64,000 bases of DNA from contig JAUYOW010000049.1 in assembly GCA_030697825.1 (NCBI GenBank), positions 12,221 to 76,220 on the forward strand, in the 5' to 3' direction. The notes under the pieces were generated by a model. It did not search any database. It was not told the origin of the DNA and saw only the letters and a list, made by a program, of their open reading frames with translations. Positions 1 to 64,000 of the stretch are shown here, piece by piece. How positions within the stretch are numbered: position 1 is the first letter of the stretch; each line of letters opens with the position of its first letter. Origin of the DNA: Gemmatimonadales bacterium (GTDB lineage: Bacteria; Gemmatimonadota; Gemmatimonadetes; Gemmatimonadales; JACORV01). The position numbers were made by a program, and so were the translations under genes.

Positions 1-1
1 G

Positions 2-754
2 CGCGCCTCGGCACAGATGATCTCGTACGAAGTCTCGATGGGCCTCTCCGCCGTCGCGGTGCTCGTGCTGGCGGGGAACATCACCCTCCCCGAGATCATT
101 CAGCGCCAGCAGCAGAGCACCTGGTTCGTCATCCCGCTCTTCATCGCGTTCTTCCTCTTCCTGGTGTCGGCGTTCGCGGAGACCAACCGGCTCCCGTTCG
201 ACCTTCCCGAGGCAGAGGCGGAGCTGGTAGCGGGATACCACACCGAGTATTCCGCCATGAAGTTCTCGATGTTCTACATAGCGGAGTACTCGAACATGGT
301 GACGGCGTCGGCGCTGCTGGTGACACTGTTCTGGGGTGGATGGGACATCCCGTTCACCCATTGGGACGAGGCGCCGTGGACCGCCGGCAAGAGCATCGCC
401 ACGTTCTTCGCGTTCTGGGCCAAGACGCTGTTCTTCATGTTCCTCTATATCTGGGTGCGCTGGACGCTGCCGCGGTTCCGCTTCGACCAGCTGATGGACC
501 TGGGCTGGAAGGTCATGCTCCCGATCGCGCTCGCGTACGTGATGATCACGGCCACCGGGGTCTGGGCGCTGGAGGCGGCGGGCCTCGGCGTGGGCCGGAC
601 GGGCGCCCTGGTCCTGGGCGGAGTGAACCTGGTGCTGGCCGTGCTCCTCTTCCGGGTCCTCGACCGACGCCGGATGATCGGCGGGGCAGGGCAGCGCGGG
701 CGGGTGAAGTGGCGGGCGGAGGCGGCGGCACTCCGCGCCGCGGGAAGTAGCTGA
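2..754 (+). CDS. nuoH: NADH-quinone oxidoreductase subunit H (N-terminus upstream of window)
   Basis: Frame is open to the window edge (..RASAQMISYEVSMG). AETNRLPFDLPEAEAELVAGYHTEYS motif of NuoH/ND1. First gene of a nuoH-N run. Confidence 0.92.
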   Translation, partial: RASAQMISYEVSMGLSAVAVLVLAGNITLPEIIQRQQQSTWFVIPLFIAFFLFLVSAFAETNRLPFDLPEAEAELVAGYHTEYSAMKFSMFYIAEYSNMVTASALLVTLFWGGWDIPFTHWDEAPWTAGKSIATFFAFWAKTLFFMFLYIWVRWTLPRFRFDQLMDLGWKVMLPIALAYVMITATGVWALEAAGLGVGRTGALVLGGVNLVLAVLLFRVLDRRRMIGGAGQRGRVKWRAEAAALRAAGSS

Positions 755-755
755 G

Positions 756-1262
756 ATGGCCATCGGCGTGAAGACGGTGAAGCGGCCCGCGGGCGACACC
801 TCGTACGTGCGCGCCACGCTCAAGGGGATGTCGCTCACCTTCAAGCACATCTTCCAGAAAAGCTGGACGATGCAGTATCCGGAGGAGACGTCCGACGCCG
901 AGTGGACGATCTCGAAACGATGGCGCGGCACGCACCGCATGGCGGTGGACGAGAACGGGAAGGCCAAGTGCACAGCGTGCGGGCTCTGCCCGCAGGTCTG
1001 CCCGGCCAACTGCATCAAGCTCATCCCGGGCGAGGACGAGCACGGCAACCGCTACCCGCTGGTCTACGAGATCGACGAGTTCCGGTGCGTGTTCTGCGGC
1101 TACTGCCAGGAAGTATGCCCTGAGGAGGCCATCCACGTCGGCGTCCACTACGAGAACGCCGAGTACAGCCGGGACGGCTTCGTGTACGACCTGGAACGGC
1201 TGATGAACCAGAAGCACGAAGTGTCGTCGCTGTGGGACCCCGGCGACCCCAAGGGCCAGTAG
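756..1262 (+). CDS. nuoI: NADH-quinone oxidoreductase subunit I (2x[4Fe-4S] ferredoxin)
   Basis: Two cluster motifs, CTACGLCPQVCP and CVFCGYCQEVCP. Position between nuoH and nuoJ. Confidence 0.93.
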   Translation: MAIGVKTVKRPAGDTSYVRATLKGMSLTFKHIFQKSWTMQYPEETSDAEWTISKRWRGTHRMAVDENGKAKCTACGLCPQVCPANCIKLIPGEDEHGNRYPLVYEIDEFRCVFCGYCQEVCPEEAIHVGVHYENAEYSRDGFVYDLERLMNQKHEVSSLWDPGDPKGQ

Positions 1263-1265
1263 CGG

Positions 1266-1781
1266 ATGCGTGAAGTCGTGTTCTACGCCAGCGCCGCGAT
1301 CGCCATCGCTTCGGCGGTGCTGTGCATCACGCGCAAGAGCCCGGTGGCGAGCGCGCTGTGGCTGGTTTCGACCCTGTACCAGCTCGCGGTGCTCTACGTC
1401 CTGCTTGACGCGCACTTCATAGCGGCCGTCCAGGTGCTGGTGTACGCCGGCGCCATCATGGTGCTGTTCCTGTTCGTCATCATGCTGCTCAACCTGGGGC
1501 GCGCGGGGCCGAGCGACATGGCGGGCGCGGGCCGCCGGGTGGTCGCCGGCGTGGCGGGGCTGGTTCTGGCCGGCGAGCTGCTGGCCTTCCGGCTGGCGGT
1601 GCCGCCGGGCGAGCTCGTCCTGCCGGCGGGGACGGTGTCGCGGATGGTCGAGGAGCAAGGCGCGGTGACGGCGGTGGCGAAGCCGCTCTTCGAGGCCTAC
1701 CTCGTCCCGTTCGAGATCACCTCGTTGATGCTCCTCGCGGCGATGGTCGGCGCCGTGGTCCTCGCGAAACGGAAGCTCTGA
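1266..1781 (+). CDS. nuoJ: NADH-quinone oxidoreductase subunit J
   Basis: 171-aa polytopic membrane protein in the J slot. ND6-like hydrophobic profile. Confidence 0.85.
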
Positions 1782-1783
1782 CC

Positions 1784-2077
1784 GTGCTCGGGCCGTCACT
1801 CGCCGTCTCGGCGATCCTCTTCTCCCTCGGTGTCGTCGGCGTCCTGCTTCGGCGCAACGCGATCGTGATCTTCATGTGCATCGAGCTGATGCTCAATGCG
1901 GTGAACCTCACCTTCGTCGCTCTGTCGCAACAGCTGGGGCTCGACGGCCAGGTGTTCGTGTTCTTCGTCATGACGGTCGCCGCCGCAGAGGCCGCCGTTG
2001 GGCTCGCGATCATCATCGCTCTCTACCGCCATCGCGACACCCTCGACCTCCAGAACATGAACTTGCTGCGCGGGTGA
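1784..2077 (+). CDS. nuoK: NADH-quinone oxidoreductase subunit K
   Basis: 97-aa three-helix protein (..[15 protein letters not shown].. / [12 protein letters not shown]) typical of NuoK/ND4L. Confidence 0.88.
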
Positions 2078-4050
2078 ACCCACTCACCGGCACCGCGGCC
2101 GACTACGTCGGCCTGGCGATCCTCCTGCCGTTCCTGGGCTTCCTGGTGAACGGCGCCCTCGCGTTCGCGCGCCCGAATGACCAGCGCGTCGTCAGCATCG
2201 TGGGCGTCGGGTCGGTCGCGGCCGCTTTCGTGGTGGCGGTGCTGGTCTTCCTCGCGGTGCTGGGCAAGCACCCGGAGGAACCGTACGTCCGGAGCTTCTG
2301 GACCTGGATGGCCGCCGGAGACCTGGAAGTGCGCGCCGCGCTCCAGGTGGACCAGCTGTCGGTCGTGATGATGCTGGTGGTCACGGGGGTGGGCGCGCTG
2401 ATCCACGTCTTCAGCGTCGGGTACATGCACGATGACCCGGGGTACGCACGCTACTTCGCGTACCTCAACCTCTTCATCGCGTTCATGCTGGTGCTGGTGC
2501 TGGGCGCGAGCTTCCCGGTGCTCTTCATCGGATGGGAGGGCGTGGGTCTCTGCTCCTACCTGCTGATCGGCTTCTGGTTCACGGACCGGCAAAAGGCCGC
2601 GGCCGGGCTGAAGGCCTTCGTGGTGAACCGCATCGGCGACTCCGGCTTCCTGGTCGCGATGTTCCTGCTGTACCGGCACCTCGGCACGCTGGACTTCGTC
2701 GCGGTGAACGCGCTCGCGCCCGAGCGGCTCACCGCGGCGGGGCCGACGGTCACTGCGATCGCCCTGCTCCTCTTCCTGGGTTGCGCCGGGAAGTCGGCGC
2801 AGATCCCGCTCTACACCTGGCTGCCCGACGCGATGGCCGGCCCCACTCCGGTCTCCGCGCTGATCCACGCCGCGACGATGGTGACGGCGGGCGTCTTCCT
2901 GGTGGCGCGGGCCGGCATCCTGTTCGCGATGGCGCCGACGGCGGGCGCGGTGGTGGCCGGCGTCGGCGCGGTCACGGCGCTCTTCGCGGCCACGATCGGC
3001 CTCAAGCAGTGGGACATCAAGAAGGTGCTCGCCTACAGCACCGTCTCGCAGCTGGGCTACATGTTCGTCGGGGTCGGCGTCGGCGCCTACAGCGCCGGCA
3101 TCTTCCACCTGGTGACGCACGCCTTTTTCAAGGCGCTGCTCTTCCTGGGCTCGGGGAGCGTGATCCACGCGCTGCACCACGCGTACCACCAGACCGATCG
3201 CCACGCCGATCCGCAGGACATGCGGAACATGGGCGGCCTGCGGCACGCCCTCCCGATCACGTTCAAGACGATGGGGATCGCGACCCTGGCCATCGCGGGG
3301 ATCCCGCCGCTGGCGGGGTTCTTCTCGAAGGACGAGATCCTGGCCTCCGCGTTCGCCCGCGGGTCGGAGCATCCTTTCTGGTACCTGGTGTGGGTGGTGG
3401 GCGCGGTCGCGGCGCTGCTCACGGCCTTCTACATGACCCGGCTCATGCTCTACACCTTTTACGGCCCGAACCGCACCGGTGAGGCCGAGCAGCCGCACCT
3501 CAAGGAATCGCCGAAGGTGATGACCGTCCCGCTGGTGGTGCTCGCCGCGCTCACCGTCCTGGGCGGCGCGGTCAACCTGCCGCACGTGGGATCGTTGCAC
3601 CACTGGCTCGAGCCGGTGACCGGTCGCGCCGCGCAGTTCCTGGGGGAGGCCGTGCCGTCCCTCGGCCTGGAGCTAGTGCTGATGGCGATCGCGGTGGTCC
3701 TCGCGGTCGCGGGCATCCAGCTCGCCCGGACGCGGCTGCGGCCGGAGCGGCTCGTGCCGGCCGACCAGGCGCCGCCGGAGCGGGGATTCGAGCGGCTCCT
3801 GCTCGAGAAGTACCGCGTGGACGAGCTGTACGACGCCGTCGTCGTGCGGCCCGTCGTATGGCTGTCGCGGGTGGTCCTTTGGAAGGGAGTCGACGCCGGC
3901 GCGATCGACGGGGCCGGCGTCAACGGTTCCGCGGCCGTGGCGCGCGCGCTGGGCTGGCTTGGCAGCCGCCTGCAGACCGGCCAGGTGAGTTCGTACGTCC
4001 TCTTCTTCGTCCTCGGCGCGCTGGCGGTACTCGGCGCGATGGCCCGGTAG
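2074..4050 (+). CDS. nuoL: NADH-quinone oxidoreductase subunit L
   Basis: GTG at 2074 overlaps the nuoK stop (GTGA). The upstream 66 codons of the 1876 ORF overlap nuoK in another frame and are Arg/Pro-rich, so that start is rejected. ND5-type motif [15 protein letters not shown]. Confidence 0.9.
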
Positions 4051-4055
4051 CTGGC

Positions 4056-5606
4056 ATGCAGGCATTCCTCACCAACGTCGGCTACGCGCGCTGGGCGATC
4101 ACGGCGCTCCTCCTCATCCCGATGGCCGGCGCACTCATCATCCCGGGGTTGCCCACCCGCCTGGCGAAGCGCGTGGCGCTGTTTGTGACGCTGGTCGAGT
4201 TGGTGGTCTCGCTGGGCCTCTGGTGGGCGTACGATCCTTCCGGCGGGGCGTTCCAGCTCACCGCCACGGCGCCGTGGATCCCGGCGTGGGGCATCGCCTA
4301 CCGGGTGGCGATCGACGGCATCTCGCTCGCGATGGTTCTGCTCACGACCTTCCTCATGCCGCTCGCGGTGCTGGGGAGCTGGAGCGGCATCACGACGCGG
4401 GAGCGGTCGTTCTACAGCCTCATGCTAGTGCTCACCTCCGGCATGATTGGGGTGTTCGTCGCGACCGACCTGTTCCTCTTCTACGTGTTCTGGGAGGTGA
4501 TGCTGATCCCGATGTACTTCATCATCGGGGTCTGGGGCGGCAGGGGCCGGCTCTACGCGAGCATCAAGTTCTTCGTGTACACGATGCTCGGCTCGCTGCT
4601 CATGCTGGTCGCCATCCTCTACCTGTACTACAACGCCTACCGAACCGCCGGCGGGCCACCCTCCTTCGCGTACGACCGGATCCTCCAGCACGCCTCGGTG
4701 CCCATCGGCGCGCAGTTCTGGCTCTTCGCGGCGTTCTTCCTCGCGTTCGCCATCAAGGTGCCGATGGTGCCGTTCCACACCTGGCTCCCCGACGCGCACG
4801 TCGAGGCGCCGACGGCGGGTTCGGTCATCCTGGCGGGCATCCTCCTGAAGATGGGCACCTACGGCTTCATCCGCTTCGCGCTGCCGTTCTTCCCGCGAGT
4901 CGCCTTCGACCCGACGGTGAGCGCCGTCGTCATCACGCTGGCTGTGATCGGCATCGTATACGGGGCCCTCGTCGCGATGGTGCAACCCGACTTCAAGAAG
5001 CTGATCGCGTACTCGTCGGTGAGCCATATGGGGTTCGTCGTACTGGGCATCTGGGCACTCACCGTGGAGAGCGTCCAGGGCGCTCTGATGGTCATGATAA
5101 GCCACGGTATCTCGACCGGGGCGCTGTTCTTCCTGGTGGGCATGATCTACGAGCGGCGGCACAGCCGGATGATCGGCGACTTCGGCGGGATCGCGCGGGT
5201 GGTGCCGGCGTTCGCGGCCGTGCTCACCATCGTCAGCCTGTCGTCCATAGGGCTCCCCGGGACCAACGGCTTCGTCGGCGAGTTCCTGGTGCTGCTCGGC
5301 TCGTTCAAGACCCACCCGGTGGCCGCCGGGATCGCCACCACGGCCGTGATCCTCGCTGCCGCTTACCTGCTGTGGGCGCTGCTGCGCATGCTCTACGGCC
5401 CACTGGACAAGAAGGAGAACGAGTCGCTGACGGACCTCACGCCGCGCGAGTACGCGATCCTGGTCCCGCTGCTGGCCATGATCTTCTGGCTCGGCCTTTC
5501 GCCGGGGCCGATGCTGCGCAGGATGGAGCCGTCGGCGCGGAACTTCATCGAGTCGGTGCAGGGACCGGCCGGCGACGTGCGGGTCGCCGACAGGGAGCGC
5601 CGATAA
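4056..5606 (+). CDS. nuoM: NADH-quinone oxidoreductase subunit M
   Basis: ATG 4056 lies 5 nt after the nuoL stop. ND4-type motifs FWEVMLIPMYFIIGVWGG and WLPDAHVEAPTAGSV. Confidence 0.9.
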   Translation: MQAFLTNVGYARWAITALLLIPMAGALIIPGLPTRLAKRVALFVTLVELVVSLGLWWAYDPSGGAFQLTATAPWIPAWGIAYRVAIDGISLAMVLLTTFLMPLAVLGSWSGITTRERSFYSLMLVLTSGMIGVFVATDLFLFYVFWEVMLIPMYFIIGVWGGRGRLYASIKFFVYTMLGSLLMLVAILYLYYNAYRTAGGPPSFAYDRILQHASVPIGAQFWLFAAFFLAFAIKVPMVPFHTWLPDAHVEAPTAGSVILAGILLKMGTYGFIRFALPFFPRVAFDPTVSAVVITLAVIGIVYGALVAMVQPDFKKLIAYSSVSHMGFVVLGIWALTVESVQGALMVMISHGISTGALFFLVGMIYERRHSRMIGDFGGIARVVPAFAAVLTIVSLSSIGLPGTNGFVGEFLVLLGSFKTHPVAAGIATTAVILAAAYLLWALLRMLYGPLDKKENESLTDLTPREYAILVPLLAMIFWLGLSPGPMLRRMEPSARNFIESVQGPAGDVRVADRERR

Positions 5607-5607
5607 C

Positions 5608-7128
5608 ATGCCGCTCGATCTAGATACCGGACGCGGCCTCGCCGTCGGGCTGTTGCCCGAGATCATCCTGAGTGGCTGGGCGATGCTGCTGCTGCTGGTC
5701 GCCGCGTGGCGTCACCGCGAGCCGGGCGCGCAGCGCCAGCTGGGCTGGCTCAGCGTGGCAGGCCTGACGCTCACATCGGTGGTCGTCGCGTGGCTGTGGG
5801 CGAAGGGCGTGCACGCCGAGGGCCTGACGACCTCGATGGCGGTGGACGCGTTCCGGTGGGCGGTGGACCTCATCGTCCTGCTGGGCGCGGCGCTGACGAT
5901 CCTCCTCTCGATCGGGTACCTCGACCGTGAGGGGATCCAGGTCCCCGAGTACCACATCCTCGTCCTCTTCGCCACGGTCGGGATGATGCTCCTGGCCGGC
6001 GGGGCGGACCTCTTCGTGATCTTCCTCGGACTCGAGCTGATGTCGGTCTCGGTGTACGTGCTCGCCGGGATCAACCGGAGGAGTGCCGTCGGCGCCGAGG
6101 CGGCGCTGAAGTACTTTCTGCTCGGGGCGTTCGCCTCCGCGTTCTTCCTGTACGGAATCGCGCTGGTCTACGGGGCGACCGGCACGACCAAGCTCGCGGT
6201 GATGGGCATGCAGGTGAGCAGCCTCGGGGTCGCGAAGCACCCGATGCTCGTGGCCGGCCTCGGGCTCCTCTTCATCGGCTTCGCCTTCAAGGTCGCTGCC
6301 GTGCCTTTCCATATGTGGGCGCCCGACGTATACGACGGCGCTCCTTCGCCGGTCACGGCCTTCATGGCCGCGGCGGTGAAAGCCGCGGCGTTCGGCGCCT
6401 TCGTGCGGCTGCTGCTGATGGGGTTCTCGAGCATGCACCCGAGCTGGGACGTCGTCATCTGGTGGCTGGCCGCGGTGACGATGGCGGTCGGGAACCTCGT
6501 CGCGTTGGCGCAACGCAACCTGAAGCGCATGCTGGCCTACTCGAGCGTCGCCCACGCGGGTTACCTGCTGACCGCGCTGGTCAGCGGATCGCTCGCCGGG
6601 GCGGCGGCGTTCCTCTTCTACCTCTTGTTCTACACGCTCATGACGGTGGGTGCCTTCGCCGTGCTCATCGCCAAGGGCCGGGGAGGCGAGCGTGACGTCA
6701 CGACCGACGACCTCGCCGGCCTGGCCGAATCCGACCCGTGGCTCGCGTTCGTCATGGCCGTGTGCATGCTCTCACTGCTGGGTTTCCCGGGTACGGCCGG
6801 GTTCATCGGCAAGTGGTACATCCTGACGTCCGCTACGGGGAGCGGGTATGCGGTGCTGGCCGCGGTCCTGGTCCTGACGAGCGTGGTCTCGGCGGGCTAT
6901 TATCTCCCGGTCATCATGGCCATGTACATGAAGCCCCGGCTCCACGAGCAGGCGCACGCTGAGGTGAAGCTCCCGGGCCTGGTGCGCGGGATGCTCGTGG
7001 CCGTCGTGGCGGCCCTGCTCCTGTTCGGCGTGTGGCCCAACGAGGTGTTGAAGGCGGCGCGCGACGGCTCGCACGCCTTCCTGCCGGCGAGCGCCGCGGT
7101 CGTCGCCTCGCCCATGGCCACCCACTAG
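5608..7128 (+). CDS. nuoN: NADH-quinone oxidoreductase subunit N
   Basis: ND2-type antiporter-like subunit (LGLELMSVSVYVLAG, FHMWAPDVYDGAPSPVTAF). Last gene of the nuo run. Confidence 0.9.
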   Translation: MPLDLDTGRGLAVGLLPEIILSGWAMLLLLVAAWRHREPGAQRQLGWLSVAGLTLTSVVVAWLWAKGVHAEGLTTSMAVDAFRWAVDLIVLLGAALTILLSIGYLDREGIQVPEYHILVLFATVGMMLLAGGADLFVIFLGLELMSVSVYVLAGINRRSAVGAEAALKYFLLGAFASAFFLYGIALVYGATGTTKLAVMGMQVSSLGVAKHPMLVAGLGLLFIGFAFKVAAVPFHMWAPDVYDGAPSPVTAFMAAAVKAAAFGAFVRLLLMGFSSMHPSWDVVIWWLAAVTMAVGNLVALAQRNLKRMLAYSSVAHAGYLLTALVSGSLAGAAAFLFYLLFYTLMTVGAFAVLIAKGRGGERDVTTDDLAGLAESDPWLAFVMAVCMLSLLGFPGTAGFIGKWYILTSATGSGYAVLAAVLVLTSVVSAGYYLPVIMAMYMKPRLHEQAHAEVKLPGLVRGMLVAVVAALLLFGVWPNEVLKAARDGSHAFLPASAAVVASPMATH

Positions 7129-7167
7129 CGAGCCTCGGGGACCGCTCGCGGTCTCCGTTACCGGCCC

Positions 7168-8550
7168 ATGCGAGTCGATCCGGTCATCTTCCGCCAGTAC
7201 GACATCCGCGGCACCGTCGGAGTGGATCTCACGCCCGACGTTGCCCGCGCCATCGGACTGGCCGTGGGCTCCGAGTCTCGCCAGCGTCTTGGTCGCATCC
7301 CCACGCTTGCCGTGGGGCGAGACAACCGTCCGAGCGGCGAAGCACTGGTCGGCGCGCTCACCGAGGGACTGATCGCCACCGGAGCAAAGGTGCTCTCGGT
7401 CGGTCTCGTCCCCACTCCCACGTTGTACTTCGCCATCCACCACCTGCGTGCCGACGGAGGCGTTCAGGTCACCGGCTCGCACAACCCGCCGGAGTTCAAC
7501 GGTTTCAAGATGGTGCTCGATGGCCTGCCGTTCGCCGGCGATGACATCCAGGGGCTGCGAGCGCGCATCGAGGCGGAGCGCTTTACGGCGGGAAGTGGCG
7601 CCGTCCTGAGCCACGAGGTTCTCGACGCCTATCGTGACGAGGTCGTGCGCCGAGTCGGCAAATTGCCGCGCCGGGTGCGCGCCGTCGTGGACTGCGGCAA
7701 CGGCACCGCCTCCGTGGCGGCGCCGGAGTTGCTGAGGGCGCTGGGGGCCGACGTTATCGAGCTCTTCTGCGAGTCGGACGGCAGCTTCCCGAACCACCAC
7801 CCCGATCCGACCGTCCTGCACAACCTCGAGGACCTGCGCGCCACGGTGAAGCGCGAGCGCGCCGAGTTGGGGATCGCCTTCGACGGCGACGGCGACCGCA
7901 TCGGCGCTGTGGACGAGAGGGCGGATGTGCTCTTCGGCGACCAACTCCTGGTGATCTACGGCCGGGACATGACCCGCCGCCTCGGACCGGGCCGCGAGGT
8001 CATCTTCGACGTGAAGTGCTCCGACCTGCTCCCGATGGCGCTGGAGCAAGCCGGCGCGCGGCCGGTCATGTGGATGACGGGTCATTCGTACATCAAGACC
8101 AAGATGAAGGAGTCGGGCGCTCCGCTGGCCGGCGAGATGAGCGGCCACATGTTCTTCGGCCCGCCGGACTACCTCGGCTTCGACGACGCTCTGTATGCCG
8201 CGGCGCGGCTCCTCAAGATCGTCGCCGAGCGGCAAGGTCCGATGTCGGGGCTCCTGGCCGACCTGCCTCGCTACGTGTCCACCCCGGAGATCAGGGTGGA
8301 CTGCGCGGAGGACCGGAAGGTGAAGGCGGTGGCGGCGGCGGCACGCCATTTCTCCGCCCGCTACCCGACGATCACCATAGACGGCGTGCGGTGGCGCGCC
8401 GAAGACGGATGGGGACTGATCAGGGCCTCGAACACCCAACCCATACTCGTCCTCCGCTTCGAGGCCCGAACCGCCGAGGGGCTGGGCCGCATTCGCCGGG
8501 AGGCACTCGACGTACTCGCGGCGGAGGGGGTGAGCGTCCCGGGCCAATGA
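7168..8550 (+). CDS. phosphomannomutase/phosphoglucomutase family enzyme
   Basis: Phosphoserine loop VTGSHNPPEFNGFKM and Mg site AFDGDGDRIGAVDE. 460 aa. Confidence 0.87.
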   Translation: MRVDPVIFRQYDIRGTVGVDLTPDVARAIGLAVGSESRQRLGRIPTLAVGRDNRPSGEALVGALTEGLIATGAKVLSVGLVPTPTLYFAIHHLRADGGVQVTGSHNPPEFNGFKMVLDGLPFAGDDIQGLRARIEAERFTAGSGAVLSHEVLDAYRDEVVRRVGKLPRRVRAVVDCGNGTASVAAPELLRALGADVIELFCESDGSFPNHHPDPTVLHNLEDLRATVKRERAELGIAFDGDGDRIGAVDERADVLFGDQLLVIYGRDMTRRLGPGREVIFDVKCSDLLPMALEQAGARPVMWMTGHSYIKTKMKESGAPLAGEMSGHMFFGPPDYLGFDDALYAAARLLKIVAERQGPMSGLLADLPRYVSTPEIRVDCAEDRKVKAVAAAARHFSARYPTITIDGVRWRAEDGWGLIRASNTQPILVLRFEARTAEGLGRIRREALDVLAAEGVSVPGQ

Positions 8551-11189
8551 GCCGGCGCCGTGTCGCGGGACTCCTCGTCGTCGCCGTCCTCGTCACGCTG
8601 TTCGGGGGCCGGTGGGTGGCGCTCCGGTACACCGAGCATGCCTGGTATTCCGACCTAGGCCTCGCCCGTCAATTCTGGGTGCTGCTGCTTCGGGCGGCAG
8701 GATGGCAGCTCGGCGTCGTCCTCGCGGCGACGGGGTGGTACGCGGCGCACACCCTCGGCGTGTATCGCTCGATCGGGTCGGTCCACCTCCCGCGCCGCGT
8801 AGGTAACCTCGAGATCGCCGAGCAAGTGCCGCGTCACCTCCTCCGTCTGGTCGCGCTCGGCGTCGCGCTCCTCCTCGGCGTCGCCACCGCCTACAGCTTC
8901 TCCGACGTTGATCACCTCGTCGCACTCTACCGCCACGCGGTCCCGCTAGGGTTCACCGAGCCCGTACTCCAGCGCGACGCGTCGTTCTATCTCGCCCGGC
9001 TCCCGCTGCTCGAGACCCTGAACATGCTGGCGGCGATCTCGGTGCTGCTGGCGAGCGCACTCACGGTGGGACTCTACGCGCTCACCGGCAACCTGTCGGT
9101 CGCGCAGCGCCGGCTGCGGATCACCCCGCACGCGCGCACTCACGTGATCCTGCTCATGACCGTCACCGCGCTCGTGGTGGCCTGGGCGTTCCATCTCGAC
9201 GCCTACCAACTCGTCGGCGGGGGCGGTTCCGTGCAGGGGGCGCTTTCGGCCGTGGACCGCGCCATCCGGATCCCCGCGTCCACGTCGCTTGCCATCATCG
9301 CGCTGATCGTCGCGGCGGGCACGGTGTCGGCCCTGCGATGGATGCGCCCCGGCGTCCTGATCGGCCTGTGGGCTACGCTCGTCGCGGCCTCGCTCCTGGG
9401 TCGTTTCGTCGTGCCGTTCCTCGCCGAAGGGTGGGGCGCGCCGGGTGGACCAGGGGTCGCGCAGGCGCTTGCCAGCTACGCGGACGGTTACTCACGGGTC
9501 GGGTTCGGGTTGCTGGAGGTGCGCGGAAAGGCACTCCCGGCGACGCCCGAGCTGACGCCCGAGAGCGCCGGCCGCCTCGCCGCCGAGCTGGAGGGCGTCT
9601 CGCCGTGGAGCGGAGAGCCGGGGATACTGGAGGCGCTGGTCTCTGCCTCCGCACCGGCGGACACGGCGCGGGTGCAGGCGTGGACCGTGAGCGTGGGGCG
9701 GCTTGCTGGGGCGTCGGGCGCAGAGTGGCTTGCCGCGCTGGCCGTCCCTCAGACCGACCCGCTCCGCGCCGCGCGGCTCACGCCGAGGCCGCGCTGGGCG
9801 GCGCTCCACCGCGGCGCCCTGGCATGGGGCGGGGAGCCGATAGCGTTGAACGCCGGTGGGGGCGGTTCCCGAAACCTTGCGTCGCTGGATCCCCTGGACA
9901 CGGCGTCGGGAGCGGTGCCCGTGGCGCGCGCCCCGGGCCGCATCCGCTTCCTGCCGCGCGCGGCCGAGCTGGGCGTCGTCGGCCCCGACGAGGGGACGGT
10001 TCTCGAGCCGCCGCCCGGCCTTCTGCTGGGAACCTTCGTGCGGCGACTCCTCTTCGCTTGGGCGTTGCAAGCGCCGCCCTTGCTCGACGACCACACCAGC
10101 GCCGCCGATCGAGTGATCTTCTGGCGCGATGTGCCCTCGCGTCTCGCCCGGCTCTATCCTTTTGCGGCGTTCGACGCACCGCGGGCCGCCCTGGTGGGGG
10201 GAAGGCTCGTGTGGATCGTGGACGGATATCTAGCGTCTTCCCGGTTCCCGCTCGGCGAGTACGTCCGCTGGCACGGTGACAACGTCAATTTCCTGACCGC
10301 CCCGTACGTAGTGACTGTGGACGCCGTGACCGGCTCCACTCGCCTCTACCTGCGCGGGACCGGGCTCGCCTTCGCCGCCGAAGTGGCTCGCGGCGAGGGC
10401 ACGGAGGCGCTCCCGAGCGATAGCATGAGCGCCGACCTGCGCCGGCGCCTGGACTACCCTCTCGGGTTGTTCGGAGCGCAGGCCGCGATGCTGGCGCGTC
10501 GGGGTGACGACAGCGCCCGCGGCGAGCGCCGCTGGGCTCTCGCCGCACGAGACAGCGGCGTGGCGTCCGCCGGCGACGCGGCACTGCTCCGGCCGGCGGT
10601 CGCGCTGCTGGCTCTCGGTGAGGCCGAGCGCCGGCTGTGGTATCTCCTGCCGCTCACCGACGCCGCCGGCAACCGGCTCGCCGCGATCGTCGCGGCGACC
10701 GGCGGGGAGGACGGTTCGCTCCGGCTGGAGCTGCTGCGCTTGCCCGAAGGGTTCCCCACGCCTTCGGCCGCCGCGAGCCGCCTGTCCTCGGCGCCGGCGG
10801 TCCTGGCGGCATCAGCCGCGGCCTCCGGCCCCGAAGGCGCGGTGCGCCGGGGACCGGTCTTCCCGGTACCGGCGGCAGGAACCATAGCTTACCAGCAGGT
10901 GATCTACGGCTCGACGCACCGCACCGCCAAACCTCTGAGCGTACGCGCCGTCGCCTTGGCCGTGGGCGGCCGCGTCGGCGTCGGATCGGACGCCGCCTCG
11001 GCGGCGCGGGCGCTGGAGCGCGGCGAAACGGGCGGCGGAGATTTCGGCGCCGGGATCTCGCTGGCGGTGGCACGCGCCGCATTCCTGTCGCTGGATTCCG
11101 CGGTCCGGCGCGCCGATTGGGCTGAGTTCGCGCGGGCATATGCGGTCCTTCGCCGTGCGCTCGGGGTGGGCGTCGGGGAGCGGCCTTGA
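8547..11189 (+). CDS. UPF0182 family large membrane protein
   Basis: ATG 8547 overlaps the upstream stop (ATGA). N-terminal multi-TM region beginning RYTEHAWYSDLGL, and the family-typical GGRLVWIVDGYLASSRFPL block. 880 aa. The ORF start at 8016 is rejected. Confidence 0.75.
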   Translation: MSRRRVAGLLVVAVLVTLFGGRWVALRYTEHAWYSDLGLARQFWVLLLRAAGWQLGVVLAATGWYAAHTLGVYRSIGSVHLPRRVGNLEIAEQVPRHLLRLVALGVALLLGVATAYSFSDVDHLVALYRHAVPLGFTEPVLQRDASFYLARLPLLETLNMLAAISVLLASALTVGLYALTGNLSVAQRRLRITPHARTHVILLMTVTALVVAWAFHLDAYQLVGGGGSVQGALSAVDRAIRIPASTSLAIIALIVAAGTVSALRWMRPGVLIGLWATLVAASLLGRFVVPFLAEGWGAPGGPGVAQALASYADGYSRVGFGLLEVRGKALPATPELTPESAGRLAAELEGVSPWSGEPGILEALVSASAPADTARVQAWTVSVGRLAGASGAEWLAALAVPQTDPLRAARLTPRPRWAALHRGALAWGGEPIALNAGGGGSRNLASLDPLDTASGAVPVARAPGRIRFLPRAAELGVVGPDEGTVLEPPPGLLLGTFVRRLLFAWALQAPPLLDDHTSAADRVIFWRDVPSRLARLYPFAAFDAPRAALVGGRLVWIVDGYLASSRFPLGEYVRWHGDNVNFLTAPYVVTVDAVTGSTRLYLRGTGLAFAAEVARGEGTEALPSDSMSADLRRRLDYPLGLFGAQAAMLARRGDDSARGERRWALAARDSGVASAGDAALLRPAVALLALGEAERRLWYLLPLTDAAGNRLAAIVAATGGEDGSLRLELLRLPEGFPTPSAAASRLSSAPAVLAASAAASGPEGAVRRGPVFPVPAAGTIAYQQVIYGSTHRTAKPLSVRAVALAVGGRVGVGSDAASAARALERGETGGGDFGAGISLAVARAAFLSLDSAVRRADWAEFARAYAVLRRALGVGVGERP

Positions 11190-11232
11190 ACGCCATGGGG
11201 TGCGGCCCTACTTTGCGCCGCCGGACCAGCCC

Positions 11233-12183
11233 ATGACGGAGCGAACGGTCGTGATCGCCCTCGGCGGCAATGCCCTGGCGCCAGCCGGCGAGCGGCCGAC
11301 CATCGCCACCCAGTTCCGCCACACCCGCGAGAGCCTGGCGCCGGTGGTGACACTGGCGCGGGACGGCTGGCGCATCGCCGTGGTGCACGGCAACGGCCCG
11401 CAGGTCGGCGACTCGCTCGCGCGCAACGAGATCGCGGCCGGCGACGTCGAGCCATTGCCGCTGGGAGTGCTGGTGGCTGAGACCGCCGGTTGGATCGGCT
11501 ACATGATCCAGCAGTCGCTCCGGAACGCGCTCGACCGGGCCGGCATCGACCGCGACGTCGTCACTGTGATCACCCAGACGGTCGTGGAGGCGGACGACCC
11601 GCTGCTCCGCAAGGCGACGAAGCCCATCGGGCACCCGCTACCGCCCGAAAGGCTCGCGGAGCTGAAGCGACGCGGTGTCCCGGTGGGGTCCGGCGGCGGC
11701 GAAGGGTGGCGCCGGCTGACGTCGAGTCCGGTGCCGATCGGCGTGGTGGAGAGCGAGGTGGTGCGGCGCCTGATGGAGGCGGGGACGATCGTGATCGCCG
11801 CGGGGGGCGGCGGCCCGCCGGTCTACCGCGACGCTTCGCTCGGGTGGGAAGGGGTGGACGCTGTGGTGGACAAGGATCGCACGGCGGCGATCCTGGCCCG
11901 CGGGCTGGGGGCCGAGTTCCTGCTCATCCTCACCAACGTGGACGCCGTGTACCGCGACTTCGGCACCGATCGCGCCCGCCCGGTCCGGCGCATGACGATC
12001 GGTGAAGCCGAGGCGATGCTGGCGTCCGGAGTGTTCGGTGAAGGCAGCATGGGGCCGAAGGTGGAGGCCGCGCTCGCGTTCGTGCGAGGCGGGGGCGGGC
12101 GGGCGGTGATCGCGGAGCTGGGCGCCGGTCCCGCGGCGATGCGTGGCGAAGCGGGGACAACGATCATGGCCGAGGGCCGATGA
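11233..12183 (+). CDS. arcC: carbamate kinase
   Basis: VVIALGGNALAPAG and VVHGNGPQVG motifs of the amino-acid-kinase fold / carbamate kinase. 316 aa. Confidence 0.82.
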   Translation: MTERTVVIALGGNALAPAGERPTIATQFRHTRESLAPVVTLARDGWRIAVVHGNGPQVGDSLARNEIAAGDVEPLPLGVLVAETAGWIGYMIQQSLRNALDRAGIDRDVVTVITQTVVEADDPLLRKATKPIGHPLPPERLAELKRRGVPVGSGGGEGWRRLTSSPVPIGVVESEVVRRLMEAGTIVIAAGGGGPPVYRDASLGWEGVDAVVDKDRTAAILARGLGAEFLLILTNVDAVYRDFGTDRARPVRRMTIGEAEAMLASGVFGEGSMGPKVEAALAFVRGGGGRAVIAELGAGPAAMRGEAGTTIMAEGR

Positions 12184-13328
12184 ACTTGCACGAGTATCAG
12201 GCGCGCGAGCTGTTGAGGCGGGCGGGGATCCCGGTACCGCCGGACGGAGTCGCGACGACAGCAAGGGAAGCCAGGCAGGTCGCCGAACGGCTCGGCGCCG
12301 GCCGGGTCGTGGTCAAGGCGCAGGTCCACGCTGGAGGGCGAGGCAAGGCGGGGGGCGTCAAGCTCGCTTCATCGCCGGAAGAGGCGGAACAGGTCGCGGC
12401 GAAGATCCTCGGCATGACGATCAAGGGCCTGACGGTCCACCGGGTGTTGATCGCCCCGGCCGCCGAGATCGCCAGCGAGGCGTACGTGGGCGTGATAGTG
12501 GACCGTGCCTCGCAGTCGCCGGTGTTCATGGTTAGCCCCGCGGGCGGGATCGACATCGAGGAAGTGGCAGCCACCACCCCGGAGAAAATCTTCCGCTGTC
12601 GCGTGGACGCCCGTTACGGACTCCTTCCGCACCAGGCGCTGGGCCTGGCGTTCCGCCTGTACGGCGACGTCGGCATGGCGAGACAGGCGGCCGACATCCT
12701 GGGGAAGCTCTACCGCGCCTTCGTGGACGCCGGCGCCTCCCTCGCGGAGATCAACCCGCTGGTGAAGACGCCCGGTGGCGAAATCGTGGCGCTGGACGCC
12801 AAGATCGCCGTGGACGACAACGAACTGGACCGGCGGCCCGAGATCTCCGCGCTGCGCGACTCGACCGCCGAAGAGCCGTCGGAGGTCCAGGCGCGCGAGG
12901 CCAGCCTCACCTACATCAAGCTCGACGGCGATGTAGGCTGTGTGGTCAACGGCGCCGGACTCGCGATGGCCACCATGGACCTGGTGAAGTACTACGGTGG
13001 AGAGCCCGCTAACTTCCTCGACATCGGCGGGTCTTCCAACCCCGAGAAGGTCGTGAGCGCGCTCCGCATCATCACCGCCGACCGCCACGTGAAGGCCATC
13101 CTCTTCAACATCTTCGGCGGGATCACCCGCTGCGACGACGTGGCCAACGGCATCGTCACGGCTACGAAGCAGTTCAAGGTTGACCGCCCCATCGTGATAC
13201 GCCTGACGGGCACCAACGAGAAGGAAGCGATCGCGATCCTGAACGGCGCCGGCATGAAGGCGCTGACCGACATGGACGAAGCGGTGAAGCAGGCCGTGGC
13301 GCTCGCGAAGGGAGCGGCGGCCGCGTGA
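12180..13328 (+). CDS. sucC: succinyl-CoA synthetase beta subunit
   Basis: [13 protein letters not shown]-terminus and [19 protein letters not shown]-grasp motif. ATGA overlap with arcC. Confidence 0.95.
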
Positions 13329-14194
13329 GCGTGTTCGTCAACGAGAAGACCCGCCTGGTGGTGCAGGGCATCACCGGCCGCGACGGTTCCTTCCACACCA
13401 AGCAGATGATCGCCTACGGCACGCGGGTGGTGGCCGGCGTGACACCGGGCAAGGGCGGGCAGCGGTTCGAGGGCACGGTCCCGATCTTCAACACGGTCGC
13501 GGAAGCGGTAACCGAAACGGGCGCCAACACCTCCGTGATCTACGTGCCCGCGAAGTTCGCCGCCGACGCGGTCTTCGAGGCGGCCGACGCCGGGATCGGG
13601 CTCGTGGTATGCATCAGCGAGGGCGTCCCGGTCCTCGACATGACGCGCGTGTACCCGTACGTGAAGGAGCGGGGCGCGCGGCTCATCGGCCCGAACTGTC
13701 CCGGCCTCATCACGCCGGGCGTCGCGAAGGTAGGCATCATCCCCGGGCAGATCTGCGCGCCCGGCCCGATCGGCGTCGTGTCGCGCTCGGGTACGCTCAC
13801 CTACGAGGTGGTCTACCAGTTGACGCGCGCGGGCCTCGGCCAGACCACCTGCATCGGCATCGGCGGCGACCCGATCATCGGCACCAACTTCATCGACTGC
13901 CTCGAGGCCTTCCAGGCCGATCCGGCCACGACGGCGGTCGTGATGATCGGAGAGATCGGCGGCACCGACGAGCAGCTGGCCGCCGACTTCGTCAAGGCGA
14001 AGATGACCAAGCCCGTAGTGGGCTTCATCGCCGGGCAGACGGCTCCGCCGGGGCGCCGGATGGGCCATGCCGGCGCGATCATCTCCGGTTCCTCAGGCAC
14101 CGCGGCCGAGAAGATGACGTCCTTCGAGCGCGCGGGGATCTCCGTGATGAAGCGGCCCGCCGACGTGGTGCCGTTGCTGAACGAGCGCCTGTGA
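13325..14194 (+). CDS. sucD: succinyl-CoA synthetase alpha subunit
   Basis: [13 protein letters not shown] and phosphohistidine loop [14 protein letters not shown] overlap with sucC. Confidence 0.95.
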
Positions 14195-15105
14195 ACCTCG
14201 GCGAGCTGCTGGATGCGAATCGGCTGATCGTGCCCCTCAAGGCACGCAACGTCCGCGACGCGACGACCCAGCTCGCGCAGACGCTGGTACGTTCCGGCGC
14301 CGTCGCCGACGAGGCGCGGCTCAAGGAGCTGCTGAAGAGCGAGTGGCCGGAGGACATCGTGTCGGTGGGCGGGAGGGCGTTCCTCCCCCACTTCCGCACC
14401 GACGCGGCGCGCTCGCTGGCGCTCGCGCTCGGCGTGTCCGCCACGCCGCTCTGCCTGGGCGACGACCCCAACCGGTGCGCGCGCGTGATCGTGCTGATCG
14501 TAGCGCCGACGGCGGAGTCGTCCGCGTACCTTCGGGCGATGGCCGCCGTCGCCCGGGTCCTCTCGTCGGACGAAGTGCTCGACGGGCTGCACCGCGCGAC
14601 CGGCCCGGCAGAGGTCCTTGCCCTCCCGGGTCTGGGCGGTGCGTTGGTGCCGAGCGACGTCGCCGTGCGCGACGTCATGACGGCCGGCGTCACCCACGTG
14701 ACGCCGGACATGAAGCTGCGCGATGCGGCCCAGGTGCTGTTGCGACGAGGCGTGAGCGCGGTCCCGGTGACCGGCCCGGGCGGCGAGGTGGTGGGCATGC
14801 TCACCGACCAGCACTTGATGCGCTATCTGCTGCCGCAGACCGTGAGCCAACTGAGCACCGGCCAGATGCGCGCCGTGAAGCGGCGCGCGAAGGGCGCGGC
14901 TGCGGGTGTCGTCGAGCCGGGCGACGTTCCGGTTCGAGACGTGATGGAGCGAACCGTGATGTGCCTCGCGGAGGACCAGACGATCGCCGACGTCGCGGCG
15001 CTCATGCTGTCGAAGGAGTTGGACCGTTTTCCCGTCACCCGCGACGGGGCCCTGGTGGGCTTCCTCACCCGGGGTGACATCGTTCGCAAATTGCTGGGAG
15101 CTTGA
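14191..15105 (+). CDS. PTS EIIA(Ntr)-like (EIIA type 2) domain fused to a CBS pair
   Basis: GTG 14191 overlaps the sucD stop. The N-terminal ~150 aa resemble PtsN, including the VGGRAFLPH His loop. They are followed by two CBS repeats ([16 protein letters not shown].., [16 protein letters not shown]..). Confidence 0.75.
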
Positions 15106-15522
15106 ATGCTGACTCTGGCGATCATCAAACCGGACGCCGTGGCCGCCGGCAAGGCCGGCAAGGTACTGGCGCACCTCGAACAGTCGGGCTTCGCGATCCG
15201 CGCGGCCACCTTCATCCAGCTCACCACCGCCCAGGCCGAGGCGTTCTACGCCGTCCATCGGGACCGCCCGTTCTTCCGGCCCCTGGTGACCTTCATGACG
15301 TCGGGCCCCTGCATGCCCCTCGCGCTCGAACGGGATGACGCAGTGCTCAAGCTGCGGGAGGTCATCGGCGCGACCGACCCGAAAGAGGCGGCCCCCGGCA
15401 CCGTTCGGGCCCTCTTAGCCGAATCGAAGGAGCGGAACGCGATCCACGCCTCCGACAGCGAGGATAACGCCAGGTGGGAGGTCGGTTTTTTCTTCGCCGA
15501 GGCCGCGCTGATCAACACCTAG
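15106..15522 (+). CDS. ndk: nucleoside diphosphate kinase
   Basis: TLAIIKPDAV and catalytic His motif NAIHASDS. 138 aa. Starts the base after the preceding stop. Confidence 0.95.
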   Translation: MLTLAIIKPDAVAAGKAGKVLAHLEQSGFAIRAATFIQLTTAQAEAFYAVHRDRPFFRPLVTFMTSGPCMPLALERDDAVLKLREVIGATDPKEAAPGTVRALLAESKERNAIHASDSEDNARWEVGFFFAEAALINT

Positions 15523-15556
15523 CAGTCTTAATGCCAACGGGTTAGCTTCACCGGCT

Positions 15557-16078
15557 ATGTTGCGCGTCGACCTCGCTGACGTGCGGGTCGGTGCGGCGGA
15601 AACCGTCGGTCGGCTTGCCGATGATGACCCCGTGCTGGCCGAAGTTGGGCCGGACATCGCCCTGGTCGCCCCGGTTCTGGTGAAGGGGAGGCTGAGCGCT
15701 GCCGGAGAAGGGAAGTATTACTGGCGCGCCAGGCTGGAGACGGCCGTGCGCGCCCCATGCCGTCGTTGTCTGAATCCGGTGGACGTGCCCCTGGAGGCGT
15801 CCCTGGCCATCGTTTTTGTCCCCGAGGACGAGGCCGCCGAGGACGACGGGTGCTACGTCATCCCGGCCCGGGCCAAGACGCTGGATTTGACGGAAGTGGT
15901 GCGGGAGGAGTTGATTCTGACGCTCCCGCACTTTGTGGAGTGCCGGCCCGATTGCCGCGGGCTGTGTCCGAAATGCGGCGCCAACCTGAACGACGGTCCG
16001 TGTGGCTGCGCGCCCGCGGGTGATCCGCGGTGGGACGCATTGCACGCGCTGACAAAACCCGAACGAAAGAACCACTGA
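15557..16078 (+). CDS. yceD: YceD/DUF177 family protein (23S rRNA accumulation protein)
   Basis: Cys motifs CRRCLNPV and [23 protein letters not shown]. Conserved position directly upstream of rpmF-plsX. Confidence 0.85.
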
Positions 16079-16085
16079 GGCGATC

Positions 16086-16265
16086 ATGGCTGTTCCCAAG
16101 AGACGGACCTCCAAATCGAAGAAGCGCATGCGCCGAACGCACTACAAGGCCAAGGCGCCCACCCTGTCGCCCTGCCCGAAGTGCGGCGAGGCGCGCCGCC
16201 CCCACTACGTTTGCGGGAACTGCGGCTTCTACAACGGCGAGAAAAGGCTGGAGATCGAGGACTGA
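16086..16265 (+). CDS. rpmF: 50S ribosomal protein L32
   Basis: Not in the ORF track (59 aa). Read from sequence as [59 protein letters not shown]. Confidence 0.92.
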
Positions 16266-16270
16266 CTGGC

Positions 16271-17275
16271 GTGATCCGGGTCGCTATCGACGCGATGGGC
16301 GGGGACCACGCCCCCGCAGCGCCGGTTTCCGGCGCCGCGCTGGCGCTTTGTGAGGTCCCCGGCGACTTCGTGATCCAACTGGTCGGCCGGCCCGAAGCGA
16401 TAGAGGCCGAACTGACCAAGCAGCACGTCGACCACTCCCGGATAGAGGTGGTGGACGCCCCTGAAGTGATCGGGATGGCGGAGAAGCCACTTCAGGCCGT
16501 GCGCAGCAAGCGCAAGTCCTCTATAGCGTTAGGTCTTTCCCTCCAGAAAGAGGGGAAGTCGGATGCCTTCATCAGCGCTGGAAACACCGGCGCCGTGATG
16601 GCGGCATCCACCCTCATTCTCAAGCTTTATCCCGGCTTCGAGCGCCCCGCCATCGGGACACCGTTCCCGACCTCCGACAGGATCGTCCTGGTCCTGGACG
16701 GCGGCGCCAACGTGGATTGCTCCCCGCAGGAGCTGGTCGGCTTCGCCCACCTGGGTGTGCTCTACGCGCGCGACGTGATGGGGAAGGCCGATCCGGCCGT
16801 GGGTCTGCTGAACATCGGCGAAGAGGAAGAGAAGGGAAACGTCGCCACGAAGGAGGCGCACCGCCTGCTTACAGAGAGCGGACTCAGGTTCGTCGGGAAC
16901 ATCGAGGGAGACGACATCCTTCTCGGCAAGTGCGAGAAGGGCGAATTCGACGTGGTGGTGTGCGACGGGTTCGTGGGCAACGTGCTGCTCAAGTTCTACG
17001 AGTCGGTAGCCAAGCTCTTCCACCAGCTGGTGATCAGGGATTTGGGCGCCGAGGTCGCGGGCGGCGACGCGATGAAGCGGATATGGCACTCGCTCGACTA
17101 CGCCCAGTACGGGGGCGCCCCGCTGTTGGGCGTCAAGGGCGTTTCGATCATCTGCCACGGGCGCTCGTCTCCCGCGGCGTTCAAGGCCGCGGTAAAGGTC
17201 GGCGTGGAGGCCGCCCGGCACCACCTGGTCCAGCACATGACGAGCGAGTTCTCCGCGGGGAGCCTGGCGAGGTGA
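16271..17275 (+). CDS. plsX: phosphate acyltransferase PlsX
   Basis: GTG 16271. N-terminus IRVAIDAMGGDHAP. The ORF start at 16181 overlaps rpmF and is rejected. Confidence 0.92.
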   Translation: MIRVAIDAMGGDHAPAAPVSGAALALCEVPGDFVIQLVGRPEAIEAELTKQHVDHSRIEVVDAPEVIGMAEKPLQAVRSKRKSSIALGLSLQKEGKSDAFISAGNTGAVMAASTLILKLYPGFERPAIGTPFPTSDRIVLVLDGGANVDCSPQELVGFAHLGVLYARDVMGKADPAVGLLNIGEEEEKGNVATKEAHRLLTESGLRFVGNIEGDDILLGKCEKGEFDVVVCDGFVGNVLLKFYESVAKLFHQLVIRDLGAEVAGGDAMKRIWHSLDYAQYGGAPLLGVKGVSIICHGRSSPAAFKAAVKVGVEAARHHLVQHMTSEFSAGSLAR

Positions 17276-18258
17276 AACGGCCCATCGCCGCGTTCGCTGG
17301 CCTGGGCACGTACAGCCCGGAGCGGGTCCTGACCAACGCCGACTTCGAGAAGATGCTGGACACGTCGGACACGTGGATCCGCGAGCGGACCGGCATCCGG
17401 GAACGGCACATCGCGGAACCCGACCAGACCACGGCGCTCATGGCGCGCGACGCCAGCCTCCAGGCGATGACGGAAGCGGGCCTGGGGCCGGAAGACATCG
17501 ACACCATTATCCTTGCCACCGCGACGCCGGACCGCCTGCTGCCGTCGGTGGCGTGCGACCTCCAGGCGCTGCTCGGCGCGAAGAACGCCACCGCTTTCGA
17601 CATCTCGGCTGCGTGTTCGGGTTGGGTCTACGGCTTGGTGGTCGGCGAGGCGATGATCGCCGCGGGCACGGGCGAGCGCGTGCTCGTCCTCGGCGCCGAA
17701 AAGCTGAGCGCTATCACCGACTACACGGACCGCTCGACGGCCGTGCTCTTCGGGGACGGGGCGGGCGCGGCGGTGCTGACCAAGGCTACCGGAGACCGCG
17801 GAATCCTCTCGAACTATCTCAGGACCGACGGCACCCTCGCGGAGCTGCTGTGGCGCCCGGGCGGCGGCACGATCCACCCTCCCAGCGAGGAGATGATCAA
17901 GGACCACAGCTACTTCATCAAGATGGCGGGCCGGGAAGTCTTCAAGAACGCGGTGCGTTCGATGGCGGACGCGGCCGGCAAGGCACTGGAGCGCGCCGGG
18001 CTGACCGGCGACGACGTAGACCTCCTGGTCCCGCACCAGGCCAACATCCGCATCATCGAGGCCACTGCCGAGCACGCGCACATCCCGAAGGAGCGCGTCT
18101 ACGTCAACGTGGACCGATACGGCAACACCAGCTCCGCGTCCATCCCGAACGCGCTCTCCGAGGCCCGCACGTGCGGCCGGCTCGAGCCCGGGATGGTCGT
18201 GCTGCTGGTCACTTTCGGCGCCGGGTTCACTTGGGGATCGCTCGTTCTCCGGTGGTGA
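17272..18258 (+). CDS. fabH: 3-oxoacyl-ACP synthase III
   Basis: GTGA overlap with plsX. DTSDTWIRERTGIRERH, and the active-site Cys in DISAACSGWVYGL. Confidence 0.93.
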   Translation: MKRPIAAFAGLGTYSPERVLTNADFEKMLDTSDTWIRERTGIRERHIAEPDQTTALMARDASLQAMTEAGLGPEDIDTIILATATPDRLLPSVACDLQALLGAKNATAFDISAACSGWVYGLVVGEAMIAAGTGERVLVLGAEKLSAITDYTDRSTAVLFGDGAGAAVLTKATGDRGILSNYLRTDGTLAELLWRPGGGTIHPPSEEMIKDHSYFIKMAGREVFKNAVRSMADAAGKALERAGLTGDDVDLLVPHQANIRIIEATAEHAHIPKERVYVNVDRYGNTSSASIPNALSEARTCGRLEPGMVVLLVTFGAGFTWGSLVLRW

Positions 18259-19193
18259 ACGTCGCCCTGCTGTGTCCCGGACAGGGCGCTCAGCGGGTCG
18301 GCATGGGGAAGGACCTGGCTGAGGCGTTCCCCGAGGCTCGGCAGACCTTCGAAGCCATCGACGATGCTCTCGGCTTTCGGCTGTCGGACGTGATGTGGGG
18401 AGGGCCGGAGGCCCAGCTGACGCGGACCGCCGTCGCACAGCCGGCGATCCTGGCTCATTCGGCCGCGGTGTGGGCGGTCGTGAGTCCCCGGCTCGGGCCG
18501 TCCGTTGCGGCGGCCGCCGGGCACTCCCTCGGCGAGTACAGCGCCTATGTGGCCGCGGGAACCCTGGGGGTGGCGGATGGCGCGCGGCTGGTGCGCCGGC
18601 GCGGTGAGTTGATGCACCAGGCGGGGACCGCGCGGGCGGGGGCGATGGCCGCGGTGCTCGGGCTCGAGACGGAGAAGGTCGCGGCTGCTTGCCGTGAAGC
18701 GAGCGCGACCAACGGCGTGGTCGTGGCCGCCAACCTCAACGCCCCGGACCAGACCGTCATCTCCGGTGACCCTATCGCGGTGGCCCGGGCGAGCGAGCTG
18801 CTCAAGGCCGCCGGTGCGAAGCGCGTGGTGCTGCTCAAGGTGAGCGGAGCGTTCCACTCGCCGCTGATGGCTCCCGCGGCGACGGGTCTCGAAGCCGAGC
18901 TGGCGCGCGCACCGATGGCGCGGCCGTCGTTCCCCGTCGTCTCCACGGCGAGCGCTGAGCCGGTGATGAACGTGGATCTGGCGAGGCGGCTCCTGTCCGA
19001 GCAGCTCACCGCGCCGGTGCGGTGGGTCGAGTGCGTCCGGGTGCTGGCGGCGGCCGCCGGCGGCGCGCCGCGGTTCGTCGAGATCGGTCCGGGGAACGTG
19101 CTGACCGGCCTGGCCAAGCGGATCGTGAGCGGGGCGGAGACCGTGAACCTGGGTACCGCGGCGGAAGTGCGGGCGTTCCTGGAGGCGGCGTGA
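18255..19193 (+). CDS. fabD: malonyl-CoA:ACP transacylase
   Basis: [16 protein letters not shown] and the active-site motif [13 protein letters not shown] overlap with fabH. Confidence 0.93.
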
Positions 19194-19927
19194 GCGTGCG
19201 GCTCGACGGCAAGGTCGCGATGGTGACGGGCGGCGGCCGGGGCATCGGCCGGGCACTGGCGGCCGCTCTGGCGGGCGCCGGGGCCAAGGTCGCGATCGTG
19301 GGCCGGGACCTCTCGCGGGCCGAGGCAGCCGCGGCCGAGATGGGCGGAGGGGCGAAGGGCTACGCCTGCGACGTGGCGGACGAGGCGCAGGTCAACGCCG
19401 CCGTCGAGGCCATCGAGAAAGACCTGGGCCCGATCGACGTCCTGGTCAACAACGCCGGCGTCACCAAGGACAACCTCCTGGTGCGCATCTCGGACGCCGA
19501 CTGGGACACGGTGGTGGACGCGAACCTCAAGGGCGCCTTCCACACGATGCGGGCAGTCAGCCGGGGGATGATGAAGCGGCGTAACGGCCGGGTCATCAAC
19601 GTCTCCAGCGTGGTGGGCCTGATCGGGAACAAGGGTCAAGCCAACTACGCGGCGTCCAAGGCGGGGCTGCTGGGACTGAGCAAGTCGGTAGCCAAGGAGC
19701 TGGCGTCGCGGAACGTTCTGGTCAACGTCATCGCGCCCGGCTTCATCGACACCGACATGACGGCGGCCCTCAACGCCGAGCAGCGGGAGGCACTGGCGTC
19801 ACAGATCCCGCTGGGGCGGCTCGGCACGCCGGGCGACCTCGCGCCCCTCGTGCTCTTCCTCGCGTCCGAGGGGGCATCGTACATTACGGGCCAGGTCTTC
19901 GTCGTCGACGGCGGCATGGTGATGTAG
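19190..19927 (+). CDS. fabG: 3-oxoacyl-ACP reductase
   Basis: SDR motifs [15 protein letters not shown] and [18 protein letters not shown] overlap with fabD. Confidence 0.92.
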
Positions 19928-19957
19928 CGGTCCAACCTATTGAGGGGTGGAACACTC

Positions 19958-20208
19958 ATGGCGGACATGGCGGAACTCGAGGCGCGGGTCAAGGACATCA
20001 TCGCCGAGGAGCTCGGCGTCGAGAAGGAGAAGCTCAGCAACGAAGCGAGCTTCATGGAAGACCTCGGCGCGGACAGTCTCGACACGGTCGAGCTCGTGAT
20101 GGCCTTCGAGAAGGAGTTCGATCTCGACATCCCCGACGAGGAGGCGGAGAAGCTCCGCACCGTCGGCGACGCGCTCACCTATTTGCATTCGCGGATGGGC
20201 GCGAAGTA

Positions 20209-20209
<1 letters not shown>
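19958..20209 (+). CDS. acpP: acyl carrier protein
   Basis: ATG 19958 is preceded by the GAGGGGTGG Shine-Dalgarno. Phosphopantetheine site [16 protein letters not shown]. Confidence 0.95.
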
Positions 20210-21450
<1,241 letters not shown>

Positions 21451-21467
21451 CGGCCCGAGGGAATCCT

Positions 21468-22610
21468 ATGGCGACGGCAGTCCGCGAGATCGGCGACATC
21501 CGCATCACCGACGACACGCTCCGCCCCATCGCGAACCGGGTGGCGTCGGGCGATAGGCTGTCCGCCGAAGACGCGGTGGCGCTCTTCGAGAGCCACGACC
21601 TGCTGGGCATCGGCGCGCTGGCGGACGCTGCCAACCGCGCGAAGAACGGCGACCGGGTCTTCTTCTCGTCCAACCAGCACATCAACCCCACCAACGTCTG
21701 CGTCCTCAGGAACACGTGCGTCTTCTGCTCCTTCGCGCGGTTGCCGAAGGAGGAGGGTTCGTACACGCGGACCATGGACGAAGTGCTGGCCGAGGCGTCC
21801 CTGGCGAGGTCGGCGCCGACCCGTGAGTTCCACATCGTGGGCGGGCTGCACCCCAAGCTGCGGCTGTCGTACTACACGGACATGATCCGGGCTCTGCGCA
21901 CGGCGCACCCCGGCGTTCACGTGAAGGCGCTCACGGCGGTCGAGATCGCGCACCTGGCGCGGATCGAGCGCAGGTCGGTTCGGGAGGTGCTCGTCGCCCT
22001 CAAGGACGCAGGGCTCACTTCCATGCCCGGCGGCGGTGCCGAGGTCTTCAGCACGGCGGTGCGCGCCACCATCGCCGACCGCAAGCTTCAGGGCGAAGAA
22101 TGGATCGCGGTGCACCGCGAGGCGCACCAGCTCGGCATCCCATCCAACTGCACGATGCTCTACGGTCACGTGGAGACGGCGCGCGACCGGGCCGAGCACC
22201 TTCTGATGCTGAGGAACCTCCAGGACGAGACCGGCGGGTTCCTCACCTACATCCCGCTGGCCTACCACCCGGACAACAACGAGCTGGGCGAGCAGATGGG
22301 ATGGACGGGCCGCGATACGCAAGGCGTCGACGATCTCAAGAACGTCGCGGTGGGCCGCCTCGTGCTGGACAACATCCCGCACGTGAAGACCCACTGGCCG
22401 ATGGTGACGGCGTTCGTCTCGCAGGTGGCGCTGAACTTCGGCGCGGACGACGTCGAGGGCACTGTCGTCTACGAACGCGTCTACCACGAAGCGGGCGCCC
22501 AGACGCCCATGGAAATGCTCTACGACGACCTGGTGGGCCTGATCCGCGGGGCGGGGAAGGTACCGGTCGAGCGCGACTCGCTGTACCAGGCGGTCAGGGT
22601 GTTCGACTGA
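21468..22610 (+). CDS. mqnE: aminodeoxyfutalosine synthase (radical SAM)
   Basis: HINPTNVCVLRNTCVFCSFAR radical-SAM cluster motif and EFHIVGGLHP. Adjacent to mqnA and mqnC. The E versus C assignment rests on remembered family patterns. Confidence 0.78.
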   Translation: MATAVREIGDIRITDDTLRPIANRVASGDRLSAEDAVALFESHDLLGIGALADAANRAKNGDRVFFSSNQHINPTNVCVLRNTCVFCSFARLPKEEGSYTRTMDEVLAEASLARSAPTREFHIVGGLHPKLRLSYYTDMIRALRTAHPGVHVKALTAVEIAHLARIERRSVREVLVALKDAGLTSMPGGGAEVFSTAVRATIADRKLQGEEWIAVHREAHQLGIPSNCTMLYGHVETARDRAEHLLMLRNLQDETGGFLTYIPLAYHPDNNELGEQMGWTGRDTQGVDDLKNVAVGRLVLDNIPHVKTHWPMVTAFVSQVALNFGADDVEGTVVYERVYHEAGAQTPMEMLYDDLVGLIRGAGKVPVERDSLYQAVRVFD

Positions 22611-23431
22611 TGCGGATCGGGCGGATCGGCTACGTGAACTGCTACCCGGTCTACGGCGCCATGGACCGCGGCATCGTCGTGCCGCCGGGCACGCTCGTCA
22701 CCGGAACGCCCGCTGAGTTGAACGACCGGCTCGCCGAAGGGCGCCTTGACGTGAGTGTGATCTCCGCGGTCGCCTACGCGCAGCACGCGGACGTGCTCGA
22801 GCTGCTGCCCGATCTCGCGATCAGTTCCGACGGCCCCGTGCGCAGCGTGATCCTCTTCAGCCGCCGGCCGCCGGCGGAGCTCGGCGGCGCGCGAGTGCTG
22901 GTCTCTTCGGCGTCACGCACCTCGGTGCTCTTGCTTGACCTTCTGGCGCGCGAGCGCTGGGGTGTCACGTTGGTGACGACGCCGGCGCCTACCGAGGCCG
23001 GTGACCTCGGACGACTCGCGACGTCGCCTCACGACGCGGTCCTCGTCATCGGCGACGCGGCGCTGCTGTTGGGCGCGCAACGAGCCTATCCCTACCAGAT
23101 GGACTTGGGAGAGGAATGGCAGCGGTGGACCGGGCTCCCGTTCGTCTTCGCCGTGTGGGCGGCACGCCGCGACGTGGACCGCAAGGCCGTGCACGACGTG
23201 CACCGGGCGTTGGTCGCCAGCCGGCGGTGGGGACTCGCCCACCTCGGCGACCTCGCCGAGCAGGCCGCCCGCGTCACCGACGTTGACCTGGGTGATTGCG
23301 TCGAGTACCTGACAGGGCTGGACTACGGTCTCTCGTACCGTCACCTCGCGGGGCTCACGGACTTCCTGCGCCGTCTGGCGGCGCGCGGCCTCGTACCGGA
23401 CGGCACCCTGGCCTTTGTGGGTGCCGCGTGA
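22610..23431 (+). CDS. mqnA: chorismate dehydratase (futalosine pathway)
   Basis: MRIGRIGYVNCYPVY N-terminus and the LDVSVISAVAYAQHAD block typical of MqnA/DUF178. ATGA overlap with mqnE. Confidence 0.8.
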   Translation: MRIGRIGYVNCYPVYGAMDRGIVVPPGTLVTGTPAELNDRLAEGRLDVSVISAVAYAQHADVLELLPDLAISSDGPVRSVILFSRRPPAELGGARVLVSSASRTSVLLLDLLARERWGVTLVTTPAPTEAGDLGRLATSPHDAVLVIGDAALLLGAQRAYPYQMDLGEEWQRWTGLPFVFAVWAARRDVDRKAVHDVHRALVASRRWGLAHLGDLAEQAARVTDVDLGDCVEYLTGLDYGLSYRHLAGLTDFLRRLAARGLVPDGTLAFVGAA

Positions 23432-23491
23432 CAGGGCCTGTCGTGAGCACCGAAGGGTACGGCTCCCGGCTCCCGGCTCAGGGCGGTTGCC

Positions 23492-24520
23492 ATGTCTGAC
23501 GCCACCGAACTCCTGGAGCTTTACGAGCGCGCCCCACTCATCGAGCTGGGCGCACTGGCGGATGCCGAGCGCAAGAAGCGCCATTCGGACGACGTCGTCA
23601 CCTACATCATCGACCGGAACATCAACTACACCAACGTCTGCGTCGCCGACTGCAAGTTCTGCGCGTTCTACCGCCGCCCCAGGCACGCCGAAGGCTACGT
23701 CCTCTCGTTCGAGGAGATCGGGCAGAAGATAGACGACGCCAAGGCGATCGGCGCGGTGCAGATCCTGATGCAGGGCGGGCACAACCCCTACATCCCGTTC
23801 GAGTGGTACGAGGACCTGCTGCGCTACATCAAGCGCCACCACCCGATCCACATCCACGCCTTCTCGCCCTCCGAGGTGGAGTTCTTCGCCAAGCGGTTCC
23901 GGCTGACGATCGACGACGTGGTCGGGCGGCTCCAGGCGGCGGGCCTGGACTCCATTCCCGGCGGCGGCGGCGAGATCCTGGTGGACCGGGTGCGGCAGCT
24001 GGTGGCGAAGAAGAAGGCGCAGACCGACGCGTGGCTCGGCGTGATGGAGACGGCGCACCGCCACGGCATGAAGACCTCGGCCACGATGATGTACGGGATC
24101 GGCGAGACCAACGCGGAGCGTATCGAGCACCTGATGCGTCTCCGGGAGCAGCAGGCGGAGACGGGCGGTTTCACCGCCTTCATCTGCTGGCCGCTCCAGC
24201 CCGAGAACACCGACATGGCGGACACGCCGAAGACCGACGCGGTCACGTACCTCCGCACGCTGGCGATCGCGCGGATCGCGCTCGACAACTTCCCCAACCT
24301 CCAGTCCTCCTGGGTGACGATGGGGCTGAAGATCGGGCAGGTAGCGCTGCGTTTCGGGGCCAACGACTTCGGCTCCATCATGATGGAGGAGAACGTCGTG
24401 TCGGCGGCGGGGACCACCTTCCGCACCACCGCGCCGGAGATGGAATACCTGATCCGGGGCGCGGGCTTCACGCCCCAGCGCCGCCGCCAGGACTACTCGA
24501 TCATCCGCGAGGCAGCGTGA
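23492..24520 (+). CDS. mqnC: cyclic dehypoxanthinyl futalosine synthase (radical SAM)
   Basis: IIDRNINYTNVCVADCKFCAFYR and LDSIPGGGGEIL. MqnC-like over the full length. Confidence 0.8.
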   Translation: MSDATELLELYERAPLIELGALADAERKKRHSDDVVTYIIDRNINYTNVCVADCKFCAFYRRPRHAEGYVLSFEEIGQKIDDAKAIGAVQILMQGGHNPYIPFEWYEDLLRYIKRHHPIHIHAFSPSEVEFFAKRFRLTIDDVVGRLQAAGLDSIPGGGGEILVDRVRQLVAKKKAQTDAWLGVMETAHRHGMKTSATMMYGIGETNAERIEHLMRLREQQAETGGFTAFICWPLQPENTDMADTPKTDAVTYLRTLAIARIALDNFPNLQSSWVTMGLKIGQVALRFGANDFGSIMMEENVVSAAGTTFRTTAPEMEYLIRGAGFTPQRRRQDYSIIREAA

Positions 24521-24924
24521 CGGCCGACGGCAAGGCGGTGCTCGTCCTGATTGGGTCGGAGTCCGACCGGCCGCGCATCGAGCCGCTGTTCCCGATCCTC
24601 GACCAGGCCGGCGTTGGCTACGATTTCATGGTCTGCTCCTCCCATCGCGAGCCGGAGCGCACGGCGCAGACGGCGCGCGAGGCTAGGAGCAAGGGATACC
24701 GCGTCGTGATCTGCGGCGCGGGGCTCGCGGCCGCGCTCCCTGGCGCCGTTGCCGCGCAGACCGACCTTCCCGTCATCGGAGTCCCGTTCGACGTCGGGGC
24801 GCTGCATGGCACCGACGCGCTCTACTCGATGGTCCAGACGCCGAGCGGCGTGCCCGTCGCTACCGTCGGGATCGACAATGCGAAGAACGCAGCTTATCTC
24901 GCCATCAGGATACTCAAGTCGTGA
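24517..24924 (+). CDS. PurE-like (AIR carboxylase/N5-CAIR mutase fold) protein, short and divergent
   Basis: VLIGSESD, SSHREPERT (compare SAHRTP), GAGLAAALPG (compare GAGGAAHLPG), PVIGVP. Only 135 aa. GTGA overlaps on both sides (mqnC and ispF). Confidence 0.7.
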   Translation: MTADGKAVLVLIGSESDRPRIEPLFPILDQAGVGYDFMVCSSHREPERTAQTAREARSKGYRVVICGAGLAAALPGAVAAQTDLPVIGVPFDVGALHGTDALYSMVQTPSGVPVATVGIDNAKNAAYLAIRILKS

Positions 24925-25409
24925 GCATACGCAGCGGAATCGGCTACGACTCGCACCGCTTCGCCGCGGGACGTCCACTGCGCCTGGGCGGCGTCACGGT
25001 CCCGCACACCCACGGCCTCGTGGGCCACTCCGACGGCGACGTCGTCCTGCACGCCATCGTGGACGCGCTCCTCGGCGCCGCGGCCCTCGGCGATATCGGG
25101 AGCTACTTCCCGGACGACGACCCGCAGTGGAAGGGCGCGGACTCGCTGCGATTCGTGAAGGGCGCCGTGGATGCTTTGGCGGGCGGCGGGCTCGCCGTCA
25201 ACCAGGTGGACGTTACCGTCATCACCGAACGCCCCAAGCTCGCCCCGCACATCGGTGCGATGCGTGCCGCCACCGCCCGAGCCCTCGGCGTGCCGATGGA
25301 GATGGTCAGCATCAAGGCGAAGACCAACGAGGGCATGGGATGGGTCGGTCGCAGCGAAGGCATCGGGGCCATCGCCGTGGCGACCGTGTGCCCGGCGGGG
25401 ACCGGCTGA
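24921..25409 (+). CDS. ispF: 2-C-methyl-D-erythritol 2,4-cyclodiphosphate synthase
   Basis: GIGYDSHRF and GHSDGDVVLHA motifs. 162 aa. Confidence 0.93.
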   Translation: MSIRSGIGYDSHRFAAGRPLRLGGVTVPHTHGLVGHSDGDVVLHAIVDALLGAAALGDIGSYFPDDDPQWKGADSLRFVKGAVDALAGGGLAVNQVDVTVITERPKLAPHIGAMRAATARALGVPMEMVSIKAKTNEGMGWVGRSEGIGAIAVATVCPAGTG

Positions 25410-25417
25410 TCGACGGA

Positions 25418-26035
25418 GTGCTGACCTGGCTCGCCGGGCTGCCGCCGCAGGGGATCTATGGCGCGCTGGCCCTGCTCGCCGCCCTGGAGAACATCGTGCC
25501 CCCCGTGCCCGCCGACCTGGCGGTGGCATTGGGGGCTTTTCTCGCCGCGCGGGACGACGCGCCGGTCTCGGTCACCGCCGTCTACATCGTGACCGTGGTG
25601 GCGAACGTCACGACCGCGATCGGGATGTACGCGGTCGCGCGCACCGTGGGGAAGAGCTTCCTCGAGTCCCGCACCGGGCAGCGCCTGCTCTCGGCGCGGT
25701 CGAAGGCGGCGCTGGAGCGAGAGTATCAGAGGCACCACCTCTGGGGGATCTTCGTTTCACGCTTCCTCCCCGGGTATCGTGCCGTGGTGCCGCCGTTCGC
25801 GGGCATGATCGGGCTGCCGGCCTCGAAGGCGCTTCCGCCCGTGATCCTCGCCACCGCCATCTACTACGCGGTGCTCGTCTGGGGTGCCCACCGGGTGGGA
25901 CAGAATTGGGAGTCGGTGCGGGCGTGGCTCGGCCACATCGGCATCGGCTTAGGGCTCGTCGCGATCGCCGTCACGTTGGTCGTGGGCTGGCTGGTCTGGC
26001 GTGCCCGGCGGCGAAGGACCGTGGATGGCGACTGA
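25418..26035 (+). CDS. DedA/YqaA-type membrane protein
   Basis: ENIVPPVPADL motif plus 4-5 TM helices. GTG 25418 was chosen as start; an in-frame CTG at 25406 is also possible. The ORF start at 24749 is rejected. Confidence 0.7.
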   Translation: MLTWLAGLPPQGIYGALALLAALENIVPPVPADLAVALGAFLAARDDAPVSVTAVYIVTVVANVTTAIGMYAVARTVGKSFLESRTGQRLLSARSKAALEREYQRHHLWGIFVSRFLPGYRAVVPPFAGMIGLPASKALPPVILATAIYYAVLVWGAHRVGQNWESVRAWLGHIGIGLGLVAIAVTLVVGWLVWRARRRRTVDGD

Positions 26036-26945
26036 GACCGGCCCCGGCCCCGACCCGCGCGCCTTCCTGCTCGAGCAGTTCGCGGACTACCTTTCGCTCG
26101 AGCGCGGCTCGTCACCCAACACGCTGGCGGCCTACCGGCGGGACTTGGCGCACCTGACGGACTTCCTCGCGACCCGCCGAGTCCGAGCGCCCTCGGGCGT
26201 TACCTCCACGCTGCTCAGGGACTTCATCTTTCACTTGAAGGACCTGGGGCTCGAGGCCTCCAGCATCCGCCGCCACATCTCGGCCACGCGCACGTACTTC
26301 AAGTTCCTGGCTGGTGAAGGGCACGTCATCCGCGACCCGAGCGACCGGCTGGCGAGTCCCAAGCGCTGGCGCACGCTGCCGGCCGTGCTCTCAATCACGG
26401 AGATGGAGCGTCTGCTCGCCGCTCCCAGCGCCGACGACCCGCTGGCCCGGCGCGACCGGGCGATCCTCGAGTTCGCCTACGCCACGGGCGCCCGCGTCAC
26501 GGAGCTGACTCGCGTCGCGCTGCGGGACGTGCTGTTCGATGATGGGCTGGTCCGCCTGTTCGGGAAGGGGAACAAGGAGCGCATCGTGCCGGTAGGAAGG
26601 CGGGCTCTGGGGGCCGTGGCGCTGTACGCTCGCGAAGTACGCCCCAGGATCGAGCGCGGGAAGGGGCAGGGGATCCTGTTCCTGAACGCCCGCGGCGGGC
26701 CGATGTCGAGGGTTGGGGTGTGGGGGATAATCAAGCGATGCGCCCGGGTGGCGGGCATCAGCAAGCGGGTAACGCCTCATACCCTGCGCCACACTTTTGC
26801 CACGCATCTCCTCGAGGGCGGGGCGGACCTCAGGGCCGTCCAGGAGATGCTGGGCCACGCAGACCTAAGCACCACACAGGTTTACACGCACGTGGACCGA
26901 GACTACCTTCGTAGCGTCCATAAGACCTATCATCCCCGCGCTTGA
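26025..26945 (+). CDS. xerD: site-specific tyrosine recombinase XerD
   Basis: NTLAAYRRDL, GKGNKERIVPVG and HTLRHTFATHLLEGGADLRAVQEMLGHADLSTTQVYTHV. The C-terminus ends in HPRA, as in E. coli XerD. Confidence 0.82.
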   Translation: MATETGPGPDPRAFLLEQFADYLSLERGSSPNTLAAYRRDLAHLTDFLATRRVRAPSGVTSTLLRDFIFHLKDLGLEASSIRRHISATRTYFKFLAGEGHVIRDPSDRLASPKRWRTLPAVLSITEMERLLAAPSADDPLARRDRAILEFAYATGARVTELTRVALRDVLFDDGLVRLFGKGNKERIVPVGRRALGAVALYAREVRPRIERGKGQGILFLNARGGPMSRVGVWGIIKRCARVAGISKRVTPHTLRHTFATHLLEGGADLRAVQEMLGHADLSTTQVYTHVDRDYLRSVHKTYHPRA

Positions 26946-28780
26946 ACTGTCCTGACTGCGGCACCCCGATCCCCGCTGGGGCGAGCACCTGCCCCTCGTG
27001 CGCCCGTGCGGTAGGGACCACCGCCCGGCATGTGGCCACGGGTGCGCTCACGCCCCCCGACATAGGGGTCCCGCCCCGGCCGATGAACATGGAGGACCTG
27101 CTCGGTCAGCGCCTCCAGGAAGCGCTCGGCGAGAACTACCAGGTCGAGGGGGTGTTGGGCGCCGGCGGCTTCGCGGTGGTGTTCCTGGTCCGCGACCTCA
27201 GCCTCAAGCGCAAACTGGCCGTGAAGGTGCTCTCCCCGGACCTCATCGCCTCGAAGACGGTGCTGGAGCGGTTCCGGCGTGAAGCCGAGACGGTCGCGCA
27301 GCTCCACCACCCGCACATCGTCCCGCTCCACTTCATCGGCCAGAAGGAAGACCTCCTCTACCTCGCGATGGAGTGCGTGGAGGGCGACACCCTGGCCGGC
27401 CGGATCGAGAAGGAGAAGCGGCTGCCGCCTGAGGACGTGGCGCGGCTGCTCCGCGAGATCGCCAGCGCGCTCGAGCACGCGCACAAGCGCGGCGTGATCC
27501 ATCGGGACATCAAGCCGCACAACGTGCTCATCGAAGGGGAGTCGGGGCGGGCGCTGGTCACCGATTTCGGCATCGCGCGCACGGCCGAAGGCGCGTCGCT
27601 CACCGCCTCGGGGATGGTGGTGGGCACGCCGCAGTACCTGAGTCCCGAGCAGGTGACCGGCACGGCCAGCGACCATCGCGCCGACATCTACGCGTTAGGT
27701 GTGATGGGCTACGAGATGCTCGCGGGGATCCCGCCGTTCACCGGCCCTACGCCCACCGCCGTGATGATGAAGCGCCTGGAGGGCGACCCGCCCAGGCTCG
27801 ACAAGTCGCGGCCGGACATCCCTCGACCGCTGCTCGACGTGATCAGCGGGTGCATGGCGACGGCGCCGGAGGACCGATTCCAGTCGGCGGGCGAAGTGGT
27901 GCGCGCGTTAGGCGGCGCGACGCCGGCCTCGGGGGGGCACCCCACGGCCGAGATCGTGCTGCGGATGCGGCGCCAGCGCCGGCGGTGGACGATGTCCTTT
28001 GGCTTCACCATCGCGGCCCTGGTCGTCGCCGGCGCGGTCACGGTGTGGTGGTGGGACGCTCGCTCGCGGGCCGGAAACGCGGCCGAGCACGCGGCGCGGG
28101 TGGACCCGGGGATGGTTGTGATCCCGGCCGGGCAGTACACCATCGGGCGTGACGACGGCCCCATCCCTTCGCGGCCCGCCCATCCGGTTCAGCTCGACTC
28201 GTTCGCCATCGATGCACACGAGGTGGCGGTCAGGGAGTTCAAGGCGTTTGCCAATGCGACGCGCGCGCCGCTGCCGTGGACGGCGGAGCCGGACAGCCTC
28301 ATCCCGGTGACGGGCGTGCTGTGGGCCGAGGCGGCACAGTACTGCGCCTGGCGCCACGACGGCGGACGACTGCCGACCGAAGAGGAGTGGGAGGCGTCAG
28401 CCCGCGGTCCGCAGGCGCTCGCCTATCCCTGGGGCAACGGGTGGGATCCGGTGGCCGCCAATACCGCCTCGAGCGGCAGGCAGAGCGCGGCGCGGGTGGG
28501 AAGCTTCCCGCGCGGGGCGAGCGCATCCGGCGTTCACGACCTCATCGGCAACGTGTGGGAGTGGACGTCGTCGAGGATGCTGCCCTATCCGGGTGGCCAG
28601 GCGCCGCCGGAGGGCGCCGACTCGTACGTGATCCGGGGCGGGGCCTTCAGCACCCCTGACGCGCTCGCCAACCCGACCCAGCGCGGGTACATCCCGTTCC
28701 GGGTCGACCGGCCGGCCCTGGGGGCGACGGGGTTCCGGTGCATGATGCCGCTGAGGCAGGGCACCCGCGCTCGCGGCTAG
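26942..28780 (+). CDS. membrane Ser/Thr protein kinase with N-terminal zinc ribbon and C-terminal FGE/SUMF1-like domain
   Basis: TTG start overlapping the xerD stop. CPDCG..CPSC ribbon. Kinase motifs GAGGFAVVFLV, AVKVL, HRDIKPHNVLI, DFGIAR, GTPQYLSPEQ. TM helix FTIAALVVAGAVTVWWW. FGE-type blocks MVVIPAGQYTIGRDD, NVWEWTSS, RGGAF. Confidence 0.85.
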   Translation: MNCPDCGTPIPAGASTCPSCARAVGTTARHVATGALTPPDIGVPPRPMNMEDLLGQRLQEALGENYQVEGVLGAGGFAVVFLVRDLSLKRKLAVKVLSPDLIASKTVLERFRREAETVAQLHHPHIVPLHFIGQKEDLLYLAMECVEGDTLAGRIEKEKRLPPEDVARLLREIASALEHAHKRGVIHRDIKPHNVLIEGESGRALVTDFGIARTAEGASLTASGMVVGTPQYLSPEQVTGTASDHRADIYALGVMGYEMLAGIPPFTGPTPTAVMMKRLEGDPPRLDKSRPDIPRPLLDVISGCMATAPEDRFQSAGEVVRALGGATPASGGHPTAEIVLRMRRQRRRWTMSFGFTIAALVVAGAVTVWWWDARSRAGNAAEHAARVDPGMVVIPAGQYTIGRDDGPIPSRPAHPVQLDSFAIDAHEVAVREFKAFANATRAPLPWTAEPDSLIPVTGVLWAEAAQYCAWRHDGGRLPTEEEWEASARGPQALAYPWGNGWDPVAANTASSGRQSAARVGSFPRGASASGVHDLIGNVWEWTSSRMLPYPGGQAPPEGADSYVIRGGAFSTPDALANPTQRGYIPFRVDRPALGATGFRCMMPLRQGTRARG

Positions 28781-28880
28781 CAACCCTGCGCACTCGCGGC
28801 TAAAGCCGCGGCTCGGCTGCTGTCACTGAAGTGACATTCTCCCGCACCCGGGGCCCCGGAGCCCGCCGCCAGGCGTCGAG

Positions 28881-28909
28881 TTTACTCCCGAGACCCCGCA
28901 GCGTAACTT
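28881..28909 (+). promoter_or_regulatory. weak candidate sigma-70 promoter for the TolB-like/TPR gene
   Basis: TTTACT, 17-nt spacer, TAACTT, lying 28 nt upstream of ATG 28937. Confidence 0.2.
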
Positions 28910-28936
28910 GGTTGTCGGCACCCCCCTGGAGTCCCG

Positions 28937-31246
28937 ATGCGGCCGTCATTGTTCATGCGCTCCAGTTTGCTAGGCGTTCTTCTCGCCGCCGCACCCGCTG
29001 CGGCGGCCTACGCGCAGTGCCCCGACGGCTCGCCGCCCCCCTGCCGCGGCATCACCTCGGCCGTTACGCCCGTCCGACGCGCCAACCCGGCGCTCGACGA
29101 GCGTACCTGGATCGTTCTCCCCTTCGAGAACGTCGCCCGCGCAGCTGACATCGACTGGCTGCGCGACGCCAGCGTGAACCTGCTGTACCTCGACCTCTCG
29201 AAATGGCGCGACATCCGCGTCATAGACGACGAGCGCGTCGCCGACCTCATGCGCGATCTGCCGGAGACCCGCACCCAGCAGACGCTCGGCCTTCAGTCCG
29301 GCCTCGCCGTGGCGCGGCGGGCCGGGGCGGGGAAGCTCGTAATGGGCGACCTCCTCAAGTTGGGGAGCCGCACCCAGATCGTTGCCAAGGTGTTCGATGT
29401 TCGCACCGGCCAGCGGGTCAGGTCCGTCCGCGAGGAGACCGCCAACCCCGACTCGCTCATGGGTCTCTTCACCAGACTCGCGCGCGGCATCCTCAACGTC
29501 GAGGCGGCTGCCGGTGCGACGCTCTCGGCCATCGGGACCACTTCGCTCGGCGCGTACCAGGAGTACGTCGCGGGCGTGGCCGCGCTCAACCGCTGGAACC
29601 TCGACTCCGCACACGTCCACTTCGATGGCGCGCTGCGCCTCGATTCGACCTTCGCGCTCGCCCACTACAAGCTGAGCATCGTCTACGGGTGGGAAAGCCC
29701 CAACGCCCCGCAACGGCTCAGCCACGCGGAAGCGGCGTCCCGGCTTGGTGCTTCGCTGCCGCCGCGGGAGCGCACGCTCATCACGGGACAGCTGGCGCAG
29801 TCGCGCAACCGATGGGGCGACGCGTGCGGCGCCTACGGGTCGCTGGTCCGCGCCGACTCCTCCGACGTGGAGGCGTGGTACAACTTCGGCGAGTGCAGCT
29901 ACCACGACCCCGAGGTGATCGCCCTCGGCGGCGACACGACGCGCCTGGTTTTCCGCGGCAGCTGGAACAACGCACTGCGCGCCTTCCGGAAGGCCCTGGA
30001 GTTGGATCCGACCTATCACCTCGCTTTCGCCCACATCCCGGACATCCTTCAGTCGGATCAGCGCGGCGGGTGCCGGCCGGAGTCCGCGGGACAGGACTGC
30101 ACCGTTCCCTACGTGGCGGTAGTGCTCCGCGGTGGTGATACACTGGTCACGGCGCCGGTCCCGCGGGCGACCGGCAGCGAGGAGATAGCGCGGCAGCTGG
30201 CCGAGGCGTCGCGGACCAACGCCCGCCGCGCCAACTACCTTCAAGCCGTGGAGATCGCGCGCGCGTGGGTGGACGCGGGTGCCGGCCGGCCCGAGCCGCG
30301 AGCCCGCGCCGCGTACGGTCGCGCCCTCCTGCGCACCGGCAACCTCCAGGCCGCCGCGCGCGAGCTCCGAGCCGGAGGCCTGGAGCCCCGCTCGCCCATC
30401 GAGCGCACTCAACTCGCCACCGACCAGGTAGAGGTCCTTCTCAAACTGGACCAGCTGGCGGAAGCGGTCGGGGTCATCGACTCGGTCTTCGCGGCGACCG
30501 ACAGCGTGCAAAGCGCAGGCGTGATGGGCGGGGTGATCGCCGCGACCATCGGACGCCTATCGCGGTTCGACGCGCGGACCAGGACCCTCAGCCCCTTGCC
30601 TGTGGTCCAGCGCTACTTCTGGGCGACGGGCCGAATCGCGCTCGGCGTGACGCCGGACAGCCTGATCGCGATCGAGCAGTCGTTCGCGACGTTGATCACC
30701 AGCCAGGGAGGCGGTCGGGTGCGCCCGAGCGCTGTCCTCGGCCCGCTGTACATCTGGGGAATGACGATGCATCCGGCGGGGACGCTCGCGCTCGACACCA
30801 CCGAGCGGGATCCACGCCTCAGGCTGGCCGCGTTCATGACTTCCGGGAATCCCGGGCGCGCCCGCCTGGAGCTCGCGAAGTTCGATTCCACCGTGCTCGC
30901 CACTCCCATCGAAACGCCGGAGAACGGCTCGCTTCTCCTCTCCGCCGAGTCGCACCTCATGCTCGGCGACTCGGCCGTCGCGCTCGAACGGCTCGTGGAA
31001 TTCGAGCGGCGGTGGGTCTACCAGCCTTTGACCGGACAGCTCTGGACGCAGGGCATCATCTTCAGTTCAATGCTCTGGGGCCGCACCTGGCTCCTCATGG
31101 GCGACGTGGCCGCGGCCCGGGGACAGAACGAGGTCGCGGTGCGCGCGTACCGGCGGGTCGTCGGCATGTGGAGCGGCGGCGACGCCGAGGTCCAACCAGG
31201 AGTCACGCGCGCCCGTGAGGCGCTCCAGAGGCTCGGCGGCAGCTAG
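28937..31246 (+). CDS. secreted TolB-N-like sensor domain / TPR-like repeat protein
   Basis: Signal peptide ending AAAAYA-QCPDGSPPPC. WIVLPFENVARAADIDWLRDASVNLL block resembling the TolB-amino-terminal-like module found on many bacterial kinases and cyclases. Long helical-repeat C-terminal part. Function unknown. Confidence 0.55.
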   Translation: MRPSLFMRSSLLGVLLAAAPAAAAYAQCPDGSPPPCRGITSAVTPVRRANPALDERTWIVLPFENVARAADIDWLRDASVNLLYLDLSKWRDIRVIDDERVADLMRDLPETRTQQTLGLQSGLAVARRAGAGKLVMGDLLKLGSRTQIVAKVFDVRTGQRVRSVREETANPDSLMGLFTRLARGILNVEAAAGATLSAIGTTSLGAYQEYVAGVAALNRWNLDSAHVHFDGALRLDSTFALAHYKLSIVYGWESPNAPQRLSHAEAASRLGASLPPRERTLITGQLAQSRNRWGDACGAYGSLVRADSSDVEAWYNFGECSYHDPEVIALGGDTTRLVFRGSWNNALRAFRKALELDPTYHLAFAHIPDILQSDQRGGCRPESAGQDCTVPYVAVVLRGGDTLVTAPVPRATGSEEIARQLAEASRTNARRANYLQAVEIARAWVDAGAGRPEPRARAAYGRALLRTGNLQAAARELRAGGLEPRSPIERTQLATDQVEVLLKLDQLAEAVGVIDSVFAATDSVQSAGVMGGVIAATIGRLSRFDARTRTLSPLPVVQRYFWATGRIALGVTPDSLIAIEQSFATLITSQGGGRVRPSAVLGPLYIWGMTMHPAGTLALDTTERDPRLRLAAFMTSGNPGRARLELAKFDSTVLATPIETPENGSLLLSAESHLMLGDSAVALERLVEFERRWVYQPLTGQLWTQGIIFSSMLWGRTWLLMGDVAAARGQNEVAVRAYRRVVGMWSGGDAEVQPGVTRAREALQRLGGS

Positions 31247-31251
31247 TCGAA

Positions 31252-31288
31252 CCGTCGCGGCGCTCGCGCGTGGCGATCGACGGTATTT
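31252..31288 (+). terminator. weak candidate terminator hairpin after the TolB-like/TPR gene
   Basis: CCGTCG..(20 nt GC-rich)..CGACGG followed by TATTT. The T-tract is poor. Confidence 0.2.
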
Positions 31289-31361
31289 CATCGGAGGCTT
31301 CGCGCGCGTCGGTTTCTAGCCGTTAGGCTCGCTTTGTATCGCGGCCTCCGGACTCGGTGAC

Positions 31362-31817
31362 ATGTTCCGGGTTGCGGCGGGAACCCTCCTCGCGGCGTTG
31401 GTCGCGAGCTGCGGGACCATTGCGCCGGCCCCCGGCGCGGAGCTAGCGAGGTTGGACGGGCAGTCGCTGATCGTCACGCTCTCGGTGGACAAGATGGCAT
31501 ATTCCGCCGGCGAGACCGTCGTCGCGACGCTCGTCGTTACCAACCGCACGGCGGCGCCCGTATTGCTCCGCTTCTCGACTACCCAGCGCTACGACTTCGC
31601 GATCACCGACCAAGCCGGCAACGAGGTCTGGCGTTGGGGGGCGGACATGATGTTCGGCCAGGCCATCGGCGAGGAGACGATCGAGCCGGGCGGGCGGCTC
31701 ACGTACCCGCAACGGTTTCGGGCGCCGGCCCTAGCCGGCACCTACCGTCTCGCCGGCCGGTTCGTGGCGATCGGTCGAGACTTCGCGGCGAGCGCCGACC
31801 TCGCCGTCACTCGCTGA
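31362..31817 (+). CDS. BsuPI-like (intracellular proteinase inhibitor fold) lipoprotein
   Basis: Lipobox LVASCG. Core YDFAITDQAGNEVWRWGADMMFGQAIGEETIEPGG matches the BsuPI domain pattern as I remember it. Confidence 0.6.
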   Translation: MFRVAAGTLLAALVASCGTIAPAPGAELARLDGQSLIVTLSVDKMAYSAGETVVATLVVTNRTAAPVLLRFSTTQRYDFAITDQAGNEVWRWGADMMFGQAIGEETIEPGGRLTYPQRFRAPALAGTYRLAGRFVAIGRDFAASADLAVTR

Positions 31818-31839
31818 GGCTCCTTGACGGCTCCTTGAC
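31818..31839 (+). repeat. perfect 11-bp tandem duplication GGCTCCTTGAC x2
   Basis: Read directly from the sequence. It starts immediately after the BsuPI-like gene stop, and each copy carries a TTGAC(G) -35-like hexamer. Confidence 0.9.
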
Positions 31840-31882
31840 GGGCCGCTAGTAGTGTGGCTTCGTCCGACTCAGCCGAGGAGGC

Positions 31883-33742
31883 GTGGTGGCTCCCAACCGA
31901 AGGATCTGGTCGCACTCGGTAGGCGTCTTCCTGGCGATTCTGCTCTCCGTCCCGGAGGGCGCCCAGGCGCAGTCGTGGCCCTCGCGTCCCAAACCGGCCG
32001 TTGGAGCCCGCCAGTCGTATGGCGCCCGCCGGCTCCAGCAGGCGTTCCCGCCTCCCACGGCCCTCCGTCTACGTGCGGCCCGCGCGACGGTGACGGAGAG
32101 CGAGCCCAACGACAGCCTTGCCACCGCGGATCCTGTAACCCTGGGCGACACGCTGACCGGAGTCGTGGACCCGGCCGGCGACGTTGACTACTTCGCGCTC
32201 AACGTCACCGGCGGCACCCGGCTCAACCTGGACGTGGACGCCCAGGCGCTCGGCTCCCCGCTAGACGCGATACTCGTCCTGATCGCGCCCGACAGCGTCA
32301 CCGTGCTCGCCTTCAACGACGACTTCGACGGCCTCGACAGCCGGATCCGGTTCACGGTCGCTACGACCGGCCGCTACTTCGTCGGCATCGCCTCGTACGC
32401 AGGCGACGGCTCACCATCGTACACATATACACTCATCTTCGGCGTCGCGACGCCCGGGCCCGGCGACCCAACGACTTCCTTCGCGACCGGCCTGGGATCG
32501 CCTGCGGGCATGGCCGCGTCCGCGGCCGGGGAGCTGTTCGTCGTCGACCCCACGGTCGCTCGCATCGTGCGCGTGAGCCCCACCGGCTCGACCTCGGACT
32601 ACGTGTTTTTCGGCCTCGGGCGCAGTCCCAGCGACATCGCCATTGACGGCTTCGGGGACCTGCTGGTGGCCAGCACCGACACCAACTTCAGCGGCGGCGT
32701 GGTGATGCGGATCGGGAACCCCAGCGCTCCGCCCACGTTCTTCGCGAGAGGCTTCATCTTCGCGGGCGCCATCGCCGTCGGTCCCGACGGTGACGTGTGG
32801 GTGGGCGACAACGGGTGCGGCTGCCTCTTGCGGTTCGATCCGGTCGGGACGCGGAAGGACTCGATCTTCGTCGGCTTCATGTCCGACCTGACCTTCTCAC
32901 CGGCCGGCGAGCTGCACTTCAGCAACGGCTACGATCAGGTTCTCAAGCTGGTGGGCCGCACGCCTCAGGTCGTGATTCAGGCCGGCCCGTACCTCGAGGG
33001 GCTCGCCTTCGACCGCGACGGGTACCTCTATGTCGCCAACGGGTACTTGGGGGAGGTGCAGCTTTTCACGCCGGGCTATCAGCAAGTGGGCGGCGTGTTC
33101 GCCAGGTCGAACCTCGGCGGCCCCATTGATCTGGTCTTTGGCCGGACCACAGCCGGAGCCATGACGTCACGCCTCTTCGCCGCGAACGTTGGCTTCAACC
33201 TTCAGCCGCCGTACGCGGGCGGGATCGTGGAGATGAACCCCGCGGGCATGCGGGCCCCTGGCCTCCGGGTGGGCGCGGACCTCCTGCGGGTGACGAACGC
33301 CGCGCTCAGGGACGGCGTGGTTGGCGCGGACTACGCCGATACGCTCCGCGTCCAGAGCACACCGGGCACGCCGGCCTGGAGCGTCGCGCGCGGAGCGCTG
33401 CCACCCGGCCTCACGCTCAGCGCGGCGACGGGCGTCATCGCGGGCATTCCACGGGACAGCGGCAGCTTCGCGGTGTCCGTGCGCGTGGACGCCGGCGCGC
33501 GGTTCGGGTTCGGCGGCTACGTGATCGACGTTGCGCGGCCGGAGGTCACGGTCGCCGACGCGGCGAACCATCTCCTCGGCGCCAACCTCTTCACGCCGGC
33601 GCTCGAACGGTTCATGGACCTGCAGGGGAACCGGAACGGCCGGTACGACCTGGCCGACTTCCGCGCCTACCTGAGAGCGCAGGGCCAACTCCCGACCGCG
33701 GCGGCGGCGTCCACCCGCAGGGCAACGGAGAGTCCCCGATGA
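31883..33742 (+). CDS. secreted PPC-domain / NHL-type beta-propeller / Ig-like protein with dockerin-like C-terminal motif
   Basis: Signal peptide (..SVPEGAQA). ESEPNDSLATADPVTLGDTLTGVVDPAGDVDYFAL resembles the bacterial pre-peptidase C-terminal domain. Repeated propeller blades (DIAIDGFGDLLVA, AIAVGPDGDVWVGD, GLAFDRDGYLYVAN). GALPPGLTLSAATGVIAGIP putative-Ig motif. GNRNGRYDLADFRAYL dockerin-like loop. Confidence 0.6.
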   Translation: MVAPNRRIWSHSVGVFLAILLSVPEGAQAQSWPSRPKPAVGARQSYGARRLQQAFPPPTALRLRAARATVTESEPNDSLATADPVTLGDTLTGVVDPAGDVDYFALNVTGGTRLNLDVDAQALGSPLDAILVLIAPDSVTVLAFNDDFDGLDSRIRFTVATTGRYFVGIASYAGDGSPSYTYTLIFGVATPGPGDPTTSFATGLGSPAGMAASAAGELFVVDPTVARIVRVSPTGSTSDYVFFGLGRSPSDIAIDGFGDLLVASTDTNFSGGVVMRIGNPSAPPTFFARGFIFAGAIAVGPDGDVWVGDNGCGCLLRFDPVGTRKDSIFVGFMSDLTFSPAGELHFSNGYDQVLKLVGRTPQVVIQAGPYLEGLAFDRDGYLYVANGYLGEVQLFTPGYQQVGGVFARSNLGGPIDLVFGRTTAGAMTSRLFAANVGFNLQPPYAGGIVEMNPAGMRAPGLRVGADLLRVTNAALRDGVVGADYADTLRVQSTPGTPAWSVARGALPPGLTLSAATGVIAGIPRDSGSFAVSVRVDAGARFGFGGYVIDVARPEVTVADAANHLLGANLFTPALERFMDLQGNRNGRYDLADFRAYLRAQGQLPTAAAASTRRATESPR

Positions 33743-34152
33743 AACGCTATGTCTCCAGACTGCTCGCCGGGGCGGCGTTGAGCATGTCGGCGGTGCTCGC
33801 GGCGTGCGCTGATTCGACGTCCGCCGCGACCCCTGGCGTCGTCACGGCCTCGTTGGCGACACCGAGCAGCGACGACGGCGCCGTGGCCGTGACGATCACG
33901 GGCCCGGGTGTCAGCACGGTGCAGGCGGTCAATTCCGCCTACCGCCTCTACTTCCGCCTCGCGTCGGACGGGGAGATGCGGGTGATCGTCGTCGGCAACC
34001 TGGTGGCGGGGCCGGTCTTCAGCGTCGGCGTCGCCGACGTCGGGAACCTCGGCGACTACGTCGTCACCGTCAACGATGTCGTGACGCGCGCAGACTCGGC
34101 GCGCGCGTCCCTGGCGGGCTACGGGGTGACGCTCACGGCGGCGGGCCGGTAG
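33739..34152 (+). CDS. small hypothetical lipoprotein
   Basis: ATGA overlap with the upstream gene. Lipobox VLAAC. All-beta-looking 137-aa sequence with no family I recognise. Confidence 0.5.
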   Translation: MKRYVSRLLAGAALSMSAVLAACADSTSAATPGVVTASLATPSSDDGAVAVTITGPGVSTVQAVNSAYRLYFRLASDGEMRVIVVGNLVAGPVFSVGVADVGNLGDYVVTVNDVVTRADSARASLAGYGVTLTAAGR

Positions 34153-34160
34153 CTTTCGGC

Positions 34161-34757
34161 GTGATCTTCGTACTCGACAACTACGACTCGTTCACCTTCA
34201 ACCTCGTCCAGTACCTGGGCGAGCTGGGTGCCGACCCCGTCGTGCGCCGCAACGACGTGCTGGCGGTGGACGAGGTCTTCGCCCTCGATCCCGACGGCAT
34301 CGTCATCTCGCCCGGCCCCGGCGTGCCCGCGAACGCCGGCATCTCGGTACCGCTGGTGCGCGCGGCCGCCGAGCGGGGAGTGCCGCTACTGGGAGTGTGC
34401 CTGGGGCATCAGGCCATCGGCGAGGCGTTCGGTGGCAAAGTAGTGCGCGCCAGGCGGCTCATGCACGGCAAGACCTCGCAGATCCGGCACGAGGGGAAGG
34501 GCGTCCTCGCGGGGCTACCATCCCCGTTCACCGCCATGCGCTATCACTCGCTGGTGGTGGAGGATCTCCCGTCATCGATCGAACCCACCGCCTGGTCGGA
34601 CGACGAGGGCTGGGGCGAGGAGTTGATGGCGGCGCAGCACGTTGCGGCGCCCATCCACGGGGTGCAGTTCCATCCCGAGTCCATCGGGACCGACGTCGGG
34701 AAAACGATTCTCGCCAACTTCCTGGCGATCTCCGCCTCGCGCGCCACTACACCCTAA
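34161..34757 (+). CDS. anthranilate/aminodeoxychorismate synthase glutamine amidotransferase subunit (TrpG/PabA type)
   Basis: VLDNYDSFTFNLVQYL, catalytic Cys in GVCLGHQAIGEAFGG, and GVQFHPESI. Confidence 0.9.
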   Translation: MIFVLDNYDSFTFNLVQYLGELGADPVVRRNDVLAVDEVFALDPDGIVISPGPGVPANAGISVPLVRAAAERGVPLLGVCLGHQAIGEAFGGKVVRARRLMHGKTSQIRHEGKGVLAGLPSPFTAMRYHSLVVEDLPSSIEPTAWSDDEGWGEELMAAQHVAAPIHGVQFHPESIGTDVGKTILANFLAISASRATTP

Positions 34758-34783
34758 ACCCCAAACCCTACACCCTCCCTACT
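34744..34783 (+). repeat. 40-nt G-free, C-rich tract with degenerate CCCYNNA heptamers
   Basis: CCACTACACCCTAAACCCCAAACCCTACACCCTCCCTACT spans the stop codon of the amidotransferase gene. CTACACCCT occurs twice (34747-34755 and 34768-34776). Confidence 0.9.
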
Positions 34784-34859
34784 GGCGGCCGAAACGGCTT
34801 GGCATCACCTTTCACTCCCTTTCCCGCCAAACTCGTAAGTAGGCCTCCCACAACAAGTT

Positions 34860-34888
34860 TTGACAGTCCTACGCCGAAGCATTAGGTT
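34860..34888 (+). promoter_or_regulatory. candidate sigma-70 promoter of the kdsB...dapF operon
   Basis: TTGACA (34860-34865), 17-nt spacer, TAGGTT (34883-34888). Lies about 40 nt upstream of the kdsB GTG, in the only sizeable gap upstream of a 16-kb gene chain. Confidence 0.35.
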
Positions 34889-34926
34889 GCTGGTGTGATT
34901 CTTGCCTGCGCGCGCGAGTTTTAGCT

Positions 34927-37354
<2,428 letters not shown>

Positions 37355-37355
37355 C

Positions 37356-38171
37356 GTGGAGCACCCAGCGCCGTTCGGGCCGGGCCCGTTCCTGATAGCG
37401 GGCCCGTGTGTTCTGGAGGATGACCGCTTGAACCTCGCGGTCGCCGAGCGCCTCGCGGAGCTGGGGCGCCGCCTTGCGCTGCCGATCATCTACAAGGCCT
37501 CCTTCGACAAGGCGAACCGCTCCCGCCTCGGCGCCACCCGGGGGCCCGGCATGGACGAGGGACTGAGGGCGCTCGAGCGGGTACGCACGCAGAGCGGACT
37601 GCCGGTGCTGACGGACGTGCACGACGCCTCCCAAGTGCCCACTGCCGCCGAGGTCGCGGACGTGCTCCAGATCCCGGCCTTCCTCTGCCGCCAGACCGAT
37701 CTGCTCGTGGCGGCGGGCCGCGCGGGGAAACCGGTGAACGTGAAGAAAGGCCAGTGGATGTCCGCCGAGGGGATGTCGGGCGCGGTCGAGAAGATCCGGA
37801 GCGGCGGCGCGCCGAGCGTCGCCGTGACCGAGCGCGGGAGCTTCTTCGGCTACGGCGACCTGGTCGTGGACATGCGGAACTTCGCGCGGCTCCGCGACGC
37901 GTGTAGCGCCCCTGTGATCTTCGATGCCACGCACAGCGTCCAGCAGCCGGGGCGCGGCGCGGATGGCGCGAGCGGCGGGCTCCGCGAGTTCATCCCGCCG
38001 CTGCTATTCGCCGCCGCGGCCGCCGGCGCCGACGGATTCTTCCTCGAGACGCACCCCGACCCTGACCACGCTCCCTCCGACGGCCCCAACATGATCCGCC
38101 TCGATGCGCTGCCCGAGTTGCTCGTCGCCGCGCTCGACGTGTGGCGCGCGGCGAGAGGGAACCACGGATGA
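37356..38171 (+). CDS. kdsA: 2-dehydro-3-deoxyphosphooctonate aldolase (Kdo8P synthase)
   Basis: FLIAGPCVLED and IYKASFDKANRS motifs. GTG 37356 lies 1 nt after the pyrG stop. Confidence 0.9.
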   Translation: MEHPAPFGPGPFLIAGPCVLEDDRLNLAVAERLAELGRRLALPIIYKASFDKANRSRLGATRGPGMDEGLRALERVRTQSGLPVLTDVHDASQVPTAAEVADVLQIPAFLCRQTDLLVAAGRAGKPVNVKKGQWMSAEGMSGAVEKIRSGGAPSVAVTERGSFFGYGDLVVDMRNFARLRDACSAPVIFDATHSVQQPGRGADGASGGLREFIPPLLFAAAAAGADGFFLETHPDPDHAPSDGPNMIRLDALPELLVAALDVWRAARGNHG

Positions 38172-38722
38172 TCGAGCTCGCGGTCGCCGGTCGCATCAAG
38201 CTGATCGGTTTCGACGTGGACGGCACGCTGACCGACGGCGGGCTCTACATCGGCGCTGCCGGCGGGCAGCCAGTGGAGCTCAAGCGGTTCGACATCCAGG
38301 ACGGCCTGGGCGTGAAGCTGCTGACGCGGGCCGGGTTGCTTACCGCCGTGGTGACCGCCCGTGCCGGCGAGGCCGCGCGGATACGCTCTTCGGAGATGGG
38401 CGTGGACGAGTTCGTGATCTCAGGGGGCCACAAGCTGCCGGCCTTCGAGGCGATCCTCCAGAAGCGGCAGGTGCGCTGGGAAGAGGTGTGCTTCATCGGC
38501 GACGACCTGCCCGACCTGCCCATCCTCCGTCAGGTGGGGCTGCCGGTGGCCGTGGCCGACGCGTGCAAAGAGGTGAAGGAGGCGGCGCGCTACACGACCG
38601 CGGCCGGCGGCGGGCACGGCGCGGTCCGCGAGCTGGCCGAGACCTTCCTCAAGGCGCGCGGCGTATGGAACGAAGTGGTGCGAGCGTACCTCAGGGAGCG
38701 GGGCGATGTCACCGCACGCTGA
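38168..38722 (+). CDS. kdsC: Kdo8P phosphatase (HAD family)
   Basis: LIGFDVDGTLTDG HAD motif I. ATGA overlap with kdsA. Confidence 0.85.
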   Translation: MIELAVAGRIKLIGFDVDGTLTDGGLYIGAAGGQPVELKRFDIQDGLGVKLLTRAGLLTAVVTARAGEAARIRSSEMGVDEFVISGGHKLPAFEAILQKRQVRWEEVCFIGDDLPDLPILRQVGLPVAVADACKEVKEAARYTTAAGGGHGAVRELAETFLKARGVWNEVVRAYLRERGDVTAR

Positions 38723-39686
38723 CGGACGCGAGGCTGCGCTGCGCCGCGGGCGCCAAGTGCTCGAGCAGGAGGCGGGCGCCGTGGCCGCGCTCGCGTCACG
38801 GCTCGACGGCCGCTTCGGCGACGCCGTGGAGCTCCTCAAGGCGTGCACCGGCCGGGTCGTGGTCTCGGGCGTGGGGAAGTCCGGCGTCATCGCGCGGAAG
38901 ATCGCGGCGACGCTCACTTCGACGGGGACACCCGCGACGTTCCTTCACCCGGTGGACAGCGTTCACGGTGACCTGGGGATCGTGGGCCGCGGCGACGCCG
39001 CGATCGTCCTCTCCAAGAGCGGGGAGACCGAGGAGCTGCTCGAGCTGGTGTCGCACCTCAAGCGGCTGGGCACGCCGGTCGTCGCGCTCATCGGGAACCT
39101 CGATTCCACGCTCGCGCGCCACGCGGACGTCGCGCTCGACGCAGCGGTGGACGCCGAGGCCTGCCCCTTCGACCTCGCCCCTACCACCAGCACCACGGTC
39201 GCCGTCGCCCTGGGAGACGCGCTCGCCGTCGCCCTCTTCGAGGCCAAGGGTTTCCGCGCCGAGGACTTCGCCCGGCTGCATCCGGGCGGGGCGCTCGGCC
39301 GCAAGCTCCTCATCCTCGTGAGTGACGTGATGGTCAGGGAGAACGTGCCGGCTCTCGGCCCCGACGCGCCGATGCGGGAGTGTGTGATCCTGCTCGCCGA
39401 ACGGCGGGGGACCGTCGCGGTCGTGGACGGGCAGCGCAAGGTGATCGGCGTGGTGACCGCGGGCGACCTCACCCGGCTCATGGAGAAGGAGTCGAGCTTC
39501 CTCGACGTCCCGGTCCGCGGGGTGATGACGCGAACTCCAAAGGTGGCCAAGGCGGGCGAGCTGGGCGGCGCGGTGGTCTTCCGGATGGAGCAGCACGGGA
39601 TCATGGCGATGCCGGTGGTGGACGGGGATGGCGTGCTACAGGGGATCGTGCACTTGCACGACTTGATGCGGGCGGGGGCAGCGTGA
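38706..39686 (+). CDS. kdsD: arabinose-5-phosphate isomerase (SIS + CBS pair)
   Basis: SIS motif VVVSGVGKSGVIARKIAATLTSTGTPA, followed by a C-terminal CBS pair. Confidence 0.88.
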   Translation: MSPHADGREAALRRGRQVLEQEAGAVAALASRLDGRFGDAVELLKACTGRVVVSGVGKSGVIARKIAATLTSTGTPATFLHPVDSVHGDLGIVGRGDAAIVLSKSGETEELLELVSHLKRLGTPVVALIGNLDSTLARHADVALDAAVDAEACPFDLAPTTSTTVAVALGDALAVALFEAKGFRAEDFARLHPGGALGRKLLILVSDVMVRENVPALGPDAPMRECVILLAERRGTVAVVDGQRKVIGVVTAGDLTRLMEKESSFLDVPVRGVMTRTPKVAKAGELGGAVVFRMEQHGIMAMPVVDGDGVLQGIVHLHDLMRAGAA

Positions 39687-40297
39687 ATAGCGGGCACGGG
39701 CGCACGGGCGCACCGCCGCACAGGCGTACCGCCGCACCGCCGCACCGGTGGGCGGCGCTTTGGCTTGCCGTGCGCCTGTGCGCCTGTGCGGCTGTGCCCG
39801 CTTGCTCCGGCCGAGGCCGCGACATCGTCGCCCAGGTCGAGCAGGCCGCCGACTCCGCCGACCAGCTCATGATCGGTCTCACCCAGTACCTGACCTCGGA
39901 GGGCGTGCGGCAGGCCAAGCTCGAGGCCGACTCGGCGTTCATCTACGAGAACAGCGGCCGGGTGGACCTCAAGACGATCAGGGTCACTTTCTTCACTGTG
40001 AACGGGGTCCAGACATCGGTGCTGACGGCGCGGGGCGGGCTCTACAACCTGCGCAGCGGCCAGATGGAGGCGCGCGGGAACTGCGTGGTCGTGATGACCA
40101 ACGGGGCGCGGCTCACCAGCGAAGTGCTGCGCTACGACCAGACGAAGAACGAGGTGAGCACCGACCAGCACTTCGTGTACGACGCGGCTGACCGCCACAT
40201 CGTGGGCGACGGGTTCGTGTCGGATCCGTCGTTCTCGAACATCATCACCCAACGCCCGCGCGGCACGGCGGGCCGCTTCACGCTGCCGGGCCAGTGA
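39683..40297 (+). CDS. lptC: LptC-like LPS export protein
   Basis: GTGA overlap with kdsD. Basic N-region, a hydrophobic anchor (WAALWLAVRLCACAAVPAC), and then a beta-rich ~150 aa. Position between kdsD and lptA/lptB. An in-frame alternative GTG start at 39770 is not excluded. Confidence 0.6.
   Translation: MNSGHGRTGAPPHRRTAAPPHRWAALWLAVRLCACAAVPACSGRGRDIVAQVEQAADSADQLMIGLTQYLTSEGVRQAKLEADSAFIYENSGRVDLKTIRVTFFTVNGVQTSVLTARGGLYNLRSGQMEARGNCVVVMTNGARLTSEVLRYDQTKNEVSTDQHFVYDAADRHIVGDGFVSDPSFSNIITQRPRGTAGRFTLPGQ
39694..39797 (+). repeat. array of tandem GCACNGNC octamers followed by inverted GCCNGTGC octamers
   Basis: Seven head-to-tail 8-mers at 39694-39749 (GCACGGGC GCACGGGC GCACCGCC GCACAGGC GTACCGCC GCACCGCC GCACCGGT). 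After a 17-nt spacer come four copies of the complement motif at 39767-39797 (GCCGTGC GCCTGTGC GCCTGTGC GGCTGTGC). Confidence 0.8.
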
Positions 40298-40298
40298 G

Positions 40299-41675
40299 AT
40301 GCGCACCCCATGCTGGTTCGCGGTGCTCGCGCTGGCAGCTGTTCCCGCGGTCGCCTTGGCGCAGCAGCAGGCCCAGCCCTGCGTGGTGGACATCGATTCC
40401 GTCGGCCACTTGGCGAACTTCGTGAAGCAACCCACGGGCCAGTTCCACGTCTTCGCGGGGGGCGGGGTGCTCGCCCACTGCCGCGACCAGTCCACCACGA
40501 TGAGCGCGGACTCGTTCGCCTGGTTCGCCGACCGCGGCGAGCTGCGTCTGCTGCGTCGGGTCCACTTCAGCGACAGCACCGGGTTCCTCGACGCCGACCG
40601 GCTGACCTACTGGGTGCGGCAGGAAAGGCTCGTGGCTCAGGGAAACGTCTACACCCGCAACCTCAAATCGAACTCGGACCTGCGCGGACCCAACCTGGAC
40701 TACTACCGTGCCGTGCCGCCGATCCGAGACACCGTGGAGCTGGTCGCGACCGGGCGACCGACCATCCACTTCTACGCGCAGCGGGACTCCGCGTCCGGCG
40801 ACAGCGCCAAGCCCTTCGTCATCGTCGCCGACCGGGTCCGAATGCGCGGGAACGAGCGGATGTGGGGCGGGGGGCGCGTCACCATCGACCGGACGGGCCT
40901 CGCGGCGCGGGGCGATTCGGCGTCGCTCGATCTGGGCGGCAACGCGGGATTCCTGCTGGGCGATCCGGAGCTGCGCGATTCCGTCGGCGGACGCCATGCC
41001 ATGACGGGCCGCCGGATCGACTTCGACCTCACGCAGGAGCACGAGGTTCGCCGGGTGGTCTCCCAGGGGGATGCGAACGCGCAGGGCCCCGACTGGGTGC
41101 TTCGCGGCGACACGCTCGACGTCGCGGTGGACAGCGGCGTGGTCCAGCGCGCGCAGGCCTGGGGGCGGCCGGGCCGCGCCACCGCGACGTCCGGGCTCAA
41201 CACGATCGTCGCCGATTCCCTCGACATCCACATGCCCGAGCAGGTCGTGCGTCTCGTCTGGGCCTACGGCCGCGGGCAGGCGACCTCCAAGACCGACTCG
41301 ACGGTACAGGAGAGCGACTGGCTCGCCGGCGACACCCTGCGCGCCGACTTCGCGGTGCGCGATTCCGCGGTGCGCCGCGATTCGGAGCTGGAGCACTTGA
41401 CCGCGTTCGGATCGGCGCGGGCGTACTACCACACCAGCAACGACCGGGACCCGGGAGGCGAGCGCGGGATCAACTACTCGCGCGGCCGCCGGATCGACAT
41501 CGCGATGCGCGCGAAGAGGGTGCGCACGGTGGACGTGGTCGGGCAGGTGGACGGGCTCTACCTCGAGCCGATCCCGCGCGCCGCCGCGCCCTCCGACACC
41601 ACCCGGCCTGATACCGCGGCCGTACCGCGCCCGCCGTCGCCGCGCGCCCCCACGGGACGGCCGACCAGACCATGA
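40299..41675 (+). CDS. lptA: LptA/OstA-N family periplasmic protein (unusually long)
   Basis: Signal peptide AVPAVALA-QQ. Repetitive beta-jellyroll-like pattern. Position between lptC and lptB. 458 aa with a Pro-rich tail. Assigned from context and pattern only. Confidence 0.55.
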   Translation: MRTPCWFAVLALAAVPAVALAQQQAQPCVVDIDSVGHLANFVKQPTGQFHVFAGGGVLAHCRDQSTTMSADSFAWFADRGELRLLRRVHFSDSTGFLDADRLTYWVRQERLVAQGNVYTRNLKSNSDLRGPNLDYYRAVPPIRDTVELVATGRPTIHFYAQRDSASGDSAKPFVIVADRVRMRGNERMWGGGRVTIDRTGLAARGDSASLDLGGNAGFLLGDPELRDSVGGRHAMTGRRIDFDLTQEHEVRRVVSQGDANAQGPDWVLRGDTLDVAVDSGVVQRAQAWGRPGRATATSGLNTIVADSLDIHMPEQVVRLVWAYGRGQATSKTDSTVQESDWLAGDTLRADFAVRDSAVRRDSELEHLTAFGSARAYYHTSNDRDPGGERGINYSRGRRIDIAMRAKRVRTVDVVGQVDGLYLEPIPRAAAPSDTTRPDTAAVPRPPSPRAPTGRPTRP

Positions 41676-42871
41676 CCGCCGACCAGTTGATCGCCCAGTT
41701 GCAGACGCGCGACCCGTCGGTGTGTCTCGCGGTGGCCGCGCTCCTCAAGTGCGTGGACGCGGCGGGCGCCACCCGGTTCGGCCAGGTCGCGGTCGCGTAC
41801 CGGGAGGACTACCTCGCCGCGCTCCGCGTCGCCGCGGGCGAGGCGGGTCGGCCGGACCCCGGGACGCTCTCAGTGGACGAGGTCCGCCGGCACCTCGCGA
41901 CGTCGGTGCTGCCCCGGCTCGCTACCGAGGGGATCCTCGAAGAGCCGCTTCGCGGCTGGACCGACGAGACCACCGCGCAGTTCCGGCCGGCGGTGTGGGA
42001 GCTGCTGGGCGTCTCCTCCGAAACGCGCCAGGCTCTACTCGATGCCGCCTCGCTGGGCATGATCACGCACTCCACCGGTGAGCGCGCGGCCCGACGCGAG
42101 GCGGTGGCGCCGGAATCCGCGAGCCGGCTGGAGGGGACGGGGCTCACCAAGACGTACGGCGGCCGCCGCGTCGTCGACGGCGTGGATGTCCGCCTCTCAC
42201 AGGGCGAGATCGTGGGACTCCTGGGCCCGAACGGGGCGGGGAAGACCACCACCTTCTACATGCTCGTCGGGCTCGTGAAGCCGCAGGAAGGGCGGATCCT
42301 CCTCGACGGCGAGGAGATCAGCGCCCTGCCGATGTACCAGCGCGCCCGCCGCGGCATCGGGTACCTCGCGCAGGAACCGTCGGTCTTCCGGAAGCTGACC
42401 GTCGAGGAGAACCTCATGGCGATCCTCGAGACCCTCCCCATCGACCACGGGGAACGCCTTCGCCGCCTCGAGAGGCTGCTCGACGAGCTGTCCATCCGGC
42501 ACCTGAGACGCAGCAGGGCGTACTCGCTCTCCGGCGGAGAACGCCGCCGGCTCGAGATCACTCGCGCCCTGGTCACGCACCCCAAGTTCATGCTGCTCGA
42601 CGAACCGTTCTCGGGCGTGGACCCCATCGCCGTACACGACATCCAGACCATCGTGGCCGGTCTCAGGCACAAGGGGATCGGCGTCCTCATCACCGACCAC
42701 AACGTCGAGCAGACGCTCGACATCGTCGACCGCGCGTACATCATGTTCGAGGGCCGCGTGCAGGTGGCCGGCACGGTCCGCGAGCTGGTCTTCAACGACC
42801 GCGTCGCCGAGCTGTACCTCGGCCCGACCCTGACCGCGCGCCTCAGGGCCCGGCTCTCGCCCGCGGCATGA
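41672..42871 (+). CDS. lptB: LPS export ABC transporter ATPase LptB with ~150-aa N-terminal extension
   Basis: Walker A GLLGPNGAGKTTTFYM, signature LSGGERRRLEITRAL, Walker B LLDEPFSGVDP. ATGA overlap with lptA. The extension shows strong G/C third-position codon bias. Confidence 0.85.
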   Translation: MTADQLIAQLQTRDPSVCLAVAALLKCVDAAGATRFGQVAVAYREDYLAALRVAAGEAGRPDPGTLSVDEVRRHLATSVLPRLATEGILEEPLRGWTDETTAQFRPAVWELLGVSSETRQALLDAASLGMITHSTGERAARREAVAPESASRLEGTGLTKTYGGRRVVDGVDVRLSQGEIVGLLGPNGAGKTTTFYMLVGLVKPQEGRILLDGEEISALPMYQRARRGIGYLAQEPSVFRKLTVEENLMAILETLPIDHGERLRRLERLLDELSIRHLRRSRAYSLSGGERRRLEITRALVTHPKFMLLDEPFSGVDPIAVHDIQTIVAGLRHKGIGVLITDHNVEQTLDIVDRAYIMFEGRVQVAGTVRELVFNDRVAELYLGPTLTARLRARLSPAA

Positions 42872-44331
42872 ACATCAGAGCCGGACTCGGCCAGCACGCC
42901 GTCCTCAGGCAGGACCTGAGGATCAATCCACGCCTCTACCAGGCGATGGATCTCCTCTACATGCCGTTGCTCGACCTCCAGCAGCACCTCAAGCAGGAGC
43001 TGCTGATCAATCCGTTCCTCGAGTTGCTGGAGCCGGAAGAGGAGGAAGAGACGCCGACCGCGACCGCCGCGGAACAACGGGAGCTCGTCAAGACCGGCGA
43101 CAGCACGGCCACCAACTGGGAAGACATCCTGCTCGACGGCTTCGACGACGGCGGCTGGCGAGAGGATACCGAGACACGCGAGTACCGCGAGCCCGTCACC
43201 GTGCAGTCCTCAGACCTCTCAGACCACCTGCGCGAGCAGGTGCAGATGCTGGAGCTCTCCGACCGCCAGCGCCTCCTCGCCGAAGAGTTCATCGGGAACA
43301 TCGCCGACGACGGGTACCTGACCACGACGCTCGAGGACGTGGTGCGGTGCGCGAACGAGATGCTGGAGGAGTACGCCGGCGAGCGCCCCGACGCGGTGCG
43401 CCCCGAGCCCTACACGATCGAGGAAGCTGAAGCGCTGCTCGGGACGATCCTCGCCCTGGACCCGCCCGGCGTGGGCGCCCGGGACCTGCGCGAATGCCTG
43501 ATGCTCCAGCTGCGCGAGAAGCGCCAGACCGACACCTTGCCGTACCGCCTGCTCAGCGAGGCGTACGACGACCTGATCGCTCACCGCTGGAGCGACCTCG
43601 CCAAGCGTCTCGGCCTGGACGCGGGGCAGGTCCAGGACGCGGCCGACGAGATCGCCAAGCTCGACCCGAAGCCGGGGCTGCGGTACAGCGCCTCGGGGGG
43701 CGACTACATCATCCCCGACCTCGTCGTCGAGAAGATAGATGGCGCCTACCGAGTCTACCTCAACGACACCAACCTGCCGCGCCTCAGGCTCTCCCGGGCC
43801 TACCGGGAGGTCGCGCGGGACAAGAAGAAGTTCGTGGGAGAGAACCGGGAGTTCATCACCCAGCGGCTCAACAGCGCACAGTGGATGATCCAGGCCATCG
43901 AGCAGCGCCGGCAGACCATGCTCAAGGTGATGAACTTCATCGTGGACCGGCAGCACGACTTCCTCGAGAAGGGGATCGAGCACCTGAGGCCCCTCACGCT
44001 CCGCGAGGTGGCCGAGGTCATCAACATGCACGAGAGCACGGTCAGCCGCGTGACCAACGAGAAGTTCGTCCAGACCCCGCGCGGCGTACTGCCGCTCAAG
44101 TTCTTCTTCTCCAGCGCCCTCTCCACGACGACCGGCGAGGACGCGAGTGCCCGCGCCATCAAGGCCCAGACCCAGAAGCTGGTGGACGAGGAGGACGCCC
44201 TGGAGCCGCTCACGGACCAGCAGATCGTGCAGAAGCTGCGCGAGCGCGGCGTAAGGATTGCGCGCCGCACCGTCGCCAAGTACCGCGACCAGCTCGGCAT
44301 CCTCTCGGCGCGCATGCGAAAGCGCATATGA
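42868..44331 (+). CDS. rpoN: RNA polymerase sigma-54 factor
   Basis: N-terminal LRQDLRINPRLYQAMDLL, an acidic region, and the C-terminal RpoN box ARRTVAKYR. ATGA overlap with lptB. Confidence 0.93.
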   Translation: MNIRAGLGQHAVLRQDLRINPRLYQAMDLLYMPLLDLQQHLKQELLINPFLELLEPEEEEETPTATAAEQRELVKTGDSTATNWEDILLDGFDDGGWREDTETREYREPVTVQSSDLSDHLREQVQMLELSDRQRLLAEEFIGNIADDGYLTTTLEDVVRCANEMLEEYAGERPDAVRPEPYTIEEAEALLGTILALDPPGVGARDLRECLMLQLREKRQTDTLPYRLLSEAYDDLIAHRWSDLAKRLGLDAGQVQDAADEIAKLDPKPGLRYSASGGDYIIPDLVVEKIDGAYRVYLNDTNLPRLRLSRAYREVARDKKKFVGENREFITQRLNSAQWMIQAIEQRRQTMLKVMNFIVDRQHDFLEKGIEHLRPLTLREVAEVINMHESTVSRVTNEKFVQTPRGVLPLKFFFSSALSTTTGEDASARAIKAQTQKLVDEEDALEPLTDQQIVQKLRERGVRIARRTVAKYRDQLGILSARMRKRI

Positions 44332-45302
44332 GCCTCGCCGACGGCAAGGGCCCGGTGGACGTGAGCGTCCTGGTCCCGGCCAAGGACGAGGCCGAGAACC
44401 TGCCCGAGTTCGTCCGCCAGGCGGCCGCTGCCTTCAAGGACGCGCCGTTCACGGCCGAGGTCGTCGTGGTGGACGACGGGAGCTCGGACGCCACCGCGCA
44501 GGTGCTCCAGGACCTCGCGGCGCACCACCCTTTCCTTCGCTACGAGCGGCACCGCACCCGGCTCGGCATCACGGAGGCGCTGCGCACCGCCGGGAACGCG
44601 GCCCGCGGGGGTGTTTTCGTGTTCTATCCCGCCGACCTCCAGTTCCTGCCGGCGGAGATCCCCGCGCTCGTGGCGCCGATCCTCGCCGGTGAGGCGGACC
44701 TCGTCACCGGCGCGAAACAGGGCCAGTACGAGAAGGCGTTCGTCTCCGGGATCTACAACCGGCTCTGCCGCGCCCTGTTCGGCGTGAACGTCACCGACCT
44801 GAACTCGGTCAAGGCGTATCGCCGCGAGATAATGAACGCCGTGCCGGTCCGCCCCGACTGGCATCGCTTCTTCGCGGTGATCGCGAGCGCCCAGGGATAC
44901 CGCCTGGCCGAGCGGCCGGTGACGCTCCACCAGCGCCGCGCCGGCAACAGCAAGTTCGGCCTGGGCCGGATCCCGATCGGCGCGATGGACCTGCTGTCGG
45001 TCTGGTTCCAACTCCGTTTCGGCCGCAAGCCGATGCTGTTCTTCGGCGTGTCGGGAACGCTCCTCTTCCTGCTCGGCTTCCTCGTGGGAGTCGCCGCGCT
45101 GGTGCTCCGGTTCGGGTTCGGCATCGGCTTCCGCCCGCTCCTCAACCTCATCGAGGTCCTCGTCATCTCGGGGATCGCCCTCTTCGGCTTCGGATTCATC
45201 GGCGAGCTGCTCGCGGGCCAGCGGGAGGAGGTGCGCGAGCTGGGCCGCGCGCTCCAGGGCCTCAACGACGAGTTGTCGCGCCGGCGCCGGGACGAGCGTT
45301 AG
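44328..45302 (+). CDS. GT2 polyprenyl-phosphate sugar synthase (GtrB/CsbB/ArnC-like, two C-terminal TM helices)
   Basis: ATGA overlap with rpoN. VSVLVPAKDEAENL, VVVVDDGSSD, YPADLQF. The C-terminal hydrophobic pair is LFFGVSGTLLFLLGFLVGVAALVL / VLVISGIALFGFGFIGELL. Confidence 0.78.
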   Translation: MSLADGKGPVDVSVLVPAKDEAENLPEFVRQAAAAFKDAPFTAEVVVVDDGSSDATAQVLQDLAAHHPFLRYERHRTRLGITEALRTAGNAARGGVFVFYPADLQFLPAEIPALVAPILAGEADLVTGAKQGQYEKAFVSGIYNRLCRALFGVNVTDLNSVKAYRREIMNAVPVRPDWHRFFAVIASAQGYRLAERPVTLHQRRAGNSKFGLGRIPIGAMDLLSVWFQLRFGRKPMLFFGVSGTLLFLLGFLVGVAALVLRFGFGIGFRPLLNLIEVLVISGIALFGFGFIGELLAGQREEVRELGRALQGLNDELSRRRRDER

Positions 45303-45308
45303 CGACCC

Positions 45309-46505
45309 ATGCGGCTGGTGATGGTGGCGCATTCGTTCCCGCGTAGCGAGACCGACGTCGCGGGCGCGTTCCTGTGGCGATTCGCGGAGGCGCTGGTGGA
45401 CCGCGGGCACCGGGTGCTGGTGATCGCGCCTGCCGACCGGGGCGAGATCGGGCCGCCGGTGCTGGGCCGCGTGGACGTGCGCCGAGTGCGCTATGCGTCG
45501 CCGGCGCGCGAGATACTGGCCTATCAGGGAACGATGCACCGCCTGAGCGGCGCCTCGCCGCTCGCTGCGCTGGCATTCCTGCGAATGGTGCGCGCGTTGA
45601 GCCGCGCGGTCACGGACGAATGCCGCGGCGGCGACGTCAACCTGGTGCATGCGCACTGGTGGGTGCCCGGTGGGCTCGCGGCGAGCCTGTCCGACCGTCG
45701 CGGCAGGCCGCTCGTCGTCACGATGCACGGGACCGACGTGGCGCTGGCGCGGAAGGTCCCCGGCGCACGGCGTGCCATGGGCGCGGTCCTCCGCCGTGCC
45801 GCGGCCGTAACCGCCGTGTCGTCGTACCTCGCGGATGAGGCCGCCGCGGCTTCGGGCAAGCCTCGCGAGTCGATCGCCGTCACCCCGATGCCATTGCTCC
45901 CAGCGCTTCCTGCCATGAACCAGGCACAGGTGCCGAGCGGCGTCGTTTTCGTCGGGCGGCTCACCCGGCAGAAATGCGTTCACGATCTCCTGGACGCGCT
46001 GGCGATCCTGAAGAAGGGCGGCCTTCCGCTCTACCTCACCGTAGTCGGCGACGGACCCGAGCGCGCGGCCCTCAAGGCGCAGGCACTGGCGCTCGGCGTC
46101 CCGGTCGTCTTCACCGGCTTCGTGGCGCCGGAACACGTCGCCGGACAGGTCGCGGGCAAGAGACTGCTGGTGCTGCCGTCGGTCAACGAGGGGCTGGGCC
46201 TCGTCGTCGCCGAGGCGCTCACCCTCGGCGTACCGGTCGTGGCCACGCGCTCGGGGGGGATCCCGGACCTCCTCACCGATCCCGAAGCCGGGTTGCTGGT
46301 CCCGCCGTCCGATCCGACGGCCCTCGCGGCCGCCATCAAGACGCTCGCCACCGACGACCGCTTTCTGGCCGGCGCCAAGGCCGCGGGACGGGCGCTGGCC
46401 GATCGGCTCTCCCCGGCGCGCGTGGCGGAGGGCTTCGAAGAAGTGTACCTGCGGGCACGGGGCGGTCGGCGCGGCAGCGCGGGCGCCGTAAAGGTCGCCG
46501 AGTGA
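45309..46505 (+). CDS. GT4-type (GT-B) glycosyltransferase
   Basis: C-terminal EX7E-type region GLGLVVAEALTLGVPVVATRSGGIPDLL. 398 aa. Confidence 0.8.
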   Translation: MRLVMVAHSFPRSETDVAGAFLWRFAEALVDRGHRVLVIAPADRGEIGPPVLGRVDVRRVRYASPAREILAYQGTMHRLSGASPLAALAFLRMVRALSRAVTDECRGGDVNLVHAHWWVPGGLAASLSDRRGRPLVVTMHGTDVALARKVPGARRAMGAVLRRAAAVTAVSSYLADEAAAASGKPRESIAVTPMPLLPALPAMNQAQVPSGVVFVGRLTRQKCVHDLLDALAILKKGGLPLYLTVVGDGPERAALKAQALALGVPVVFTGFVAPEHVAGQVAGKRLLVLPSVNEGLGLVVAEALTLGVPVVATRSGGIPDLLTDPEAGLLVPPSDPTALAAAIKTLATDDRFLAGAKAAGRALADRLSPARVAEGFEEVYLRARGGRRGSAGAVKVAE

Positions 46506-47416
46506 TGCGACGGCTCTGGCTGGTGGTCCAGTGGGCGCTCGTCGCGGCGGTCGCCTGGTTCGTCGTGAAGTCGGTGGCGCACAATTGGGCGGAGATCCGC
46601 GATTCCGGTTCCGTGGTCCACTTCGACCTCGGCGCGCTCGCGGCCGCGGCGGGCATCATCCTCGCCACCTACGCTCTGCTCATCGGCGCCTGGCGCGCGG
46701 TGCTCGTGGGCTGGGGCGAGCGACTTCGGTATCCGGTCGCGGCTCGCATCTGGTGCCTGTCGAACCTCGCCCGCTACGTGCCCGGCCGCGTCTGGCAGAT
46801 CGCCGGCATGGCGGCGCTGGCACAGAAGGCTGGCATCACGCCGTGGGCGGCCGTGGGCTCCGCTATCATCGTCCAACTCCTGGCGATAGCGACCGGGGCG
46901 ATGGTGACCGGCCTCGCCGCGCCACAGGCGGAGCATCCGATGTGGGTGGCGGCGAGCGGCGTCATCGCCCTGCTGGCCGCACTCACGCTCACCTGGGAAC
47001 GGATGACCGCCATCTTCTCCAGATGGCTCAGCGCCGCGCTCGGCCGCCCGTTCGAGCTGCGGCCCGTGGGGAAGGGGGCCCTGCTCCTCTCGGCCGCCGT
47101 CACCACGCTCGCCTGGCTGGCATACGGCCTCGCGCTCTACCTCTGCACCGCCGCGCTGCTCGGACGCGCGGCCCTCGACCTCCGGACCGCGATCGGTGTA
47201 TTCACCGGGAGCTACGTCCTCGGTCTTATTGCCGTCATGACGCCCGGTGGACTCGGCATCCGCGAGGGCGCCCTCTTGTTCTGGCTGACGGGACCGCTGG
47301 GACCGGCCGGGGCGGTAGTCGTCACGATCGGCTCGCGGCTCCTCATGACCGCGGCGGAGCTGCTGGCCGCGCTCATCACTCTACCTCTCACCACGCGAAG
47401 CCCCGATGGCACGTAA
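46505..47416 (+). CDS. UPF0104 / LPG-synthase-TM family flippase-like membrane protein
   Basis: Start overlaps the GT4 stop. Polytopic, with the family-typical NLARYVPGRVWQIAG block. Confidence 0.65.
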   Translation: MRRLWLVVQWALVAAVAWFVVKSVAHNWAEIRDSGSVVHFDLGALAAAAGIILATYALLIGAWRAVLVGWGERLRYPVAARIWCLSNLARYVPGRVWQIAGMAALAQKAGITPWAAVGSAIIVQLLAIATGAMVTGLAAPQAEHPMWVAASGVIALLAALTLTWERMTAIFSRWLSAALGRPFELRPVGKGALLLSAAVTTLAWLAYGLALYLCTAALLGRAALDLRTAIGVFTGSYVLGLIAVMTPGGLGIREGALLFWLTGPLGPAGAVVVTIGSRLLMTAAELLAALITLPLTTRSPDGT

Positions 47417-49805
47417 GCCGCTACCGCCCGGCGCCGATACGTTCACGCCGCGCCACGCGACCCTGATCGCCCTGGCATTCCTCACGGCCTGGGTCCTGGT
47501 GCTCTGCCTGCCCATGCTCTCAGGGAAGTTCCTGGTCGGCCCCGACAGCGACCAGATCTGGACCGGCGTCCCGTTCCGGTGGTTCGGCGCCAACGAGTGG
47601 CGCCGCACCGGAGAGGTCCCGCTCTGGAATCCCTACATGTTCGGCGGGCTGCCGTTCGTCGGCGCGATGCACGGCGACATTTTCTATCCCACCGCGTGGC
47701 TCCGCCTATTCCTGCCAATCGATATCGTGATGAACCTCGGCTTCGCCGTACACCTCGTGCTGGCCGGTTTCTTCGCCTACCTGTTCTTCCGCGCGCTCGA
47801 GATCAGCTGGACCGGCTCGCTAGTCGGCGGACTCGCGTACCAGCTCACCGGCGTAGTGGCCACGCTGGTCCATCCGGGGCACGACGGCAAGCTCTTCGTG
47901 TCGGCGTGGATGCCGCTCGTCCTGCTGGGGCTCGTCGTAGGAGTGAGAAGACAGCGGATGGAAGGCTACGGCATCCTCGCGCTCGCCGTGGGCATGGGGA
48001 TCATCAGTCCACACATCCAGATGATGCAGTACACGCTCGTCTTCGCCGGCCTCTTCACCCTGTACCTCGCCTTCTGGAGCGAGGACAGGCCGGAAGGGGG
48101 GAAGCGCTGGCTGGCGTTGGGACTCGCCCTGGGCGCCGTGGTGCTGGGCTTCGGCGCCGCGATGATCCAGCTGTGGCCGTTCATCCAATATATGCCGTAT
48201 GCCGCGCGCAGCGCCGGCGCGCAGGGTTGGGCGTACGCGACATCGTGGTCCATGCCGCCCGCGAACATCGTGGACTGGCTGGTGCCCGACTTCACCGGCA
48301 TCCTGCGCAGGTACTGGGGCGAAAACGCGGTGAAGTACCACTCGGAGTACCTCGGCGCCGCGACGCTGGTCCTGGCCGCCGTCGGCATCGGGAACAAGGA
48401 ACGGCGCCGGCTCCTCTGGTTCGCGGGCGGCGCTTTGCTCCTGTTCCTGCTGGTGAGCCTTGGCGGTCACACGCCGTTCTACCGGCTCTGGTACGCGCTG
48501 GTCCCCGGTGTGAAGGTCACGCGCGCAGCCGGCATGGCGTTCTTCATCCCCGCGTTCATCGTCGCTATGGTCGCCGCGATGGGCGTCGAGCGCCTGGAGC
48601 GGGGCGAGGGTGTTAGGACCCTCTACGGCTGGCTCGTCGGGGCCGGGGCGCTGCTCCTCCTCGGCGTGAGCGGCGCGCTGGGCGGCATGGCCGCCGGTTG
48701 GGCGGATCCCCAGAAGGTGGACCTCGCCCGGCAGAACGCCGGCGCGATCACCTTCAGCGCCGTGAGATCGGCGGTGTTCGCCGCGGCGACTGCCGGCATC
48801 GCGCTCGCCGCGCTGCGCGGCAAGCTGCGCGGCAAGCTGCGCGGCTTCGGCCTCGCGCTCGCTCTGGCGCTAGCCGTCGGGCTCGACCTCTTCATCAACG
48901 ACCGCCGTTTCTTCGAGTACTCGCCGCGCGTGACCGAGCTGTATGCCGATGACGCGGTGACGTTGCGTCTCAAGCAGACGCCCGCGCCCTTCCGCGTGCT
49001 CGACCCCGGCATCTATCCCACCGCGTACCTGATGGCGAAGGGCGTATCCAACGTTCTCGGCCACCACGGCAACGAGCTCGACGCCTACGACAACTTGCTC
49101 GGCGGCAAGAACGTCTGGCAGAACCTGTACCCGCACGATCCGCGCGGACCGGCCGCCTCCGACTTCGCCGCGCCCAGTCGCACCCTCTGGTCGCTGCTCG
49201 CGGTCCGCTTCGTCATCCTGCCGGATACGATCAGCATCCCCGGGTTCCACTCTGTCTTCGGGGGCGCACCGGCGGTCACGGCTCGAGGCCAGCAGATATA
49301 CTTGTACGAGAGGGACACCGTGCCGCGATACGCGCGGCTCGTCCCAGCGGCCGCCAAGCTGCCCGACGACCGGATTGTCCCCACGCTCCTGGATCCTCGC
49401 CTCGACCCGGATCGAGTTCTGCTACTGCCCGACGACGCACCCGTCGAGGTGCCGCGAATAGACTCGCTGCCGCCCGCGATCGCCAATCGCGCCGAAGTGA
49501 CCTCGTGGCATCCCGGCGCCATGACGATCACGCTCGAGCACCCCGCGGAGTCGGACGCGTATCTGCTGGTGAGCGAGAATTGGTATCCCGACTGGCAAGC
49601 CACGGTGGACGGCAGGCCCGCCATCGTGCTGCGGGGAGATTACACGTTCATCAGCGTGCCGGTCGCGCGAGGGGCGAGGGAGATTCGCCTGGAGGTGTCT
49701 CGCGACCGCTATCGCCAGGGTGCGCTCATGACGTCCGCCTCGCTGGCCGGGATCCTCGGGTGGATAGGGCTGCCGCTGCTCCTCAGGAGGCGTCGTGCCG
49801 TCTGA
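47406..49805 (+). CDS. YfhO-family GT-C membrane glycosyltransferase
   Basis: 799 aa with more than 10 TM helices. PLWNPYMFGGLPF near the N-terminus, and the C-terminal SENWYPDWQATVDGRP block typical of YfhO proteins. Confidence 0.68.
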   Translation: MARKPLPPGADTFTPRHATLIALAFLTAWVLVLCLPMLSGKFLVGPDSDQIWTGVPFRWFGANEWRRTGEVPLWNPYMFGGLPFVGAMHGDIFYPTAWLRLFLPIDIVMNLGFAVHLVLAGFFAYLFFRALEISWTGSLVGGLAYQLTGVVATLVHPGHDGKLFVSAWMPLVLLGLVVGVRRQRMEGYGILALAVGMGIISPHIQMMQYTLVFAGLFTLYLAFWSEDRPEGGKRWLALGLALGAVVLGFGAAMIQLWPFIQYMPYAARSAGAQGWAYATSWSMPPANIVDWLVPDFTGILRRYWGENAVKYHSEYLGAATLVLAAVGIGNKERRRLLWFAGGALLLFLLVSLGGHTPFYRLWYALVPGVKVTRAAGMAFFIPAFIVAMVAAMGVERLERGEGVRTLYGWLVGAGALLLLGVSGALGGMAAGWADPQKVDLARQNAGAITFSAVRSAVFAAATAGIALAALRGKLRGKLRGFGLALALALAVGLDLFINDRRFFEYSPRVTELYADDAVTLRLKQTPAPFRVLDPGIYPTAYLMAKGVSNVLGHHGNELDAYDNLLGGKNVWQNLYPHDPRGPAASDFAAPSRTLWSLLAVRFVILPDTISIPGFHSVFGGAPAVTARGQQIYLYERDTVPRYARLVPAAAKLPDDRIVPTLLDPRLDPDRVLLLPDDAPVEVPRIDSLPPAIANRAEVTSWHPGAMTITLEHPAESDAYLLVSENWYPDWQATVDGRPAIVLRGDYTFISVPVARGAREIRLEVSRDRYRQGALMTSASLAGILGWIGLPLLLRRRRAV
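48813..48845 (+). repeat. 12-nt tandem repeat (2.75 copies) inside the yfhO-like gene
   Basis: CTGCGCGGCAAG CTGCGCGGCAAG CTGCGCGGC, encoding LRGKLRGKLRG. Confidence 0.9.
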
Positions 49806-50520
49806 GCGCGCGCTCGTCATCATCCCGACCTACAACGAGCACCAGAACCTCCCCAAGCTGGTGCCGCAGATCCTCGAGCAGGACCCGCGAATCGAGGTGC
49901 TGGTCGTGGACGACAACTCGCCCGACGGTACCGGCGAGCTGGCCGACGCGCTGGCTTCGGCCGAGCCGCGGGTGCACGTGCTGCACCGCGGCGGGAAGCA
50001 GGGCCTCGGCACGGCTTACGTGACCGGGTTCCGGTGGGCCATCGAGCGCGGGTTCGACTACGTGTTCGAGATGGACGCGGACTTCTCCCACGACCCGAAA
50101 CACCTGCCCATCTTCCTCGCCGAAATCAGCGATGCAGACCTGGTGATAGGGTCGCGGTACCTCGACAAGCGCGTCACCGTCGTGAACTGGCCGATGACGC
50201 GACTGCTCCTCTCGTACTTCGCCAACGTGTACGCGCGCTGGGTGACGGGGCTGAAGCTCTGGGACTCGACGGGCGGCTTCAAGTGCTACCGCAGGCGGGT
50301 GCTCGAGGCAGTGGACCTCGACCGCGTCCGCTCCAACGGCTATTCATTCCAGATCGAGATGTCGTTCCGGGCCTGGCGGAAAGGGTTCCGCCTGAAGGAG
50401 ATCACCATCCTGTTCACCGACCGAAGCCTCGGCCACAGCAAGATGTCCCGCGGCATCATCTGGGAGGCGGTCTGGATGGTGTGGCGGCTTCGATGGTGGG
50501 CTCTGGCGGGGCGGGTATGA
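49795..50520 (+). CDS. polyprenol-phosphate mannose (Dpm1/Ppm1-like) synthase, GT2
   Basis: LVIIPTYNEHQNL, VVDDNSPDGT, EMDADFSHDP. 241 aa, soluble type. Confidence 0.8.
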   Translation: MPSERALVIIPTYNEHQNLPKLVPQILEQDPRIEVLVVDDNSPDGTGELADALASAEPRVHVLHRGGKQGLGTAYVTGFRWAIERGFDYVFEMDADFSHDPKHLPIFLAEISDADLVIGSRYLDKRVTVVNWPMTRLLLSYFANVYARWVTGLKLWDSTGGFKCYRRRVLEAVDLDRVRSNGYSFQIEMSFRAWRKGFRLKEITILFTDRSLGHSKMSRGIIWEAVWMVWRLRWWALAGRV

Positions 50521-51365
50521 GACCTGGCACCGTCTTCTACAAGATGTCAGGCTCCGGCAACGACTTTGTGATGTTCGACGGACGGTATGCCTACCTCGCG
50601 GAGCTGACGGCCCCGACCATCCGCGCGCTCTGCGACCGCCGGCACGGAGTCGGCGCCGACGGCGTGATCCTGCTGGACCCGGGGGCTCCGGCGGGCGTCC
50701 ACTTCGCGTTCCACTTCTGGAACAGCGACGGGTCGCCGGGCCCGATGTGCGGGAACGGGGCCCTTTGCGCCGTTCGCCTGGCCACGACCATCGAGCTGGC
50801 TCCCACGACCGACGACGTACGCTTCGTCACGCCGGTAGGAACGCACCGTGGCCGAGTGATTGGAGGGGAGTCCGAGATCTTCTTCCCCGATTGCGAGATG
50901 CCCCGGCCCGTCACAGTGCCCACAGCCGAAGGGGAGCGGACCCCAATGGCCTGCAACCCGTCGGTACCGCACCTGATTCTCTTCGTGGACGACGTGAACC
51001 AGATTCCGCTGGAAACCCGTGGCCCGCCGCTCCGGCACCACCCGGTTCTCGGTCCCGGAGGCGCCAACGTCAACTGGGTCGCGCCGGCGGGGGACGGGTC
51101 CTTCCGTATGAGGACCTTCGAGCGCGGCGTCGAGGGCGAGACGCTGTCCTGCGGCACGGGGGCCGTAGCGTGCGCCTTGGCACTGGAGGAGCAGGGACTC
51201 GCCAAGCCGCCGGTGAGGATCTGGACCCGGAGCGGCATGCCGCTAGAAGTGACTTGGGAGCTTAACAAGCGTGGAGCCACGTCGATACGGCTCCGCGGCG
51301 AGGGGCGACTGGTCTTCCGCGGCATCGTTGGCGACATTCCAACCGGCGGTCCTACAAAGGCTTAG
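50517..51365 (+). CDS. dapF: diaminopimelate epimerase
   Basis: MSGSGNDFVMFDG, and both catalytic Cys motifs MCGNGALC and SCGTGAVA. ATGA overlap with the upstream gene. Confidence 0.9.
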   Translation: MRPGTVFYKMSGSGNDFVMFDGRYAYLAELTAPTIRALCDRRHGVGADGVILLDPGAPAGVHFAFHFWNSDGSPGPMCGNGALCAVRLATTIELAPTTDDVRFVTPVGTHRGRVIGGESEIFFPDCEMPRPVTVPTAEGERTPMACNPSVPHLILFVDDVNQIPLETRGPPLRHHPVLGPGGANVNWVAPAGDGSFRMRTFERGVEGETLSCGTGAVACALALEEQGLAKPPVRIWTRSGMPLEVTWELNKRGATSIRLRGEGRLVFRGIVGDIPTGGPTKA

Positions 51366-51383
51366 CCGTAGGTTTGCTGTTTT
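51351..51383 (+). terminator. weak candidate intrinsic terminator after dapF
   Basis: CCTAC-AAA-GGC-TTA-GCC-GTAGG interrupted stem, followed by TTTGCTGTTTT. Confidence 0.3.
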
Positions 51384-51403
51384 CCACCTCTTTCAACACT
51401 GCA

Positions 51404-51431
51404 ATTTAACATAACATATCTTATACGAAGT
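51404..51431 (-). other. dif: dif-like XerC/XerD chromosome dimer resolution site
   Basis: Minus-strand reading is ACTTCGTATAA GATATG TTATGTTAAAT. The XerD arm is 11/11 identical to E. coli dif and the XerC arm matches at 7/11. 11+6+11 architecture. Lies in the AT-rich island of the sole convergent gap. Confidence 0.75.
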
Positions 51432-51531
51432 GGCGGATAGGTGCACGGAAGGTGCGAAAACACTGCCCGGCTCCTCGTTCAGGCGCCTGGGCCGGCGTCG
51501 CTTTTAGAGCACTTGGCGGGTGTGATCCCGG

Positions 51532-52242
51532 TCAGCCGGCCCTCGGCCGAAGACCCTGTCCGCGACGAGTCTTGGGCGGCGGCGGGACCGTTCCGCCAAT
51601 CTCGGCCATCCGCACCCGGGCTTCCGCGGCCTGGTCGAGCTCGGCGTACTTCTCCAACACCTCGGCGAGGGCGGTGCGCGCTCCGGCGGTGTCACCGGCG
51701 ACGGCCAAAGCCCGGCCGGCGTCGATCAGGTACTGGGCCTTGAGGAAGTCGAGCGGTGCGGCCGCAGCAGCTTGGCGGTAAGCCTCCCCCGCCTCCCTTG
51801 GCTTGTTTTCGTCCTCCAGGCCTCCACCCAACAACCCGTACGCCGACGCCTTCATGTAATCCGGATGGCGGGCACCCACGAACTCCTGAAGCGCGGCCAC
51901 CGCACTGTCTCGTTGACCCTGAAGGAGCCGGATCTGGTTGAGCAGGATGAACGCCTCGTCGGCCGCCCTGGTGCCCCCGAACCTCTGGACGACTCCCGCG
52001 AGATCCCGTGCGGCGAGCGGCAGGTTCCCCGATTCGGCGCTGGATCGGGCGCTCGTCAGCGCCTGCGACGCAAACGCTTCCTTGCGCTGTGAGGAGACGA
52101 CGTACAGCCAGCTGCCGCCGCCGATCGCGGCCACCAGTCCGGCGCCGATCGCCAGCTTCCGCGCGTTCTCCTTGGCCCAAGCCTCCCAATCCTGCTGGGC
52201 CACAGATACCGTCGAACCAGTCACCGGTGCCGTCATCGTCAC
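51532..52242 (-). CDS. YfgM-like membrane-anchored TPR-like protein
   Basis: N-terminal anchor LAIGAGLVAAIGGGSWLYVV, followed by helical repeats with many Ala/Leu/Gln. The family assignment is tentative. Confidence 0.5.
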   Translation of the reverse strand: MTMTAPVTGSTVSVAQQDWEAWAKENARKLAIGAGLVAAIGGGSWLYVVSSQRKEAFASQALTSARSSAESGNLPLAARDLAGVVQRFGGTRAADEAFILLNQIRLLQGQRDSAVAALQEFVGARHPDYMKASAYGLLGGGLEDENKPREAGEAYRQAAAAAPLDFLKAQYLIDAGRALAVAGDTAGARTALAEVLEKYAELDQAAEARVRMAEIGGTVPPPPKTRRGQGLRPRAG

Positions 52243-52278
52243 CCTTCGATCGCCATGAGAAGTCCGGATGCCCTGCCA

Positions 52279-52353
52279 TGCCCCTGGGGTGACTCGAACA
52301 CCCGGCCAACGGTTTAGGAAACCGCTGCTCTATCCAAGCTGAGCTACAGGGGC
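52279..52353 (-). tRNA. tRNA-Arg (anticodon CCT)
   Basis: Cloverleaf read by hand: acceptor GCCCCTG/CAGGGGC, D stem GCTC/GAGC, anticodon stem GCGGT/ACCGT with loop TTCCTAA, T arm GGGTG-TTCGAGT-CACCC. CCA is not encoded. Confidence 0.9.
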
Positions 52354-52410
52354 GTAGCCTTTAAACGTCGCTACGAGATGCCCCTTTCTCAAGGCGCCTG
52401 TCGCGGCTTC

Positions 52411-52938
52411 CTACGGCCGAGGGTATCGAAGGACGGAGTGCACCGGCGTCCCGCCCAGCCTTCCCCTTCCCCCGAGGTCCGCCAGCTCGATGAGAAAGCT
52501 GAACGCCGCGATAGTCGCGCCTCCCATGGACACGAGCTGGGCAGCTGCTGCAGCCGTTCCTCCCGTCGCCAGTACGTCATCGACCACCGCGACACGATCT
52601 CCCGGGGCAAGCGAGTCCGAGTGCATTTCCAGTGCGTCCTGGCCGTACTCGAGGTCGTAGTCTATCCGGTGGGTGCCGGATGGGAGCTTGCCTGGCTTCC
52701 GAACCAGCACGAGCCCCGCGCCCAGTGCCAGTGCTACGGGCGAACCGAGGATGAACCCTCGGGACTCGATTGCCACCACGCGATTCACGTTCAGGGCTCG
52801 GAGGGGTGCCGTCAGCAAGCAGACCGCCTCATCGAGCGCACGGCTTTCGAGCAGCAGGGGCGTGATGTCCCTGAAGAGGATGCCAGCCTTGGGGAAGTCG
52901 GGGACGTCGCGAATCAAGCCGTACAGAGTTTCCGACAT
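52411..52938 (-). CDS. apt: adenine phosphoribosyltransferase
   Basis: DFPKAGILFRDITPLL and the PRPP motif VVDDVLATGGT. Confidence 0.93.
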   Translation of the reverse strand: MSETLYGLIRDVPDFPKAGILFRDITPLLLESRALDEAVCLLTAPLRALNVNRVVAIESRGFILGSPVALALGAGLVLVRKPGKLPSGTHRIDYDLEYGQDALEMHSDSLAPGDRVAVVDDVLATGGTAAAAAQLVSMGGATIAAFSFLIELADLGGRGRLGGTPVHSVLRYPRP

Positions 52939-52971
52939 GAAGTCTTCTCACAGTGTGTGAACGAGGTGTCC

Positions 52972-53295
52972 TTAGTGCTTGATCTTAAACGACTTGGACT
53001 CCACAGACTGATGTGGAACTTCGTCCCGGATGATTCCCGTGATCCGGGCACCAGGGGGTCCCTTCGCCAAGATCGCGTCAAGCTGGCTCAGGGATTTGGA
53101 GGAAGCCAGTCCCACCACCTCCACCGCTCCGTCCTCGGTGTTCCTGACCCAACCTCGAACTCCCAGCGCCTGGGCCTGATCGAGAACGTACCATCGGAAG
53201 CCGACGCCCTGGACCCTGCCCTCGATCACCCAGCGGCGGCCTACCGGCTCAGCGCCCTCCGCCACCCGTCCCTCCGCTGTCCGGCGCCGGTCCAT
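52972..53295 (-). CDS. acyP: acylphosphatase
   Basis: VIEGRVQGVGFRWYV and GWVRNTEDGAVEV. The start is ambiguous (ATG 53328, ATG 53295 or GTG 53265), and every option overlaps the dedA 3' end. Confidence 0.8.
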   Translation of the reverse strand: MDRRRTAEGRVAEGAEPVGRRWVIEGRVQGVGFRWYVLDQAQALGVRGWVRNTEDGAVEVVGLASSKSLSQLDAILAKGPPGARITGIIRDEVPHQSVESKSFKIKH

Positions 53296-53926
53296 CCCCG
53301 CCCCGCCGTGTCCGGTGCCAAACAACATATGCGACCACCACGACCACTGTTAGCGGCACCATCAGGAGGATCGCCCGGTGAGCATAGTCCCGGAACAGCT
53401 CCCGGCGCAGCTCGCTGGTGAGACCGCTTCCCGCCTTCCCAATGACCCAGCCGACTGCCAGAAGGACCAGGCACCAGATCGCCGCTCCGGCCGACGTATA
53501 GGCGAAGAACCGGTCGAGCCGCATGCGGGCGAGGCCCGCCGGAATGGAGATGAGGTGCCTGATGACCGGGAACAGGCGCCCAACGAACGTGGCGATCTCG
53601 CCGTGGCGCGCGAAGAACCGCTCGGTGCGCTCCAGCGACCGCTCGCTCAGCAACACCCACCTCCCGTATCGCACGAACACCCATCGGCCGAGCCGACTCG
53701 ACACCCAGTAGTTGGCGTACGCGCCGATCACGCTTCCAACTGTACCAGAAAGGAGCGCCAGCCAGAGGTTCATTTCTCCCTTGAATGCCAGGTAGCCGGC
53801 GGGAGGCATCACCAACTCGGACGGGACCGGCAGCACCGACGACTCCATGGCCATGAGGACGACGATTCCTCCGTAGCCCAGCCTGCCGATCGTGTCCACG
53901 AGCCACAAGCTGAACTGTTCAAGCAT
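53249..53926 (-). CDS. DedA family membrane protein
   Basis: ATG 53926. VVLMAMESSVLPVPSELVMPPAG and FVGRLFPVIRHLISIPAG blocks. Confidence 0.82.
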   Translation of the reverse strand: MLEQFSLWLVDTIGRLGYGGIVVLMAMESSVLPVPSELVMPPAGYLAFKGEMNLWLALLSGTVGSVIGAYANYWVSSRLGRWVFVRYGRWVLLSERSLERTERFFARHGEIATFVGRLFPVIRHLISIPAGLARMRLDRFFAYTSAGAAIWCLVLLAVGWVIGKAGSGLTSELRRELFRDYAHRAILLMVPLTVVVVVAYVVWHRTRRGGDGPAPDSGGTGGGGR

Positions 53927-54569
53927 CGAAGCCGTGCCTGCCGAGCAGGGGGACGAACCGGGCGTCGGTGAGGGGGGTCGCGACCGGCGTTCCATTCGCG
54001 CCGACGGTCACCAGGGTCAGCACCTGGTTCGCTCGATCACCGAGCGGGAGCAGCATCCGCCCTCCGGGACCGAGCTGCTCCAGGAGCGGGGCCGGCACCT
54101 CAGGCGACGCCGCGGCCACCACCATCGCGTCGTACGGCGCGTACGCGCGCCAGCCCAGCGTCCCGTCGCCTACGAGCAGGGAGACGTTGCTCACGCCGGC
54201 AGCGGCGAGTGCCGCCCGAGCCCGTGCCGCCAGGCTCGCCACGCGCTCGATCGAGAAGACCTGCCCCGCCACCAGCGCGAGCAACGCGGTCTGGTAGCCG
54301 GAGCCCGTGCCCACCTCGAGGACCTTCTCGCGCCCGGTAAGCTTCAGCGCCTCCAGCGCCCGTGCCTGGGTGGACGGCTGGCTGATGGTCTGGCCGTTGC
54401 CGATGGGGAGCGAGGTGTCCTGGTACGCCTGCCTCAGCATCGCCGGCGGGACGAAAACGTGGCGCGGGACTTCCCCGATGGCGCGCAGGACGGAAAGATC
54501 TCGGACGCCCGTCTTCCTCACAGCTTCCACGAGTTGCGCCCGATAGCCGGCGTAAGAATCGCGGGGCAC
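53919..54569 (-). CDS. pcm: protein-L-isoaspartate O-methyltransferase
   Basis: GTG 54569 lies directly after the surE stop. SAM motif VLEVGTGSGYQTALLA, plus QTISQPS. Confidence 0.88.
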   Translation of the reverse strand: MPRDSYAGYRAQLVEAVRKTGVRDLSVLRAIGEVPRHVFVPPAMLRQAYQDTSLPIGNGQTISQPSTQARALEALKLTGREKVLEVGTGSGYQTALLALVAGQVFSIERVASLAARARAALAAAGVSNVSLLVGDGTLGWRAYAPYDAMVVAAASPEVPAPLLEQLGPGGRMLLPLGDRANQVLTLVTVGANGTPVATPLTDARFVPLLGRHGFDA

Positions 54570-54571
54570 CT

Positions 54572-55321
54572 CTACCCTCCCAGTTTCCAGGACCGGACGG
54601 ACTCCAGGTGCGAATAGCTGGTGAGGTCGAGGTGCAGCGGCGTCACTGAGACGTGGCCGTCGTGGATCGCCTGAAAGTCCGAGTTCGCTCCGCCGGTCCA
54701 GTTGAGGTGGCCGCCGCCGATCCAGTAGATCTCGCGGCCCCACGGGTCCTTCATCTTCGTGAGGGATTCGGAGTACACGCGGCTGCCGAGCGTCGTCACC
54801 CTCACGCCCTTCACCTGGTCGGAGGGGATGGGAGGAAGGTTGACGTTGAGCAACGTGTCCCGGGGGAACGGCGTCACGGCGAAGATGCTCCGGAGCAGCG
54901 CTCCGACTCGCTCATGGTACGCGGGGAGCAGGTCGAGGTCACTGCCGGCCAGCGACAGCGCGACGCCGGGGATCCCGAGCGAAAGTCCTTCCATCGCGGC
55001 GGCGACCGTACCCGAATAGAGGACATCCTCCCCCATGTTGGGGCCGTGGTTTATCCCCGAAACGACAAAGTCAGGCCGCTCGCCGATCAGCGCGCCGAGC
55101 GCGAGGAGAACGCAGTCGGTCGGGGTGCCGTCCACCTGCCAGCGGTTGGGGCCGCGCAGCGTGGGCCTGAGCGGCTTGAAGAGCGTGAGCGAATGGCTGG
55201 TGGCGCTCTGCTCCCGGTCGGGGGCTACGCACACCACTTCGCCCAGGCCGGCGCAGATCTCGCTCGAGATCTCCAACCCGCGCGCCTGGATGCCGTCGTC
55301 GTTGGTGCAGAGGATTCTCAT
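54572..55321 (-). CDS. surE: 5'/3'-nucleotidase SurE
   Basis: MRILCTNDDGI N-terminus and GINHGPNMGEDVLYSGTV. Confidence 0.93.
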   Translation of the reverse strand: MRILCTNDDGIQARGLEISSEICAGLGEVVCVAPDREQSATSHSLTLFKPLRPTLRGPNRWQVDGTPTDCVLLALGALIGERPDFVVSGINHGPNMGEDVLYSGTVAAAMEGLSLGIPGVALSLAGSDLDLLPAYHERVGALLRSIFAVTPFPRDTLLNVNLPPIPSDQVKGVRVTTLGSRVYSESLTKMKDPWGREIYWIGGGHLNWTGGANSDFQAIHDGHVSVTPLHLDLTSYSHLESVRSWKLGG

Positions 55322-56016
55322 GTCGGGGGTGGCCCTGCCAGGATGCTGCGCCAGTGGCGGAGGAACACGGCGGCGAGCGCCACCGAGTCGGAGCCGTAGC
55401 GGAAGTGGCTCGGGGCGCCGTCGTACACCGTCGGGACTCCGATGGCGGCAATGCGGAAACCCCGCGCCGCGGCGAGGAACAGGAACTCGGTCTCGTACTC
55501 GTAGCGCCGGCCGTCGGGCCGCACGTCGCGCGCCACCGCGGCACTCATGGCGCGGAAGCCGGACTGCGAGTCCGGCACGCTGCTGCCGACGGCGCGGGAC
55601 AGCAGCGTGCTGGAGAGCCAGTTGGTGGCCCGGCGGCCCGCCGGCATCAGCCGGGGATCACGGCGCCGTGCCCCGACCACCAGGTCTGCCTCGCCCGCGC
55701 GTACCGGGGCCAGTAGCGCGGGGATCGACGCGGGAGGGTGCTGGCCGTCGGCATCGCACGTGACGATCTCCTTCGCGCCCCTCGCGAGCGCTCCTTCCAG
55801 TCCGGTAGCGAGCGCGCGTCCCTTGCCCAGGTTGGCGGGGTGACACAGGACTTCCGCCCCGGCAGCGCGCGCCACGCCGGCGGTCGCGTCGTCCGAGCCG
55901 TCGTCCACGACGAGCACCGCGGCCTCCGGAGCCGCTCGCCGGGCGTCGGCCACCACCTGAGCGAGCGTCCGCGCGGCGCGGTAGGCCGGGATCACCACCG
56001 CCACGGAGCTACTCAC
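55318..56016 (-). CDS. GT2 glycosyltransferase
   Basis: VAVVIPAYRAA, LVVDDGSDD, CDADGQHPP. GTG 56016 is preferred over ATG 56049 because it gives a shorter overlap with merR. Confidence 0.75.
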   Translation of the reverse strand: MSSSVAVVIPAYRAARTLAQVVADARRAAPEAAVLVVDDGSDDATAGVARAAGAEVLCHPANLGKGRALATGLEGALARGAKEIVTCDADGQHPPASIPALLAPVRAGEADLVVGARRRDPRLMPAGRRATNWLSSTLLSRAVGSSVPDSQSGFRAMSAAVARDVRPDGRRYEYETEFLFLAAARGFRIAAIGVPTVYDGAPSHFRYGSDSVALAAVFLRHWRSILAGPPPT

Positions 56017-56398
56017 TCGGCGGCTCGGCGCGCGGCGCCGGCTTCTCACCGTTGAGGATGCGAAGCACGTTCTCCAGCTCCGCTTTCAGGTCGCGGACCA
56101 TCTCCGCCGCGAGTGCCTCGTGCGCCACCGGCTTGAGCTCGCCGGTGCGGCGGAAGTGCTCGATGCGCTGGCGCGCCCCTTCGATCGTGTACTTCTCGGT
56201 GTACAGCAGGTGCTTGACGAGCATGATCAGCTCGATCTCGCGCCGCTGGTAAACGCGGTTGCCGGACCGGTTCTTGGCCGGATTGAGGAACCGGAACTGG
56301 CTCTCCCAGTAACGCAGCACGTGCGGCTTGAGGTCGGTGAGAGTGCAGACCTCTCCGATCGAGAAGAACTCCTGCACGGGAACAGGGCCGGCCGCCAT
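56009..56398 (-). CDS. MerR family transcriptional regulator
   Basis: HTH FSIGEVCTLTDLKPHVLRYWE and NRSGNRVYQRREIELI. Confidence 0.82.
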   Translation of the reverse strand: MAAGPVPVQEFFSIGEVCTLTDLKPHVLRYWESQFRFLNPAKNRSGNRVYQRREIELIMLVKHLLYTEKYTIEGARQRIEHFRRTGELKPVAHEALAAEMVRDLKAELENVLRILNGEKPAPRAEPPSE

Positions 56399-56401
56399 CC
56401 C

Positions 56402-57403
56402 CTAGCCCCAGGTCTCGCTCTTAGGGGCGCGCTCCATCAGGTCGCTGATCGCCAGCTTCGGCGGCTTGCCGTCGAAGAGCACGTGCGAGACCTCGCGCGC
56501 GATCGGCAACTCGACTCCCACCCGTTCGCCGAGCGCTACGGCGGCCCGCGCGGTACCGACCCCCTCGGCCACCGAGAGGCGCTTCGCCAGGATCTCTTCG
56601 AGCGTCCTTCCCTTCCCCAGCTCGACTCCCAGGCTCCGGTTGCGCGAGAGCAGTCCGGTCGCCGTGAGGACCAGGTCGCCCAGTCCGGCGAGGCCCGCGA
56701 AGGTCATCGGGCGCGCGCCCATCGCCACGCCCAGGCGGGTGATCTCGGCCAGCCCTCGGGTGACCAGGGCGGCGCGGGCGTTGTTCCCGAGGCCGAGACC
56801 TTCGAGGATCCCCGCCGCGATGGCGACCACGTTCTTGAGTGCGCCCCCCAGCTCCACACCGACCACGTCGTCGTTGGTGTAGATGCGGAAGTGCGGTGCG
56901 CTCAAAACGCGCTGCGCTCGCACCGCCGCCTCGGCCGAGGTGCCCGCCACGGCCGCCGCGGTAGGCTGCCGTTCGTAGACCTCGCGCGCGAAGGTCGGGC
57001 CGGAGAGGGCAGCCACCGGCGTGCCGGCGGGAAGCACTTCGCCCAGCACTTCCGTCATGCGCATCAGGCCCTTCGACTCGAGCCCCTTCGAAACGCTGAT
57101 CACGAGCGTCCCCGGCGTCAGGCTGTTCGCGGCCTCCGTCATCACGCTGCGCACCGCGTGCGACGGCGCCGCGGATATGACCGTCTCGGCGTCACGCACG
57201 GCCGACGCGAGGTCGGTGGTCGCACGGAGCGCCGCATGGAGCGGCGCCTCGGGAAGGAACAGGTCGTTGCGGTGCCGGCGGTTGATCTCGTCGGCGACCT
57301 CGGGCTCGTACGCCCAGACGGTCACCTGCCCGCCGTTGGCGGCGAGCGTGTCGGCAAGCGCGGTCCCCCAGCTGCCCGCGCCCACGACCGCGATGCGTGT
57401 CAT
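56402..57403 (-). CDS. gpsA: NAD(P)H-dependent glycerol-3-phosphate dehydrogenase
   Basis: IAVVGAGSWGTALA Rossmann motif. GpsA-like over the full length. Confidence 0.92.
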   Translation of the reverse strand: MTRIAVVGAGSWGTALADTLAANGGQVTVWAYEPEVADEINRRHRNDLFLPEAPLHAALRATTDLASAVRDAETVISAAPSHAVRSVMTEAANSLTPGTLVISVSKGLESKGLMRMTEVLGEVLPAGTPVAALSGPTFAREVYERQPTAAAVAGTSAEAAVRAQRVLSAPHFRIYTNDDVVGVELGGALKNVVAIAAGILEGLGLGNNARAALVTRGLAEITRLGVAMGARPMTFAGLAGLGDLVLTATGLLSRNRSLGVELGKGRTLEEILAKRLSVAEGVGTARAAVALGERVGVELPIAREVSHVLFDGKPPKLAISDLMERAPKSETWG

Positions 57404-58005
57404 TGCGATGCGGCCTTGCGGCGCCCGAAACGCGCCTCGGTCCCGGAGCGCAGGCGCCCGATGTTGGCGCGGTGCGTGTAGACGACGAAGACGCAGACAG
57501 CGATGGATCCCCAGAGCAGCTCAGACCTGCCCGGATAGAGCAGTGGCACGCTGGCGGCGAAGGCCATGGCTGCGATCATCGAGCCGAGGGAGACGTAGCC
57601 GCTGAGGTACACGACGCCTGCCCAGACCAGCGCGCCGACGCCCAGCGAGCCGGGCGCGAGCGCGAGGAAAACGCCCGCCGCCGTTGCGACTCCCTTCCCT
57701 CCCTTGAACCGGACGAACGGGGAGAAGACGTGCCCCAGTACCGCGGCTACGCCGATCGCGTACGGCCACCACTCCGCTCCGCCGGCCGCGCGCCCCGCGA
57801 GGAGGACCGGCACCGTTCCCTTCGCGACGTCGAAGAACCCTACCGGCACGGCCGCCTTCCACCCGAGCAGGCGGTAGAGGTTCGTCGCGCCGAGGTTCCT
57901 GCTGCCGAACTCGCGCAGGTCCACACCTCCCGCGAGCTTCGCCACGACCAACGAGGTCGGAATCGAACCCGCGAGGTACGCGAGCAGGAGCCAGACCGCT
58001 ATCAT
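57400..58005 (-). CDS. plsY: glycerol-3-phosphate acyltransferase PlsY
   Basis: ATG 58005 (ATGA overlap with der). MIAVWLLLAYLAGSIP and FGSRNLGATN motifs. The long upstream ORF extension is rejected. Confidence 0.9.
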   Translation of the reverse strand: MIAVWLLLAYLAGSIPTSLVVAKLAGGVDLREFGSRNLGATNLYRLLGWKAAVPVGFFDVAKGTVPVLLAGRAAGGAEWWPYAIGVAAVLGHVFSPFVRFKGGKGVATAAGVFLALAPGSLGVGALVWAGVVYLSGYVSLGSMIAAMAFAASVPLLYPGRSELLWGSIAVCVFVVYTHRANIGRLRSGTEARFGRRKAASQ

Positions 58006-59330
58006 CCGTGCGCTCTCGAGCGCCGGCGGCCGGTGAAGCGTAGGCGGATCGGCGCGCCGAGGAAGCCGAAGTGCTCCCGGAAACCGTTGAGGATGAAACG
58101 GCGATACTGGTCCGGGATCTCGTCCGGGCGGCTGCTCACGATCGCGAACGTCGGAGGCTCGGTTCCTATCTGCGAGCCGTACAAGAGCTTCACCTCGGAG
58201 CCGCCCGCCTGCGGCGGCTGCCGCCGGGCGACCAGCTCGCGCAGCACGCGGTTGACCTCGGCGGTCTGGATCCGCTGGCGGCGCGCGTCGGCGGCCTGCA
58301 CTACGGCTTCCAGCACCTTCTGCGCCCGCATGCCCGTCAGGGCCGAGAGGTAGATGAACGGCACGTCGTCGAGGAACGGCGCCCGTTCGGTCGCGACCTT
58401 GCGGCCGGCATCGGCGGTGTTCTGGTCCTTCTCGACGAGGTCCCACTTGTTCACGGCGAAGACCAGCCCGGTCCCCGCCTCCCACGCCTGCGCGGCGATC
58501 TTGATGTCCATCGTGTGGAGCCCGCTCGACGCATCCACCACGATGACGCAGACGTCGGCGCGCTCGATGGCGCGCTGGGCCCGCAGCAGGGCGTAGAACT
58601 CGACCGCCTCGTCGATCTTGCCGCGACGCCTGAGACCGGCGGTGTCCACGAAGTTGAGGACGCGCCCGTTGTAGCGCATCGGCGTGTCGATGGCGTCGCG
58701 CGTAGTTCCCGGCTGGTCGGCGACGATGAGCCGCTCCTCGCCGAGCAGACGGTTCACGAGGCTCGACTTCCCGACGTTGGGGCGCCCGATGACGGCGACG
58801 GCGATCTCGTCCTCCGCCGCGGGCGGCGGCGCCGGCGGCAGCGCCTCGACGATGATGTCGAGGAGGTCACCCGTTCCCTTCCCCGTCGCGGCCGACACGG
58901 GGAACGGATCACCGATCCCCAGCTCGTAGAACCCCAGGTGCCGCTGCTCGCCGGCCAGCTCGTCCGCCTTGTTCACGACCAGGACCACCGGCTTGCCGCG
59001 AGAACGCACGTACTCGGCGATCTCCTGATCACCCGGCGTGGGGCCGGTCTCCACGTCCACCAGGAAGAGGACGACGTCGGCGGAGTCCACCGCGAGCCCG
59101 ACCTGGTCGCGTATGGCCGCGTCCATCGGCTCGTCGGAGGAGGGGAGCAGCCCGCCGGTGTCCACCAGCCAGAAGCCGCGGCCGTTCCACTCAGCCTTGC
59201 CGAAGTGGCGGTCGCGGGTCGAGCCGGGACGGTCATCCACGATGGCCGTGCGCCCGCCCACGAGCCGATTGAACAGCGTGGACTTCCCGACGTTGGGGCG
59301 GCCGATGACGGCGACCGTTGCGGCTCTCAT
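58002..59330 (-). CDS. der: ribosome-associated GTPase Der (EngA)
   Basis: Two G domains, VAVIGRPNVGKSTLFNRL and VAVIGRPNVGKSSLVNRL. ATG 59330 gives an ATGA overlap with the upstream gene. The 610-aa ORF extension is rejected. Confidence 0.93.
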   Translation of the reverse strand: MRAATVAVIGRPNVGKSTLFNRLVGGRTAIVDDRPGSTRDRHFGKAEWNGRGFWLVDTGGLLPSSDEPMDAAIRDQVGLAVDSADVVLFLVDVETGPTPGDQEIAEYVRSRGKPVVLVVNKADELAGEQRHLGFYELGIGDPFPVSAATGKGTGDLLDIIVEALPPAPPPAAEDEIAVAVIGRPNVGKSSLVNRLLGEERLIVADQPGTTRDAIDTPMRYNGRVLNFVDTAGLRRRGKIDEAVEFYALLRAQRAIERADVCVIVVDASSGLHTMDIKIAAQAWEAGTGLVFAVNKWDLVEKDQNTADAGRKVATERAPFLDDVPFIYLSALTGMRAQKVLEAVVQAADARRQRIQTAEVNRVLRELVARRQPPQAGGSEVKLLYGSQIGTEPPTFAIVSSRPDEIPDQYRRFILNGFREHFGFLGAPIRLRFTGRRRSRAHG

Positions 59331-60604
59331 CGTGCCGGCACTCCCGCCAAGGCATCCGTGAAGTGGTACGAGAGCAGCACCGGCATCGGGGCCGTGCCGG
59401 CTATCGCATCGAGAGGGACATCGTCCACGAACAATCCGTCCTCGTTCACGGACTCCGCCGGCAGCAAGGCCAGGGCGCAATCGACCCGGCCCGCGAGCGC
59501 GCGGCGGAAATCCTCGCCCCCCAGCAATCCCGCCGTCGAGACCGTAGGGCCGAAGTAGGTGTTCTCCAGCACGGCGAGCTCGAACTTCGCACCCGTCGCC
59601 TGCTCGAGCGCAGGAAGGATGGACGGCATGAGGGTGCCCATCGCCGCGCCGGTGCACACCAGCACGCGCTGCCCGGTCAGGTCCGGCAGCGCGCCGGTTT
59701 CCGCCGCGATGAGTCCCTCCAGATAGCGCACGGCCCCGACCCCGTTCTCCACCTGCGGGAATCCGTCGTAGGACTCGGCGGGCGGGAACGGCATCCCGGC
59801 GAGCATGTACAGCTCGTCCGAGCCATACACCCATCCCTCTCCCCTCTCCCCTCTCCCCTTCCTCTCCCAGCTACGCAACACTTCTATGGCGGCCCGGCCC
59901 TCTGCCTCGGCGGGGCTCCGCACCAGCCCGTTCCTCGAGAACGCCGTCAGCGCGACCGGCACGATGGACACCGTGAGGATGGCATCGCCCATCGCGTAGA
60001 GATCTCGAAGCGATCGCTCGAGCACCGGCCCGTCGTTGGCGCCGGGGACCAGCACGATCTGGGCATGGAACTGGATGCCGCCCGCGGCGAACATCGCGAG
60101 CTGCTCGAGGATGGCGGGAGCCTTCGGATTGCGCAGCAGCAGCCGCCTGACCTCGGCGTCGGTGGAATGCACCGACACGTACAGCGGCGAGAGCCGGTAC
60201 TCCATGATTCGCCGCACGTCCTTGTCCCTCAGGTTCGACAGCGTCGCGAAGTTCCCGTGCCGGAACGAGAGGCGGTAGTCGTCGTCGCGGACGAAGAGCG
60301 TCTTGCGCGCACTCTCGGGGTTGCCGTCCACGAAGCAGAAGTCGCAGCGGTTGGCGCAACGGCGGATCTTGGGCGGTTCGAGCGTGACGCCGAGGGGAAG
60401 CCCTTCGGGGCGCTCGATGTCGAACTCTATCTCCTCACCGGCCGCCGAGCGGGTGCGGAGCAGGAAGGCCTCGTCGGCGGCTAGGAACTCCCAGTCGAGG
60501 AAGTCCACCAGCTCGCGGCCGTTGATGGCCAGCAGCTCGTCGCCCGGCCCGAGACCGAGCTCGGACGCCAGCGAGTCTGGAGCGACGGATGAAACGCGCA
60601 GCAC
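59327..60604 (-). CDS. DUF512 protein (PDZ-like N-terminus + radical-SAM-like core)
   Basis: GLGPGDELLAINGREL (PDZ-like) and CANRCDFCFVD. Gene order DUF512-der as in many bacteria. Confidence 0.7.
   Translation of the reverse strand: MLRVSSVAPDSLASELGLGPGDELLAINGRELVDFLDWEFLAADEAFLLRTRSAAGEEIEFDIERPEGLPLGVTLEPPKIRRCANRCDFCFVDGNPESARKTLFVRDDDYRLSFRHGNFATLSNLRDKDVRRIMEYRLSPLYVSVHSTDAEVRRLLLRNPKAPAILEQLAMFAAGGIQFHAQIVLVPGANDGPVLERSLRDLYAMGDAILTVSIVPVALTAFSRNGLVRSPAEAEGRAAIEVLRSWERKGRGERGEGWVYGSDELYMLAGMPFPPAESYDGFPQVENGVGAVRYLEGLIAAETGALPDLTGQRVLVCTGAAMGTLMPSILPALEQATGAKFELAVLENTYFGPTVSTAGLLGGEDFRRALAGRVDCALALLPAESVNEDGLFVDDVPLDAIAGTAPMPVLLSYHFTDALAGVPAR
59823..59869 (+). repeat. 47-nt G-free tract with a 35-nt pure polypyrimidine core (CCCCTCT heptamers)
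   Basis: CCATACACCCATCCCTCTCCCCTCTCCCCTCTCCCCTTCCTCTCCCA. On the coding (minus) strand it encodes WERKGRGERGEGW using AGG/AGA/GGA/GGG codons. Confidence 0.9.
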
Positions 60605-60667
60605 GGCAGGACCACCGCTAGCGCGCGCGGGGGTCGGCCCCTGAAGGGCCGGCCCCCGGCGTCGAGG

Positions 60668-60739
<72 letters not shown>

Positions 60740-60784
60740 GTGCGAGGCGGAATGTAGGACCGCTCCGCCCCGTGTCAAGCATCG

Positions 60785-62239
60785 TCAATTGGTCCTGTAC
60801 CGGTAGGCGAGGATGCCCCGCCCGCTTGCGATGATGTTGAAATCATACTGGTTCCCCGGCTGCCCCAGCGCAGAGAGATCGGGGATCTCGACGTTCTCGT
60901 GCGCGATCACCGCGCCGGTGCTGTCCACGAACTCCAGGACGAACACGAACGCGCGCTGCTGGCGGGACTGGAGGTTCTGGATGACGCCCCGGAGCGTCGC
61001 GGTGCTGTCGCGCGGCTCGAAGCGCTGCACCGAGATCTCCCACGGCAACGAATCCTGGCGCTGCAGCTGACGCAGCGTCGAGTCCGCGTAGGCATTGTAG
61101 ATGCGGCGGAACCTGGCGGCGGAGGTATCGCGCCGCGCGCGCAGGATCGAGTCCTGGGTGCGGGCCCCCGCGCCGACCCTCTGATACGCCGCCGCGAGGA
61201 GACGAATCGAGCTGCGATTCATCGAATCCACGGCGACCAGCCGTTTCGCCGCGGGCAGGGCCCGCGCCGTGTCGTTCCCCGCGACGTAGGTGTTCGCCAG
61301 GTTGAAGAGCGCATCGCGGTGGAGCGGGTTCTTCTGAAGCCCCAGTTGGAACGCCTGCGCCGCGATCTGATACCGGTTCTGCCGGAAAAGCGCCACTCCG
61401 GTCTCGAACAGCTCGAACGAGCCGAGCGAATCGGGGTGGGCCAGGATCGAGTCGTAGATCGCGGCCGCCTCCTCGGTCCGGCTGAGGCTCGACAGCACCG
61501 ACGCCAGGCTGGTCAGCGCCTCCATGTCACGTGGCTTCCGGCGCAGGTATTCCCGATACGCCGAGTCCGCCGCCGCGAACCGATTGGCCAGGTGCAGAAG
61601 CCGCGCCGCGTTGAAGAGCGAGGTGGTCCGCAGCCCGTCGCGACGCGGGTCATCCCCGGCGGCCGCGGCCCTGCGGTAGTAGGCCACCGCGCTGTCCGTG
61701 GCGTCCTGCTGCGAGAAGATGCTGGCCATGTTCGCGAAGCTGTTGGGCTCCGACCGATAGATGACGTGCGCACGCCGGAGCAGCGCCAGCGCCGAGTCGT
61801 AGTGCTGCCCCTGGATCTGCTCTACCGCGAGGTTCTGGATGGGCACGTACTCGTTGCGTCGGAGCCGGTCGACGGCGCGCCGGCAGTCCGCGTCACCCAG
61901 TGCCTCGACCTTGCGGAACGACGAGTCGGCGCCGGGAAGGTCGTGCTTGGCGAGGTAGGTCTGGCCGAAGAAGTACCAGAGGGTCAACTGATCCGCGTTG
62001 CCCGCCTGGGCTGCTTCCGTCAGCACCCGCATCGAGTTGGCGAGGTGCCGCTGGCGATCGTCCTCGAAACGGGTGCGCTGCACCTGATCCAGGTACTGCT
62101 GGGCTCCGTTCAGCCGGAAATTGCTTCGATAGTTCAAACGGCATTGGGGCTGCGGCGCGGCCTGTTGGGCCGCGGCCGGGCCTGCCACGAGACCGAGCGC
62201 CAAGGCTGGCACCATGAGCCGAAGCATGCGCGAAAACAT
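60785..62239 (-). CDS. secreted TPR repeat protein
   Basis: Signal peptide ..GPAAAQQ. Multiple TPR-like A/Y/L repeats, followed by a ~100-aa beta-looking C-terminal domain. Function unknown. Confidence 0.55.
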   Translation of the reverse strand: MFSRMLRLMVPALALGLVAGPAAAQQAAPQPQCRLNYRSNFRLNGAQQYLDQVQRTRFEDDRQRHLANSMRVLTEAAQAGNADQLTLWYFFGQTYLAKHDLPGADSSFRKVEALGDADCRRAVDRLRRNEYVPIQNLAVEQIQGQHYDSALALLRRAHVIYRSEPNSFANMASIFSQQDATDSAVAYYRRAAAAGDDPRRDGLRTTSLFNAARLLHLANRFAAADSAYREYLRRKPRDMEALTSLASVLSSLSRTEEAAAIYDSILAHPDSLGSFELFETGVALFRQNRYQIAAQAFQLGLQKNPLHRDALFNLANTYVAGNDTARALPAAKRLVAVDSMNRSSIRLLAAAYQRVGAGARTQDSILRARRDTSAARFRRIYNAYADSTLRQLQRQDSLPWEISVQRFEPRDSTATLRGVIQNLQSRQQRAFVFVLEFVDSTGAVIAHENVEIPDLSALGQPGNQYDFNIIASGRGILAYRYRTN

Positions 62240-62331
62240 CCTTGTTATCTCCCCCTCACGTCCGTAACAAGGGCGGTAGTCCGGCTCTCACCGGCGCCGC
62301 CGAAGTGCAATAATCTCCACAAGTTAACGCA

Positions 62332-63507
62332 TTACGTCAACAGGTTACTTGAAGTCCTACCGTAAAGCACACCGGCGCCCGTGTTGACCACCACGATTCG
62401 CTCATCCGGTGCAATCTTACCCCGTTCAACCAGTACTTGAGCCGCCGCGACCGCCGCTCCGCCCTCCGGGCACGCATCGACCCCCTCGAGGGTGGAAAGC
62501 CGGTTCGCAGCGGCCACTAGGGCGGCGTCGGACACCGCGACCGCCCCACCCCTGCTCTCGCGGAGCGCTCGAAGCATCAGGGCCCCGCCAAGCGGATCCG
62601 GAACCCGCAGCCCGCTCGCCACCGTTTCGGGGTTCGGCCAAGGCTCGCACTGGTTATCCCCCCGCTCGAACGCCGTGACCACGGGGGCGCAGCCGGTGGC
62701 CTGGACGGAGAAGAGCCGGGGCATGGGCCCCTCCACCCAGCCGGCGTCTAGCAGCTCACCGAAGACCTTCCACATGCCGATGAGGCCGGTGCCGCCGCCG
62801 GTCGGGTAGATGATGGCTCCGGGCAGTGTCCATCCCAGCTGCTCAGCGATCTCCAGACCGAGAGTCTTCTTCCCCTCGATCCGGTAGGGTTCCCTCAGCG
62901 TCGATAGATCCATGGCCTGCGTTTGGGCCGCGTGGGCCCGCGCCAGTTTGCCGCAGTCTCCGATGTGACCGTCGATGGTTTCGAGGTCGGCCCCATACGC
63001 GGCGATCTGCCCGAGGAGTGGCGCGGGTGTCGTGCGTGGGGCGTACACCTTTACCGCGGCGCCCGCGCGCGCCCCGTAGGCAGCCGCGGCGACGCCGGCG
63101 TTTCCAGCCGTGGGTAGAACGAACCTGGTCACCCCGGCCAGTACCGCCCGCGTGATCGCCGCCGCGAGGCCGCGCGCCTTGAACGAGCCGGTCGGATTGA
63201 CGGCCTCGTCTTTCACCCACAGGTCCTCGATGCCGATGGCGCCGCCGAGCCTCCTGGCGCGCAGCAGCGGTGTCCCGCCTTCGCCGAGCGAGATCGGCGC
63301 CTCATCGCCGACCAGCGGGAGGAACTCCCGGTAGCGCCACATGGTGCGCGCCCGCGCCGGCAGCGCCTCACGCGCCGCGGCGGGAATGCGTCGCGCGTAC
63401 CGCACTAGATAGGGCGACCCGCAGTCGGGGCAGACCGTGGGAAGGCCGTCGGCGCCGACCACCCGCCGGCATCCTGAACATTCGAGTGACCAGTCCATGA
63501 GAGACAC
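62332..63507 (-). CDS. thrC: threonine synthase (with N-terminal zinc ribbon)
   Basis: CSGCRR..CPDCGSPY ribbon and the PLP lysine motif NPTGSFKARG. GTG 63507 is taken as start; ATG 63498 is an alternative. Confidence 0.85.
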   Translation of the reverse strand: MSLMDWSLECSGCRRVVGADGLPTVCPDCGSPYLVRYARRIPAAAREALPARARTMWRYREFLPLVGDEAPISLGEGGTPLLRARRLGGAIGIEDLWVKDEAVNPTGSFKARGLAAAITRAVLAGVTRFVLPTAGNAGVAAAAYGARAGAAVKVYAPRTTPAPLLGQIAAYGADLETIDGHIGDCGKLARAHAAQTQAMDLSTLREPYRIEGKKTLGLEIAEQLGWTLPGAIIYPTGGGTGLIGMWKVFGELLDAGWVEGPMPRLFSVQATGCAPVVTAFERGDNQCEPWPNPETVASGLRVPDPLGGALMLRALRESRGGAVAVSDAALVAAANRLSTLEGVDACPEGGAAVAAAQVLVERGKIAPDERIVVVNTGAGVLYGRTSSNLLT

Positions 63508-63546
63508 GTTATGGGTAATGGGTGATAGGTAATGGGGTGATGGGGT
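63508..63546 (-). repeat. 39-nt G-free, C-rich spacer on the transcribed strand, with a tandem 13/14-nt repeat
   Basis: The plus strand is C-free: GTTATGGGTAATGGGTGATAGGTAATGGGGTGATGGGGT. GGTAATGGGTGAT (63514-63526) is repeated as GGTAATGGGGTGAT (63528-63541). Confidence 0.9.
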
Positions 63547-64000
63547 CAGTCTCCGAGGTGGACATTCTGGAGGATCCGCTCGGCCATCACCGCCGAAATG
63601 CCGGGCACCGTAGCCAGCTCTTCGACCGTCGCCGACTTCACGCCCTCGAGCGAACCGAATCGCTCCAGCAGGGCGCGCCGCCGGGTCGGGCCGACGCCGG
63701 GAATCTCGAGCAGCGCCGATGTGATGGTGCGCGCCGTCCCCCGTTTCCGATTGAAGGTGACGGCCACCCTATGCGCCTCGTCGCGGGCGCGCTGGAGCAA
63801 TCGAAGCGAGGGGCTCCGCCGTGGCAGCCGCAGCGGATCGGGCCGGTCGGGCAGATAGATCTCCTCCTCCCGCTTTGCCAGGCCCACGAAGGGCAGCGGC
63901 GGGGCCGCAGCGCCGCGCGCCGCCGCGAGCGCGGCGTTCAACTGGCCGCGACCGCCGTCCACCACGAAGAGGTCGGGCAGGGGCTTGTCCTCGGCGAGGC
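63546..64000 (-). CDS. uvrC: excinuclease ABC subunit C, C-terminal part (N-terminus beyond window)
   Basis: VVDGGRGQLNAA, LAKREEEIY, and the C-terminal (HhH)2 EIPGVGPTRRRALLERFGS. The frame is open to the window end. Confidence 0.9.
   Translation of the reverse strand, partial: LAEDKPLPDLFVVDGGRGQLNAALAAARGAAAPPLPFVGLAKREEEIYLPDRPDPLRLPRRSPSLRLLQRARDEAHRVAVTFNRKRGTARTITSALLEIPGVGPTRRRALLERFGSLEGVKSATVEELATVPGISAVMAERILQNVHLGD

Follow-up and report, generated by a model that had tools for sequence, protein, structure and literature searches.

The 64-kb stretch of DNA analysed here (the window) carries on its + strand five closely packed genes, an arrangement typical of the window's clade: a carbamate-kinase-like gene (11236..12183), sucC (12180..13328), sucD (13325..14194), a gene for a 304-aa protein (14191..15105; gene X), and ndk (15106..15522). 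Gene X lies downstream of nuoH-N. The carbamate-kinase-like gene matches TIGR00746 over its full length with 299.8 bits, which is below the 358-bit cut-off; its stop overlaps the sucC start, and it probably opens the same operon. The products of sucC and sucD are the ADP-forming succinyl-CoA synthetase beta subunit (496 bits) and the alpha subunit (450 bits, catalytic-histidine motif MGHAGA), and that of ndk is nucleoside diphosphate kinase (163 bits, catalytic-histidine motif NAIHASD), all three scoring above the respective cut-off. Gene X, which encodes a type-2 EIIA fold followed by a CBS pair, starts with a GTG at 14191–14193 that overlaps the sucD TGA at 14192–14194 (GTGA), and ends with a TGA at 15103–15105, immediately before the ndk ATG at 15106, as had been predicted. 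From the 4-nt overlap it can be concluded that sucD and gene X are co-transcribed and probably translationally coupled, and no more than this, such that the term “stoichiometrically coupled” in the original prediction is an overstatement. A scan of positions 10800–17400 returned no promoter-like site and no terminator-like site on the + strand, which is consistent with a single transcript and otherwise uninformative. The only Rfam matches in the window are two tRNAs, and the scan detected neither a leader nor a riboswitch close to the sucCD-X-ndk operon.

Gene X is a real and conserved gene. In all 26 aligned homologues the protein begins at the residue encoded at 14191, and a 498-aa ORF from position 13609 is a high-GC read-through artefact. 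The possibility that gene X itself is a spurious high-GC frame is ruled out by hundreds of homologues in which both the length and the motifs are conserved: more than 426 are found at E ≤ 1e-5, and the best 120 of these contain both Pfam domains within 285–311 aa. The AF2 model of the full-length protein has a mean pLDDT of 84.9. The protein diverges much faster than its neighbours (42–46% identity in the most distant loci, compared with 77–79% for SucD), a pattern that would fit a regulator and that does not pinpoint its target. In the literature searched, no description of an EIIA-CBS fusion inside a SucCD/Ndk operon was found, and nothing relevant was found on EIIA-CBS fusions or on PTS components in Gemmatimonadota.

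The N-terminal domain (aa 6–144; 14206..14622, + strand) is assigned to the type-2 EIIA domains of the Mtl/Fru/Ntr class by Pfam, a PDB match, AF2 and Foldseek. PTS_EIIA_2 (PF00359) is matched over profile positions 2–139 of 144 with 53.9 bits (E 2.6e-14, gathering score 27), and the PDB sequence match is 3oxp_A with an E value of 2.9e-8. The full-length model gave only CBS-pair fold matches, and the N-terminal domain was hence modelled alone (pLDDT 93.3); the top Foldseek matches in the PDB are then all EIIA structures (3oxp, 2a0j, 3urr, 4gqx, and 1a3a; TM 0.74–0.80), and the predicted EIIA fold is thereby supported by both the profile and the fold search. The cytoplasmic domain of Band 3, which has an EIIA-like fold and for which we know of no histidine phosphorylation, is also among the fold matches. 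The proposed label EIIA(Ntr)-like is too specific, since the protein reaches 15.8 of the 138.7 bits required by the PtsN equivalog model TIGR01419, and a higher score comes from the fructose IIA model, its best NCBIfam EIIA match (31.5 bits, cut-off 103.5). Judged by these profiles, the protein is not a PtsN orthologue, and its EIIA domain is best classified as a generic type-2 EIIA.

The phospho-acceptor in this class is His65 in EIIA-Mtl and His73 in EIIA-Ntr. The loop VGGRAFLPH named in the original prediction is present in the gene X protein, and its His67 (codon CAC; 14389..14391, + strand) aligns with His73 of Escherichia coli PtsN, which makes it the candidate phospho-acceptor. This residue is invariant in 27 of 27 sequences from the window's clade, inside an equally invariant R-A-F-L-P-H-F-R segment, and none of the 121 sequences in the window's 55%-identity cluster lacks the histidine. 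At the second active-site histidine position (His111 in EIIA-Mtl, His120 in EIIA-Ntr), alignment with PtsN places Tyr113 (14527..14529, + strand).

The CBS pair that had been predicted for the C-terminal half is confirmed by Pfam (PF00571, 93.5 bits over two stretches, E 9.4e-27), with aa 159–214 as the best stretch. The canonical ribose/phosphate-binding motif of CBS domains is G-h-h-(T/S)-x-x-(D/N). Repeat 1 (aa 159–214; 14665..14832, + strand), delimited by Pfam and motif alignment, has the sequence GMLTDQH, where His208 occupies the usual position of the ribose-binding aspartate, and is non-canonical in the window's clade. Repeat 2 (aa 246–300; 14926..15090, + strand), which coincides with NCBIfam CBS matches over aa 245–301, has the canonical G-h-h-T-x-x-D form as GFLTRGD, and its Asp296 is present in 186 of 198 family members that carry His67 (His+). 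Within the pair, a basic linker (aa 218–239; 14842..14907, + strand) is modelled with pLDDT below 50 and varies in length among homologues. Foldseek relates the pair to CBSX2, ST2348, HRP1, AcuB, and MJ0922 with E values of about 1e-11 to 1e-10, and the score with the model for the c-di-AMP receptor CbpB/DarB (NF041630) is 22.5 bits, where 125 are required.

The gene order sucC-sucD-X-ndk is found in every Gemmatimonadota locus examined with enough flank (about 35, viewed with up to 10 kb on each side), down to approximately 35% identity. This includes 26 of 26 loci from GTDB genomes, and the order is also present in nine distant Gemmatimonadota/Longimicrobiales loci; uniqueness to the source genome, which would have spoken against the original prediction, does not apply. 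In the window's clade, the 4-nt overlap between sucD and gene X is kept in 23 of 26 loci (the window included), and the gap between gene X and ndk is mostly 0–17 nt. The sucD-X-ndk trio is contiguous despite variable surroundings, which in some loci include a holin-like gene, or genes for 3-hydroxyacyl-CoA dehydrogenase and acetate kinase, inserted after ndk. Because synteny among the Gemmatimonadota loci examined extends over the entire block, PGM through the fab genes, the adjacency of gene X to sucD and ndk could be inherited rather than selected.

Of the 373 full-length family members sampled, 175 have Ala, Val, Leu, or Gln in place of His67 (His−), and these have kept their length and the CBS pair. 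A large nested clade of Gemmatimonadota has Ala, Val, or Leu at this position, and at the five His− clade loci examined, gene X is in every case still located between sucD and ndk. The carbamate-kinase-like gene, present at nearly all His+ loci, is absent from all five. A sporadic His-to-Gln substitution occurs at a further locus (L039), where gene X adjoins ndk. At position 113, 179 of the 198 His+ members have Tyr, and 149 of the 175 His− members have Arg or Lys. In CBS2 of the His− clade, TRGD is replaced by TRD[A/S/T], which shifts the aspartate by one residue without loss; the idea that in this clade CBS1 has taken over from CBS2 as the canonical nucleotide site was rejected for this reason. 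Together, the loss of His67, the change of Tyr113 to Arg or Lys, and the shifted CBS2 motif suggest a real functional switch in place of neutrality. In the His+ lineages of Gemmatimonadota, Zixibacteria, and Planctomycetota, the loop residues Pro66, His67, Arg69, and Thr70 are nearly invariant. With a large sister branch of positional orthologues between sucD and ndk that lack His67, phosphorylation cannot be the core of the family's mechanism, and the description of gene X as phosphorylation-responsive is weakened.

Gene X most likely encodes an operon-encoded, ligand-sensing regulator, for which histidine phosphorylation is an optional and lineage-specific input. In the form that we favour, with a probability of roughly 0.38, the protein is a cytoplasmic two-domain sensor and regulator in which a ligand of the CBS pair modulates the contacts of the EIIA-like domain with SucCD and/or Ndk. 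The CBS pair (Bateman module) would bind a ligand with an adenosine moiety, for which the canonical CBS2 is the most likely site, and binding would alter the contact between the EIIA-like domain and a partner protein. The partner would most probably be succinyl-CoA synthetase and/or Ndk from the same transcript, such that NTP output may be tuned to the energy state. In the window's lineage, phosphorylation of His67 is a likely second input, and would be accessory rather than central to the family. We infer what the ligand and the partner are, in which direction regulation runs, and whether and by which donor His67 is phosphorylated, and it is the gene order that suggests SucCD or Ndk as targets. 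The association of NDP kinase with succinate thiokinase described in PMC4668074 speaks for this reading, and the non-canonical CBS1 of the window's clade speaks against it. Both PtsN-type EIIA regulators and CBS-pair sensors are well known for coupling metabolic state to protein activity. If gene X does regulate SucCD or Ndk, substrate-level NTP production would have its own dedicated control point in Gemmatimonadota, a phylum that is abundant in soil and of which few members have been cultured. With both His+ and His− orthologues at one and the same locus, nature provides a comparison for the contribution of phosphorylation to an EIIA-fold regulator, and the split can show how EIIA domains become pseudo-EIIA scaffolds.

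The family of EIIA-CBS fusions extends to Zixibacteria and Planctomycetota. The closest relatives outside Gemmatimonadota are those of Zixibacteria, for which the JGI name is “PTS system nitrogen regulatory IIA component”; EIIA-CBS fusions are also annotated as “PTS sugar transporter subunit IIA” or “nitrogen regulatory IIA component”. The fusions in these two phyla share with gene X the two-domain architecture, a length of about 300 aa, the P-H-x-R-T and Y-L-Q motifs, and nuoLMN upstream, but the identity over the N-terminal domain is only about 22–23%, and in place of sucD and ndk they are accompanied by DUF502, a Na/Ca exchanger, an M48 peptidase, and CNNM/CorC. In two independent Zixibacteria loci, the fusion gene directly follows nuoLMN and DUF502, and is located 1–5 nt upstream of a Na_Ca_ex gene, near CNNM-CBS-CorC. 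The fusion is thus not special to the SucCD/Ndk operon, and the Zixibacteria neighbours point to a possible ancestral role in ion transport.

These relatives are an argument for a different reading, namely that gene X regulates ion transport in the manner of PtsN, served by an EI/NPr-type relay encoded elsewhere, and that its position between sucD and ndk is frozen synteny. In E. coli, PtsN controls TrkA, KdpD, and YcgO. The nuo genes upstream of the fusion in both lineages (nuoH-N in the window, nuoLMN in Zixibacteria) suggest a shared ancestral location, His67 is retained in gene X, and PMC12934123 cites the regulation of a K+/H+ antiporter by PtsN. As noted above, however, the PtsN equivalog model fails on gene X; furthermore, no Gemmatimonadota locus examined has an adjacent transporter gene, and the conserved 4-nt overlap favours expression coupled to succinyl-CoA synthetase. 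Gene X does not reside in an rpoN-hpf-ptsN-rapZ-npr neighbourhood. In the window, rpoN (42868–44331) is located 28 kb from gene X, preceded by kdsB, pyrG, kdsA, kdsC, kdsD, and a gene for an lptB-like ABC ATPase, and is directly followed by glycosyltransferase genes, which agrees with the claimed absence of ptsN and hpf at this site. The claim that EI, HPr, and NPr are missing from the window also stands, in that none was found by Pfam scans of likely genes or by tblastn at E ≤ 1 with E. coli and Bacillus subtilis queries, with the reservation that such a search may overlook an HPr (about 85 aa) if it is divergent, as tblastn at this threshold with E. coli PtsN missed gene X. On balance, a role as ion-transport regulator appears doubtful.

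A further alternative, which we regard as unlikely, retains the ligand sensing and dispenses with phosphorylation altogether, such that the N-terminal domain would be a pseudo-EIIA scaffold for protein binding, with His67 serving a structural or ligand-contacting role. The His− relatives agree with this, both in architecture and in genomic position (including the His-to-Gln locus), as do the tyrosine already present at the second catalytic histidine position of gene X and the match to the Band 3 cytoplasmic domain. It is more difficult to reconcile with the near invariance of the loop residues Pro66, His67, Arg69, and Thr70 across the His+ lineages of three phyla, and with the coordinated changes at position 113 and in CBS2 that accompany the loss of the histidine.

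The ligand-sensing regulator with an accessory phosphorylation input also has to be weighed against a PTS-independent phospho-His circuit, in which His67 would exchange a phosphoryl group with SucD or Ndk, and the protein would act as a buffer or flux reporter gated by the CBS pair according to adenylate status. The operon encodes three consecutive known or candidate phospho-His proteins (SucD with MGHAGA, gene X with LPHFRT, and Ndk with NAIHASD), and the window yielded no PTS donor. We know of no case in which a metabolic enzyme phosphorylates an EIIA domain, and it is disputed whether bacterial Ndk can act as a protein histidine kinase, as has been reported. The phospho-His of Ndk is a regulated species, from which SixA, a phosphatase that also has NPr as a substrate, removes the phosphoryl group (PMC12934123), and NDP kinase is described as associating physically with succinate thiokinase, with phosphate channelling (PMC4668074). 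If this is correct, gene X would be the first protein with an EIIA fold to receive its phosphoryl group from a metabolic enzyme instead of HPr or NPr. Substrate-level NTP synthesis would have in it a built-in regulator or phosphoryl buffer, and the His− sister clade could be seen as its naturally “phospho-dead” derivative. Given that the support is circumstantial, and that His− orthologues hold the same position without the acceptor residue, the circuit is highly improbable.

Gene X shares features with several known systems. As for EIIA-Ntr (PtsN) of Proteobacteria, the protein has a type-2 EIIA fold (TM 0.79–0.80 to 2a0j, 3urr, and 4gqx) with a histidine in the same loop (His67/His73), and would be soluble and regulatory rather than related to transport, with no EIIB or EIIC partner nearby. 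It differs in failing the equivalog model, in having no link to rpoN, in the tyrosine at the second histidine position, in the additional C-terminal CBS pair, and in its location in the sucCD-ndk operon. EIIA-Mtl and EIIA-Fru share the PF00359 membership and the fold (1a3a, TM 0.77; 3oxp, TM 0.74), but gene X reaches only 31.5 of the 103.5 bits required by the fructose IIA model, lacks an equivalent of His111, and has no EIIB, EIIC, HPr, or EI in its neighbourhood. With respect to the flanking enzymes, a complex between Ndk and succinyl-CoA synthetase was reportedly observed in Pseudomonas aeruginosa by Kavanaugh-Black et al. in 1994; the same two enzymes flank gene X, whereas no third regulatory subunit is described for that association. 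The C-terminal half superposes on stand-alone CBS regulators (Arabidopsis CBSX1/2, AcuB, Mycobacterium tuberculosis HRP1, DarB/CbpB, and AMPK gamma), with E values of 1e-11 to 1e-9 and TM scores of 0.5–0.9 when normalised by target length. Unlike these proteins, gene X adds an EIIA-fold domain and has a non-canonical CBS1, and its score against the CbpB model is far below the cut-off (22.5/125 bits). The stand-alone CBS regulators work through ligand-dependent contacts with their partner enzymes, as in the case of DarB and Rel (PMC7900238, PMC9848473).

Gene X (14191–15105, + strand) encodes a protein of 304 residues, from a GTG start at 14191 to a TGA stop at 15103–15105. As the original prediction had it, the GTG overlaps the sucD stop codon (TGA, 14192–14194), the ATG of ndk at 15106 directly follows the X stop, and the product combines an EIIA fold with a CBS pair: the Pfam scan finds PTS_EIIA_2 at residues 6–144, over nearly the whole profile (53.9 bits; gathering score 27), and two CBS repeats (93.5 bits). 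A 498-residue frame from 13609 in a mechanical ORF list was dismissed as the start of X because each of the 26 homologues aligned starts with the residue encoded at 14191; it is a high-GC read-through over sucD (window G+C is 69%). X belongs to five tightly packed genes, carbamate-kinase-like, sucC, sucD, X and ndk, whose junctions are 4-nt overlaps or lack a gap, and a terminator scan detected no + strand terminator-like site among them. sucC (+), 5′ of sucD, matches the profile of the ADP-forming enzyme and shares its first 4 nt with the carbamate-kinase-like gene (11236–12183, +), whose TIGR00746 score of 299.8 bits falls short of the 358-bit cut-off.

Scanning GTDB species genomes for the X family yielded 26 loci, all from Gemmatimonadota, and the named X homologues all come from Gemmatimonadota or Gemmatimonadales MAGs. 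In tblastn comparisons of the window's proteins with the GTDB loci, UPF0182, carbamate-kinase-like, sucC, sucD, X, ndk, yceD and plsX follow one another in a single order at every locus with enough flank. Across 1.84 billion cluster representatives, an exhaustive HMM search found 128 matches at E<1e-30, and about 94 of the best 150 matches listed are full-length proteins of 270–340 residues. The sucD-X-ndk order also surrounds the distant representatives P0133 and P0165 (both from Longimicrobiales or Longimicrobiaceae), P0148, P0128, P0171, P0196, P0325, P0351 and P0391. It stays intact in varied surroundings, where the carbamate-kinase-like gene is sometimes missing, and where ndk may be followed by a holin-like gene or by genes for 3-hydroxyacyl-CoA dehydrogenase and acetate kinase. 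The gene order is thus not unique to this genome, since every Gemmatimonadota locus examined has X embedded between sucD and ndk. Counting the window, 23 of 26 loci in its clade retain the 4-nt sucD/X overlap; in other clades a gap of 4–73 nt separates the two genes. Two loci from long-contig MFD metagenome MAGs show apparent frame disruptions in the sucD/X region (a shifted X frame in L023, and in L006 a sucD frame that could not be followed to its stop), which are probably assembly indels and not pseudogenes. With few exceptions, the Gemmatimonadota loci examined carry the UPF0182 gene (8016–11189, + in the window), encoding a large membrane protein, immediately 5′ of the sucCD cluster.

The full-length model of X (pLDDT 84.9; below 50 at residues 218–239) matches CBS pairs such as CBSX2, HRP1, AcuB and MJ0922. 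The ribose-binding motif of CBS domains is G-h-h-T-x-x-D. CBS2 carries the canonical form, GFLTRGD, and in CBS1 (GMLTDQH) an invariant His208 takes the place usual for the ribose-binding Asp; the pair is therefore predicted from its motifs to hold a canonical adenosyl-ligand site in CBS2 and an altered one in CBS1. In the best-supported reading, to which we assign a probability of roughly 0.38, X is a ligand-sensing regulator encoded within the operon. Its CBS pair would sense an adenosyl ligand, leaving the EIIA-fold domain to contact a partner protein, most plausibly succinyl-CoA synthetase and/or Ndk, with phosphorylation of His67, the candidate phospho-acceptor, as a lineage-specific extra input. 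Association of succinyl-CoA synthetase with Ndk is described in PMC4668074. Of the proposed EIIA(Ntr)-CBS regulator of NTP-generating enzymes, the observation itself is confirmed, and the interpretation is supported in part.

That X is a PtsN-like regulator of ion transport, its location being inherited synteny, appears doubtful. Outside the phylum, Zixibacteria commonly carry the EIIA-CBS architecture and Planctomycetota also have it, with a more canonical loop (G-x-G-h-A-h-P-H-A-R-T-D) and annotation as "PTS sugar transporter subunit IIA" or "nitrogen regulatory IIA component". At two Zixibacteria-type loci (L035/L036 and L043) the gene follows nuoLMN and DUF502 and lies 1–5 nt 5′ of a Na/Ca exchanger gene; an M48 peptidase gene comes after the exchanger, then, if the locus is long enough, a CNNM-CBS-CorC gene. 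The window likewise has X downstream of nuoH-N (2–7128), with PGM, UPF0182, the carbamate-kinase-like gene and sucCD between. This shared placement hints at a common ancestral location, of which the position of X may be a remnant, and by analogy with PtsN an ancestral role in ion transport is possible. The lack of PTS genes noted earlier was borne out: EI, HPr and NPr all went undetected in the 64-kb window, and the surroundings of rpoN (34864–46505, +) hold no hpf, ptsN, rapZ or npr. There, kdsB, pyrG, kdsA, kdsC, kdsD, two ORFs without Pfam match at the place expected for lptC and lptA (39748–40188 and 40299–41672) and an lptB-like ABC ATPase gene precede rpoN (42868–44331), and GT2 and GT4 glycosyltransferase genes directly follow it. 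Elsewhere in the window, a gene for a Ser/Thr protein kinase domain fused to an FGE-sulfatase (sulfatase-modifying-factor-like) domain (26924–28780, +) adjoins a XerC/D-type integrase gene (25953–26945) and a gene for a large TPR protein; two tRNA genes (52279–52353 and 60668–60739, both −) are the only Rfam matches.

A phosphorylation-independent pseudo-EIIA scaffold is unlikely for X itself. Among 373 full-length relatives, a biased sample of top matches of two queries plus representatives, His67 is kept in 198 and missing in 175. His-retaining sequences also keep P66, R69, T70, Y113 and L114; those lacking it have Ala, Val or Leu at 67, Arg or Lys at 113 and a CBS2 motif shifted to TRD[A/S/T], and their EIIA domain mostly goes undetected by Pfam. 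In all five loci examined from the His-lacking clade the gene sits between sucD and ndk as a positional orthologue, so the family can hold this position without the histidine. In a rough neighbour-joining tree rooted on relatives outside Gemmatimonadota, one large His-lacking clade is nested inside a grade of His-retaining lineages, among them the window's clade and Longimicrobiales, with sporadic losses elsewhere (e.g., His to Gln in P0128 and P0136). His67, invariant throughout the window's clade, is therefore judged from this tree to be an ancestral residue that purifying selection maintains in the window's lineage. The carbamate-kinase-like gene is present in nearly all loci with a His67-retaining X (exception L003) and absent from 5/5 without, a correlation that is phylogenetically confounded (L001–L025, L032–L034, L037 and L040–L042 compared). 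Two loci of the His-lacking clade (L034, 7475–9555; L041, 7407–9529) carry 3-hydroxyacyl-CoA dehydrogenase and acetate/butyrate kinase genes between ndk and yceD, the kinase being another substrate-level phosphorylation enzyme in the cluster. A phospho-His relay between X, SucD and Ndk that bypasses the PTS is quite improbable given the orthologues that hold the same position without the acceptor, even with three consecutive known or candidate phospho-His proteins (SucD, MGHAGA; X, LPHFRT; Ndk, NAIHASD) and with Ndk phospho-His being a regulated species (PMC12934123).

The EIIA-CBS architecture is already visible in automated annotations, named only "CBS domain-containing protein" or "PTS IIA"; we found no characterisation of it in the literature, and the natural split in His67 and the conserved sucD-ndk embedding add to its interest. 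A profile from 27 family members matches the solved EIIA 3oxp_A over residues 3–145 (E 2.9e-8), and an AF2 model of residues 1–150 alone (pLDDT 93.3) superposes on this Yersinia structure, on EIIA-Ntr of Neisseria and Burkholderia (2a0j, 3urr, 4gqx; TM 0.79–0.80) and on E. coli EIIA-Mtl (1a3a; TM 0.77). X is by profile scores not a PtsN orthologue: it reaches 15.8 bits with the PtsN model TIGR01419, whose cut-off is 138.7, and does better with the fructose IIA model (31.5 bits). In an alignment with the E. coli PtsN sequence, His67, within an 11-residue segment of X, pairs with PtsN His73, and Tyr113 pairs with PtsN His120.

Follow-up and report, generated by a model that had tools for sequence, protein, structure and literature searches.

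Chromosomal dif sites are not known to depend on sequence-specific accessory DNA. At cer and psi, accessory DNA of about 180 bp lies on the XerC side and binds PepA together with ArgR or ArcA. The dif sites of Escherichia coli (GGTGCGCATAATGTATATTATGTTAAAT) and Bacillus subtilis (ACTTCCTAGAATATATATTATGTAAACT) have been published (PMC3025954), and FtsK of E. coli requires about 8 nt adjoining the XerD arm (PMC2673442). For Gemmatimonas aurantiaca T-27, a unique dif site, AATGCGTATAA-TACATG-TTATGTAAACT, has been predicted (Kono et al., 2011; PMC3025954, supplementary file 2). It lies 0.011 (in units of the angle column) from the GC-skew shift point of that organism (PMC3025954).

The consensus of the DnaA box is given as TTATCCACA or TTWTNCACA (PMC11317965). 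Nearly all chromosomal targets of E. coli DnaA are bound as tandem box pairs, for which a spacing of 2-3 bp is preferred, and the protein can block RNA polymerase, thereby acting as a transcription roadblock (PMC11317965).

The locus described here lies in a 64-kb stretch of Gemmatimonadota DNA ("the window", meaning the whole stretch that was analysed). In our reading, a 28-bp sequence in this window is a dif site for XerC and XerD that lies in a Gemmatimonadota chromosome, at or near its terminus; judged from its sequence and its conservation, this reading has a probability of roughly 0.85. A dif site as such is an ordinary, known kind of site, and the dif of this phylum was already predicted in 2011. 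The composite architecture, in which dif is joined by an array of DnaA-box-like repeats, appears to be new. Literature searches revealed no description of DnaA boxes beside dif, of a box composite on the XerD side, or of a phylum-wide linkage of dif to dapF.

The 28-bp site and its setting in the window

A sequence-only reading of the window had pointed to a dif-like 28-mer with 11+6+11 architecture at 51404-51431. The plus strand at these positions reads ATTTAACATAACATATCTTATACGAAGT, and the reverse complement displays the architecture claimed, with imperfectly inverted arms whose inner ends are ATAA and TTAT (Table 1). The E. coli and B. subtilis dif sequences quoted in that reading agree with the published ones, and its arm comparisons hold as well: besides the complete identity of the XerD arm to that of E. 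coli, the XerC arm matches its E. coli counterpart at 7 of 11 positions, including the ATAA end, and is closer to that of B. subtilis (9 of 11; counted by eye).

Table 1. Coordinates of the main features in the window.
Feature	Position	Strand	Remarks
xerD, tyrosine recombinase	26001..26945	+	TIGR02225, 344 bits (cut-off 329.6)
dapF, diaminopimelate epimerase	50517..51365	+	Last plus-strand gene; TIGR00652, 171.7 bits (cut-off 114.65)
Box A, TTTTCCACC	51380..51388	+	DnaA-box-like 9-mer, -24..-16 from the XerD arm; 7/8 matches to TTnTCCACA
Box B, CTTTCAACA	51390..51398	+	-14..-6, offset from box A by 10 bp and separated from the XerD arm by 5 bp; 6/8 matches
dif site, 28 bp	51404..51431	-	Minus-strand reading ACTTCGTATAA-GATATG-TTATGTTAAAT
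Predicted XerD-binding arm	51404..51414	-	TTATGTTAAAT; faces dapF; 11/11 identical to E. coli dif
Central 6-bp region	51415..51420	-	GATATG; putative strand-exchange zone
XerC-type arm	51421..51431	-	ACTTCGTATAA
TPR_21/YbgF-like gene	51532..52242	-	First minus-strand gene, convergent with dapF; TPR_21 in relatives too
tRNA-Arg(CCT)	52279-52353	-	About 850 bp to the right of dif, flanked by the TPR gene and apt

A search for ATAA-N6-TTATGTTAAAT with up to three mismatches returned one match in the 64-kb window, against 0.01 expected from shuffled sequences; when the XerD arm was searched for by itself, allowing up to two mismatches, this site was again the only match in the window. The 28-mer with the lowest GC content of the window (51398-51425; 0.21, the runner-up having 0.36) and the corresponding 60-mer (51369-51428; 0.33) both overlap the AT-rich island that had been noted at about 51375-51432. 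Each of the two arms also occurs, without a change, in chromosomal dif sites of other bacteria. This was revealed by a scan of reference genomes with the pattern TTCGTATAA-N6-TTATGTTAAAT, in which the matches listed were pdif sites of Acinetobacter and dif sites of proteobacteria and in which ACTTCGTATAA was the left arm in at least 30 sites.

Genes were accepted as supported on the basis of GC3 or a match to a Pfam or NCBIfam family. The plus-strand genes left of the site include those for nuo subunits, a UPF0182 gene, plsX, fabH, fabF, mqn radical-SAM genes, ispF, xerD (whose true start is perhaps at 26025), a Ser/Thr kinase gene, pyrG, rpoN, glycosyltransferase genes, and a YfhO-like gene. 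To the right of the tRNA gene, the minus strand encodes apt, an acylphosphatase gene, a DedA/UptA gene, pcm, surE, a GT2 gene, a merR-type gene, and gpsA. Minus-strand candidate ORFs left of dif had no family matches. All supported genes thus lie on the plus strand to the left and on the minus strand to the right, so that dif occupies the only strand switch of the window, in line with the earlier description of a sole convergent gap. The xerD gene noted about 25 kb away was recovered as a TIGR02225 member. Neither a second Xer-type gene (xerC) nor ftsK or dnaA was found within the 64-kb window. No integrase or other sign of an island was seen beside the tRNA gene. A scan of the convergent gap detected no promoter-like or terminator-like sites, and no intrinsic terminator was found between dapF and dif.

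Conservation among relatives and the replication terminus

Loci around dapF were collected from relatives in two ways, by exact-protein look-up (DapF 98 to 64% identical) and by DapF alignment, which yielded 80 metagenome loci (67 to 43% identical). Proteins labelled "Gemmatimonadales bacterium" by NCBI occur in both the close and the most distant DapF sets. Look-ups with exact proteins of the window matched SurE and GpsA on short Logan contigs of run SRR13727529 only, and Apt had no match. A non-redundant set of 69 junctions sharing less than 85% mutual identity was aligned on dif without gaps.

Every locus with enough DNA past dapF carries one dif-like site 29-250 bp 3' of the dapF stop codon, and the XerD arm is on the dapF side in all of the relatives' loci. 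The seeming exception, L191, possesses a diverged Gemmatimonas-type site that was overlooked by the reference pattern. A second dif-like match in these loci, which extend up to 21 kb each, was present in L207 only and is weaker (5 mismatches). The mean majority fraction per column in the 69 junctions is 0.97 for the XerD arm, 0.89 for the XerC arm, and 0.80 for the centre, compared with about 0.42-0.43 for the flanks (0.43 on the XerC side, where nothing is conserved). With the exception of the XerD-side flank, which carries the boxes considered below, arms under strong purifying selection, a freer centre, and divergent flanks make up the pattern expected of an Xer site. The commonest XerD arm is TTATGTTAAGT, and the CGTATAA of the XerC arm is almost invariant. 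As many as 16 kinds of central hexamer occur among the 69 junctions, GATATG being the commonest (35). The window is alone among these junctions in having an XerD arm that ends in ...AAAT, as in E. coli; the ending ...AAGT occurs in 53 of the 69, including all closest relatives.

Database gene calls place the junction of plus-strand and minus-strand genes at dif in the relatives as well. Plus-strand genes that GC3 suggested to the right of dif in several of them proved to be false calls; the database calls at these positions are minus-strand TPR_21 genes. The spacer and XerD arm of the T-27 site recur past dapF in L192, L202, and L208, and a closely related site is present in L191; boxes accompany all four. 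Sites of the T-27 type following dapF tie this family of sites to the skew-defined terminus of a complete genome.

The linkage of dif to the 3' end of dapF extends across the Gemmatimonadota (L123-L213, DapF 44-98%) and is unusually stable for a terminus. In E. coli, xerC sits in the dapF operon, a parallel that may be coincidental or may be a clue. Extra genes are located on the XerC side of dif in L130 (10926-20858), L131, L132, L136, L145, and L148. In some lineages, a plus-strand gene of the beta-lactamase family is located between dif and the TPR gene. Beyond the TPR gene, L130 and L132 possess a type I restriction-modification system, accompanied by a SIR2-like gene in L130, and L131 contains a DUF1801 gene. 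These differences suggest plasticity near the terminus that involves no second dif-like site.

The placement of the site at or near the replication terminus, for which it was a candidate in the sequence-only reading, is supported by the conservation in relatives, by the position of dif in G. aurantiaca, and by the switch in gene orientation. That reading also expected skew and orientation to flip near 51.4 kb, which was borne out in part. Gene strand and the sign of the mean GC skew do switch at dif (+0.011 on the left and -0.028 on the right, the polarity expected at a terminus, with the skew confounded with gene orientation), but the cumulative skew reaches its maximum within the window at 28,643, near xerD and about 23 kb from dif. 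In-window skew therefore does not pin the terminus by itself and is weak evidence at this scale; the skew change-point, which falls at 21-29 kb, was dropped as support. The region between 28.6 and 51.4 kb has a slightly negative skew although its genes are all on the plus strand. When 3 kb per side were compared, the skew was higher on the left than on the right in 30 of 32 non-redundant relatives, a comparison that is confounded with gene orientation and shared ancestry.

Two short words show a strand bias in the window. The strand counts of GGGNAGGG, a candidate FtsK-orienting (KOPS-like) word, are 9:3 left of dif and 2:5 right of it, numbers that are small and confounded with gene orientation. 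For GAGAAGGG, the recognition word of SpoIIIE in B. subtilis, five plus-strand and no minus-strand copies were found left of dif (window positions 1-51403); these are few and confounded in the same way. The polarity of both words is suggestive of polar words.

The box array beside the XerD arm

A conserved array of boxes adjoining the XerD arm had been overlooked in the sequence-only reading. Boxes were scored by the number of matches at the eight specified positions of TTnTCCACA. They are arranged head-to-tail with a 10-bp period, that is, with 1-bp spacing, and all have the same orientation. The profile of box A over the 69 junctions is T47, T68, n, T66, C68, C64, A64, C65, A48, and that of box B is T54, T47, n, T36, C44, C38, A48, C66, A56. 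Box A scores at least 7/8 in 66 of 67 lineages and is never inverted; a degenerate box B is seen in about half of the lineages, the window among them. A third box, complete or partial, is found at -34 in many lineages, and the arrays of Gemmatimonas-like lineages comprise up to four boxes. Box B is separated from the XerD arm by 5 bp, or by 6 bp in Gemmatimonas-like lineages. Several lineages display the DnaA-box consensus exactly or at 8 of 9 positions (TTATCCACA/T/C, TTTTCCACA, and TTGTCCACA). In one lineage (L180, L184, and L201, at about 140 bp past dapF), box A is kept as TTGTCCACA and the position of box B is occupied by the unrecognisable GGCCGTGCG, which makes box A the invariant anchor of the array.

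The distance of the boxes to dif is fixed and that to the dapF stop codon ranges over 29-250 bp; the boxes thus belong to dif and not to dapF. Boxes scoring at least 7/8 occur at a background density of 0.30 per kb (both strands, 567 kb of Gemmatimonadota DNA), compared with 125 in the 3.3 kb beside XerD arms. Tandem box pairs number 60 at dif and three elsewhere in the 567 kb. These three are themselves dif junctions that the scan had overlooked, two being truncated by contig ends and one being the diverged dif of L191. Since the strand counts of TCCACA left of dif are 7:7, with no polarity towards dif, the boxes are not FtsK-orienting (KOPS-like) words. Similarity of the boxes to IHF sites, sigma-54 sites, parS half-sites, or the 16S rRNA 3' end was rejected by sequence inspection.

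Among the matches listed for other bacteria, 116 non-redundant proteobacterial dif or pdif sites with the same arms had no boxes except for L075 and L112. These two were set aside as a different situation, being AT-rich Aliarcobacter contigs with two tandem Xer sites. A distance of about 25 bp, which contains TTTTCCAC-like words, separates the two Xer-type sites (L075:3585-3732 and its equivalent in L112), an arrangement that probably represents pdif or IMEX-type junctions. No boxes were detected at 38 Xer sites of a viral collection that have the same XerD arm, the top match being 5/8. One contig of that collection, L245 (4.6 kb), carries the same Xer site near both ends (71-94 and 4298-4321) with near-identical upstream flanks, as would suit a small element that is circularly permuted or an IMEX lying between its attachment sites. 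Judged from these comparisons, dif and its fixed-register boxes are a composite element of about 53 bp that is specific to this phylum.

On the model of E. coli, the two 11-bp arms would be bound by XerD, whose gene lies 25 kb upstream, and by an XerC partner that has no gene in the window. Strand exchange across the 6-bp centre, with XerD activated by FtsK, would then resolve chromosome dimers at cell division. Our best guess is that the box array is bound by a protein, most plausibly DnaA, which is the best sequence match, and that this protein gates or modulates the activation of XerD. The stretch corresponding to that required by E. coli FtsK is here made up of the 5-bp gap and the first nucleotides of box B; a protein bound to the array would thus sit on the landing place of FtsK or compete with FtsK for it. 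It might also halt read-through transcription from dapF before dif, a possible shielding that is suggested by the absence of a terminator. The broader proposal, that DnaA or a dedicated factor on the array controls the access of FtsK to XerD and so links dimer resolution or termination to the state of the replication cycle, is put forward tentatively and is in our view rather doubtful.

Two other readings of the 28-mer have to be considered. A chance AT-rich palindrome or a transcription terminator would suit the base composition of the site and its location between convergent genes, but the expectation of 0.01 matches and the lack of any terminator-like hairpin in the scan argue against it; arm-specific conservation around a variable centre over 69 lineages is unlike a terminator and refutes this reading, whose probability we consider negligible. 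The site could also belong to a mobile element, as an IMEX attachment junction, a plasmid pdif, or a cer/psi-type site. The same arm combination is abundant on pdif modules of Acinetobacter plasmids and on the 38 viral-collection contigs, and the beta-lactamase-family gene and the type I restriction-modification system on the XerC side in some relatives would agree with such an origin. Against it stand the flanks, which consist of housekeeping genes and tRNAs, the retention of the position across the phylum, the lack of conserved accessory DNA on the XerC side, and the absence of dapF and boxes from all viral contigs. Moreover, no second site, even a degenerate one, occurs in the 64 kb, and the same is true of the relatives' loci save for the weak match in L207. 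A mobile-element origin is, on this balance, very improbable.

With the 28-mer taken as dif, the boxes allow alternatives to DnaA. Winged-helix response regulators typically bind repeats with a 10-bp head-to-tail period. This period, the 1-bp spacing in place of the 2-3 bp preferred by E. coli DnaA, and the only moderate conservation of box position 9 (48/69 in box A) speak against DnaA and for another protein that binds direct repeats, such as an OmpR/PhoB-type winged-helix regulator or a lineage-specific Xer accessory or termination protein. The degeneracy of box B in about half of the lineages is a further point against DnaA. We give such an alternative binder a serious chance, somewhat below even. 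What favours DnaA over it are the lineages with an exact or 8/9 DnaA-box consensus and the variable box position, which is position 3, a position also variable among bacterial DnaA boxes; furthermore, the only linked regulator gene is of the MerR type, a family that binds palindromes. It is also conceivable that the boxes have nothing to do with Xer and form a DnaA titration or regulatory cluster, or a roadblock terminator of dapF, that happens to share the gap. DnaA-box clusters outside origins do exist (datA and DARS), the array lies between dapF and dif, no intrinsic terminator follows dapF, and DnaA can block RNA polymerase (PMC11317965). A site independent of dif would, however, be expected to drift in spacing, and the register to dif is fixed down to 44% DapF identity while the distance to the dapF stop varies over 29-250 bp. 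The array also covers the XerD-adjacent nucleotides that E. coli FtsK requires (PMC2673442). Because the box-dif spacing is held fixed across the phylum, we consider a role unrelated to Xer unlikely.

With the dif call, the terminus can be marked reliably in a poorly studied phylum, known mainly from metagenomes, and the call may serve for assembly checks of MAGs, replichore assignment, and estimation of growth rate from coverage. The composite places a putative protein-binding array in exact register with the XerD arm throughout the phylum, on nucleotides used by FtsK in E. coli. If DnaA binds this array, the initiator would be linked physically and directly to the final step of chromosome segregation. 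The composite is open to testing in Gemmatimonas aurantiaca T-27, a cultured type strain.

Comparison with known Xer sites and DnaA boxes

The site shares with E. coli dif its length of 28 bp, the 11-6-11 layout, an identical XerD arm (TTATGTTAAAT), and an XerC arm ending in ATAA. The setting also resembles the dif/XerC-XerD/FtsK system of E. coli in that an XerD equivalog is encoded nearby and the site lies where gene orientation and the sign of the mean GC skew change. It differs in the XerC arm, which matches at 7/11 positions, and in the centre, which is GATATG here and TGTATA in E. coli. The DNA adjacent to the XerD arm is non-specific at E. coli dif (PMC2673442), whereas a conserved box array occupies it here.

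The dif of G. aurantiaca T-27 comes from the same phylum and is of the same type (CGTATAA ... ATG-TTATGT.AA..), with two differences in the 11 positions of each arm and TACATG as the centre. It was published as a 28-mer alone; the linkage to dapF and the flanking boxes were not reported there (PMC3025954).

As at cer and psi, an Xer core is located next to conserved DNA. Dependence on extra proteins is known of cer and psi and is proposed for the site described here. Unlike the accessory DNA of cer and psi, the array is chromosomal and short (25-45 bp), and it is made up of direct 9-mer repeats located on the XerD side. In being composed of head-to-tail, closely spaced 9-mers that match TTATCCACA, it resembles tandem DnaA-box pairs and the clusters datA and DARS; it is set apart from the DnaA pairs of E. 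coli by its 1-bp spacing, as against 2-3 bp, and by its location, abutting dif at the terminus.
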